Below are positions 1 through 64,000 of a stretch of DNA of 64,000 nt, piece by piece. This DNA comes from Eledone cirrhosa (Eukaryota). Location of the stretch: assembly GCA_964016885.1 (NCBI GenBank), contig OZ024741.1, positions 15,314,001 through 15,378,000 of the forward strand, given 5' to 3'. The notes below the pieces were generated by a model. That model saw nothing but the letters and a program-made list of their open reading frames with translations. It was not told the DNA's origin and ran no database searches. Position 1 is the stretch's first letter; each line of letters opens with the position of its first letter. Made by a program: the position numbers and the translations under genes.

Positions 1-59
<59 letters not shown>

Positions 60-159
60 GCGATGAAATACCCATGATCGTTTGGTAAATCACTGATGAG
101 GGACTCATTTTATAACATGTTATCCATGTGCAACCAGCAGTATTCTTCTCACCCATATT

Positions 160-224
<65 letters not shown>

Positions 225-376
225 ATGTTTCCTTTAAGTAGTGTGTATAGCGTATAATGTAGAGAATGATTAGTTTTACAACAGCTAAGACAATGCGAAA
301 TGGACTAAAATGTATTTCAAATGAAGACCACCAAGTAGATTGTGTTACCTGCTGTCTATTATTAATATGAATGTCT

Positions 377-585
377 TGGCAGTAATCGGTAGAGCGTCGG
401 ATGCCATGCTTTGTGGCATAAAGTTACGGCCCTTTACGTTCTAAGTTCAAATCCCGCCGAAGTTAGCTTTGCCTTTCATCCTTTCGGGGTGGATAAATAA
501 AGTACCAGTAATGCACTGGGGCCGATTTAATCGACTTTCCCCACGGCCCAAATTACTGGCCTTGTGCCTGTACTAGAAATCATTA
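377..585 (+). mobile_element. tRNA-derived SINE with Nin/Deu-like central domain
   Basis: A-box-like TGGCAGTAATCGGTAGAGCG, B-box GTTCAAATCC, central GCCTTTCATCCTTTCGGGGTGGATAAA..AGTACCAG, tail GGCCTTGTGCC; many copies in the window. Confidence 0.85.
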
Positions 586-596
586 TTACGAATGGT

Positions 597-812
597 TTGG
601 CAGTAATCGGTAGAGCGTCAGATACCCTGCTTTGTGGTATAAAGTTACGGTCCTTTACATTCCGAGTTCAAATCCCACCGAGGTTAGCTTTCCCTTTCAT
701 CCTTTCGAGATGGATAAAATTAAGTACCAGTAATGCAATGGGATCGATTTAATAGACTTTTACCTCACCTAAAATTGTTGGCCTTCTGCTTAGTTGAGAA
801 ATTATTATTATT
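597..812 (+). mobile_element. Second tandem copy of the same SINE
   Basis: Same head, core and tail; ends in (TTA)n. Confidence 0.85.
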
Positions 813-930
813 ATCCGTCCTAATATTTCGACGGGTCAAATACAATACTAAATATAAGGTAACACACAAACTTCGTTGTCTTCATTTAAACTACACACAC
901 GTCCCCTCAATCTATCTTATTTCACATACT

Positions 931-967
931 TTCTTCTGATGAAGGACTAGCGACCGAAACGTTAAGA
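931..967 (+). ncRNA. Minimal type I hammerhead ribozyme
   Basis: TCTT-CTGATGA-A-GG(actagcga)CC-GAAACGTT-AAGA; core boxes present, palindromic AACGTT in place of stem III, stem I TCTT/AAGA; stem II weak. Confidence 0.6.
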
Positions 968-1080
968 CTCTCTTCCTGTTATATCAAACGTTAACCTAAT
1001 ATATCCCTTCCATATACTGTACCGATTGTGTTGTTATTTCTGTTTACCTTTTATATATATATATATATAATAGTAATATT

Positions 1081-1270
1081 AATTGTTTCTACTTTTGGCA
1101 CAAGGCCATACTTAACCAGTGCATTACTGGTACTTACTTTTATAGACCCCGTAAAGATGAAAGGCGAAGTTAACCTTGGCGAGATTTGAATTTAGAATGG
1201 AAATGGCCGTAACTCTATGCTGCAAAGCGTGGCGTCAGACCCTCTACAGATACTGCCAATCTACCACCCT
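1081..1270 (-). mobile_element. SINE (same family) whose 5' head seeds the adjacent minisatellite
   Basis: Reverse complement of tail GGCACAAGGCC, core CTGGTAC..GATGAAAGGC, B-box GATTTGAA. Confidence 0.85.
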
Positions 1271-2431
1271 AGCATGGCGTCCGACCCTCTACCTATACTG
1301 CCAATCTACCACCCTAACATGGCGTCAGACCCTCTACCTATACTGCCAATCCACCACTCTAACATGGCGTCCGACCCTCTACCTATACTACCAATCCACC
1401 ACCCTAACATGGCGTCCGACCCTCTACCTATACTACCAATCCACTACCCTAACATGGCGTCCGACCCTCTACCGATACTGCCAATCTACCACCCTAACAT
1501 GGCGTCCGACCCTCTACCTATACTACCAATCCACCACCCTAACATGGCGTCAGACCCTCTACCGATACTGCCAATCCACCACCCTAACATGGCGTCAGAC
1601 CCTCTACCGATACTGTCAATCTACCATCCTAACATGGCGTCTGACCCTCTACCGATACTGCCAATCCACCACCCTAGCATGGCGTCAGACCCTCTACCGA
1701 TACTGCCAATCTACCACCCTAACATGACGTCAGACCCTCTACTGATACTACCAATCTACCATCCTAACATGGCGTCTGACCCTCTACCGATACTGCCAAT
1801 CCACCACCCTAACATGACGTCAGACCCTCTACTGATACTACCAATCTACCATCCTAACATGACGTCCGACCCTCTACCGATACTGCCAATCCACCACCCT
1901 AACATGACGTCAGACCCTCTGCCGATACTGCCAATCTACCACCCTAACATGGCGTCCGACCCTCTACCGATACTGCCAATCCACCACCCTAACATCGCGT
2001 CCGACCCTCTACCGATACTGCCAATCCACCACCCTAACATGACGTCAGACCCTCTACCGATACTGCAAATCTACCACCCTAGCATGGCGTCCGACCCTCT
2101 ACCGATACTGCCAATCTACCACCCCAACATGACGTCAGACCCTCTACTGATACTACCAATCTACCACCCTAGCATGGCGTCAGACCCTCCACCGATACTA
2201 CCAATCTACCACCATAGCATGGCGTCAGACCCTCCACCGATACTACCAATCCACCACCCTAGCATGGCGTCCGACCCTCTACCAATACTACCAATCCACC
2301 ACCCTATCATGGCGTCCGACCCTCTACCGATACTACCAATCCACCACCCTAACATGGCGTCCGACCCTCTACCGATACTGCCAATCCACCACCCTAGCAT
2401 GGCGTCCGACCCTCTACCGATACTGCCAATC
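1228..2431. repeat. 45-bp minisatellite (about 27 copies) derived from the SINE head
   Basis: Unit CATGGCGTCCGACCCTCTACCGATACTGCCAATCCACCACCCTAA; 15-aa periodicity in ORF 1217..2455; matches the SINE 5' end at 33640-33680. Confidence 0.95.
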
Positions 2432-2654
2432 AACCGTAAAATAACCAAAAAATAATTCCATTAAAATAGAGTCAATGACCGCAGGAGGTGGTAAATATAT
2501 ATTACATTTTTATTGTAATAAACATGTGACTTATAAGCTATTAATTCGTACGTATTTCGACACATGTTAATTTGTCGGTAGACAAACATTACGTCAAGAG
2601 AAAGTTTCCTTTCGGATTGAAGAGTGTAGAAAGAAACTCAATAATTATTATAGT

Positions 2655-2985
2655 GAATTGGCAGTATCGGTAGAGGGTCGGACGCCATGCTTTGTAGCAA
2701 AGAGTTACGGCCCTTTATGGTCTGAGTTCAAATCCCGACGAGGTTAACTTTGCCTTTCATCCTTACGTGGTCGATAAAATAAAGTACCAGTAATGCACTG
2801 GGTATTTGCTGGCCTTGTGCCTAAAGTAGAAACAATTATTATAGTTACGTCCCTTTACGTTCTGAGTTCAAATTCCGTCGAGGTCACCTTTTTACGGGAT
2901 CAATAAAATAAAGTACCAGTAATGAACTGGAGTGGAAATAATCGATTTGCGCCTACCTCAGAATTATTGGCTTCGTGCCTAAAAC
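2655..2985 (+). mobile_element. One full and one 5'-truncated SINE copy
   Basis: Head, core and tail motifs; first copy bracketed by AATTATTATAGT direct repeat (2643-2654 / 2834-2845). Confidence 0.8.
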
Positions 2986-3213
2986 ATTAATTTTGGACTT
3001 AAGGACTTAAACCGTTTTTTTTTTCCATATGAATTTTCAGTGTACATATATTTATATACATGTGTATTTATATATATATATATATATTTATATGCATGTG
3101 TATTTATATATTTATGTGTATATACGTGTGTGTGGTTGTGCGTATGCGCAGATAAATAGATGTATGAATATATATATGTATACATAAACATTTATAATAT
3201 ATACAAAAATATG

Positions 3214-3262
<49 letters not shown>

Positions 3263-3461
3263 TATGTACACGTACATACATATATGTATACAGACGTACA
3301 GTAGTATGTATATATATATACAAACACACATATATATATGTACGTATGGATTCACCGAACATTTATTATAATGCTCGGTGTGTTTGTAAACAAGCATCAC
3401 AAATTAAGCCGTACAGTATCTAGCAACCATCGTTGCTCATTTGTTCAACGCTGACAAAGGA

Positions 3462-3504
3462 ACGCTGTACTAGTTTCAAGCTTATTAGCTATCGTCAGCA
3501 ACGT
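3462..3504 (-). ncRNA. Minimal hammerhead ribozyme (left arm)
   Basis: Reverse complement of 3667-3709. Confidence 0.7.
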
Positions 3505-3666
3505 ATACCTTCCTACCAGATGGTTGAACGTCTGAAAGTATATACTTTCCTAATGCATATTAACGGCTGATTAACTCGCTCGATATGCAAATTAGGCTGC
3601 TCAGCCGTTAATATGCATAAGGAAAGTATATATTTTCAGACGTTCAACCATCTGGTAGGAAGCTAT

Positions 3667-3709
3667 ACGTTGCTGACGATAGCTAATAAGCTTGAAACTA
3701 GTACAGCGT
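3667..3709 (+). ncRNA. Minimal hammerhead ribozyme (right arm)
   Basis: ACGTTG-CTGACGA-T-AGC(taataa)GCT-T-GAAAC-TA-GTA|CAGCGT; palindromic ACTAGT stem III, GUA triplet. Confidence 0.7.
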
Positions 3710-4161
3710 TCCTTTGTCAGTGTTGAACAAATGAGCAACGATGGTTGCTAGAACACTGTACGGCTTTATTCGGGATGCTTGTTTACAAACACACCGAGCA
3801 TTATAATAAATGTTCGGTGAATCCATACGTACATATATATATATATATGTGCATGTATCTATATATATATATACATACTACTGTACGTCTGTATACATAT
3901 ATGTATGTACGTGTACATACTTATATTTAAGTAACAGCCGTACTAAGAGTGAGAAATGAAATTTCGTTTAATTTTTTCCGTTTATATATATATATACATA
4001 CATGCATATATTATATATATATAAAATATTTACTTACATCTATATGGATATATATATACATATAAATTAATAATATATACATACTAATAATATATATACA
4101 TATAATATATATATACACATATTATATATATACACACATAATATATATATACATATGTATA

Positions 4162-4243
<82 letters not shown>

Positions 4244-5177
4244 GGGGAGGGGGAGAGAGAAAGAGAGAAAAGAAGAAATAGACAGACAGAGCGACAAATG
4301 GAAAGATACATAGATAAAACCAACAAAAATAACATTGAAAATACACTCTCTACATGTGATATATATACAATACATGTGATATATATAGAATACTTGTTAT
4401 ATATACATGAGATATATATACGATACATATGTTATATATAAAATACAGGCCATGTTTCACTAATAGCACCACCTGGTGGAGTCTTTCAAATCAGGATTTG
4501 GACACCATGGCCCACTCAAGTAGAGAGTTATTGTTTATGGGGACATATCCAGATGTAGGAAATTTCCAAAGACTTCTTGAACTTTATGGGGTCTGTTTCT
4601 GTTTTAATGTGTGTTGGTGTAATGTTAAAGAAAGGGAGTCAATTGAGGTAAAATAATTGTGCCGCCGTATTGTTGTTATGGGATGCAAGTTGATTTTTGT
4701 TGTGTGCGGATAGCACGGGGCCCGAGCCTTGGGTGTACCTTAAAGGTGATACCAACATCATTTAGGCAATGCTGATGGAATATTTTCCACATCATGTGGG
4801 TAATGTAGCGACCCCAATACTCAAGGCCTGTCACACCGTCTATTTTTTATTTATTTTTTATTTTTGTGATTGACGTTGAGGTGCTTCAAAGTTCATAATA
4901 CATTGCTTCGTGTGGGAAGACCACAGTGGACAACAGTTTCAACAAGGTAGATAATCGTGTCGATATCTCTCGACTGAAAAGTTCTGGGAATTTAGGAAGG
5001 CATTTTACGGGCCATGTCAACTCTGCTGTTTATCACACTACGTGTGGTATATATACACTATAAGTGATACAAGTAATAACTACCCTAGCTGAATTGCAGG
5101 AGGAAAGGTGGACGAAGTAGAAGATTTTGGAACGTAAAAATATAAATATACACACATATACACCTTCCATATATGTG

Positions 5178-5207
<30 letters not shown>

Positions 5208-5209
<2 letters not shown>

Positions 5210-5345
5210 ACAAAGGAATTGTGGTTAGGAACCAATTGGACCATAACGCACCAGAGTACTCAATACTTAGGGTAGTAGAGTGGGAAATAGGAAAAAGTAT
5301 GACCCCGACGGCAGAGCTCAAGCCGTTTCGACGGCTATTTCTCAT
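5208..5345 (-). mobile_element. Short (TA)n-embedded repeat with the 3' half of an HHR (family A)
   Basis: Minus strand GTC-GAAAC-GGC(ttgagctct)GCC-GTC|GGGGTC; related copies at 8495-8790, 10365-10500, 10915-11010, 17608-17670. Confidence 0.7.
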
Positions 5346-5346
5346 A

Positions 5347-5379
<33 letters not shown>

Positions 5380-5380
5380 A

Positions 5381-5504
5381 TTTAATATAGAAAAGGCTTC
5401 TACAGGACTAGAACTGTTTCATTCGGGAGAAATCATCAGGGCTTCCTGATGATTTTTCCCGAATGAAACAGTTCTAGTCCTGTAGAAGCCTTTTCTATAT
5501 TAAA
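5381..5504. repeat. Near-perfect palindrome with an HHR core in each arm, stem I 5' strand lost
   Basis: Arms 5381-5439 / 5445-5504; CTGATGA-T-TTY(tccc)GAA-T-GAAAC-A-GTT; relative at 62517-62575. Confidence 0.75.
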
Positions 5505-5563
5505 TATTTATACTCTGCTTTGTATTGAGTAATTTACTTAATGTGGTTACCCCCGATTGAACC

Positions 5564-5612
<49 letters not shown>

Positions 5613-5814
5613 TGTATAGTTGTATGGTTGCACGAAAAATGCGTCCGTAGGAGGTATGCCGGTTGAGCACTCGATGCTCGCGTAGCGTGGAGTATAATAC
5701 TATAAAGATAAGGAACAAGGATTCAGTGTTGCATCATAGCGTATTTAATAACATATTACATATGTTTCACTATCGATCAGCTCGAGGCAAGACCTATTAT
5801 AGATCATATACACA

Positions 5815-5861
<47 letters not shown>

Positions 5862-6023
5862 ACACAAATATATATATATACTCACACATATACACACATA
5901 TCTATATCAATATATATGTGTCCCGGGTTCAATCTGGGTTCAAGCTTTCATGGTGATTTGTTTTAAATGGAGCAATTCTCGTCCTGTAGAAGCCATTTCC
6001 ACATTAAACATGATATATATATG

Positions 6024-6060
<37 letters not shown>

Positions 6061-6211
6061 ATATATATACATATATATATGTGTATGTATGTGTGTGTGT
6101 ATTTGTATCTATATGTATCTATGTGTGTATATATATGTATATATACCTCCATATACATATATATACAACACACACATACTCACACACATATGTATATATA
6201 TATATAATACA

Positions 6212-6260
<49 letters not shown>

Positions 6261-6895
6261 CATATACCCGCATATTCACACATTCATATGCAAACATATA
6301 CACAAATATACACATACATATACACATATATCCACACATACATATACACATATATCCACATATACATATACTTATATCCACATATACATATACACATATA
6401 TCCACATATACATATACACTTATATCCACACATACATATACACATATATCCACATATACATGCATATCTATAGTCTTATAATCACACACAAACACGTACA
6501 GGCAAGTAAAACCATAAAATAAAAGAATAACTGGAAAGTGTAGGGGTAGGTATCAAAATTCCAAAAGTTGTTACATTTTGCCAGCCATTATTTACCGAAG
6601 AATGTCAATGGAATTATAATGGTGTGGAGAAAGTATTTGTGAAATACAATAGCAGTCGCTATTAGTGACGTAAACGAACATTAGACAGTCTCTGAAAAAG
6701 CTATTTTCTTCTAAAAATATCATTACGTGAACGAAATGCGTTTTGTATACACATTTATTAGGGACACCGGAGGAAGGGGGGGGGGATTGAGTGAGGCACA
6801 GGAGGAATGAGGAGAGAGGATGAAGAGGAGGAGCAGAGATTGAGGCACCTATGGTTTATAAGATAAATACTATTAATAAACACACACACACACAC

Positions 6896-6949
<54 letters not shown>

Positions 6950-7023
6950 TATATATATATAAAGAGGGAGAGAGAGAGAGAAAGAGATGTAAACATATAT
7001 GTATATAATCTACATATTTCATA

Positions 7024-7056
<33 letters not shown>

Positions 7057-7132
7057 GGGCTGCGGGAGGGGGAGAGATGTAATCATATATGTATATAATC
7101 TATATATTTCATATTTATATATAATTCACACA

Positions 7133-7182
<50 letters not shown>

Positions 7183-7277
7183 CGTGTTTATGTGAGAAAG
7201 ATAGCGGGAGAGAGGGAGAGAGAGAGAGTATGTATATATAATTCACACACACACACACACACGCATGCGTATATATG

Positions 7278-7321
<44 letters not shown>

Positions 7322-7703
7322 GGAAAACTCTGATATAACACCTGCAAGCCTGATGGTATCCAATGATGTTGACTTGTTCTTCTTTTTGGTAAATATCATC
7401 TTGGTTAAGAGAGTGGGACTGGCTTTGTGCAGTGCCTTTGCTCACTATAAAAGCTTCACGGCACAGGCATTGCTTTATATCTGGAGATCTCTCTGCACTT
7501 GTCGTCACATGGTACCAAGGGCCCAGCACTATGTGTCAATAATTGTCACAAGTGTAGTGTTTGTACCAGAGTTTTCAAGTCGCTGGCTGGACAAAAAAGT
7601 CACACTTGTTTAGCGCATCGGTAGGGGTTCTCCTACATGGATATAAAGTAGTGGCCGTACTCGAAAACGAGTTGGCAGCCACCATATATATATATAAATA
7701 TAA

Positions 7704-8495
7704 GCCGAAACATCTATCATCTGCAGCTAACAGCTGATGAAGGATTTCTGCTCTTGTTTACGTCCATATTACCATCTTAATCTTTGTTTACAGTAACCAC
7801 ACAGCCTGCTTTGTTTCTTGTAATTTTGTATTTACCGCTGTGACCCCCCCCCCCCCCCCCCCCCCCCGACTCTACCTGTTTTGCTCGATTTGTTGTCCCA
7901 CCACGCTTTCATATCGACTCTGTCCTTCTCTCTATTCCTTTTCTCCCTCTCTTTCTCTCCCTCTCATTCTCTCTCTCTCTCTCTATATATATCCATCTGC
8001 TCGTTTTCGGCCTGGTATTTCACTGTCGTAAACCCCTTTTTGATTATCTCCCTTTCCCTTCTCCCTCTCACTTCCGGTTTCTCCGTCTCTCTCTCTCTCT
8101 CTCTCTCTCCACTCACTTTGCTGAGATCGCACGGAAACACCTCGCTCCGCGGTTATATTGACCACAGGACTTGACTTAAGTCTAATCGGTTCGTTGTAAC
8201 TATTTCTATTTTCTCCTCAGTTACTCACTTACATGTGCCATTGTCCCCCCCCCCCTCCATTCGGTTAGTTTACTTCGTTTTTTCATCTTTCCTTTTTTCT
8301 ATTTCTTCCTCTGTCTTCACTATCTTATCTTTTCTTTCCCTCAGAGCCTTTTGATTGATAAAAGGCCTTGGACGCACTGCTGATCGATTTTAATGTCCTG
8401 TTTTAAGGGCCGAAACATCTATGATCTGCAGTTAACAGCTGATGAAGGGTTTCTTCTCTTGTTTCGTCCATATTACCATCTTAAACTTTGTTTTT
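7704..8495 (+). mobile_element. Partial tandem element of about 705 bp with about 90-bp terminal direct repeats
   Basis: GCCGAAACATCTAT..AACAGCTGATGAAGG..CGTCCATATTACCATCTTAA at about 7704-7790 and 8409-8495. Confidence 0.6.
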
Positions 8496-8787
8496 CTATT
8501 ACCCACTCTACTACCCTAAGTATTGAGTACTCTGGTGCGTTATGGTCCACCTGGTTTCTTCCCACACCTCGTTCGTTATATATATATATATATAGGAACA
8601 AGTAAGACCCCGACGGCTGAGCTCAAGCCGTTTCGACGGCTAATTCTTGAGTCCAGAATTAGTCGTCGAAACGGCTTGAGCTCAGCCGTCGGGGTCTTAC
8701 TTGTTCCTATTACCCACTGTACTATCCTAAGTATTGAGTACTTTGGTGCGTTATGGTCCACCTGGTTCCTTACCACATTTCCTTCGT

Positions 8788-8790
<3 letters not shown>
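8495..8790. mobile_element. Family A copies including a palindrome of two HHR 3' halves
   Basis: 8586-8647 and 8656-8715 inverted; GAAAC-GGCT(tgagctc)AGCC-GTC. Confidence 0.75.
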
Positions 8791-8820
<30 letters not shown>

Positions 8821-8892
8821 CTGTCTGTATACAGTCACTCGACATACCACGGTAAATAACTTGTGGTGCCTATTTTATATATATTATATTAC

Positions 8893-9012
8893 GATCTGAG
8901 TGCAAATCCCGCCGAGGTTAACTTTGCCTTTCATCCTTACCAGGTCGATAATATAAAGTACCAGTAATGTACTGGGTAATTGCTGGCCTTGTGCCAAAAG
9001 TAGAAACAATTA
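8893..9012 (+). mobile_element. 5'-truncated SINE
   Basis: B-box, core and tail motifs. Confidence 0.75.
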
Positions 9013-9914
9013 TATATTTATATTTGTTAGTCTCAGGCCATTCCTGGTTCAACAGACGTTTGACCAATGACGTTCCTCTCGTGACCATCCTCTGATAAAT
9101 TCGGGGATGAACAAGAATCAATTTCTACAGAGAATATTATTTGGGATTTAGGGTACTATGAATACATGATAATATTATTAATGTCAATAATAGGTTCGAT
9201 ATATTCAACTATCCCCTAATCCCCAAATTGCTGAGCTTATTATATTAGGGTCAGTTCACGCTTGAGCGATGTTGCTAACATTTAAACCAGTCCAACCAGT
9301 CTCCTGGTCAAGTCGTCGGTGACTAAACCAGCAACCCCACCAAGATTGTTTGGTGTAGGAGGTGATTTTTACACAGACTGTAGGATAAGAAACAAACCTG
9401 TCAAAGGGCGGAGGAATTGAAGAGAGTGAACGGACATTCAATACAGGTAGGCAGTGCTCATTAGCTATTGTTGGCAGTATCTCAAGGAGAAGGATCATTC
9501 TGATTTCAAAACCGGAATGGATGGGAATAGATGTTTCCTTATGCATTCTCAAACGGTTCGACCAAATCAAATTTCACAATTTAGACCCCGGATTAAAAAC
9601 ATGTAATATTTATTTTCATTTGGATTAAAACAATATAACATGTTATCTAATATATTCTACTATAGACTATAAGTAAACAAGATGTTATAACACGACGACG
9701 ATAACGTCATATTTTGTATATGGGTGTGTATGTGTCTGTGAATGTGTGTGTGTGTGTTTGCGCGTTCGTTACATACGTTAGGCCTTAGTAAGTTACATAC
9801 ACACATCTTTACGTAAATATTTAATCAGATACACAGAGAATTAAACACACACACATCTACACATACATATACATATGTAATGACTGACAAGTATATGTGT
9901 GTGAGTGTATGTGA

Positions 9915-10291
9915 GGTTGAATTTAAGAAGCTTCAGTTACCAGTCAAACTAAGTTTTGTTATTTCAATTAACAAATCTCAGGGCCAATCCCTCAAGGTAG
10001 TTGGACTTGATCTCTCTACTACATTTTTCCCCCACGGTCAACTCTATGTTAGTTACTCATGAGTCGGAAGCAGCAGCAATTTATTCATTTGGACACCAAC
10101 GAAAAATTACACAATGAATATTGTTTACCCTGAGTTGCTTCAAGACTGATAGATTTTCATTTCTAAATTCTTAATAAAATATAGATATTTTGAAATAATT
10201 ATAAGAAAAAAAATATATATCTTCATATTTATTGTTTACTAATCTGAAAAAGAACAACAGTCACCCGATCAACGCCGGGTCATTCAGCTAG
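9915..10291 (+). mobile_element. Helitron 3' fragment (PIF1-like helicase C-terminus plus terminal hairpin and CTAG)
   Basis: FKKLQLPVKLSFVISINKSQGQSLKVVGLDL..HGQLYVSYS*VG matches PIF1 helicase motifs V-VI; ACCCG(atcaacgc)CGGGT hairpin 10263-10280, then CTAG 10288-10291 followed by T. Confidence 0.9.
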
Positions 10292-10305
10292 TATATATAT
10301 ATATT

Positions 10306-10351
<46 letters not shown>

Positions 10352-11018
10352 AAAAAAAGGTTCAGATAGCCATCGAAATAGCTTGAGCTCTGCCGTCGGG
10401 GTCCTGAATTTTTTCCTATTACCCACTCTACTACCCAAAGTATCGAGTACTCTGGTGCGTTATGGTCCACCTGGTTCCTTACCACACTTCTTTCGTTATT
10501 TATATATATATATATAAAGAGAGAGGGGGGGTGATGTGGCGTAACATAGAGGTTTGGCAAGCGTATCCCATTAAACTGGGTATCAAATAATCCGGATGAA
10601 ATCTGTTTTAAGACACTGTCAGCGTTCATTTCTGCCGCTGTTTGAGAAACAGTGTTATGTTGATATTTCAGTAACAGATATCTTTCAATCTCCTCAAAAG
10701 AACGTAATAATTTAAAGGAAAGCCTGTGATCCGATATGTAAACTTGAAATCGAAATATTTCTTTAAATGTGTGGCTAATACAATGGTGACATAAGTTTAC
10801 AGCAATACGATGTCAAAAAGCAACAAATTTCGTAAAATAGGTACATGTGTGTATAGTATATTCGAGGACATTTATGATGAAATAAGAATTGATATATACA
10901 TATATATATATATAACAAAGAAAGTGTGGTAAGAATCCAGGTGGACCATAACGCACCAGCGTACTCGATACTTAGGGTAGTAGAGTGGGTAATAGGAAAA
11001 GGGGTCGTGACTCTTTTC

Positions 11019-11083
<65 letters not shown>

Positions 11084-11154
11084 CGTGAGTGTCTTTCCGT
11101 GTCTATGATTAGGAAAATTAGAAGTTAAGGACTGAAACATTTGTTTGGGGGAGT

Positions 11155-13215
11155 GTTCTTCTGAAGACCTTCCTCTCTCCAGCCCTCCTGTGAGTTTCTT
11201 CTCTGAAGATCTTCTGCTGCCCAGCTCTCCTCAGAGTTTCTTGTCTGAAGACCTTCTGCTGTCCAGCTCTCCTGAGAGTTTCTTCTCTCAAGACCTTCTG
11301 CTGTCCAGCCCTCCTGTGAGTTTCTTCTCTGAAGACCTTCTGTTGTCCAGCTCTCCTCAGAGTTTCTTCTCTGAAGACCTACTGTTGTCCAGCTCTCATG
11401 AGAGTTTCCTCTCTGAAGACCTTCTGCTGTCTAACTCTCCTGAGAGTTTCTTCTCTCAAGACCTTCTACTGTCTAACTCTCCTGAGAGTTTCTTCTCTGA
11501 AGACCTTCTGCTGTCCACCTCTCCTGAGAGTTTCTTCTCTGAAGACCTTCTACTGTCTAACTCTCCTGAGAGTTTCTTCTCTGAAGACCTTCTGCTGTCC
11601 ACCTCTCCTGAGAGTTTCTTCTCTGAAGACCTTCTGCTGTCCAACTCTCCTGAGAGTTTCTTCTCTCAAGACCTTCTACTGTCTAACTCTCCTGAGAGTT
11701 TCTTCTCTGAAGACCTTCTGCTGTCCACCTCTCCTGAGAGTTTCTTCTCTGAAGACCTTCTACTGTCTAACTCTCCTGAGAGTTTCTTCTCTGAAGACCT
11801 TCTGCTGTCCACCTCTCCTGAGAGTTTCTTCTCTGAAGACCTTCTGCTGTCCAACTCTCCTGAGAGTTTCTTCTCTGAAGATCTTCTGCTGTCCAGCTCT
11901 CCTGACAGTTTCTTCTCTGAAGACCTTCTGCTGTCCAACTCTCCTGAGAGTTTCTTCTCTCAAGACCTTCTGCTGTCCAGCTCTCCTGAGAGTTTCTTCT
12001 CTCAAGACCTTCTGCTGTCCAGCTCTCCTGAGAGTTCTTCTCTCAAGACCTTCTACTGTCCAACTCTCCTGATAGTTTCTTCTCTGAAGACCTTCTACTG
12101 TCCAACTCTCCTGTGAGTTTCTTCTCTGAAGACCTTCTACTGTCCAGCTCTCCTGAGAGTTTCTTCTCTGAAGACCTTCTGCTGTCCAGCCCTCCTGTGA
12201 GTTTCTTCTCTCAAGACCTTCTGTTGTCCGGCTCTCCTCAAAGTTTCTTCTCTGAAGACCTTCTACTGTCCAACTCTCCTGAGAGTTTCTTCTCTGAAGA
12301 CCTTCTACTGTCCAACTCTCCTGATAGTTTCTTCTCTGAAGACCTTCTACTGTCCAACTCTCCTGTGAGTTTCTTCTCTGAAGACCATCTACTGTCCAGC
12401 TCTCCTGAGAGTTTCTTCTCTGAAGACCTTCTGCTGTCCAGCTCTCCTGACAGTTTCTTCTCTGAAGACCTTCTGCTGTCCAACTCTCCTGAGAGTTTCT
12501 TCTCTGAAGACCTTCTGCTGTCCAGCTCTCCTGACAGTTTCTTCTCTGAAGACCTTCTGCTGTCCAACTCTCCTGAGAGTTTCTTCTCTCAAGACCTTCT
12601 GCTGTCCAGCTCTCCTGACAGTTTCTTCTCTGAAGACCTTCTGCTGTCCAACTCTCCTGAGAGTTTCTTCTCTGAAGACCTTCTGCTGTCCAACTCTCCT
12701 GAGAGTTTCTTCTCTCAAGACCTTCTGCTGTCCAGATCTCCTGACACTTTCTTCTCTCAAGACCTTCTACTGTCCAGCCCTCCTGAGAGTTTCTTCTCTC
12801 AAGACCTTCTACTGTCCAACTCTCCTGAGAGTTTTTCTCTGAAGACCTTCTACTGTCCAACTCTCCTGACAGTTTCTTCTCTGAAGACCTTCTGCTGTCC
12901 AACTCTCCTGAGAGTTTCTTCTCTCAAGACCTTCTGCTGTCCAGCTCTCCTGAGAGTTTCTTCTCTCAAGAGCTTCTGCTGTCCATCTCTCCTGAGAGTT
13001 TCTTCTCTCAAGACCTTCTGCTGTCCAGCTCTCCTGAGAGTTTCTTCTCTCAAGACCTTCTGCTGTCCAACTCTCCTGAGAGTTTCTTCTCTGAAGACCT
13101 TCTACTGTCCAACTCTCCTGACAGTTTCTTCTCTGAAGACCTTCTGCTGTCCAACTCTCCTGAGAGTTTCTTCTCTGAAGACCTTCTACTGTCCAACTCT
13201 CCTGAGAGTTTCTTC
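11155..13215. repeat. 42-bp minisatellite (about 49 copies)
   Basis: Unit TCTGAAGACCTTCTGCTGTCCAACTCTCCTGAGAGTTTCTTC; 14-aa periodicity SEDLLLSNSPESFF. Confidence 0.95.
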
Positions 13216-13241
13216 CCACCACTTATACAGTCATGATGTTA

Positions 13242-13415
13242 TATCGGTAGAGGGTCGGACGCCATGCTTTCCAGCATAGTTACGTCCCTTTCCGATCTGA
13301 GTTCAAATCCCGCCGAGGTTGACTTTGCCTTTCATCCTTACGGGGTCGATAAAATAAAGTACCAGTAATGCACTGGGTAATTGCTGGCCTTGTGCCTAAA
13401 GTAGAAACAGTTATT
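13242..13415 (+). mobile_element. SINE (Nin/Deu-like family)
   Basis: TCGGTAGAGGGTCGG, GTTCAAATCC, core, GGCCTTGTGCC. Confidence 0.85.
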
Positions 13416-14681
13416 GCTGTGTATCATGTTCAGTTTAATAATACCATTTATGTGAGAAGTTTTGTTAATGTTTAATATTTTATCGGTATTTTTATTTCTT
13501 GTTCGGGTCCAACACAGATGGACATATTCTTGTGATACAGAATTAAGAGATTTCACAATATTCTAATACAGAATTAACAATATTTTTCAGTACTGACACT
13601 ACTCAACGACCTTGTTATGTTCCAGAAACCTAGCGGTAAATGAATTTGTTGTGAAACTAACTCTCTACTTAACTCTTTCTTCACCATATCTCTAATGAAA
13701 AACACCCACTTTGATTTTCAGATAATTATGAAAATAATCAAGGATCTTTAGTAATGGTGACGTTTGAAACAGCCGAAATGCCCTTACAGAGAAATTATAA
13801 TGGAAGGGTTTATAAAGGAATGTTTGAGGACTCTGCCTCAACGACTCTCTCAGGAAGAACTGGGCGAAGAAGACGGTTTTAAAATAAATATAAAAACTTT
13901 ATTAAATCCTTTTCAAGGTAACTCTATTTCGTGTTATTATTTTTACACTCTCGTATTTTAGCTGGCCTTGTACCTATATAAGAAACCATTATTTTTACAC
14001 TCTTTCCTACGTTCCTCTACACCCTATACCTCTCATTCTAGATTTCCTCTTACATCTCTCTCATTACCACCTGATTCTGTTACCCGGAGATTTACCCATC
14101 TGCATTGTTGAGGCTTCCAAAACGAACAATTTTATTATTCCACAATGCTTCAAGCAAACTTCAACACTTTCTTATAAAAACTTTAATATTTAGTTTTGTA
14201 TAACCAGAGAAGTTTTCAAGCAGTTTAGTAACACAAGGTTTAACGGGCGGCTTCTACCCCAAATACTTGGTCATAAAATATAGTTATTATTCTAATGCCA
14301 CCAAACAGGTGATAAAATCTTTAGAGGTATGGAAAGTTATCAACAATCAATTGAATATCATATGAATTATCTGAACAAAAACATAGAGTATAATGGACAC
14401 AGTAAATTTTACAGGTGAACAATAACGGTCGTTAAACGAGATGTTTAAGGAGTGGCTGTTTTTCAATGTGATAAAGTTAACCAGATGAAATATACTTTTG
14501 TATTTAATTTGTTTCTTGGAATCAGGGCGGAATTTGGAAGTGTGTTTACTACATTTACAAACAGAAGTTATACAATGATGAAAATATTAAAACAAAGATA
14601 AAATCAATTAAATAATGAAAAAACAAGAGGGAAAGGTTAAACAAGCGAGGAATTGGCTGTATAAAAAAAAGCATAGGAAAT

Positions 14682-14962
14682 GACTATAAATGCCATAAAT
14701 ATGAAGGAAAGGAGGGAAAGAGCAAGGACTATTAGCAAACGAAAAAAAAGCGGGTGACAGACACTATGCCTAGATCGGGGCGGGGTTACAGCTGTGCCCC
14801 GCGAACAGAACTGTAAAGGCATTTCCGCGAACAATGACGACCGACACCCGTTGCAACAGTTATCCCACCTCGCAAGGCTCCTTCCTCAGACGAGCTGTTG
14901 ACGTTCCGATTTTAACGCAGCTGTTTGGCTGTACGGGGTCCGAGGACGCCTGAGGTCTCAAT
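14682..14962 (-). repeat. Dispersed GC-rich repeat homologous to 63527-63800
   Basis: Shared colinear blocks ACTATAAATGCCATAAAT, CGCGAACA, CATTTCC.CGAACAATG, CTCAGACG, GAGGACGCCTGAG. Confidence 0.75.
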
Positions 14963-15272
14963 ACGGAAAACGCAGATTTTGGATATCATTATCTTTAATT
15001 AGATATGCTATCTCTAGTCAATCTTTTTGAAATTATTTTTGAAAAAATATATATTTACGTCTCACAATTTAGCATCCCTAATTTGGTATTTTCAGCATAA
15101 TATTTATTAGAAAAAGATGGTTATTTAAAAGTATTACTTTCGTCACAGATTTATAAGTTAACAGGGGGAAAATATATTAAATTTATATATCCTTCAATGT
15201 AAATGACTATCTACCGAATAAAGTGAGTGAAGTATATTTGAAATAAAGATATAATTGTGTGCGATAATACAT

Positions 15273-15757
<485 letters not shown>

Positions 15758-15761
15758 GGGG

Positions 15762-15816
<55 letters not shown>

Positions 15817-15877
15817 AGAGCGAGAGAGATTAAGAAGAATCGAAGTCAGTGTTGCAGGATAAGTACAAACATTATAG

Positions 15878-15967
15878 ACATATTACAATCGTTTCAATAT
15901 CGAGCAGTTCAGGGTACAATCATAATGACCTGGGCCCCATTCTTTTTCGACATCTCGTCAGATATGC
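15878..15967 (-). ncRNA. Hammerhead ribozyme with extended stem II (left arm of diverged palindrome)
   Basis: GCATAT-CTGACGA-GAT..about 55 nt..ATT-GAAAC-GATT-GTA|ATATGT. Confidence 0.6.
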
Positions 15968-16020
15968 GAGTTTATATGTGCAAAGACACATCTAAACTGC
16001 GTTTTTGCGCATATAAACTC

Positions 16021-16108
16021 GTATATCTGATGAGATGTCAAAAAATAGTTGGATTCCTTCATCAGATTGTACTCTAAGCTGATCAATATCGAAACAATTG
16101 TAATATAC
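16021..16108 (+). ncRNA. Hammerhead ribozyme with extended stem II (right arm)
   Basis: GTATAT-CTGATGA-GAT..about 50 nt..ATC-GAAAC-AATT-GTA|ATATAC; perfect 6-bp stem I. Confidence 0.7.
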
Positions 16109-16671
16109 CAACTGTAGCTAGGTAGATGCAAACTAGTCTCTGTGAATTACTTTAAGGGTTTATGGGTTTGTGGAATGCTCAGTATTCTACACAGCTAATT
16201 TTAGGAATAGACTGTTCTATTGATGATATAACTGGAACAACATCGAAACCGAGGAAGGTCTAAGTGGCCAAGCTCAAACTTCGAAGTCACAGGCATTGTT
16301 CTACTTATAAAGTTGATTTCTTTTTTCTACCCATCAGAAGTCTATGCTCATTCAGTTAACGTTTGAATGTTTTAAAATCTGACGTATGTAAAGTCACATA
16401 CTTATATCAATCTATTTATCTCTGTGTCACTCTCGCACCTCTATCGTAAATTACAGGTGTCTCAGATACCAGGCAGTGAGGTTGGCGATCATCAGAGCAA
16501 CGTACTTCCCGCTTTCGCCGAAGATTATAGAAGCTGGATTCTTATAGAATTCCAGTAATAATCAGGAGCTGATTATACAGAGCGATTGCCGATCCAGCAA
16601 AAAATAATATATATATATTTATATATATATATATATATAATGGTTTCTGATTTAGGCAAAAGACCAACAAT

Positions 16672-17590
16672 CTATGCTACGAGCTGTCTCGCCTTATTAT
16701 GTTGTTGTCATATTTCTGCAAGTACCCTCTGTACATCTTATGCTATAGACTACGTAGAAACGTAGTCTATAGCATAAGATGTACAGAGGGTACTTTCAGA
16801 AACATGACAATAACATACATAGGCGAGACAGCTCGTAACACAGGAGAAAGATAGATGAAAACTGGAGGGAACTGAAAGGACGAAAAGACGGTTCAGTACT
16901 ATACGAACACGCCAGACAACAAGATGACGGTAACATAGACAACATATAAATTAAAATAATATCTAAACATAGAAATGACCCAGCAGATATGCAAATCAGA
17001 CAGGCAAGCGAAATAGAGCTTAGAAGGCCAAAGCTAAAGAGAAAAAATGAATGGAATAACAACAACATCCAAACAAACAATACTGACTTAAGAGAAATAT
17101 AAATAAATAAATAAATAAATATATACACAAGCACAATAACAACAAACACATATAAGCACACACTAGTAAACTAAGATAGAATACAATAACCGAAACGCAC
17201 CCAAACACGAACACACCAAACACTATACACACGCAAACGCATGCGCAGAGAAGAAGACAAATATAAATATATAAATAAACAGATAAAATAAAAATGCAAC
17301 AGGAGGAACATAATAGTACCACTGATGATGTTGCAGATGTGCAACGAAAGAACTTTGTTAGACTATATATATGTGTTTATATCTATATTATATCTCTATT
17401 TTTTACCGTTGGTCAGTCAATGGTAAACATTGAGGACCGAATGAATTAACTGATATAAAAGATACAGAAGCGAAAACCAACCAAACAGTGAGTGTATTCT
17501 ATTATTAATTCTGGCAATATTATGACCCTCCCCAAGTATAACAATATTTGTTTTGACACACGATTTCATATCAAAAACCTCGCAAAACAA
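16672..17590 (+). mobile_element. 5'-truncated Penelope-like element with inverted 5' end
   Basis: From about 16756 it translates as RNVVYSIRCTEG..YIGETAR, similar to the GIY-YIG domain of ORF 30107, frameshifted; 16672-16755 is an inverted copy; 3' UTR, HHR and tail homologous to 32804-33265. Confidence 0.9.
17317..17360 (+). ncRNA. Minimal hammerhead ribozyme of the truncated PLE
   Basis: TACCA-CTGATGA-T-GTTGCA(gatg)TGCAAC-GAAA-G-AA-CTT|TGTTA; stem II covaries with 33005-33047. Confidence 0.7.
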
Positions 17591-17893
17591 ATATATATAT
17601 ATTGATTTTAGTCCAGAATTAGCCGTCGAAACGGCTTGAGCTCAGCCGTCGGGGTCCTACTCGTTCCTATATATATATATATATATTTAAAAGAATAGAG
17701 GTATAACAGATTAGAGCAAACATCACGGGCCCTCTATCTCAAAATTATTTTTGAAAAGCATTAGAAATGCGCAACCGGTAAAAACTTAAAACCAGAACAG
17801 AATACTAACCAATACTTATTACTAATTTTTACTTATTCCTAATTAAACTATTTTTCACTGGGAACAATTTGTCAGCATTTTCTTTTCCTTTTA

Positions 17894-17957
<64 letters not shown>

Positions 17958-18085
17958 TACACTGATGTTTGTGTCTTTCTCTCTCTCTATATATATATAT
18001 ACATACATCTACATACATACACTGATGTTTGTGTCTTTCTCTCTCTCTATATATATATATATACATACACTAATGTTTGTGTCTT

Positions 18086-18117
<32 letters not shown>

Positions 18118-18449
18118 CATCTACACACATACACAGATGTTTGTGTCTTTCTCTCTATATACATACATCTACATACATACATAGATGTTGTGTCTTTTCT
18201 GTTCAGTAGTAATCATCCGTGACTAATGATATTACGTCTGCTCAGTCATTTGACACACCTGAGTGTCACCTGATGTTCCTCTCCACCCCTACCATTTCCT
18301 CCGCCCCTTCTTCCTTCCACTACTAATTACTCTCCGTGAAATCTTTCACTTGTTTAGTTTACACAACCATATTATCTTTCTCTACCTCCATTAAATATAT
18401 CTTTTCTGAGTCTCTTTCGTCTCGTCGCCCCCCCCTCTCTGTCACTCTC

Positions 18450-18520
<71 letters not shown>

Positions 18521-18565
18521 CAAAATATTAACAAATGAAAGATATTCACATAATCAAAATATATG

Positions 18566-18631
18566 CTTTATTATATATATTTCAAAGGTAGTGTGTTTTT
18601 TTTTTTTTCAGTACGTCTTCATCAGATCAAA
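18566..18631 (-). ncRNA. Degenerate hammerhead ribozyme (same family as 36748-36806)
   Basis: TTTGAT-CTGATGA-AGACGTACTG..TACCTTT-GAAATATATA..ATAAAG. Confidence 0.45.
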
Positions 18632-18737
18632 TATATGATTTGATATATGATATACCGCTACGGTCTTGATTATACAATTCCAGTATATATATATATATAT
18701 CTATATATATATATCTATATATATATATATATATATA

Positions 18738-19263
<526 letters not shown>

Positions 19264-19944
19264 ATATATATATATATATTCCAAAGCTAGAGGACAATGC
19301 CAAGTAGTGCATTACTTATGGTCACCTTCAGTATGAAAAGCAAATAGTTAAGTGGTGGTAGCAGTTTTGTAATATTATCCGGTCCCAGATAAAGCATGTT
19401 CCAGCAGATGTATTATCATATCTGTTCCAACTGACGCTACCATCCTACTTTAGACTTTCTTTAAACCTGTGGAATGATATTTGAGGAAGATTTGGTTGTT
19501 GTTTCTTGCATCTAGAACAACCATGTAGAGTATTTCTGAAAGAGGGATTGTAATTGAAAATGTTGGCGTTAATAGTGATGTTAGAGGTGGTGATGGTGGT
19601 GGTGGTTGTAGTAGTGGTGAGAGTGTGGTTGTAGTAGTGGTTGTGATGGTGGTGGTGGTTGTAGTAGTGGTGGTGATGGTGGTGGTGGTTGTAGTAGTGG
19701 TGAGAGTGTGGTTGTAGTAGTGGTCATGGGGGTGGTGGTGGTTGTAGTAGTGGTGAGAGTGTGGTTGTAGTAGTTGTGGTGATGGTGGTGGTGGTTGTAG
19801 TAGTGGTGGTGATGTTGGTGCTAGTGCATGCGGTTGTAGTAGTGGTGGTAGTTTTGATGTTGTTGATGGTGGTTTGTTGTAAGTGGTATCTGTGTGGTTA
19901 TAGAGGTAGTGATTGTTATGTTAGTGTTGGCATTGATGGTATTG

Positions 19945-22900
19945 GTGGTAGTTTTAATGTTGGTTAACTGACGTCAGTGGTAGTGGTGGTAGTAGTCGTA
20001 TTGGTGGTAGTGTTAATGTTGGTTGACTCACGTCAGTGGTAGTGGTGGTAGTGGTGGTATTGGTGGTAGTGTTAATGTTGGTTGTCTGACGTCAGTGGTA
20101 GTGGTGGTAGTGGTGGTATTGGTGGTAGTGTTAATGTTGGTTGTCTGACGTCAGTGGTAGTGGTGGTAGTAGTGGTATTGGTGGTAGTGTTAATGTTGGT
20201 TAACTGACGTCAGTGGTAGTGGTGGTAGTAGTCGTATTGGTGGTAGTGTTAATGTTGGTTGACTCACGTCAGTGGTAGTGGTGGTAGTGGTGGTATTGGT
20301 GGTAGTGTTAATGTTGGTTGTCTGACGTCAGTGGTAGTGGTGGTAGTGGTGGTATTGGTGGTAGTGTTAATGTTGGTTGTCTGACGTCAGTGGTAGTGGT
20401 GGTAGTAGTGGTATTGGTGATAGTGTTAATGTTGGTTGTCTGACGTCAGTGGTAGTGGTGGTAGTGGTGGTAGTAGTGGTATTGGTGGTAGTGTTAATGT
20501 TGGTTGACTGACGTCAGTGGTAGTGGTGGTAGTAGTGGTATTAGTGGTAGTGTTAATGTTGGTTAACTGACGTCAGTGGTAGTGGTGGTAGTGGTGGTAT
20601 TGGTGGTAGTGTTAATGTTGGTTGTCTGACGTCAGTGGTAGTGGTGGTAGTGGTGGTATTGGTGGTAGTGTTAATGTTGGTTGACTGACGTCAGTGGTAG
20701 TGGTGGTAGTAGTCGTATTGGTGGTAGTGTTAATGTTGGTTGACTCACGTCAGTGGTAGTGGTGGTAGTGGTGGTATTGGTGGTAGTGTTAATGTTGGTT
20801 GTCTGACGTCAGTGGTAGTGGTGGTAGTGGTGGTATTGGTGGTAGTGTTAATGTTGGTTGTCTGACGTCAGTGGTAGTGGTGGTAGTGGTGGTAGTAGTG
20901 GTATTGGTGGTAGTGTTAATGTTGGTTGACTGACGTCAGTGGTAGTGGTGGTATTGGTGGTAGTGTTAATGTTGGTTGTCTGACGTCAGTGGTAGTGGTG
21001 GTAGTAGTGGTATTGGTGGTAGTGTTAATGTTGGTTGACTGACGTCAGTGGTAGTGGTGGTAGTGGTGGTATTGGTGGTAGTGTTAATGCTGGTTGTCTG
21101 ACGTCAGTGGTAGTGGTGGTAGTGGTGGTATTGGTGGTAGTGTTAATGTTGGTTGTCTGACGTCAGTGGTAGTGGTGGTAGTAGTGGTATTGGTGGTAGT
21201 GTTAATGTTGGTTGTCTGACGTCAGTGGTAGTGGTGGTATTGGTGGTAGTGTTAATGTTGGTTGTCTGACGTCAGTGGTAGTGGTGGTAGTGGTGGTATT
21301 GGTGGTAGTGTTAATGTTGGTTGTCTGACGTCAGTGGTAGTGGTGGTAGTAGTGGTATTGGTGGTAGTGTTAATGTTGGTTGACTGACGTCAGTGGTAGT
21401 GGTGGTAGTGGTGGTATTGGTGGTAGTGTTAATGTTGGTTGTCTGACGTCAGTGGTAGTGGTGGTAGTGGTGGTATTGGTGGTAGTGTTAATGTTGGTTG
21501 TCTGACGTCAGTGGTAGTGGTGGTAGTAGTGGTATTGGTGGTAGTGTTAATGTTGGTGGTATTGGTGGTAGTGTTAATGTTGGTTGTCTGACGTCAGTGG
21601 TAGTGGTGGTAGTGGTGGTAGTAGTGGTATTGGTGGTAGTGTTAATGTTGGTTGACTGACGTCAGTGGTAGTGGTGGTAGTGGTGGTATTGGTGGTAGTG
21701 TTAATGTTGGTTGACTGACGTCAGTGGTAGTGGTGGTAGTGGTGGTATTGGTGGTAGTGTTAATGTTGGTTGTCTGACGTCAGTGGTAGTGGTGGTAGTG
21801 GTGGTAGTAGTGGTATTGGTGGTAGTGTTAATGTTGGTTGTCTGACGTCAGTGGTAGTGGTGGTAGTGGTGGTATTGGTGGTAGTGTTAATGTTGGTTGA
21901 CTGACGTCAGTGGTAGTGGTGGTAGTGGTGGTATTGGTGGTAGTGTTAATGTTGGTTGACTGACGTCAGTGGTAGTGGTGGTAGTGGTGGTATTGGAGGT
22001 AGTGTTAATGTTGGTTGACTGACGTCAGTGGTAGTGGTGGTAGTGGTGGTATTGGTGGTAGTGTTAATGTTGGTTGACTGACGTCAGTGGTAGTGGTGGT
22101 AGTGGTGGTATTGGTGGTAGTGTTAATGTTGGTTGTCTGACGTCAGTGGTAGTGGTGGTAGTGGTGGTATTGGTGGTAGTGTTAATGTTGGTTGTCTGAC
22201 GTCAGTGGTAGTGGTGGTAGTAGTGGTATTGGTGGTAGTGTTAATGTTGGTTGTCTGACGTCAGTGGTAGTGGTGGTAGTGGTGGTATTGGTGGTAGTGT
22301 TAATGTTGGTTGTCTGACGTCAGTGGTAGTGGTGGTAGTGGTGGTATTGGTGGTAGTGTTAATGTTGGTTGTCTGACGTCAGTGGTAGTGGTGGTAGTGG
22401 TGGTAGTGTTAATGTTGGTTGACTGACGTCAGTGGTAGTGGTGGTAGTGGTGGTAGTGTTAATGTTGGTTGACTGACGTCAGTGGTAGTGGTGGTAGTGG
22501 TGGTATTGGTGGTAGTGTTAATGTTGGTTGACTGACGTCAGTGGTAGTGGTGGTAGTGGTGGTATTGGTGGTAGTGTTAATGTTGGTTGTCTGACGTCAG
22601 TGGTAGTGGTGGTAGTGGTGGTAGTGTTAATGTTGGTTGACTGACGTCAGTGGTAGTGGTGGTAGTGGTGGTAGTGTTAATGTTGGTTGTCTGAAGTCAG
22701 TGGTAGTGGTGGTAGTGCTGGTATTGGTGGTAGTGTTAATGTTGGTTGTCTGACGTCAGTGGTAGTGTTGCTAGTGGTGGTATTGGTGGTAGTGTTAATG
22801 TTGGTTGTCTGACGTCAGTGGTAGTGGTGGTAGTGGTGGTATTGGTGGTAGTGTTAATGTTGGTTGACTGACGTCAGTGGTAGTGTTGCTAGTGGTGGTA

Positions 22901-25900
22901 TTGGTGGTAGTGTTAATGTTGGTTGTCTGACGTCAGTGGTAGTGGTGTTAGTGGTGGTATTGGTGGTAGTGTTAATGTTGGTGGTATTGGTGGTAGTGTT
23001 AATGTTGGTGGTATTGGTGGTAGTGTTAATGTTGGTTGACTGACGTCAGTGGTAGTGGTGTTAGTGGTGGTATTGGTGGTAGTGTTAATGTTGGTTGACT
23101 GACGTCAGTGGTAGTGGTGGTAGTGGTGGTATTGGTGGTAGTGTTAATGTTGGTTGTCTGACGTCAGTGGTAGTGGTGGTAGTGGTGGTAGTGTTAATGT
23201 TGGTTGTCTGACGTCAGTGGTAGTGGTGGTAGTGGTGGTAGTGTTAATGTTGGTTGTCTGACGTCAGTGGTAGTGGTGGTAGTGGTGGTATTGGTGGTAG
23301 TGTTAATGTTGGTTGACTGACGTCAGTGGTAGTGTTGCTAGTGGTGGTATTGGTGGTAGTGTTAATGTTGGTTGTCTGACGTCAGTGGTAGTGGTGTTAG
23401 TGGTGGTATTGGTGGTAGTGTTAATGTTGGTGGTATTGGTGGTAGTGTTAATGTTGGTGGTATTGGTGGTAGTGTTAATGTTGGTTGACTGACGTCAGTG
23501 GTAGTGGTGTTAGTGGTGGTATTGGTGGTAGTGTTAATGTTGGTTGACTGACGTCAGTGGTAGTGGTGGTAGTGGTGGTATTGGTGGTAGTGTTAATGTT
23601 GGTTGTCTGACGTCAGTGGTAGTGGTGGTAGTGGTGGTAGTGTTAATGTTGGTTGTCTGACGTCAGTGGTAGTGGTGGTAGTGGTGGTAGTGTTAATGTT
23701 GGTTGTCTGACGTCAGTGGTAGTGGTGGTAGTGGTGGTATTGGTGGTAGTGTTAATGTTGGTTGTCTGACGTCAGTGGTAGTGGTGGTAGTGGTGGTAGT
23801 GTTAATGTTGGTTGTCTGACGTCAGTGGTAGTGGTGGTAGTGGTGGTAGTGTTAATGTTGGTTGTCTGACGTCAGTGGTAGTGGTGGTAGTGGTGGTATT
23901 GGTGGTAGTGTTAATGTTGTTTGTCTGACGTCAGTGGTAGTGGTGGTATTGGTGGTATTGGTGGTAGTGTTAATGGTGTTTGTCTGACGTCAGTGGTAGT
24001 GGTGGTAGTGGTGGTAGTGGTGGTATTGGTGGTAGTGTTAATGTTGTTTGTCTGACGTCAGTGGTAGTGGTGGTAGTGGTGGCATTGGTGGTAGTGTTAA
24101 TGGTGTTTGTCTGACGTCAGTGGTAGTGGTGGTAGTGGTGGTAGTGGTGGTATTGGTGGTAGTGTTAATGTTGTTTGTCTGACGTCAGTGGTAGTGGTGG
24201 TAGTGGTGGTATTGGTGGTAGTGTTAATGGTGTTTGTCTGACGTCAGTGGTAGTGGTGGTAGTGGTGGTAGTGGTGGTATTGGTGGTAGTGTTAATGTTG
24301 GTTGTCTGACGTCAGTGGTAGTGGTGGTAGTGGTGGTATTGGTGGTAGTGTTAATGGTGTTTGTCTGACGTCAGTGGTAGTGGTGGTAGTGGTGGTATTG
24401 GTGGTAGTGTTAATGTTGGTTGTCTGACGTCAGTGGTAGTGGTGGTAGTGGTGGTAGTGTTAATGTTGGTTGACTGACGTCAGTGGTAGTGGTGCTAGTG
24501 GTGGTATTGGTGGTAGTGTTAATGTTGGTTGTCTGACGTCAGTGGTAGTGCTGGTATTGGTGGTAGTGTTAATGTTGGTTGTCTGACGTCAGTGGTAGTG
24601 GTGGTAGTGGTGGTATTGGTGGTAGTGTTAATGTTGGTTGACTGACGTCAGTGGTAGTGGTGGTAGTGGTGGTATTGGTGGTAGTGTTAATGTTGGTTGA
24701 CTGACGTCAGTGGTAGTGGTGGTAGTGGTGGTATTGGTGGTAGTGTTAATGTTGGTTGTCTGACGTCAGTGGTAGTGGTGGTAGTGGTGGTAGTGTTAAT
24801 GTTGGTTGACTGACGTCAGTGGTAGTGGTGCTAGTGGTGGTATTGGTGGTAGTGTTAATGTTGGTTGACTGACGTCAGTGGTAGTGGTGGTAGTGGTGGT
24901 ATTGGTGGTAGTGTTAATGTTGGTTGACTGACGTCAGTGGTAGTGGTGGTAGTGGTGGTATTGGTGGTAGTGTTAATGTTGGTTGTCTGACGTCAGTGGT
25001 AGTGGTGGTAGTGGTGGTTATGGTGTTAGTGTTAATGTTGGTTGACTGACGTCAGTGGTAGTGGTGGTAGTGGTGGTTATGGTGGTAGTGTTAATGTTGG
25101 TTGTCTGACGTCAGTGGTAGTGGTGGAAGTGGTGGTAGTGGTGATAGTGGTGGTAGTGTTAATGTTGGTTGTCTGACGTCAGTGGTAGTGGTGGTAGTGG
25201 TGGTAGTGTTAATGTTGGTTGTCTGATTTCAGTGGTAGTGGTGGTAGTGGTGGTAGTGTTAATGTTGGTTGACTGACGTCAGTGGTAGTGGTGGTAGTGG
25301 TGGTAGTGGTGGTAGTGTTAATGTTGGTTGTCTGATTTCAGTGGTAGTGGTGGTAGTGGTGGTAGTGTTAATGTTCGTTGACTGACGTCAGTGGTAGTGG
25401 TGGTAGTGGTGGTAGTGGTGGTAGTGTTAATGTTGGTTGTCTGATTTCAGTGGTAGTGGTGGTAGTGGTGGTAGTGTTAATGTTGGTTGTCTGACGTCAG
25501 TGGTAGTGGTGGTAGTGGTGGTATTGTTGGTAGTGTTAATGTTGGTTGTCTGACGTCAGTGGTAGTGGTGGAAGTGGTGGTAGTGGTGATAGTGGTGGTA
25601 GTGTTAATGTTGGTTGTCTAACGTCAGTGGTAGTGGTGGTAGTGTTGGTAGTGGTGGTAGTGGTGGTAGTGTTAATGTTGGTTGTCTGATTTCAGTGGTA
25701 GTGGTGGTAGTGGTGGTAGTGTTAATGTTGGTTGACTGACGTCAGTGGTAGTGGTGGTAGTGGTGGTAGTGGTGGTAGTGGTGGTAGTGTTAATGTTGGT
25801 TGTCTGATTTCAGTGGTAGTGGTGGTAGTGGTGGTAGTGTTAATATTGGTTGTCTGACGTCAGTGGTAGTGGTGGTAGTGGTGGTAGTGGTGGTAGTGGT

Positions 25901-26130
25901 GGTAGTGGTGGTGGTGTTAATGTTGGTTGTCTGACGTCAGTGGTAGTGGTGGTAGTGGTGGTAGTGGTGGTAGTGGTGGTAGTGTTAATGTTGGTTGTCT
26001 GATTTCAGTGGTAGTGGTGGTAGTGGTGGTAGTGTTAATGTTGGTTGACTGACGTCAGTGGTAGTGGTGGTAGTGGTGGTAGTGGTGGTAGTGTTAATGT
26101 TGGTTGTCTGATTTCAGTGGTAGTGGTGGT
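19945..26130. repeat. 59-bp minisatellite (about 105 copies; 50/59/68-bp variants) containing CTGACGTCAG
   Basis: Unit CTGACGTCAGTGGTAGTGGTGGTAGTGGTGGTATTGGTGGTAGTGTTAATGTTGGTTGW; length varies in 9-bp steps. Confidence 0.95.
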
Positions 26131-27844
26131 TGTCTAGAGTTAGTGGTGTTGGTGCATGTGGTCGTAGCCGTGTTGATGGTTTCTATGCAGTTGTTGTTGT
26201 TGGCGGTGTGGTGATAGTGGTGTTGGTGGTGTTGGTGGTGGTGGTCAGAGTTGGTGATAGCGGTAATGTTGGAGATGTGAGTGGTATGGAGAGTTAGCGA
26301 TGGCATTGGAGTGGACGGTAGTGGTAGTGGTGGTGGTGGTGGTGGTGGTGTTGATAGGCCCAGTGGTGTGGGTGGCGTGGAGGATGAGGCTGGCAGTTTG
26401 ATGATTATGAGCGTATGCGGGTAAAACTATTACGTCTGTAGGGATGTCGGGGGTGGTGTTTGTGTTTGTGATGGTGATGATGGTGATACTGACGGTGGTG
26501 ATGGTGCTGATGGTGGTAGTGATGACTGTGATGGTGATGGTGTTGATAGTGGTTGTGCTAGAGGTTGTATTGGTGACTGTGTTGATGGTGGTTGTGGTGG
26601 TGACTGTGTTGATGGTAGTTGTTGTGATGGTTGTGGTGGTGGTGGTGACTGTGTTGATGGTTGTGGTGGTGGTGACTGTGTTGATGGTAGTTGTTGTGAT
26701 GGTTGTGGTGGTGGTGGTGACTGTGTTGATGGTTGTGGTGGTGGTGACTGTGTTGATGGTAGTTGTTGTGATGGTTGTGGTGGTGGAGATGACTGTGTTG
26801 ATGGTGGTTGTGGTGGTGACTGTATTGATGGTAGTTGTTGTGATGGTTGTGGTGGTGGTGGTGACTGTGTTGATGGTTGTTTTGGTGATGGTGGTGGTGA
26901 TGATGGTGGCGATGATGGTGATGGTGGTGGTGATGGTGATAGTGTTGATGGTGATTGTGGTAGTAATGGTAATGATGGTTGTGCTGGTGACGGAGGAAAA
27001 CAAAAGAAAATATAAACCACACTAGAGATGTGACAAGGCAACAATGGAGTGACCCAGGGAAATATTTTGACATGTAATTAACTCATGTTGGTAACCCTTA
27101 TTAAACTTTGACTCTGCCATCTTTCACGAAAAGAACACTTAAAGACCCACGGATTCAACACTAACCATCCAGCCTCTCATCCCACCATCCAGCCTCCCAT
27201 CCCACCATCCCGCCGACCAGCCAATCATCTAGCCTCCCATCCTACAACCAGCCAGCCAGCCAACCAGTAACCAGCCAAACAACCAACCTGCCGACCTACC
27301 AACCATCCAGCCAACCACCTGCCATCAACCAAGAAGGCAGCCAGCCACAAACATCCCACCAGTTAAATATCCAGCCAACCAACCATCCGACAAGTATCCA
27401 ACTACCAGCCAATAAATCTATTGCCAGCCAGCCACCGGCCAACCATCAATCTATACCATCCAGTCATCAGCCTTGAAACAACTAATCAACCAACAAGCTA
27501 GTACACCATCCAACCACCCAACCAGCCAGTCAACCATCCAACCATCCAACCATCCAAACAGTCAGTACACCATCCAACCATCCAACCAGCCAGTCAACCA
27601 TGGTAGTGGTGATGGCAGTGGTGGTGGTGGAGTGGTGGTGGTGGTAGTGATGATGATAGTGGTGGTGGTGTGGTGGTGGTCGTGGTGGTATGGTGGTGGT
27701 GCTGGTGGTGGGATGGTGGTGGTGCTGGTGGTGGTAGTAGTAGTAGTAGTGGTGGTGGTGGTGGTAGTAGTAATAGTGGTGGTGGTGGTGGTGGTGGTAG
27801 TAGTAGTAGTAGTGGTGATGGTGGTGGTAGTAGTAGTGGTGATG

Positions 27845-27896
<52 letters not shown>

Positions 27897-27910
27897 CGGT
27901 AGTAGTTGAC
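26131..27910. repeat. Low-complexity (GGT/GAT/AGT)n and (CCAN)n tracts
   Basis: Poly-V/T/H pseudo-ORFs in all frames. Confidence 0.85.
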
Positions 27911-28207
27911 AGAAATTGAATAAAAGTTTAATTGGTCCTATCGATATTACATATTAGAGATGGATGGATTGATATATATATATATATATGTACATTTATA
28001 TATATCTCCCTCTCTCTCTATATATATATATACACACCTATATATATACTCACATTTGTACGTATATATATAATATATATATATAAATTTATATAGTGTG
28101 TGTGTGGGTGCATGTGTGTATGTATAGGTGCGTGTGTGTGTGTCAACATTTATTATAAATGCTTGCGTACATGTATGTTTGTTCATATTTATGTGTGTAG
28201 GCTTATA

Positions 28208-28440
28208 TATGTATGTATGCATGTATGTATGTAGGTATGTATGTATGTATGTATGTATGTATGCATGTATGTATGTATGCATTTATGTATGTATGTACGT
28301 ATGTATGTATGTATGTATGTATGTATGTATGTATGTATGTATGTATGTATGTATGTATCTAGGCATGTATGTATGTATGTATGTATGTATGTATGTATGT
28401 ATGTATGTATGTATGTATGTATCTAGGCATGTATGTATGC
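28208..28440. repeat. (TATG)n microsatellite
   Basis: Direct observation. Confidence 0.95.
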
Positions 28441-29424
28441 GTGCCTACGTACGCTCGTTTATGTGTCCTTATATCTCAGATGTCATGGACAATAACATAT
28501 TAGGTTATCCTTGATTGAAAGATTCCAATGTAACATTTTTAATCAGATAAATTATAATTATTTAATTAATCCCACCGCAGAAATATCATTAGAAATATCA
28601 TTTGACGGGCTAACGTTCAATTTGAACGTCTATTCTTACCTTTGGCAGGGTGAGATCCTATATTGAGATATGACAGATAAAATATCAATGAATGAGAAAT
28701 ATCTGCATATTATAAGACAATGGAAATACTGTCGACTCCGGGAAATAAACTCATTGGGTCTTGGGTTCAATCCTCGGTTGAGATTTCATAAACTTATGGT
28801 GGACATTGTCAAGAATAAAAACATGAAATATGATTGGCAGTGAAACCAGGGTTCCAAACTAAGGACTGTGTGGTATTTCGAAGTTTCCACCGATATTTCT
28901 AGTTCACATCACTCACTGTGGTCCTACTTGATATATGGCCTAAACAATGGGCAGGAGAATATATAGGAATATTCTTTTACAAGTTTCTCTCACTGGAAAG
29001 TACAATATTCAATATACATGAAATATTGGCCGCGGCCCACAAAAGGAAAAGTTGATATCATGGGCTGAGAGAAAATGGTTGGATCCATTACGACTAGAGC
29101 CATGTGCCCAGTAAAACACAATTAGTCGAAGGCGAATAGTCGGAACCAAACCCATTAAGCATTGCGTACATCAGGGCAGAACTGGTAGCAGACGACCGAG
29201 GGTGAGTGAACTTCCTTGCATCTTCAAACTGCCAGAAGGATGAGCAAAAAGATTCTTCTCGCGTGAGGAGTTGAGGACCGAGAGCTTAATGCTTATTAAA
29301 CGCCAAAGTTTTATGAGATTTCTAATGGTATTTTTTAAAGCTGAAAAAAATAACAACGTCTAAGTTTTCTATGATATTTATCTTCCATTGTTAAGTAACT
29401 ATTTGCAAACAAATAATAATAAGA

Positions 29425-29641
29425 AGGGTTTCTTATATAGGCACAAGGCCAGCAATTTTGGGGGAGGGAAGGTCAATTAAATCGACCCCAGTGCGTGACT
29501 GGTACTTTATTTTATCGACCCCGAAAGGATGAAAGACAAAGTTAACCTCGGCGGGATTTGAACTCAGACCGTAAAGGACCGTAACTCTATGCTGCAAAGC
29601 ATGATATCCGACCCTCTACCGATACTGCCAATCCACCGTCC
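29425..29641 (-). mobile_element. Full-length SINE (Nin/Deu-like family)
   Basis: All motifs present in reverse complement; flanked by (TAA)n. Confidence 0.88.
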
Positions 29642-30106
29642 TAATAATAATAAATCCTAGAATACCAGTTTCGAATTCAGCTACAGATTTTTGCAGTCTG
29701 TTTACGTTTTCCATTTTTTTTGTGGGGTGGGTGGGTGATGAATTCCTTTTTCATTCGCCCTATAGGCTAGAAATAGCAGATATATTTCCTTCAAGCTACA
29801 TGTTACTCTATATATACACACTCATACAAATATGCGTAAATATTTATATGTGTGTGTATAATTGAAAAAGGGGGTAAAATTCCATACAAAGCAAAGATTA
29901 TAATTAAAAAGTGAAGGTTAAAAATGCACAGAAGTATATGTAAAGATATATTTTCCTTAATTTGACAGAATTAATCATTTTATAACAACAACAGACACGC
30001 AGACACAAACAACAATAACAACACACACAACAATAATAACACACACGGAGACAACAACAACACACATCAACAACAGCACACATCAACAACAACACACACA
30101 CATTCA

Positions 30107-32803
30107 ATGCCTCTCACCACCACCACAATCTTAACAAACACACAGACACAGAAAACAAGTAATTACAGTAGCACAGAAATCACAGAAATAAGGGAAAGTA
30201 ATAGGATTAAAAGGAGAAGGGAGACTAAGGACAAAGAAAATAACCAAGACGAACACACAGACACACAAAATAGGGTAGATAACAATAATGAGCCAGTGGA
30301 AAGAGACAGGAGTAATTATGAGAGACATAGAAACAACCATGAGGCTGTTGGTGGAAATAGAAATAGAAACAACACAACTAACAATAACAATAGCACTAGT
30401 ACACATAAAGCAGCAGCCTGGAACTCTACTTTTTATAATCCCTCCGATAAATCGTTCGACCTGCGACGAGTCCACGCCACGACTTTACCATTTAACAAAC
30501 GCACGCAATTGCCGTCGCAGGTCGATGAACAAACAGAAGCACAATTTAGTATAGCTAGATCCGAACTTAGAAATATTATAGAACAGTATAGCAAGAAGCA
30601 TAATAGAATGGAGGCCCAGCAACTGGGAGAAAAATCTGCAAATGGCTTGCGTAAGCTCATGCAGCGCTCGCGTAATGGAGAGATAGCATGCTTTCCAACA
30701 GACAAGTCTGGCAGAATGTCGGTTGACAGCCTGCCAAACTACATCCAGGCAATGCAACCCCACATCACTAACACAAGAGAGGTAACACCACAGGAGCATG
30801 AGGATAGAGAAAAAGCCCTCAATGCCCATATGGTGATGTGGACGAATATAATGCAGCCCAACAAAAGGACTGCCAACAACTTCCAGGCCTGGAACAATGA
30901 CGTGCCGGCGTTGTATGGGCTTCGAAAAGACCATAAAACGGGCAGTGACCCTGTCGCGGGACCACCAACACGGCCAGTCTGTGGAGCTAACATTGCTAGT
31001 AACTACAGACTGTCCTACTTCCTCTCCCTGATCATACGCCCCATCATTGAAATGTCCCCAGATGTATGTGACAGCACGGAGGACCTCCTCAGCAGAATCG
31101 GCGAGAGTAACCGATCTAGGGACCTAACAAACTGCATAATAGGCAGTATGGATGTTGTGTCCCTGTATCCATCTATTGACGTGGATTTTGCTGTGGAGAA
31201 ATGCGTAGAAATGATCAGTGAGAGCAATGTTGTGTTCCGTGGGATTGATACCAGTGAGCTGGGACTCCTACTTAAACTTACCTATAGTAATAATTACCTA
31301 GACACATATGACCTTAGCAACCTGTGCCCTACAAGACCAGCAAGAGGCAGACCACCTACCATTACCTCAATGGCCAAGAAAACCCACACAGATAGATGGA
31401 ACGGGTGGACCAGAGCCATACGGACACCCGAAAACCACGATGAACTGAAGAAAATGGTTGCACATGCGGTAGGGGCCAGCATAAAACTAACCCTTAAGGA
31501 ACATATGTTCAAATTTAATGGAAAAACATATGCCCAAGAGGAAGGAGCAGCCATTGGTGTTAGCATTGCAGGCGACATAGCTAACTTATTCATGGTATGG
31601 TGGGACAGTAGACTTAAACTTAAACTTAAAGAACAATTAGAAGACCCCTTAACCCTGATAATGTACTCCCGCTACGTTGATGATATAAACATCGTAGTTA
31701 AGACACCCCCACTAGAGAACAGTCAGGAACTAGAGAAAAACACAATGGAAAGCATCCAGCAAATAGCTAACTCCATCCACCAGAGCATTAGAGTTACTAT
31801 AGACTACCCAAGTAAACACCCCAACCATCGATTACCTGTACTAGACACAGAGCTCTGGTTAGATACCATTAATAACAAAAAACAAATCCTCCATTCCCAT
31901 TATGCCAAACCCATGACTTCCAAACATCTGATCCACCGAAACTCGGCCGTTTCGGACCATACCAAAATCAACATACTGATTGCGGATTTGGTACGGGTGA
32001 TGAGAAACGTGTCCCGCATGTGCAACCCCGAAGAACTAGAGAGACACATACAACACTTCATCCACCGTATGCAGTTCTCTGGCTACAATCAGAGAGATAA
32101 AATCAGAGTGTATAGAGGAGTCAGAACCAAATGGCAAAAAATGGTAAATAATGACATAAATGGGACCTGCCCCTTGTATAGGAGCAAATTTTGGAATAGA
32201 ATAGAAAGAACTAGGAACAAGGCTAATAGAATAAACTCATGGTATGATAGCAATAAATACCAGAGTGTAATGTTCATCGATACAACCCTTAGAGGTGAAT
32301 TAGCTTACAAATTTAGAAGGGCCCTAGATAAACATAAACTCAATATTAAGATAGTAGAAAGACCAGGTACCTCCGTAAAAACACTTATTAGCAAGACATA
32401 CCCTTTTCAAAGACCCTCATGTATAGATAAGAAATGTATAACCTGTAAAATAAGCCCCCATATTAACTGTAAAACTAGAAATGTAGTGTATAGCATAAGA
32501 TGTACTGAAGGACAATGTAGCGACAAAAATATAGTGTACATAGGTGAGACAGCTCGTAGTGTAGGGGAACGGATAAATGAACACTGGCGAGACCTTCAAG
32601 ATTGTAAAGAATCATCTGTACTCTACCAACATGCTAAAATAGAACACAAGGGTAAATTAGAGAACATAGAAATAAAAATAGAATCTACACACAGAAAAGA
32701 CGCAATGTTTAGACAAATCACAGAGGCAATAAACATAAAAGAATTACAACCAAAATTAAATAGAAAATATGAGTGGAACAGCAACATCACAACTTACAAT
32801 TAA
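30107..32803 (+). CDS. Penelope-like element polyprotein: reverse transcriptase plus C-terminal GIY-YIG endonuclease
   Basis: PTDKSG (DKG motif), PALYGLRKDHK, RPV, SMDVVSLYPSI, QEEGAAIG..IANLFM, YSRYVDD, LPVLD, YAKP; Cys-rich linker CIDKKCITC; NVVYSIRC..C..YIGET..R..EH..H..EH..E..LN; 898 aa with no stops. Confidence 0.96.
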   Translation: MPLTTTTILTNTQTQKTSNYSSTEITEIRESNRIKRRRETKDKENNQDEHTDTQNRVDNNNEPVERDRSNYERHRNNHEAVGGNRNRNNTTNNNNSTSTHKAAAWNSTFYNPSDKSFDLRRVHATTLPFNKRTQLPSQVDEQTEAQFSIARSELRNIIEQYSKKHNRMEAQQLGEKSANGLRKLMQRSRNGEIACFPTDKSGRMSVDSLPNYIQAMQPHITNTREVTPQEHEDREKALNAHMVMWTNIMQPNKRTANNFQAWNNDVPALYGLRKDHKTGSDPVAGPPTRPVCGANIASNYRLSYFLSLIIRPIIEMSPDVCDSTEDLLSRIGESNRSRDLTNCIIGSMDVVSLYPSIDVDFAVEKCVEMISESNVVFRGIDTSELGLLLKLTYSNNYLDTYDLSNLCPTRPARGRPPTITSMAKKTHTDRWNGWTRAIRTPENHDELKKMVAHAVGASIKLTLKEHMFKFNGKTYAQEEGAAIGVSIAGDIANLFMVWWDSRLKLKLKEQLEDPLTLIMYSRYVDDINIVVKTPPLENSQELEKNTMESIQQIANSIHQSIRVTIDYPSKHPNHRLPVLDTELWLDTINNKKQILHSHYAKPMTSKHLIHRNSAVSDHTKINILIADLVRVMRNVSRMCNPEELERHIQHFIHRMQFSGYNQRDKIRVYRGVRTKWQKMVNNDINGTCPLYRSKFWNRIERTRNKANRINSWYDSNKYQSVMFIDTTLRGELAYKFRRALDKHKLNIKIVERPGTSVKTLISKTYPFQRPSCIDKKCITCKISPHINCKTRNVVYSIRCTEGQCSDKNIVYIGETARSVGERINEHWRDLQDCKESSVLYQHAKIEHKGKLENIEIKIESTHRKDAMFRQITEAINIKELQPKLNRKYEWNSNITTYN

Positions 32804-32899
32804 GGACAAAATGAATACACACACACACATAGAACAAACAACCAACCAGTAACATGTAAATAAACAAATAAATAAATGAACATAAACACACACAGACAC

Positions 32900-32957
32900 C
32901 CGGATGTGGCGCATGCGCAGACTGAGCACACAACACACACACAGAAACAAAATGGCG
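32900..32957 (+). promoter_or_regulatory. Putative pseudo-LTR promoter motifs (ETS-like, NRF1-like, YY1-like)
   Basis: CCGGATGT 32900, GCGCATGCGC 32909, CAAAATGGCG 32948; CGCATGCGCA retained at 17238 in the diverged copy. Confidence 0.4.
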
Positions 32958-33004
32958 TAGGACAGAACAAAGGAGAGGCACAAAAATAAAGAAAGGAATC
33001 CCCA

Positions 33005-33047
33005 GTCACTGAAGAGGTCACAGAGTGTGTGACGAAAGAACTATGAC
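33005..33047 (+). ncRNA. Minimal hammerhead ribozyme in the PLE pseudo-LTR
   Basis: GTCA-CTGAAGA-G-GTCACA(gagtg)TGTGAC-GAAA-G-AA-CTA|TGAC; predicted cleavage after 33043. Confidence 0.85.
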
Positions 33048-33496
33048 AATATATAAACAACTATCTGGTTGAGGAACCAACCAACCAACCAGAAATTTAT
33101 AAATTTATAAATTTATTATAAATTTATTATAATAAATTGAAGTGAAAGCAACTGGTGCGTGTGTTTCTTATTGACAACATGACCCCCCCCCCCCCAAAGT
33201 ATAACAATATCGGTTTCAACACACGATTTCAGATAAAGAATCTTGCTAAACAAATTCAGAAACGGAATTTTATAACTGTTGCATTAAATATAACTGGCTT
33301 CAATTGTTATAACAATCTTATCAAATATCATAAATTAAATATTTAAACAATGTATTTTTATGTATTCTGTTAGCAGTTCAAATACATGTTAGTTTACATA
33401 CATATAAAGATATACATATGCATCTGTTTGTATGTGGCGGCACGCGACTTGTTATTATATGGTATATTTAAATTAGGATCAATGAAAGTAAATAAT

Positions 33497-33680
33497 TGTT
33501 TCTACTTTAGGCACAAGGCCAGCAAATACCCAGTGCATTACTGGTACTTTATTTTATCGACCCCGTAAGGATGAAATGCAAAGTCAACCTCGGTGAGATT
33601 TGAACTCAGATCGTAAAGGGACGTAATTATGCTGGAAAGCATGGCGTCCGACCCTCTACCGATACTGTCAATCCACCGCC
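33497..33680 (-). mobile_element. Full-length SINE with 19-bp target-site duplication
   Basis: ATCAATGAAAGTAAATAAT at 33478-33496 and 33681-33699. Confidence 0.92.
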
Positions 33681-34107
33681 ATCAATGAAAGTAAATAATG
33701 AATGAATTTTGGGTTAGGAAGATAACTAATTTGATGCCTCTTTTGAAGACCTTGGAAGAGAAACATTGTTTGTTCTCTTTCAGAAAATTATGCCTTTCAC
33801 TAGCACTGCCCGACAGTATTTACACGAGGTCAGAGTCAGATTAAACTTTCAAGTGAAAATTTCATCAATGCCCTCGAATGGGGAATGTGTAGGTTTTATA
33901 TATTACCTAAAATAACAAAAAAATAAGCAATAATTTAGAGTCTTTTCAATATTGTCAATCTCCCATTCTCCTTAATCTGCTACTAAACAAGGGTTCCCTA
34001 AAGTTGTCGATATCATCTCCCCAGAGACCGATGGTACTCCTCAGAAGGTCGATTGGAATTTGGGCTCAAAACCCGAAATTTGTATGTGAAAGGAGAATAC
34101 ATAAAAC

Positions 34108-34317
34108 AATGGTTTCTGATTTAAGTACAAGGCCAACAATTTTGTGGGAGGTATAAGTAAATAAAATCTACATCAGTGCATTATTGGTACTTTATTTTAT
34201 TGACCACGTAAGAATGAAAGACAAAGTTAACCTCGGCGTGATTTGAACTCAGAACGTAAAGAGTCGCAACTATATCTCACAAAACATGCTGTTCGACGCT
34301 CTACAGACACTACCAAT
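34108..34317 (-). mobile_element. Diverged SINE copy
   Basis: Core TGGTAC..GAATGAAAGACAAAGTTAACCTCGGCG, GATTTGAAC. Confidence 0.8.
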
Positions 34318-34596
34318 AAAATACAACTTGCTTATATTGGTTTGTAATTTATATATTATTGGTCCCTATTGTCTGTTTTATATTCTGTTTACTGATTTAT
34401 TTATTTAATTAGTTATTTATTTTTGCACATGCTTGAGCTAGAGGATCCCATGAAGGGGCCAACGATCACAAACATTTGGGGATCTCTGGTTTACACATTC
34501 GGAAATTGAAGCATCTAGTTGTGGTATGAAATGAAGTTGAAATCACGATCACATCCAGCTGATCAGGAGATTTCCTTTCTTGTCGTTCTTGAGTGT

Positions 34597-34650
<54 letters not shown>

Positions 34651-34792
34651 TTTGAGTATGTGTTGGTTGTATACCAACACCGCAGTATGCAGATTGGAGC
34701 ACTCGACGAAGTGCGCAGGTTGGTTTGGTTACTCCGGAATAATGTAAAATAAAATAAATAAGCCAAATGTTTAAAATTTGGCTTCGTTTATT

Positions 34793-34847
34793 ACTGCTAT
34801 ATATATTTCGGTGACAGCCATCTTTGGCTGTGACCTCTTCAGGCAGT
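34793..34847 (-). ncRNA. Hammerhead ribozyme (left arm of palindrome 34745-34956)
   Basis: ACTGC-CTGAAGA-GGTCACAGCCA(aaga)TGGCTGTCACC-GAAA-TATATA-TA|GCAGT. Confidence 0.85.
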
Positions 34848-34850
34848 CCA

Positions 34851-34908
34851 ACTGCCTGAAGAAGAGGTCACAGCCAAAGATGGCTGTCACCGAAATATAT
34901 ATAGCAGT
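34851..34908 (+). ncRNA. Hammerhead ribozyme (right arm; extra AGA in core)
   Basis: Same as left arm but CTGAAGAAGA. Confidence 0.7.
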
Positions 34909-34949
34909 AATAAACGAAGCCAAATTTTAAACATTTGACTTATTTATTT

Positions 34950-35011
<62 letters not shown>

Positions 35012-35013
<2 letters not shown>

Positions 35014-35190
35014 AGAAGTTGTGCTAAAAAGCTCCTGGCTTTCGGTAAAAGGAAATACAGGAGGATCAGTTAATTATGATTTTATTCAACATATTCCCCT
35101 CTCAGATTCACACACTTATTGCAGCGGTCTTTCAGTTTTTATAAGCTCAGTAAAAACAACCCCGTAGTTTGGGCCTCCAGTCAGACCTCT
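35012..35190. mobile_element. Probable Tc1/mariner terminal fragment
   Basis: Starts after TA with a degenerate mariner-type TIR (..GTGCTAAAAAG.TCCTGGC) and typical subterminal TTTATTCAACATA.TCCCCTCT..CACACTT..CAGCG; by recall only. Confidence 0.45.
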
Positions 35191-36950
35191 TAAACCAAAT
35201 ATTCACATTTGTCCAAACACATACAGAGTATTCTGTTCGGAACTCAAGATGATATTAGTGATCCATATACATATAATAAATAAATAATAAAAAACTTGTT
35301 AAACTTCAATTATAACTTTACTAACAATGTTTTTATTATTTATTTATTATATGTATATGGATCACTAATATCGTCTTGAGTTCCGAACAGAATACTCTGT
35401 ATGTGTTTGGACAAATGTGAATATCTGGTTTAATAACAGGCTTCTAGCTACATTTATATGTACTCTAGATACTTAAGGACATTCTAGTGTTATAATTGTT
35501 AAATATTTTCTAAATTATGTAACGATTATAATTTTTTAATTTAATTAAATTCGGATTACCTTCGGGTCGATGAAAATCTTAAGTTTTCTCTTTCTCATGT
35601 TTGCAGACACTTTAAATATGATACTATACTACTATAGAGATCCTTTAAAAAAATGTTCTTGTATTTTAAATTATATAGCTTAAATATTTGGCACTTATAT
35701 GATCGCAAACAATTTACTTATTTATTTTGAATCTAGTTCGTTTCCTTACGATTCATGAATTTTTTATAGTATTACATGATTTTATAGTATTACATGATCC
35801 TAAGATACAATAATTGATCTAAAACCATAATTGTAACAATATTAACAGTAACTTATTTATTCTATTGTATTATATTGTGTTATGCTTTAGGGCATTCTAA
35901 TTGTTAATTTTAAATTTTTTAGGTTATAACTAATTATTTTCTAAATTATATAGTGAGAATTATTTTAGTATGGGAAAATAATATAAGATAATATAATTTA
36001 ATATGGTTTATCTTCGTGTGGATGAAAATACTAAGTTTGAAAACACTTTAAATATGATTTTATAAATTAAATATGTTAGTATACTTTAATATTAATATAG
36101 ACATTTATAAACTTTTATAGCCTGAAATATTATACCGTTAGTTTAATCCATTATTCTGAACTAACATAAGGAATTTGAAATTTAACGGTCAGCCGAATAC
36201 GTTTGGATATATATGGTGTATAAATAATTGTTAGTATATTTCTTATTAATTGAGGACTCGAAATTAAACCCTCATATAATTTACACCGAGATATATTTAA
36301 TATTTAAATAGATGGATACTTCTAGATAATTCAAAGATTCGAGTTTACTCTTTCACAAAGCTATGCCCAAATGTATATTTATCTATGATTTATACTATAA
36401 AAATTATTCCCCTTTTGTCTCTTTATCCTTGATCAATTCTCTTTTGCTTTCTATACTTCTAGTAACTATATTTTTTCCTCATCTGTTTCTCCCTGTCTTT
36501 CTTCTTTCTTTCTTCTTTCTTCAATAATTTAAATTATTTGAATCTCTAACAGTTATGTAAATTGCTATTATGTATTTTTAAGCTTTCTCACACGCACCCT
36601 CTGTATTATATGTAAGTTTTTTCATGTCTCAATCTTAAGGTATATAAATATTGAGTCTTGTCATATCATATTCACTACCATGACTGAATCTTAACCATCT
36701 ACTATGTCAGGGTATGTCATGCATCATCTTATTTTATTTTATTTTATTTTATCTGATGAGGACGTACTGTTGAAGATAGCTCAGTACCTCTGAAATATGT
36801 ATAATAAAATATACTTGATCACACGAATGTCTATTTTTGTTAATATTTTGAATTAATATTAATAACTCCGGAAAACCGTGACCGTTGAGTGCTTCCAATC
36901 TATTGTAAAACTAATTCTTTGATTTATTCATTGAACCTTGTTTAACCTTT
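35191..36950 (+). mobile_element. AT-rich 1.76-kb element with inverted 5' end and 3' HHR
   Basis: 35191-35293 inverted to 35330-35432; HHR-like motif about 150-200 bp before the terminal (TA)n; no ORF. Confidence 0.55.
36748..36806 (+). ncRNA. Hammerhead-like motif
   Basis: TTTAT-CTGATGA-GGACGTACTG(ttgaagatagct)CAGTACCTCT-GAAATATGTA-TAATAA. Confidence 0.5.
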
Positions 36951-36952
36951 AA

Positions 36953-36992
<40 letters not shown>

Positions 36993-36997
<5 letters not shown>

Positions 36998-37733
36998 GAT
37001 AAGCAGAACAAGTAAAATTCAATCAATTTTTTAAAAATACATTAAAAAATATAATATAAATATTTACCTCTCCTAGTGGCCCTTACTGATCAGTTTCGCT
37101 TTGTAAAACCTCATAAATCCGATGGATTCTGCTTATCTTAATATTAAAGTTCTGGTGTATCAAATTAATACCATTGAACAACCTTGAATCATAGACAACC
37201 TATGTATTTCTGGGGGTACCTAGTATCCCTGGACATATTAACTTCAATCTCTTTCTCCGTCCGTTGAGAGCAATTCTGTTGCTCTATTTAGCTGCTATTT
37301 TTTTAGTAGTAATTGTAGACAGCAAGTCTTTGATTTTCCCGCTTTTACTTCGGTCCAGTTTACATACGGGTCACTTTTACGACCTTTCAGACCTTTATTT
37401 GCTGGCAGGAGGTTATATATTTTGTCGTTCCTGGGACGTTTAGCCCTAGGAAGAGAAAATGCTTTTCTGATGAGCTTTGGTTTTCCATCATAAATCCATC
37501 GGATTTATGAGGTTTTACAAAGCGAAACTGATCAGTAAGGGCCACTAGGAGAGGTAAATATTTATATTATATTTTTTAATGTATTTTTAAAAAATTGATT
37601 GAATTTTACTTGTTCTGCCTATCTTAATATTAAAGTTCTGGTGTATCAAATTAATACCATTGAACAACCTTGAATCATAGACAACCTATGTATTTCTGGG
37701 GGTACCTAGTATCCCTGGACATATTAACTTCAA

Positions 37734-37736
<3 letters not shown>
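36993..37736 (+). mobile_element. Retrozyme-like 486-bp partial tandem unit with inverted 5' segment, within (TA)n
   Basis: Direct repeats 37127-37250 / 37613-37736; 36993-37126 is the reverse complement of about 37495-37630; single HHR. Confidence 0.85.
37461..37542 (+). ncRNA. Hammerhead ribozyme with extended stem II
   Basis: CTGATGA-GCTTTG..TCATAAATCC(atc)GGATTTATGA..CAAAGC-GAAAC-TGATCA-GTA|AGGGC; stem I imperfect. Confidence 0.8.
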
Positions 37737-37769
<33 letters not shown>

Positions 37770-37770
<1 letters not shown>

Positions 37771-38548
37771 CCATACTTAGGAAATAAAATCAATTCTACC
37801 GCTTCTGTAGACGATGAAATGGTAAATAAGAACGCCAAGGATAGTGAAGCCTTTGGAAAGATGCGAGCAAGGTTGTGGAATGAAAGATGATTGAGTTTGA
37901 AAATGAAAATCTCATTTTACCGTATTGTTGTCGTCTCAACATTGCTGTATGGGTCTGACTAGTAGACACCATACAGAAAATACATTACACACCTAGATAC
38001 AACACAAGAGATATTCTTAGAAATATCTCTGGTTTCGCATGGAAGAACAAAGTCTTTAATGAACAGTTGCTTAGTAAATGTGATATACAAAAGATAGAGG
38101 CTTTCTTAAAATCTTAATTAAGATGGGCTGGCCATGTTGCATGAATGATGAAAGACAGCCTAAAATTGTCACTTATGACCAGCTTCAAGTGAGAATGCGA
38201 AACGTAGGAAGACCTCTTCTTAGATACAAGGGTAAACTGAAGAATAATATCAAATTTATTGGAATACAACCATCAGAATTTGAAGAATGTGCTCCTGACC
38301 CTAATAAGTGGAGGAGAATCTGTCAAAATTGCACCAGGAGCCATGTGAAGACAAGGGTTGGTCACCTAGGTGATCTAATGCAAGGTGAAAGGAATGTAGT
38401 TTCTGTTCAACTATTTTTGTATGAAAGTTGTGGTCTGGTTTGCAAAAGCAGGACAGGTTTAGTGTCTCACAGTAGACATAATCACTAAAACGAGGAAAGT
38501 AACATCTTCTGGCCTTCATGTGCCTTACACGACGAAAGTGTCCATCAT
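37770..38548 (+). mobile_element. RTE-clade LINE 3' fragment (degenerate)
   Basis: PYLG..DDE..AFGKMRARLW..LSLKMKISFYRIVVVSTLLYGS; LRWAGHV, RQPK, RNVGRPLLRYK, terminal zinc-finger-like ESCGLVCKSRTGLVSHSRH; stops and frameshifts. Confidence 0.88.
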
Positions 38549-38555
38549 ATATATA

Positions 38556-39417
38556 TAGGGGCCTCGTTTGTCTTAAAAATGTGAGGGGGACAAACCAACA
38601 TTTGTTGATTCTTAAAGAAGCATGTTAGTATTGCTTATGGTGCCTTTCACATAAGTAAAATTTTACGCTGATTAAATTTATATATTCAAATGAAGTTCAG
38701 ATATAAAAAAAAATAAGCTTAAAAAGAATTTATTATATGAAATATCAAAAAATAAAACATAGACGTTTGAATAAAAAAAATATAAAGTAAATTTGTCTTT
38801 TAATACTTTCCAAATGTGTTATATCTGGCATCATTGCTGTCAATAAATAATTTAGCAACTTCTTCACGACTAATCTTTTTCAAAACATTTCTATGAAGGT
38901 GGCATATTAGAATATGATTCAACCTTTGCTGAGTCATGATCGATCGCAACCAAGTTTTGAGTCTCCACAGAGCACTAAAAGATATTTCAGCTTCACAAGA
39001 ACTGGTTGGAAACATTAAAAGTAGCCTGAGCAATCTCTCAACATTTGGAAACATGCGACGGACTTCTGGCTGCATTTCACCGAATATTTTACGATAATCC
39101 TCGAGAGATGATCCATTATGATGATTTCTATAAAAAAGTATTTCGTTCCTTCAAGAAAATTCAAGCTCTGGATAGTGCATGATCACTTCAGCACAAACAT
39201 TTCCATTGAGTAAAATATTGCTCAGTTTTTCATAATCTGCTAAATTCTGTGAAAAACAAAATGTATTATACATATATATGACTTGTTAGTGGGATTTTCT
39301 TTGTTTTTTAATTGGGAAAAAGTAGGGGGGACAAAAGATGGTTTGTCCCCCGTTCCTGAAAACGTGTAGGGAAGGGGAGGACTTGTTCCCTGACACCCCC
39401 CTGAAACAAGGCCCTCG
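38556..39417 (-). mobile_element. Non-autonomous hAT transposon (internal deletion derivative)
   Basis: Imperfect 14-bp TIRs TAGGGGCCTCGTTT / AAACAAGGCCCTCG, subterminal GGGGACAA motifs, (TA)n flanks. Confidence 0.8.
38800..39240 (-). pseudogene. hAT transposase C-terminal dimerisation domain remnant
   Basis: FPNVERLLRLLLMFPTSSCEAEISFSALWRLKTWLRSIMTQQRLNHI matches the hATC consensus. Confidence 0.88.
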
Positions 39418-39923
39418 TATATATATATGATTTCATTTATATTTGAAATGTCTTCTTAATCTAAATGATGTATAGTCAATCTCAAACAGTGGTTGAGAAA
39501 ATCGGGAAAATGGACAGAATCGCCTGTAAAGAATCGAACCCACCAACTCACGGTGTATGTGCGGTGTTTGTGTGTGTATGTATGTTAATATGGAAATGTG
39601 TATTTGAAGCGACAATTGAAATTTAGCAGTATTGCATTAAAATTCAAAAACACACACAGTTATGTATCGCTTATAAAAACAAATAGTTGGCAGACACTCA
39701 TACACGCATACACACAAATACATAAATACATACATATATACACACCCATTCATATGCATACATATATATACATACATACATACATGCACACACACATATA
39801 TATACATATATATATACACACACACACACACGCACATCATATATATATATATATATATGTGTGCGTGTGTGTGTGTATATATATATTTGATATAATATGG
39901 TATAATAACCGACAGACATACAC

Positions 39924-40001
<78 letters not shown>

Positions 40002-40319
40002 AGTGTATGGACACATGACATAACCACATAGAGGCACAAACATTCACACACACATACACACACAAAAACAAACTCACATGCACAAAGAATACTGATTTAA
40101 AATGGCCGTCATATAAAGCGGAAGCTGTGAATGTTTGATAAAGTGATGTCTAAGTTGATAACACTTATGGAGAGAAAAATATTGTAATGATTAGAAAAAT
40201 GACTGCTTGGTGTCTCGCCTATTTTGCCATTCTATCAATCAACAACACCCACTACCTCCCACCTCGTAATGTCTGTCTCTCATTTGTCTGGTAGTCGATG
40301 GTTTGCCAGTGTTTTGTGG

Positions 40320-41180
40320 TGTGTTAGTAGTGGTGGTGGTGGTGGTAGTAGTGGTAGTGGTGGTGGTGGTGGTGGTGGTGGTGGTGGAGGTGTTAGTAGT
40401 AGTGGTGGTGGTGGTGGTGGTGGTGGTGGTGGTGTTAGTAATAGTGGCGGTGGTGGTGTTAGTAGTGGTGGTGGTGGTGGTAGTGTTTGTGTCGGAGGGG
40501 GAGGTTATGTTGATGGATGTTGGTGTTGGTGGTAGTGGTGGTGGTGGTGGTGCCGGAGATGTTGATGATATTGTAGTTGTTACTGTTGTAATTGGTGGTG
40601 GTTGTGTCGGGGGGAAGGGGGTGATGTTGTTGTTTGTGGTGGTGGTGGTGTCAGAGGGGGTGTTAATGATGTGGTTGGTTGTGGTGGCGGTGTCGGGTGG
40701 GCGGGAGTATTTTTGGTACTGTTGATAGTGTTGTTGTTGTTGATGATGTTGGCTGTTTATTTGGTATTGTTGTTGATATAGTTGTTTTTGTTGTTGCTGC
40801 TGCTATTGTTGGTGTTGCTGGCGTAGTTAGACGTGGTGATGGCAGTTTTGTTGGTCGTCGACATTGTTAGAAGTGGTGGTGGGCTTTTTGTTATTATTGT
40901 TGTTTGTCTTGTTGGTGGAAACGGTACTGTTGTTGTTATTGACGTTATTGTTTTTGTTTGTGGTGGTGGTGGTGGTGGTGGTGATGATGATAGTCGTGGT
41001 GAGGTGTTGATTGTGTTTTTGTTGCTACTCTTGTTTTGTCTTTGGTGATTTTGTTACCGTTGGTGTTGCTTTAAATGGTGGTGGTGTGGGAGGATTTGAT
41101 GGCGATGATGATGATGATACATTTTTGGTGTTATTTTTGTTGCTAGTCATCTTTTTTCCATTGGTGTTGTTGTTGTTGTG
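40320..41180. repeat. Degenerate (GGT)n/(GTT)n low-complexity tract
   Basis: Direct observation. Confidence 0.85.
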
Positions 41181-41191
41181 GATGTGCAAGG

Positions 41192-41460
41192 ACTAGTAGT
41201 AAGGGTGTTGGACTTACGATCATAATGTCGTGGGTTCGATTCCTGGGCTGCGTGTTGTGTTCTTGAGCAAAACACTTCATTTCACGTTGATCCAGTATAC
41301 TCATCTGAAAATGAATACCAGCAATAACTGGAGTTTTAACCCTGCGATGGACTGGCGTCATGTTCAGGAGGGGGGGGGGGGTGTATTCTGAGTCACTTCG
41401 GGCCAGGAAACCGGGATAAGTACAGGCCTGACGCGTATTCTGGCTCGAGACAAATTTTAG
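41192..41460 (+). mobile_element. Second tRNA-derived SINE family (V/Meta-domain-like)
   Basis: TAGTAGTAAGGGTGTT, GGTTCGATTCC, TGTGTTCTTGAGCAAAACACTT, ACTCATCTGAAAATGAATACC, CCTGCGATGGACTGGCG. Confidence 0.75.
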
Positions 41461-41663
41461 GCTGTTGTTGTTGGTGATTGTGACGGTGGTGATGCTGCTG
41501 CTGCTGATCATGATGATGATGATGATTGTTTTATTATGGCGTGTAGTGACCAGGACGGTTGTTTTGACATCGCTGTTGTTGATGATGATATGATGGTTTT
41601 GGTGGTTGTTTAGTTGTTCTTATTGTTATTGTTGAACGCATCTTCGCTGGAAAAGCGAGCACA

Positions 41664-41711
<48 letters not shown>

Positions 41712-41940
41712 GAGTTTGAAGAGTAGTCAGACAAAATATGTCCAATTTTTCTCCTCCTTAGTCCGTAGAAATTAACTAGACAAATAATCATTTAAATGGA
41801 GCTAAGTTTAAGATGTAACTTTGAAAAAATAACAGATAAATATCACAGACTTTCCTCTGTGAGGAAGTCAGATAAAATTTACCTAGTCTTTCCTCTTAGT
41901 CAGTAGAAATTAACTAGACAAATAATCAATTATATATATA

Positions 41941-42049
<109 letters not shown>

Positions 42050-42054
42050 GTATA

Positions 42055-42420
42055 TATCACAGAAAAAAAGAGAATCAGTGTTGTTGCGACGAATGGAATT
42101 ATTGGACATATTACAATCGTTTCTCTGGCGACCAGCTCGAGGCACGATCGATTTGATGATCGAACCTGACTCTGAAAATCGCAAGGTCCTCAGATACGTC
42201 TTGATTCTACGAAGCAGATTTTCTGAAGCAGATTTTCAGTATCAGGTTCGATCATCACATCGATCGTGCCTCAAGCTGGTCGCCAGAGAAACAACTGTAA
42301 TATGTCCAATAAATTCCATTCGTCGCAACACTGATTCTCTTTTTTACTGTGATATCATATTCTGCTCTACGAGAGCATCGAGTGTTCATAAGGCTTACCG
42401 CATACGGACGCTTTAAGCAT
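42055..42420. repeat. Inverted repeat within (TA)n carrying HHRs
   Basis: 42055-42180 inverted to about 42230-42355; related fragment at about 5640-5800(-); same GAAAC-NNNN-GTA|ATAT family as 15.9-16.1 kb. Confidence 0.85.
42105..42200 (-). ncRNA. Hammerhead ribozyme with about 65-nt stem II domain
   Basis: GACGTAT-CTGAGGA-CCTTGCGA..TCGCCAGA-GAAAC-GATT-GTA|ATATGTC; 7-bp stem I. Confidence 0.7.
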
Positions 42421-42421
42421 C

Positions 42422-42480
<59 letters not shown>

Positions 42481-42621
42481 GGAGTTTGTAGTTTACTTGG
42501 ATTATTGTATATTATATAATGAATTTGATGTTTGAAATCCACGACGATTACGGATTTGGACGGAGAATAATTTGATCATAAGAAACAGGTCTTTTTATTG
42601 TTTATTTAATTTATTCATAAG

Positions 42622-42659
42622 TCCTGATATTTCGAGATTGACATCTCTTCTTCCGAGGA
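42622..42659 (-). ncRNA. Minimal hammerhead-like motif with a core substitution
   Basis: TCCT-CGGAAGA-A-GAGAT(gtca)ATCTC-GAAA-TA-TC|AGGA. Confidence 0.55.
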
Positions 42660-43287
42660 AAATAAAGGAACTATTCCAGTGTCCGATGTAGCTTGCATGA
42701 GTATTTGTCATTAAAGGTATCTCTGTCTCAGAGGAAGTCCAGTAATTATAGGTTAAATGTAAAATTGACTGTTTAGTAAAGGTATGAATGTGAAGAGAGC
42801 TACATCTTTGGAAGACTGGTCACCGTCTAACTTTCATTGAGAGGGAATTATACATAACCGGAACAATAAATATGTAACAACACCAACTCTTGCTTATGGA
42901 TACACACACATACACACACACAATGGCATACTCCTGGATACGCACACAAAGGCATACACGCGGATACACATATTTAGACACACAAACGTATACACCCGGG
43001 GACACACAAACGCATATACACGGATACACATATATGCACACACAAACGGATATTCATGGATACACTTATATACACACACTAACACATACTCATGGATATA
43101 CATATATACACACACATACACATACTCATGCTTACACACACATGCACACAAAAACGCATACTCATATATACATATACATACACACACTAACACATATTCA
43201 CGGCTACACCCTCATACCGACACAACACCTACACAACACATATATACACACACTAACACATACAGCCAAACTCACATACACACACAA

Positions 43288-46200
43288 CACCTACACAACA
43301 CAGCTATAAGTATTTGTACCTAGTTCTCAGCCCCTACACAACACAGCTATAAGTATTTGTACCTAGTTCTCAGTACCTACACAACACACCTATAAGTATG
43401 TGTACCTAGTTCTCAGTATCTACACAACACACCTATAAGTATTTGTACCTAGTTCTCAGCCCCTACACAACACACCTATAAGTATGTGTACCTAGTTCTC
43501 AGTATCTACACAACACACCTATAAGTATTTGTACCTAGTTCTCAGCCCCTACACAACACACCTATAAGTATGTGTACCTAGTTCTCAGTATCTACACAAC
43601 ACACCTATAAGTATTTGTACCTAGTTCTCAGCCCCTACACAACACACCTATAAGTATGTGTACCTAGTTCTCAGTATCTACACCACACACCTATAAGTAT
43701 GTGTACCTAGTTCTCAGTACCTACACAACACACCTATAAGTATGTGTACCTAGTTCTCAGCCCCTACACAACACAGCTATAAGTATGTGTACCTAGTTCT
43801 CAGCTACTACACAACACACCAACAAGTATGTGTACCTAGTTCTCAGCCCCTACACAACACACCTATAAGTAGGTCTACCTAGTTATCAGCACCTACACAA
43901 CACAGCTATAAGTATGTGTTCCTAGCTCTCAGCCCCTACACAACACACCTATAAGTATGTGTACCTAGTTCTCTGTATCTACACAGCACACCTATAAGTA
44001 TGTGTACCTAGTTCTCACCCCCTACACAACACAGCTATAAGTATGTGTACCAAGTTCTCTGCCACTACACAACACAGCTATAAGTATGTGTACATAGTTC
44101 TCTGTATCTACACAACGCACCTATAATATGTGTACCTAGTTCTCAGCCACTACACAGCACACCTATAAGTATGTCTACCTAGTTCTCAGCCCCTACACAA
44201 CACACCTATAAGTATGTGTACCTAGTTCTCAGCCCCTACACAACACACCTATAAGTATGTGTACCTTGTTCTCAGTATCTACACAACACACCTATAAGTA
44301 TGTCTACCTAGTTCTCAGCTCCTACACAACACAGCTATAATTATGTGTACCTTGTTATCAGTCCTTACACAACACAGATATAAGTATGTGTACTTAGTTC
44401 TCAGCCACTACAAAACACACCTATAAGTATGTGTACCTAGTTCTCAGTATCTACACAACACAGCTATAAGTATGTGTACCTAGTTCTCAGCCACTACACA
44501 ACACACCTATAAGTATGTGTACCTAGTTCTCAGCTACTACACAACACACCTATAAGTATGTGTACCTCGTTCTCAGTATCTACACAACACACATATAAGT
44601 AAGTGTACCTAGTTCTCAGCCACTACACAACACACCTATAAGTATGTGTACCTAGTTCTCAGCCCCTACACAACACACCTATAAGTATGTGTACCTAGTT
44701 CTCAGTATCTACACAACACACCTATAAGTATGTGTATCTAGTTCTCAGTATCTACACGACACACCTATAAGTATGTCTACCTAGTTCTCAGCTCCTACAC
44801 GACACAGCTATAATTATGTGTACCTAGTTATCAGTCCTTACACAACACAGCTATAAGTATGTGTACTTAGTTCTCAGCCACTACACAACACACGTATAAG
44901 TATGTGTACCTAGTTCTCAGCCCCTACACAACACAGCTATAAGTATGTGTACCTAGTTCTCAGCCCCTACACAACTCACCTATAAGTATGCGTACCTAGT
45001 TCTCAACCCTACACAACACACCTATAAGTATGTCTACCTAGTTCTCAGCTCCTACACGACACAGCTATAATTATGTGTACCTAGTTATCAGTCCTTACAC
45101 AACACACGTATAAGTATGTGTACCTAGTTCTCAGCCCCTACACAACACAGCTATAAGTATGTGTACCTAGTTCTCAGCCCCTACACAACTCACCTATAAG
45201 TATGCGTACCTAGTTCTCAACCCTACACAACACACCTATAAGTATGTATACCTAGTTCTCAGTATCTACACAACACACCTATAAGTATGTGTACCTAGTT
45301 CTCAGTATCTACACAACAAAGCTATAAGTATGTGTACCTAGTTCTCAGCCACTACACAACACACCTATAAGTATGTGTACCTAGTTCTCAGCCACTACAC
45401 AACACACCTATAAGTATGTGTACCTCGTTCTCAGTATCTACACAACACACATATAAGTAAGTGTACCTAGTTCTCAGCCACTACACAACACACCTATAAG
45501 TATGTGTACCTAGTTCTCAGCCCCTACACAACACACCTATAAGTATGTGTACCTAGTTCTCAGTATCTACACAACACACCTATAAGTATGTGTATCTAGT
45601 TCTCAGCCCCTACACAACACACCTATAAGTATGTGTACCTAGTTCTCAGTATCTACACAACACACCTATAAGTATGTGAACCTAGTTCTCAGTATCTACA
45701 CAACACACCTATAAGTATGTGTACCTAGTTCTCAGTATCTACACAGCACACCTATAAGTATGTCTACCTAGGTCTCAGATCCTACACAACACACCTATAA
45801 GTATGTGTAAATAGTTCTGAGCCCATACACAACACACATACAAGTATGTCTACCTAGGTCTCAGCCCCTACACAACACAGCTATAAGTATGTGAACCTAG
45901 TTCTCACTATCTACACAGCACACCTATAAGTATGTGTACCTAGTTCTCAGCCCCTACACAACACACCTATAAGTATGTGTACCTTGTTCTCAGTATCTAC
46001 ACAACACACCTATAAGTATGTCTACCTAGTTCTCAGCTCCTACACAACACAGGTATAATTATGTGTACCTAGTTATCAGCCCTTACACAACACAGCTATA
46101 AGTATGTGTACTTAGTTCTCAGCCACTACACAAAACACGTATAAGTATGTGTACCTAGTTCTCAGTATCTACACAACACAGCTATAAGTATGTGTACCTA

Positions 46201-49200
46201 GTTCTCAGCCACTACAAAACACACCTATAAGTATGTGTACCTAGATTCTCAGTCACCGCACAACACACCTATAAGTATGTGTACCTAGTTCTCAGTATCT
46301 ACACAACACATCTATAAGTATGTGTAGCTAGTTCTCAGTATCTACACAACACACCTATAAGTATGCGTATGTAGTTCTCAGCCACTACACAACACACCTA
46401 TAAGTATGTGTACCTAGTTCTCAGCATCTACACAACACACCTATAAGTAAGTGTACCTAGTTCTCAGCCCCTACACAACACACCTATAAGTATGTGTACC
46501 TAGTTCTCAACCCCTACACAACACACCTATAGGTATGTGTACCTAGTTTTCAGCCCCTACAGAACACACCTATAAGTATGTGTACCTAGTTCTCAGCCCC
46601 TACACAACACAGCTATAAGTATGTGTACCTAGTTCTCAGCCACTACACAACACACCTATAAGTATATGTACCTAGTTCTCAGCCCCTACACAACACACCT
46701 ATAAGTATGTGTACCTAGTTCTCAGTATCTACACAACACACCTTTAAGTTTGTGTACCTAGCTCTCAGTATCTACACAACACACCTATAAGTATGTGTAC
46801 CTAGTTCTCAGCATCTACACAACACACCTATAAGTAAGTGTACCTAGTTCTCAGCCCCTACACAACACACCTATAAGTATGTGTACCTAGTTCTCAGCCC
46901 CTACAAAACACACCTGTAAGTATGTGTACCTAGTTCTGAGCACCTACACAACACACCTATAAGTATCTGTACCTAGTTCTCAGTCCCTACACAACACACC
47001 TATAAGTATGTGTACCTAGTTCTCAGTATCTACACAACACACCTACAAGTATGTGTACCTAGTTCTCAGTATCTACACAACTTACCTATAAGTATGTGTA
47101 CCTACTTCTCAGTCCCTACACAACACACCTATAAGTATGTTTACCTAGTTCTCTCTATCTACACAACACACCCATAAGTATGTGTACCTAGTTCTCAGTA
47201 TCTACACAATACACCTATAAGTATGTGTACCTAGTTCTCAGCCCTACACAACACAGCTGTAAGTATGTGTACCTAGTTCTCAGCCCCTACACAAAACACC
47301 TATAAGTATCTGTACCTAGTTCTCAGCCCCTACACAACACACCTAAAATTATCTGTACCTAGTTCTCAGTCACTACACAACACACCTATAAATATGTGTA
47401 CCTAGCTCTCAGTATCTACACAACACAGCTATTAGTATGTGTACCTAGTTCTCAGCCCCTACACAACGCACCTATAATTATGTGTACCTAGTTCTCAGTA
47501 TTTACACAACATATCTACAAGTATGTCTACCTAGGACTCAGCCCCTACACAACACACCTATAAGTATGTGTACCTAGTTCTCAGCCCCTACACAACACAC
47601 ATACAAGTATGTCTACCTAGGTATCAGCCTCTACACAACACACCTATAAGTATGTGTACCTTGTTCTCAGCCCCTACACAACAGACCTATAAGTATGTGT
47701 CCCTAGTTCTCAGTATCTACACAACACAACTATTAGTATGTGTACCTAGTTCTCAGCCCCTACACAACACCCCTATAAGTATGTGTACCTAGTTCTCAGC
47801 CACTACACAACTCAGCTATAAGTATGTGTACCTAGTTATCAACCCTTACACAACACACCTATAAGTATGTGTACCTAGTTCTCAGTATCTACACAACACA
47901 CTTATAAGTATGTGTACCTAGTTCTCAGCCACTACACAACACACCTATAATTATGTGTACCTAGTTCTCAGTATCTACACAACTCACCTAAAGTATGTGT
48001 ACCTCGTTCTCAGTATCTACACAACACACCTATAAGTATGTGTACTTAGTTCTCAGCTCCTACACAACACACCTATAAGTATGTGTACCTAGTTCTCAGC
48101 CCCTACACAACACACATATAAGTATGTGTACCTAGTTTTCAGTATCTACACAACACACCTATAAGTATGTGTACCTAGTTCTCTGTATCTACACAACACA
48201 CCTATAAATATGTGTACCTAGTTCTCAGCCCCTACACAACACACATATAAGTATGTGTACCTAGTTCTCAGTATCTACACAACACACCTATAAGTATGTG
48301 TACCTAGTTCTCAGTATCTACACAACACACCTATAAATATGTGTACCTAGTTCTCAGTTTCTACACAACACAGCTATAATTATGTGTACCTAGTTATCAG
48401 CCCTTACACAACACAGCTATAAGTATGTGTACTTAGTTCTCAGCCACTACACAACACACGTATAAGTATGTGTACCTAGTTCTCAGTATCTACACAACAC
48501 AGCTATAAGTATGTGTACCTAGTTCTCAGCCACTACAAAACACACCTATAAGTATGTGTACCTAGATTCTCAGTCACCGCACAACACACCTATAAGTATG
48601 TGTACCTAGTTCTCAGTATCTACACAATACATCTATAAGTATGTGTACCTAGTTCTCAGTATCTACACAACACACCTATAAGTATGCGTATGTAGTTCTC
48701 AGCCACTACACAACACACCTATAAGTATGTGTACCTAGTTCTCGGCATCTACACAACACACCTATAAGTAAGTGTACCTAGTTCTCAGCCCCTACACAAC
48801 ACACCTATAAGTATGTGTACCTAGTTCTCAACCCCTACACAACACACCTATAGGTATGTGTACCTAGTTTTCAGCCCCTACAGAACACACCTATAAGTAT
48901 GTGTACCTAGTTCTCAGCCCCTACACAACACAGCTATAAGTATGTGTACCTAGTTCTCAGCCACTACACAACACACCTATAAGTATGTGTACCTAGTTCT
49001 CAGCCCCTACACAACACACCTATAAGTATGTGTACCTAGTTCTCAGTATCTACACAACACACCTTTAAGTTTGTGTACCTAGCTCTCAGTATCTACACAA
49101 CACACCTATAAGTATGTGTACCTAGTTCTCAGCATCTACACAACACACCTATAAGTATGTGTACCTAGTTCTCAGCCCCTACACAACACACCTGTAAGTA

Positions 49201-52200
49201 AGTGTACCTAGTTCTGAGCACCTACACAACACACCTATAAGTATCTGTACCTAGTTCTCAGTCTCTACACAACACACCTATAAGTATGTGTACCTAGTTC
49301 TCAGTATCTACACAACACACCTACAAGTATGTGTACCTAGTTCTCAGTATCTACACAACTTACCTATAAGTATGTGTACCTACTTCTCAGTCCCTACACA
49401 ACACACCTATAATTATGTTTACCTAGTTCTCTCTATCTACACAACACACCCATAAGTATGTGTACCTAGTTCTCAGTATCTACACAATACACCTATAAGT
49501 ATGTGTACCTAGTTCTCAGCCCCTACACAACACACCTATAAGTATGTGTACCTAGTTCTCAGCCCTACACAACACAGCTGTAAGTATGTGTACCTAGTTC
49601 TCAGCCCCTACACAAAACACCTATAAGTATCTGTACCTAGTTCTCAGCCCCTACACAACACACCTATAATTATCTGTACCTAGTTCTCAGTCACTACACA
49701 ACACACCTATAAATATGTGTACCTAGCTCTCAGTATCTACACAACACAGCTATTAGTATGTGTACCTAGTTCTCAGCCCCTACACAACGCACCTATAATT
49801 ATGTGTACCTAGTTCTCAGTATTTACACAACATATCTACAAGTATGTCTACCTAGGTCTCAGCCCCTACACAACACACCTATAAGTATGTGTACCTAGTT
49901 CTCAGCCCCTACACAACACACCTACAAGTATGTCTACCTAGGTATCAGCCCCTACACAACACACCTATAAGTATGTGTACCTTGTTCTCAGCCCCTACAC
50001 AACAGACCTATAAGTATGTGTCCCTAGTTCTCAGTATCTACACAACACAACTATTAGTATGTGTACCTAGTTCTCAGCCCCTACACAACACCCCTATAAG
50101 TATGTGTACCTAGTTCTCAGCCACTACACAACTCAGCTATAAGTATGTGTACCTAGTTATCAACCCTTACACAACACACCTATAAGTATGTGTACCTAGT
50201 TCTCAGTATCTACACAACACACTTATAAGTATGTGTACCTAGTTCTCAGCCACTACACAGCACACCTATAATTATGTGTACCTAGTTCTCAGTATCTACA
50301 CAACTCACCTAAAGTATGTGTACCTCGTTCTCAGTATCTACACAACACACCTATAAGTATGTGTACTTAGTTCTCAGCTCCTACACAACACACCTATAAG
50401 TATGTGTACCTAGTTCTCAGCCCCTACACAACACACATATAAGTATGTGTACCTAGTTCTCAGTATCTACACAACACACCTATAAGTATGTGTACCTAGT
50501 TCTCTGTATCTACACAACACACCTTTAAATATGTGTACCTAGTTCTCAGCCCCTACACAACACACATATAAGTATGTGTACCTAGTTCTCAGTATCTACA
50601 CAACACACCTATAAGTATGTGTACCTAGTTCTCAGTATCTACACAACACACCTATAAATATGTGTACCTAGTTCTCAGTTTCTACACAACACACCTATAA
50701 GTATGTGTACCTAGTTATCAGTATCTACACAACACACCTATAAGTATGTGTACCAAGCTCTCAGTATCTACACAACACATATATAAGTATGTGTACCTAG
50801 TTCTCAGTACCTACACAACACACCTATAAGTACGTGTACCTAGTTCTCAGCCCCTACACAACACACCTATAAGTATGTGTACCTAGTTCTCAGCCCCTAC
50901 ACAACACAGCTATAAGTATGTGTACCTAGTTCTCAGCCCCTACACAACACATATATAAGTATGTGTACCTAGTTCTCAGTATCTACACAACACACCTATA
51001 AGTATCTGTACCTAGTTCTCAGCCCCTACACAACACACCTATAATTATCTGTACCTAGTTCTCAGTCACTGCACAACACACCTATAAATATGTGTACCTA
51101 GCTCTCAGTATCTACACAACACAGCTATAAGTATGTGTACCTAGTTCTCAGCCCCTACACAACGCACCTATAATTATGTGTACCTAGTTCTCAGTATTTA
51201 CACAACATATCTACAAGTATGTCTACCTAGGTCTCAGCCCCTACACAACACACCTATAAGTATGTGTACCTAGTTCTCAGCCCCTACACAACACACCTAC
51301 AAGTATGTCTACCTAGGTATCAGCCCCTACACAACACACCTATAAGTATGTGTACCTTGTTCTCAGCCCCTACACAACAGACCTATAAGTATGTGTCCCT
51401 AGTTCTCAGTATCTACACAACACAACTATTAGTATGTGTACCTAGTTCTCAGCCGCTACACAACACCCCTATAAGTATGTGTACCTAGTTCTCAGCCACT
51501 ACACAACTCAGCTATAAGTATGTGTACCTAGTTATCAACCCTTACACAACACACCTATAAGTATGTGTACCTAGTTCTCAGTATCTACACAACACACTTA
51601 TAAGTATGTGTACCTAGTTCTCAGCTACTACACAACACACCTATAATTATGTGTACCTAGTTCTCAGTATCTACACAACTCACCTAAAGTATGTGTACCT
51701 CGTTCTCAGTATCTACACAACACACCTATAAGTATGTGTACTTAGTTCTCAGCTCCTACACAACACACCTATAAGTATGTGTACCTAGTTCTCAGCCCCT
51801 ACACAACACACATATAAGTATGTGTACCTAGTTCTCAGTATCTACACAACACACCTATAAGTATGTGTACCTAGTTCTCTGTATCTACACAACACACCTA
51901 TAAATATGTGTACCTAGTTCTCAGCCCCTACACAACACACATATAAGTATGTGTACCTAGTTCTCAGTATCTACACAACACACCTATAAGTATGTGTACC
52001 TAGTTCTCAGCCCCTACACAACACATATATAAGTATGTGTACCTAGTTCTCAGTATCTACACAACACACCTATATTATGTGTACCTAGTTCTCAGCCACT
52101 ACACAACACACCTATAAGTATGTGTACCTAGTTCTCACCCCCTACACAACACAGCTATAAGTATGTGTACCAAGTTCTCTGCCACTACACAACACAGCTA

Positions 52201-55200
52201 TAAGTATGTGTACATAGTTCTCTGTATCTACACAACGCACCTATAATATGTGTACCTAGTTCTCAGCCACTACACAGCACACCTATAAGTATGTCTACCT
52301 AGTTCTCAGCCCCTACACAACACACCTATAAGTATGTGTACCTAGTTCTCAGCCCCTACACAACACACCTATAAGTATGTGTACCTTGTTCTCAGTATCT
52401 ACACAACACACCTATAAGTATGTCTACCTAGTTCTCAGCTCCTACACAACACAGCTATAATTATGTGTACCCTGTTATCAGTCCTTACACAACACAGATA
52501 TAAGTATGTGTACTTAGTTCTCAGCCACTACAAAACACACCTATAAGTATGTGTACCTAGTTCTCAGTATCTACACAACACAGCTATAAGTATGTGTACC
52601 TAGTTCTCAGCCACTACACAACACACCTATAAGTATGTGTACCTAGTTCTCAGCTACTACACAACACACCTATAAGTATGTGTACCTCGTTCTCAGTATC
52701 TACACAACACACATATAAGTAAGTGTACCTAGTTCTCAGCCACTACACAACACACCTATAAGTATGTGTACCTAGTTCTCAGCCCCTACACAACACACCT
52801 ATAAGTATGTGTACCTAGTTCTCAGTATCTACACAACACACCTATAAGTATGTGTATCTAGTTCTCAGTATCTACACGACACACCTATAAGTATGTCTAC
52901 CTAGTTCTCAGCTCCTACACGACACAGCTATAATTATGTGTACCTAGTTATCAGTCCTTACACAACACAGCTATAAGTATGTGTACTTAGTTCTCAGCCA
53001 CTACACAACACACGTATAAGTATGTGTACCTAGTTCTCAGCCCCTACACAACACAGCTATAAGTATGTGTACCTAGTTCTCAGCCCCTACACAACTCACC
53101 TATAAGTATGCGTACCTAGTTCTCAACCCTACACAACACACCTATAAGTATGTCTACCTAGTTCTCAGCTCCTACACGACACAGCTATAATTATGTGTAC
53201 CTAGTTATCAGTCCTTACACAACACACGTATAAGTATGTGTACCTAGTTCTCAGCCCCTACACAACACAGCTATAAGTATGTGTACCTAGTTCTCAGCCC
53301 CTACACAACTCACCTATAAGTATGCGTACCTAGTTCTCAACCCTACACAACACACCTATAAGTATGTATACCTAGTTCTCAGTATCTACACAACACACCT
53401 ATAAGTATGTGTACCTAGTTCTCAGTATCTACACAACAAAGCTATAAGTATGTGTACCTAGTTCTCAGCCACTACACAACACACCTATAAGTATGTGTAC
53501 CTAGTTCTCAGCCACTACACAACACACCTATAAGTATGTGTACCTCGTTCTCAGTATCTACACAACACACATATAAGTAAGTGTACCTAGTTCTCAGCCA
53601 CTACACAACACACCTATAAGTATGTGTACCTAGTTCTCAGCCCCTACACAACACACCTATAAGTATGTGTACCTAGTTCTCAGTATCTACACAACACACC
53701 TATAAGTATGTGTATCTAGTTCTCAGCCCCTACACAACACACCTATAAGTATGTGTACCTAGTTCTCAGTATCTACACAACACACCTATAAGTATGTGAA
53801 CCTAGTTCTCAGTATCTACACAACACACCTATAAGTATGTGTACCTAGTTCTCAGTATCTACACAGCACACCTATAAGTATGTCTACCTAGGTCTCAGAT
53901 CCTACACAACACACCTATAAGTATGTGTAAATAGTTCTGAGCCCATACACAACACACATACAAGTATGTCTACCTAGGTCTCAGCCCCTACACAACACAG
54001 CTATAAGTATGTGAACCTAGTTCTCACTATCTACACAGCACACCTATAAGTATGTGTACCTAGTTCTCAGCCCCTACACAACACACCTATAAGTATGTGT
54101 ACCTTGTTCTCAGTATCTACACAACACACCTATAAGTATGTCTACCTAGTTCTCAGCTCCTACACAACACAGGTATAATTATGTGTACCTAGTTATCAGC
54201 CCTTACACAACACAGCTATAAGTATGTGTACTTAGTTCTCAGCCACTACACAAAACACGTATAAGTATGTGTACCTAGTTCTCAGTATCTACACAACACA
54301 GCTATAAGTATGTGTACCTAGTTCTCAGCCACTACAAAACACACCTATAAGTATGTGTACCTAGATTCTCAGTCACCGCACAACACACCTATAAGTATGT
54401 GTACCTAGTTCTCAGTATCTACACAACACATCTATAAGTATGTGTAGCTAGTTCTCAGTATCTACACAACACACCTATAAGTATGCGTATGTAGTTCTCA
54501 GCCACTACACAACACACCTATAAGTATGTGTACCTAGTTCTCAGCATCTACACAACACACCTATAAGTAAGTGTACCTAGTTCTCAGCCCCTACACAACA
54601 CACCTATAAGTATGTGTACCTAGTTCTCAACCCCTACACAACACACCTATAGGTATGTGTACCTAGTTTTCAGCCCCTACAGAACACACCTATAAGTATG
54701 TGTACCTAGTTCTCAGCCCCTACACAACACAGCTATAAGTATGTGTACCTAGTTCTCAGCCACTACACAACACACCTATAAGTATATGTACCTAGTTCTC
54801 AGCCCCTACACAACACACCTATAAGTATGTGTACCTAGTTCTCAGTATCTACACAACACACCTTTAAGTTTGTGTACCTAGCTCTCAGTATCTACACAAC
54901 ACACCTATAAGTATGTGTACCTAGTTCTCAGCATCTACACAACACACCTATAAGTAAGTGTACCTAGTTCTCAGCCCCTACACAACACACCTATAAGTAT
55001 GTGTACCTAGTTCTCAGCCCCTACAAAACACACCTGTAAGTATGTGTACCTAGTTCTGAGCACCTACACAACACACCTATAAGTATCTGTACCTAGTTCT
55101 CAGTCCCTACACAACACACCTATAAGTATGTGTACCTAGTTCTCAGTATCTACACAACACACCTACAAGTATGTGTACCTAGTTCTCAGTATCTACACAA

Positions 55201-58200
55201 CTTACCTATAAGTATGTGTACCTACTTCTCAGTCCCTACACAACACACCTATAAGTATGTTTACCTAGTTCTCTCTATCTACACAACACACCCATAAGTA
55301 TGTGTACCTAGTTCTCAGTATCTACACAATACACCTATAAGTATGTGTACCTAGTTCTCAGCCCTACACAACACAGCTGTAAGTATGTGTACCTAGTTCT
55401 CAGCCCCTACACAAAACACCTATAAGTATCTGTACCTAGTTCTCAGCCCCTACACAACACACCTAAAATTATCTGTACCTAGTTCTCAGTCACTACACAA
55501 CACACCTATAAATATGTGTACCTAGCTCTCAGTATCTACACAACACAGCTATTAGTATGTGTACCTAGTTCTCAGCCCCTACACAACGCACCTATAATTA
55601 TGTGTACCTAGTTCTCAGTATTTACACAACATATCTACAAGTATGTCTACCTAGGACTCAGCCCCTACACAACACACCTATAAGTATGTGTACCTAGTTC
55701 TCAGCCCCTACACAACACACATACAAGTATGTCTACCTAGGTATCAGCCTCTACACAACACACCTATAAGTATGTGTACCTTGTTCTCAGCCCCTACACA
55801 ACAGACCTATAAGTATGTGTCCCTAGTTCTCAGTATCTACACAACACAACTATTAGTATGTGTACCTAGTTCTCAGCCCCTACACAACACCCCTATAAGT
55901 ATGTGTACCTAGTTCTCAGCCACTACACAACTCAGCTATAAGTATGTGTACCTAGTTATCAACCCTTACACAACACACCTATAAGTATGTGTACCTAGTT
56001 CTCAGTATCTACACAACACACTTATAAGTATGTGTACCTAGTTCTCAGCCACTACACAACACACCTATAATTATGTGTACCTAGTTCTCAGTATCTACAC
56101 AACTCACCTAAAGTATGTGTACCTCGTTCTCAGTATCTACACAACACACCTATAAGTATGTGTACTTAGTTCTCAGCTCCTACACAACACACCTATAAGT
56201 ATGTGTACCTAGTTCTCAGCCCCTACACAACACACATATAAGTATGTGTACCTAGTTTTCAGTATCTACACAACACACCTATAAGTATGTGTACCTAGTT
56301 CTCTGTATCTACACAACACACCTATAAATATGTGTACCTAGTTCTCAGCCCCTACACAACACACATATAAGTATGTGTACCTAGTTCTCAGTATCTACAC
56401 AACACACCTATAAGTATGTGTACCTAGTTCTCAGTATCTACACAACACACCTATAAATATGTGTACCTAGTTCTCAGTTTCTACACAACACAGCTATAAT
56501 TATGTGTACCTAGTTATCAGCCCTTACACAACACAGCTATAAGTATGTGTACTTAGTTCTCAGCCACTACACAACACACGTATAAGTATGTGTACCTAGT
56601 TCTCAGTATCTACACAACACAGCTATAAGTATGTGTACCTAGTTCTCAGCCACTACAAAACACACCTATAAGTATGTGTACCTAGATTCTCAGTCACCGC
56701 ACAACACACCTATAAGTATGTGTACCTAGTTCTCAGTATCTACACAATACATCTATAAGTATGTGTACCTAGTTCTCAGTATCTACACAACACACCTATA
56801 AGTATGCGTATGTAGTTCTCAGCCACTACACAACACACCTATAAGTATGTGTACCTAGTTCTCGGCATCTACACAACACACCTATAAGTAAGTGTACCTA
56901 GTTCTCAGCCCCTACACAACACACCTATAAGTATGTGTACCTAGTTCTCAACCCCTACACAACACACCTATAGGTATGTGTACCTAGTTTTCAGCCCCTA
57001 CAGAACACACCTATAAGTATGTGTACCTAGTTCTCAGCCCCTACACAACACAGCTATAAGTATGTGTACCTAGTTCTCAGCCACTACACAACACACCTAT
57101 AAGTATGTGTACCTAGTTCTCAGCCCCTACACAACACACCTATAAGTATGTGTACCTAGTTCTCAGTATCTACACAACACACCTTTAAGTTTGTGTACCT
57201 AGCTCTCAGTATCTACACAACACACCTATAAGTATGTGTACCTAGTTCTCAGCATCTACACAACACACCTATAAGTATGTGTACCTAGTTCTCAGCCCCT
57301 ACACAACACACCTGTAAGTAAGTGTACCTAGTTCTGAGCACCTACACAACACACCTATAAGTATCTGTACCTAGTTCTCAGTCTCTACACAACACACCTA
57401 TAAGTATGTGTACCTAGTTCTCAGTATCTACACAACACACCTACAAGTATGTGTACCTAGTTCTCAGTATCTACACAACTTACCTATAAGTATGTGTACC
57501 TACTTCTCAGTCCCTACACAACACACCTATAATTATGTTTACCTAGTTCTCTCTATCTACACAACACACCCATAAGTATGTGTACCTAGTTCTCAGTATC
57601 TACACAATACACCTATAAGTATGTGTACCTAGTTCTCAGCCCCTACACAACACACCTATAAGTATGTGTACCTAGTTCTCAGCCCTACACAACACAGCTG
57701 TAAGTATGTGTACCTAGTTCTCAGCCCCTACACAAAACACCTATAAGTATCTGTACCTAGTTCTCAGCCCCTACACAACACACCTATAATTATCTGTACC
57801 TAGTTCTCAGTCACTACACAACACACCTATAAATATGTGTACCTAGCTCTCAGTATCTACACAACACAGCTATTAGTATGTGTACCTAGTTCTCAGCCCC
57901 TACACAACGCACCTATAATTATGTGTACCTAGTTCTCAGTATTTACACAACATATCTACAAGTATGTCTACCTAGGTCTCAGCCCCTACACAACACACCT
58001 ATAAGTATGTGTACCTAGTTCTCAGCCCCTACACAACACACCTACAAGTATGTCTACCTAGGTATCAGCCCCTACACAACACACCTATAAGTATGTGTAC
58101 CTTGTTCTCAGCCCCTACACAACAGACCTATAAGTATGTGTCCCTAGTTCTCAGTATCTACACAACACAACTATTAGTATGTGTACCTAGTTCTCAGCCC

Positions 58201-61032
58201 CTACACAACACCCCTATAAGTATGTGTACCTAGTTCTCAGCCACTACACAACTCAGCTATAAGTATGTGTACCTAGTTATCAACCCTTACACAACACACC
58301 TATAAGTATGTGTACCTAGTTCTCAGTATCTACACAACACACTTATAAGTATGTGTACCTAGTTCTCAGCCACTACACAGCACACCTATAATTATGTGTA
58401 CCTAGTTCTCAGTATCTACACAACTCACCTAAAGTATGTGTACCTCGTTCTCAGTATCTACACAACACACCTATAAGTATGTGTACTTAGTTCTCAGCTC
58501 CTACACAACACACCTATAAGTATGTGTACCTAGTTCTCAGCCCCTACACAACACACATATAAGTATGTGTACCTAGTTCTCAGTATCTACACAACACACC
58601 TATAAGTATGTGTACCTAGTTCTCTGTATCTACACAACACACCTTTAAATATGTGTACCTAGTTCTCAGCCCCTACACAACACACATATAAGTATGTGTA
58701 CCTAGTTCTCAGTATCTACACAACACACCTATAAGTATGTGTACCTAGTTCTCAGTATCTACACAACACACCTATAAATATGTGTACCTAGTTCTCAGTT
58801 TCTACACAACACACCTATAAGTATGTGTACCTAGTTATCAGTATCTACACAACACACCTATAAGTATGTGTACCAAGCTCTCAGTATCTACACAACACAT
58901 ATATAAGTATGTGTACCTAGTTCTCAGTACCTACACAACACACCTATAAGTACGTGTACCTAGTTCTCAGCCCCTACACAACACACCTATAAGTATGTGT
59001 ACCTAGTTCTCAGCCCCTACACAACACAGCTATAAGTATGTGTACCTAGTTCTCAGCCCCTACACAACACATATATAAGTATGTGTACCTAGTTCTCAGT
59101 ATCTACACAACACACCTATAAGTATCTGTACCTAGTTCTCAGCCCCTACACAACACACCTATAATTATCTGTACCTAGTTCTCAGTCACTGCACAACACA
59201 CCTATAAATATGTGTACCTAGCTCTCAGTATCTACACAACACAGCTATAAGTATGTGTACCTAGTTCTCAGCCCCTACACAACGCACCTATAATTATGTG
59301 TACCTAGTTCTCAGTATTTACACAACATATCTACAAGTATGTCTACCTAGGTCTCAGCCCCTACACAACACACCTATAAGTATGTGTACCTAGTTCTCAG
59401 CCCCTACACAACACACCTACAAGTATGTCTACCTAGGTATCAGCCCCTACACAACACACCTATAAGTATGTGTACCTTGTTCTCAGCCCCTACACAACAG
59501 ACCTATAAGTATGTGTCCCTAGTTCTCAGTATCTACACAACACAACTATTAGTATGTGTACCTAGTTCTCAGCCGCTACACAACACCCCTATAAGTATGT
59601 GTACCTAGTTCTCAGCCACTACACAACTCAGCTATAAGTATGTGTACCTAGTTATCAACCCTTACACAACACACCTATAAGTATGTGTACCTAGTTCTCA
59701 GTATCTACACAACACACTTATAAGTATGTGTACCTAGTTCTCAGCTACTACACAACACACCTATAATTATGTGTACCTAGTTCTCAGTATCTACACAACT
59801 CACCTAAAGTATGTGTACCTCGTTCTCAGTATCTACACAACACACCTATAAGTATGTGTACTTAGTTCTCAGCTCCTACACAACACACCTATAAGTATGT
59901 GTACCTAGTTCTCAGCCCCTACACAACACACATATAAGTATGTGTACCTAGTTCTCAGTATCTACACAACACACCTATAAGTATGTGTACCTAGTTCTCT
60001 GTATCTACACAACACACCTATAAATATGTGTACCTAGTTCTCAGCCCCTACACAACACACATATAAGTATGTGTACCTAGTTCTCAGTATCTACACAACA
60101 CACCTATAAGTATGTGTACCTAGTTCTCAGCCCCTACACAACACATATATAAGTATGTGTACCTAGTTCTCAGTATCTACACAACACACCTATATTATGT
60201 GTACCTAGTTCTCAGCCACTACACAACACACCTATAAGTATGTGTACCTAGTTCTCAGCCCCTACACAACACATATATAAGTATGTGTACCTAGTTCTCA
60301 GCCCCTACACAACACACCTATAAGTATGTGTACCTAGTTCTCAGCCCCTACACAACACATATATAAGTATGTGTACCTAGTTCTCAGCCCCTACACAACA
60401 CACCTATAAGTATGTGTACCTAGTTCTCAGCCCCTACACAACACACATATAAGTATGTGTACCTAGTTCTCAGCCACTACACAACACACCTATAAGTATG
60501 TGTACCTAGTTCTCAGCCCCTACACAACACACCTATAAGTATGTGTACCTAGTTCTCAGCCCCTACACAACACACCTATAAGTATGTGTACCTAGTTCTC
60601 AGCCCCTACACAACACAGCTATAAGTATGTGTACCTAGTTCTCAGCCCCTACACAACACACCTATAAGTATGTGTACCTAGTTCTCAGCCACTACACAAC
60701 ACACCTATAAATATGTGTACCTAGTTCTCAGTATCTACACAACACACCTATAAGTATGTGTACCTAGTTCCCAGCCCCTACACAACACAGCTATAAGTAT
60801 GTGTACCTAGTTCTCAGCCACTACACAACACACCTATAAATATGTGTACCTAGTTCTCAGTATCTACACAACACACCTATAAGTACGTGTACCTAGTTCT
60901 CAGCCCCTACACAACACACCTATAAGTACGTGTACCTAGTTCTCAGCCCCTACACAACACACCTATAAGTATGTGTACCTAGTTCTCAGCCACTACACAA
61001 CACACCTATAAATATGTGTACCTAGTTCTCAG
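43288..61032. repeat. 43-bp satellite array (about 410 monomers) with higher-order structure
   Basis: Unit TACACAACACACCTATAAGTATGTGTACCTAGTTCTCAG(CCCC/TATC/CCAC); variant markers recur at 1375, 2321 and 8120 bp. Confidence 0.97.
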
Positions 61033-61744
61033 GTGTTCAGCTGTAGCTGTGAGAATATAAAAGCAAATTTTAAAATATATTTTATTAACAAACGTGGCCT
61101 ATGTTTAATAACACGTTTAATAAACTCAGACTTTGATGTGTATATATGTGTGTGTGTGTGTCTGTGTGTGTATATATATATATGTGTGTGTGCCTATGTC
61201 TGTGTGTATATATATATATATGTGTTTGTGTGTCTGTGTGTATATATATATATGTGTGTGTATATATATATGTGTGTGTGTGCGTATACATATATAAGTG
61301 TGTGTTTGTGTATGTTGATATAGAGAAATATATTAACATTCTTATATATATATATAAATGAAGTATTTTCGCAGGAAAATAAAGGAAAAGAGAGTGCTCT
61401 ATGTAATCTGTAGAGCTTTTTAGTTATGTAATAAATAATCCTATATTTTTTAGTACATAACTATATATATATATATCCATTTGTGGTTGACGGCTGAGAG
61501 AAAAGAGTACTCAATACCGAAGTAAAGTTTTAATATTCATCATATTTAGGCTAAATAATTATTCTTGTTACTCTGGAGTTTCGTCTGTGTGCGTGTATGT
61601 ATATATATATGTGTGTGTGTGTGTATGCGTCTGTGTGTGCATATATATGTGTGTGTGTGTATGTATATGTATGTGTGTGACAGCTCACACCTATGTGTGT
61701 GTGTGACAGCTCACACCTATGTATATGTGTGTGACAGCTCACAC

Positions 61745-61966
61745 CCATGTAGGTTTAGCTGGCCTCCTCCAAGGTATATCTCGTTGGAGGTGTTTTGGGT
61801 GATTTAATGATACGGACCCCATTCCTATCATCTCATTTCTACAGCTGAGTAAACTGGAGCAACTTGAAATAAAGTGTCTTTCTCAAGGAAACAACACATC
61901 ACCCGGTCGGAGAATTGAACTCACAACCTTTCGATTGCAAGCCCAATGCTTTAACCACTAAGCCAT
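61745..61966 (-). mobile_element. tRNA-derived SINE related to 41192-41460
   Basis: Reverse complement of ATGGCTTAGTGGTTAAAGC, GAGTTCAATTC, TGTTTCCTTGAG..ACACTT, ACTCAGCTGTAGAAATGAG. Confidence 0.78.
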
Positions 61967-62400
61967 ATATATACGGTCAGGCAGTTCTCTTCTCACTTAC
62001 AACTGCAGGGATCTGACGTCTGTCTTGTCCCTCTCGACCACTCAGTCTCGAACTTAAGTTCTATTATCGAGTGGTCTTGGATTTCCTACCTTAAGTTGCT
62101 CGTATCTTGCTCGGTTTGTTTGTTTTTCGCTGTTTTGCTACTGTTTTCTCTTTTCTTCCCCATTGCTTTCATTCCCTCCTTCTTCAGTTTTCCCAATAAC
62201 TTACCCAGTTATTGAACGCCTTGGGCGGTAGATATCTTGTCCTTAAGGCGTAGAAATATCCGAGACCCCCAGTAGACAACTGATGAGGAAAACTGCCCCC
62301 CTCCCTTCTTGCTTTCTTCTTATTCCCACTGCATTTTAAGTTACCTTAAATAGCAACTACACAGCCATTTCTATTCTCTCTCTCTCTCTCTCTCTCTCTC

Positions 62401-62476
<76 letters not shown>

Positions 62477-62575
62477 TTATTCCGGCTTGAATCGGAGGTA
62501 ACCACAGTAAGTAAGGTAATGATTTCTCATGAATGAAACAGTTCTAATCCTGTAGAAGCTCTTCTATATTAAAAC

Positions 62576-62607
<32 letters not shown>

Positions 62608-62621
62608 CGCGCATACCTTCC

Positions 62622-62663
<42 letters not shown>

Positions 62664-63097
62664 CACCTCACACACACACGCATATATATATATATATCAT
62701 ATATAGGTTTATGGATAAATATGTATGCACATACTTAAATATATACATATATGTATATATTTATATACATACGCATACACACTCACATATATATATATGT
62801 ATATATATATGTATGTATATATGTATGTATATGTATGTATATATAAGTGAATATATATATACTCATACATACACACGCTATCATCTGGTCCATTCTTCTT
62901 GGCCTTTGTTCAATATTTAATAGGCTATATTATTGCATCAATCGTGTCTCTCTGTGTTTCTCTTTGTTTTAATGGTATATATATATATTTATATATATAT
63001 ATGTGTGTGTATGTGTGTGTGTGTCTATATATATGTGTGTGTGTTTTTATAGACACACAGACTCATACATATATATACTAATATATATATTAATATA

Positions 63098-63140
<43 letters not shown>

Positions 63141-63526
63141 TCGTGCGTGTGTATTTATATGCAAGCACATACGTGTGTGTGTGTGGGTGTGTGTGCGTGT
63201 GCACGTTTATACATTTATATACAAGACGTTATTTTTATATGTGAGCCAAGATTAATATAGAGATGGTATTGTTAATAAAAATTAATATTAAATTGTAAAT
63301 ATGAAGTTTTATATAGAGGAATTTAATATGTTGTGTGTAACATCATAACATCTTCCTTTTGTCTTACCATAAACATAATATTCTCTTGTTCTTATCTTCC
63401 CACATAACGTACATATAATTACATTCTCTTTATTACATATACTATATTATTGTACGGCGGCTTCCATTGCAGAGAACTGGAAAACAAACAAACACTGGTG
63501 TTTGTTCGGTCTGTACTGGTCGTCAT

Positions 63527-63800
63527 CGAGATCTCAGGCGTCCTCAGACCCATTGCCAGCTCACCTCCTCCGTAAAATTGGATCGACTGCAGCCCGTCTG
63601 AGAAAGGAGGCCCGTAAGTTCGGGTGGGGATGTGGTTGCAGCGTATGTTGCTGGCCATTGTTCGTGGAAATGTCTCTGCCATTTTGTTCGCGAGCGCATC
63701 CTAAACACCCCTCCAACCTAACTATAGGTCTCTCTTCCCCCTTTCTTCCGTAGTTGCTCTTTTCCTCCTTTTCCACTCATTTATGGCATTTATAGTCCTT
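63527..63800 (+). repeat. Dispersed GC-rich repeat homologous to 14682-14962
   Basis: Colinear shared blocks, see 14682 entry. Confidence 0.75.
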
Positions 63801-63884
63801 TCCAATATTGCTTTCTTTTTCTGTATGTTTATATAACACTACTACGAAATAATGATTTTTATTATTTATTCTTTACTAAGGGCT

Positions 63885-64000
63885 GTGGATTGGCAGTATC
63901 GGTAAAGCGTCGGACAACATACTTTGGGGCATAGTGTTACTGCCCTTTACTTTCTGATTTCAAACCTCCGCTGACGCTAGCTTTGCCTTTCATCCTTATC
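63885..64000 (+). mobile_element. SINE 5' part, cut by the window end
   Basis: GTGGATTGGCAGTATCGGTAAAGCGTCGG..CTTTGCCTTTCATCC. Confidence 0.8.

Follow-up and report, generated by a model that had tools for sequence, protein, structure and literature searches.

A hammerhead retrozyme family in Eledone cirrhosa with two fixed insertion ends, probably mobilised by a Penelope-type enzyme

The window analyzed here, a 64,000-nucleotide stretch of Eledone cirrhosa contig OZ024741.1 (positions 15,314,001 to 15,378,000 of the forward strand), holds an insertion of a small repeated unit whose sequence places it among the non-LTR retrozymes: it carries a hammerhead motif, it is short and non-coding, it occurs in tandem and it is strongly self-paired. 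The element is real and of an ordinary kind, a new retrozyme family whose insertions are informative about mechanism. The ends of its copies lie not at the ribozyme cleavage site but at two fixed internal positions, 104 nt from each other, here called A and B. We consider it probable that the family is inserted by a reverse transcriptase (RT)-endonuclease of the Penelope-like element (PLE) type, which would start two cDNAs on uncleaved RNA at a cut (TA)n tract. Retrozymes are already known, and their mobilization by PLEs has so far been proposed from co-occurrence and pseudo-LTR homology. The present family adds evidence at the level of individual insertions.

Re-measurement of the window locus upheld the architecture described in an earlier note on this DNA, with small corrections. 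Two direct repeats of 124 nt (37127-37250 and 37613-37736) lie 486 nt apart, differ at one position (T at 37133, C at 37619) and enclose a single hammerhead. The unit has a GC content of 35%, and the longest ATG-initiated ORF in six frames of the repeated unit encodes 34 amino acids. Numbering the unit 37251-37736 as q1-q486 puts the predicted cleavage at q287/288, site A at q380 (37630) and site B at q484-486 (37734-37736). Unstranded (TA)n tracts flank the insertion at 36953-36994 and 37736-37768, and the left one doubles as the 3' flanking sequence of a hammerhead element (35883-36953) that is older and unrelated; it was into this tract that the retrozyme inserted. The forward arm (37127-37736, plus strand) is 610 nt or 1.26 units long, and its outer end is site B; this arm is likely a B-primed cDNA. 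An inverted arm on the minus strand (36993-37128), likely an A-primed cDNA, copies 37493-37628, comprising the ribozyme 3' half, an AU hairpin and site A, which forms its outer end. This inverted copy had been given as 134 bp. The full match between 36991-37128 and 37493-37630 is 138 nt with a single mismatch, which becomes 136 nt without two TA bases and 134 nt without the 2 nt shared with the direct repeat, at 37127-37128, where the forward and inverted arms overlap.

The first direct repeat (37127-37250, plus strand) is the tail region of a preceding, 5'-truncated unit, in which site B is read through at 37248-37250. The second (37613-37736, plus strand) contains the 104-nt tail that runs from A to B. 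Each end follows a predicted hairpin on the plus strand: a long AU hairpin with about 10 unpaired nucleotides (37546-37630) ends at A, and a hairpin at 37687-37723 with about 12 unpaired nucleotides (37687-37736 in all) ends at B. Because the locus holds only one ribozyme, it is a product of insertion and not a source of circles, and it would release no monomer; tandem loci elsewhere in the family, with at least two ribozymes, could do so.

The hammerhead motif is of type I and spans 37461-37542 on the plus strand, with stem I, the core, stem II and stem III. Its core, CUGAUGA (37467-37473), is followed by a 50-nt stem II (37474-37523) and by GAAA (37524-37527). The palindromic stem III (37527-37536) consists of two pairs and a loop that is palindromic in three spellings, and cleavage is predicted between GUA and A at 37537/37538. 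At 37465, in stem I, the window copy has a U in place of the C of most copies, giving a G-U pair. No Rfam hammerhead model matched at the gathering score or at E<=10, probably because stem II is so long. The fold is supported by covariation rather than by Rfam. Across 14 natural copies, one of which is a junction and not a whole ribozyme, the core nucleotides are conserved, 93% of cells are paired and 8 of 24 pairs change on both sides, a count that relatedness among the sequences can inflate. None of 500 shuffles reached the observed number of cells changed on both sides, which also lay far above slid controls. Self-cleavage is a prediction from sequence, and in the accessible text of a 2026 survey eight of nine predicted Xenopus retrozymes failed to cleave in vitro (10.64898/2026.07.22.740005). 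Contig stops at 37541 were considered as a mark of cleavage and not accepted.

Folding the monomer, a check proposed in the earlier note, indicated strong self-pairing (z = -6.0 for the circular form over 60 shuffles, -4.7 for the linear form). A predicted anti-ribozyme strand at 37341-37352 (plus strand) pairs with 37529-37542, covering stem III and the cleavage site. This pairing recurs in the linear and circular folds and in the RNAalifold consensus of 20 diverged copies. Over its 11 bp, 97% of cells are paired and three of the 11 pairs change on both sides, with one change tracking a loop change in a sister family; the pair-count measure alone is modest (19/500). According to this model the covarying helix would lock the ribozyme, which would make read-through easier to understand whether the template was a circle or a multimer. 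Blocking of the ribozyme is likewise predicted in plant retrozymes and viroids, and in only some mussel circles, in the portions available of PMC7229834.

The family is large. In the 3.0-Gb genome there are 734 exact matches to the ribozyme 3' motif, 456 to A-end/(TA) junctions and at least 148 to B-end junctions (16 and 132 in two spellings), with no matches for reversed control patterns. An initial look gave 1928 candidates, and 39 that were scored yielded 99 matches at 92-100% identity. Given these genome-wide matches, the repeat architecture is not due to chance. Unit length is 485-486 nt throughout the family, subfamilies range from 99% down to about 75% identity, and four contig sets cover the unit, in which subfamily variants and each of the two ends can be seen. 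A sister family, about 75% identical, has a unit of 524-527 nt, ends at the same two sites and gives 326 motif matches; where its stem II begins, at the base, there is a mismatch of the U-U or U-C kind. It is represented by loci L256-L285 and L217 and is also present in contigs of a second organism. Copies are scattered in (TA)n tracts and range from 5'-truncated fractions up to 20-mers. Permuted and tandem genomic copies, which the earlier note had suggested looking for, are therefore present, with copies running across both the unit junction and the cleavage site, and the idea of a retrozyme-like monomer is borne out. A search of the literature on Penelope twin priming, retrozyme ends and PLE mechanism, in which subscription papers were sparsely covered, returned no description of the family and no argument for the A/B rule set out below.

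For detailed study, a sample unbiased by length was drawn in contig order: 89 A-end matches among the first 100 on the list. Six were dropped (three segmental duplicates, one gap and two ends internal to a single locus), which left 83 A-ended loci, whose arms run from 53 nt to 9.8 kb. The B-ended sample comprised the first 30 of 132 loci, six of them shared with the A-ended set.

Site A is the major 3' end of the family and site B the second, lying 93 and 197 nt downstream of the predicted cleavage site, respectively. In the predicted folds both follow a long hairpin after roughly 10-12 unpaired AU-rich bases, and both finish in 2-4 bases that match (AT)n. The pattern resembles the Penelope "tail", although the tail is 104 nt here against 30-40 nt in described PLEs. 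By comparison, 5' ends are variable. They are enriched at q281-320 (41 of 190 arms, a total that, like the 149 elements, the junction overlaps, the 21 measured pairs and the haplotype comparisons below, may hold a few repeats through imperfect de-duplication), an AT-rich stretch with microhomology to (TA)n. Only 3 of the 190 arms start at q286-288, and we rejected RT run-off at the cleavage site for this reason. The spread of B-arm 5' ends round the unit similarly discounts an L1-like rule in which the B arm would stop at site A. Candidate target-site duplications of 10-47 nt are visible in 16 of 149 elements and are obscured by the (TA)n context. In the accessible parts of two retrozyme papers (PMC7229834; 10.64898/2026.07.22.740005), insertion ends are not mapped.

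What RNA was copied? Of 82 chained arms from the A-ended loci, 70 pass the cleavage site and 20 pass two ribozymes. A linear self-cleaved monomer would cap A arms at 93 nt and so cannot be the template, which must be either circular or an uncleaved multimer. To this extent the earlier proposal of a circular or multimeric template holds; the circle that it favored is not singled out, since multimers fit the read-through equally well. Rolling-circle copying of a monomeric circular RNA, the reading of the earlier note and of the published retrozyme model, has in our judgment close to an even chance. Besides the read-through, it accounts for the single haplotype across the units of an insertion and suits a strongly self-paired unit with a predicted lock helix, and related animal retrozymes form abundant circles according to the available text of PMC7229834. 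Several observations pull the other way: arrays exist that would yield linear multimers, arm lengths show no clear pile-up at 486 nt, and PAc used unprocessed RNA, as far as the available text of PMC11167929 describes. The arrays themselves also carry recurring variants that a monomer circle would not be expected to produce. Linked variants recur in units 9, 15 and 19 of a 20-unit array (G000:C1:382.892-382.902 Mb; L184, L252), an 8-unit array likewise has a recurring pattern, and smaller arrays show a variant period of 2 or 3, with recurring private-variant periods of 2-6 units overall. These patterns point to local duplication or multimeric templates, and we therefore did not accept long arrays as proof of rolling-circle copying. 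At one other locus (L095, G000:C1:30.666-30.668 Mb) an A-ended copy is followed by two q125-380 pieces, each with its own (TA)n, which represent repeated insertion or local duplication.

The second candidate template is an uncleaved linear multimer transcribed from tandem loci, in which case circles have no role and the ribozyme is a mostly passive remnant of a PLE pseudo-LTR. We regard this as a serious contender that nevertheless falls somewhat short of even. It fits the arms that span two ribozymes, the arrays of up to 20 units and the many 5' ends in the 60 nt spanning and following the cleavage site, with a cluster at q281-320 that looks as if some templates began there; in vitro, PAc insertion was unaffected by ribozyme mutants, according to the accessible portion of PMC11167929. 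However, that cluster coincides with the AT-rich stretch of (TA)n microhomology, and few of its arms start at the cleavage position itself. Moreover, over 25% divergence the core, the stems and the lock helix persist through compensatory changes, which implies that RNA processing is under selection.

The inverted copies provide a further view of how insertions arise. A head-to-head partner arm is present at 27 of the 83 A-ended loci (24 detected by script and 3 by eye). The partner ends at B in 23 of these, ends elsewhere or is cut short in 4, and never ends at A. Such pairing has a probability of 1e-7 if A and B are equally likely and of 1e-15 at the rate seen in direct copies, among which the frequency of A is estimated at 0.78. 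Direct copies end more often at A, so A/A would be the usual pair if the two ends were chosen independently. In the B-ended sample, 17 of 30 loci have an A partner, one is cut, the remaining 12 are direct and B/B pairs are absent, although that absence by itself is weak (P = 0.013). The sister family has 4 inverted copies among 23 loci, three of them clean A/B pairs and one stopping 11 nt short of B. We conclude that the inverted piece at the window locus, previously described as an inverted leader, is likely a second cDNA, separately primed from a second fixed site.

The arms of a pair also appear to share an origin. Across 10 young inversions, the two arms show no differences at common polymorphic sites against 10.9 expected; 30 pairs of tandem units show one common-allele difference against 56.6 expected; and overall divergence is 0.64% within elements and 1.98% between them. 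A single sequence type thus supplied both arms, in the simplest case one RNA, although the shared haplotype could also reflect one master source at a time, or conversion. Overlaps at the junctions are mostly 0-6 nt, some at palindromes. Some second arms are very short, with B arms of 4-6 nt at four loci (L110, L120, L155 and L261) and an A arm of 15 nt at another (L243).

These short arms bear on a bolder version of the preferred reading, in which every insertion is two-armed: a PLE dimer would copy one locked circular 485-nt RNA from both fixed sites simultaneously, with A always used by one target end and B by the other, and "direct" copies would be those with a vanishing second arm. We put this forward as possible though doubtful. 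If true, it would explain the inverted repeats and one-sided tail of PLEs and would be direct evidence that PLEs mobilize ribozyme circles.

An inverted arm could instead form when a single cDNA, or an antisense RNA, folds back or primes itself, and self-priming has been proposed for Penelope inversions (PMC3846280, in the part available). The A arm does lie within the B arm in 11 of 21 measured pairs, the pattern of the window locus, and some junctions are palindromic. In the other 10 pairs, however, neither arm contains the other, and several share no sequence at all (L102, L112, L167 and L189), so that in those pairs one arm is not a fold-back copy of the other. About half of the measured pairs are therefore at odds with fold-back, and palindromic junctions are equally needed for annealing of two same-sense cDNAs. 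We judge this explanation unlikely.

Least probable of all, and very improbable in our estimate, is that the unit is the terminal repeat of a long coding PLE known only from 5'-truncated copies: all end features are PLE-like and a neighboring non-coding hammerhead element, at least 1.1 kb long, is a possible end of this sort, but arms in the A-ended sample that reach q1 all continue in register into q486 of the previous unit and no ORF is entered at any of the 83 A-ended, 30 B-ended or 23 sister-family loci, which means that the unit does not form a coding element's end. The earlier note had named this as one outcome that would overturn its proposal, and no copy examined enters a PLE. PLE ORFs do occur beside some copies, set apart by (TA)n and with their own ends.

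The insertions nevertheless bear the marks of PLE activity, including a head-to-head inverted, 5'-truncated copy with a tail on one side. In the portions available of PMC8557442 and PMC3846280, inverted 5'-truncated copies, a one-end tail and (TA)n targets are hallmarks of PLEs, the restriction of the tail to just one end being described qualitatively. The available text of PMC11167929 reports that both strands are cut and extended by a purified anole PLE protein, with synthesis beginning at two sites inside the RNA, which define an optional tail; uncleaved RNA was used, and the PAc start site in vitro did not differ between strands.

The source of the enzyme would lie outside the unit, which contains no ORF for RT and GIY-YIG domains. 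The earlier suggestion that the unit serves as template for the RT of a PLE in the same window was not supported. That PLE (29975-33270) has an ORF at 29975-32803 with an open RT plus a GIY-YIG-like domain at the C terminus, and a minimal hammerhead at 33009. Its 60 scored copies are 96-100% identical in protein, many with open frames. We rejected it as RT donor because neither the window copy nor any of 30 copies has DNA similarity to the unit. This PLE ends at two 3' sites of its own, 61 nt from each other within (TA)n, and its inversions comprise five short/long and two long/long cases (L071, L081). Strict A/B pairing is therefore not universal. A wider search among 30 GIY-YIG loci of several families gave no blastn match to the unit at E 0.01. 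A second PLE family beside some copies was dismissed as partner, given the intervening (TA)n and different ends, and the 3' region of locus L315, which shares just three short words by eye, was not accepted as a partner end.

The window contains other elements of related kinds. Immediately to the left, at 35297-36953, is the second non-coding hammerhead element, at least 1.1 kb long, with a ribozyme core at 36753, a long stem II, an inverted arm and a separation of about 94 nt between two ends of its own; a first look gave about 1900 candidates in the genome. Four extended loci of this element contained no ORF and no similarity to the retrozyme, and we rejected it as the retrozyme's parent. 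Paired hammerhead cores lie at 3498/3673, 5439/5446, 15961/16027 and 34842/34856, and single cores at 936, 15518, 17322 and 18625. These cores, several of them head-to-head, are likely truncated PLE ends of other families. Minisatellites occupy 43290-61032 (43 bp x 413), 19922-26130 (59 bp x 107), 11160-13215 (42 bp x 49) and 1230-2435 (45 bp x 27). The decayed sequence at 37800-38500 resembles, by eye, the 3' part of an RTE-type LINE, and Pfam gave no match for 38084-38485.

Taken together, our preferred reading of two cDNAs inserted by a PLE-type enzyme would run as follows. Loci with at least two units would be transcribed, and the ribozyme would cut some transcripts to monomers, which may be circularized, while the lock would keep much of the RNA uncut. 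A PLE protein would bind the hairpin-tail region and its RT-endonuclease would break both strands within a (TA)n tract; one target end would prime at A while its counterpart primed at B, probably with a single RNA molecule as template. Both cDNAs would then extend 5'-ward over variable lengths and be joined head-to-head by microhomology; alternatively, one would be so short that the copy looks direct. Some multimers may grow locally at a later stage. At the window locus, the cDNAs would measure 610 nt (B) and 136 nt (A). The A/B rule, together with arms that are not nested and that share a haplotype, makes a clear-cut prediction for testing a PLE in vitro on a 486-nt RNA, and hundreds of short, young, countable insertions bear on the origin of the inverted repeats and one-sided tail of PLEs.

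Among known systems, as described in the accessible parts of the papers cited here, the closest are the animal non-LTR retrozymes (PMC7229834; 10.64898/2026.07.22.740005). They share the non-coding, AT-rich tandem unit, the type I hammerhead, a short stem III with a palindromic loop, strong self-pairing, dispersal as anything from fractions to multimers, and co-occurrence with PLEs. Our unit of 485-486 nt (524-527 nt in the sister family) is longer than the 170-400 nt of northern-tested animal retrozymes and falls within the 51-972 range of the 2026 survey (10.64898/2026.07.22.740005), and it differs further in its 50-nt stem II, its predicted blocked ribozyme and in being known from genomic copies alone. 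In that survey 24 of 57 Xenopus retrozyme families have pseudo-LTR homology to a coding PLE. With EN+ PLEs (PMC11167929, PMC8557442, PMC3846280) the family shares fixed internal 3' ends, an optional tail, 5' truncation, head-to-head inverted copies, (TA)n targets and a ribozyme upstream of the ends; unlike them, it has no ORF, its tail is longer and it shows no homology to the coding families sampled. Chlamys elements of the MRC1 type (PMC8557442) are also non-coding PLE dependants with pseudo-LTRs and head-to-tail multimers, although they mostly lack canonical hammerheads and have a 3' end like that of their autonomous partner, for which we found no counterpart. Plant LTR retrozymes and hammerhead viroids (PMC7229834) have in common with our family a small circle-like RNA and a complementary strand that blocks the ribozyme, but the plant elements have a type III hammerhead where ours is type I, and the LTR pair and 4-bp duplication are absent here. 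Nor does the family have their fixed boundaries, its terminal redundancy ranging from none to many units. Viroids differ in turn, as this family has hundreds of genomic copies and is retrotransposed, with no sign of RNA-RNA replication. In LINE-1 twin priming, both target ends prime cDNA and a 5' inversion results; the position of the second site varies, and close to it the first cDNA comes to a stop. In the retrozyme, by contrast, both sites are fixed and the lengths of the two arms are independent.
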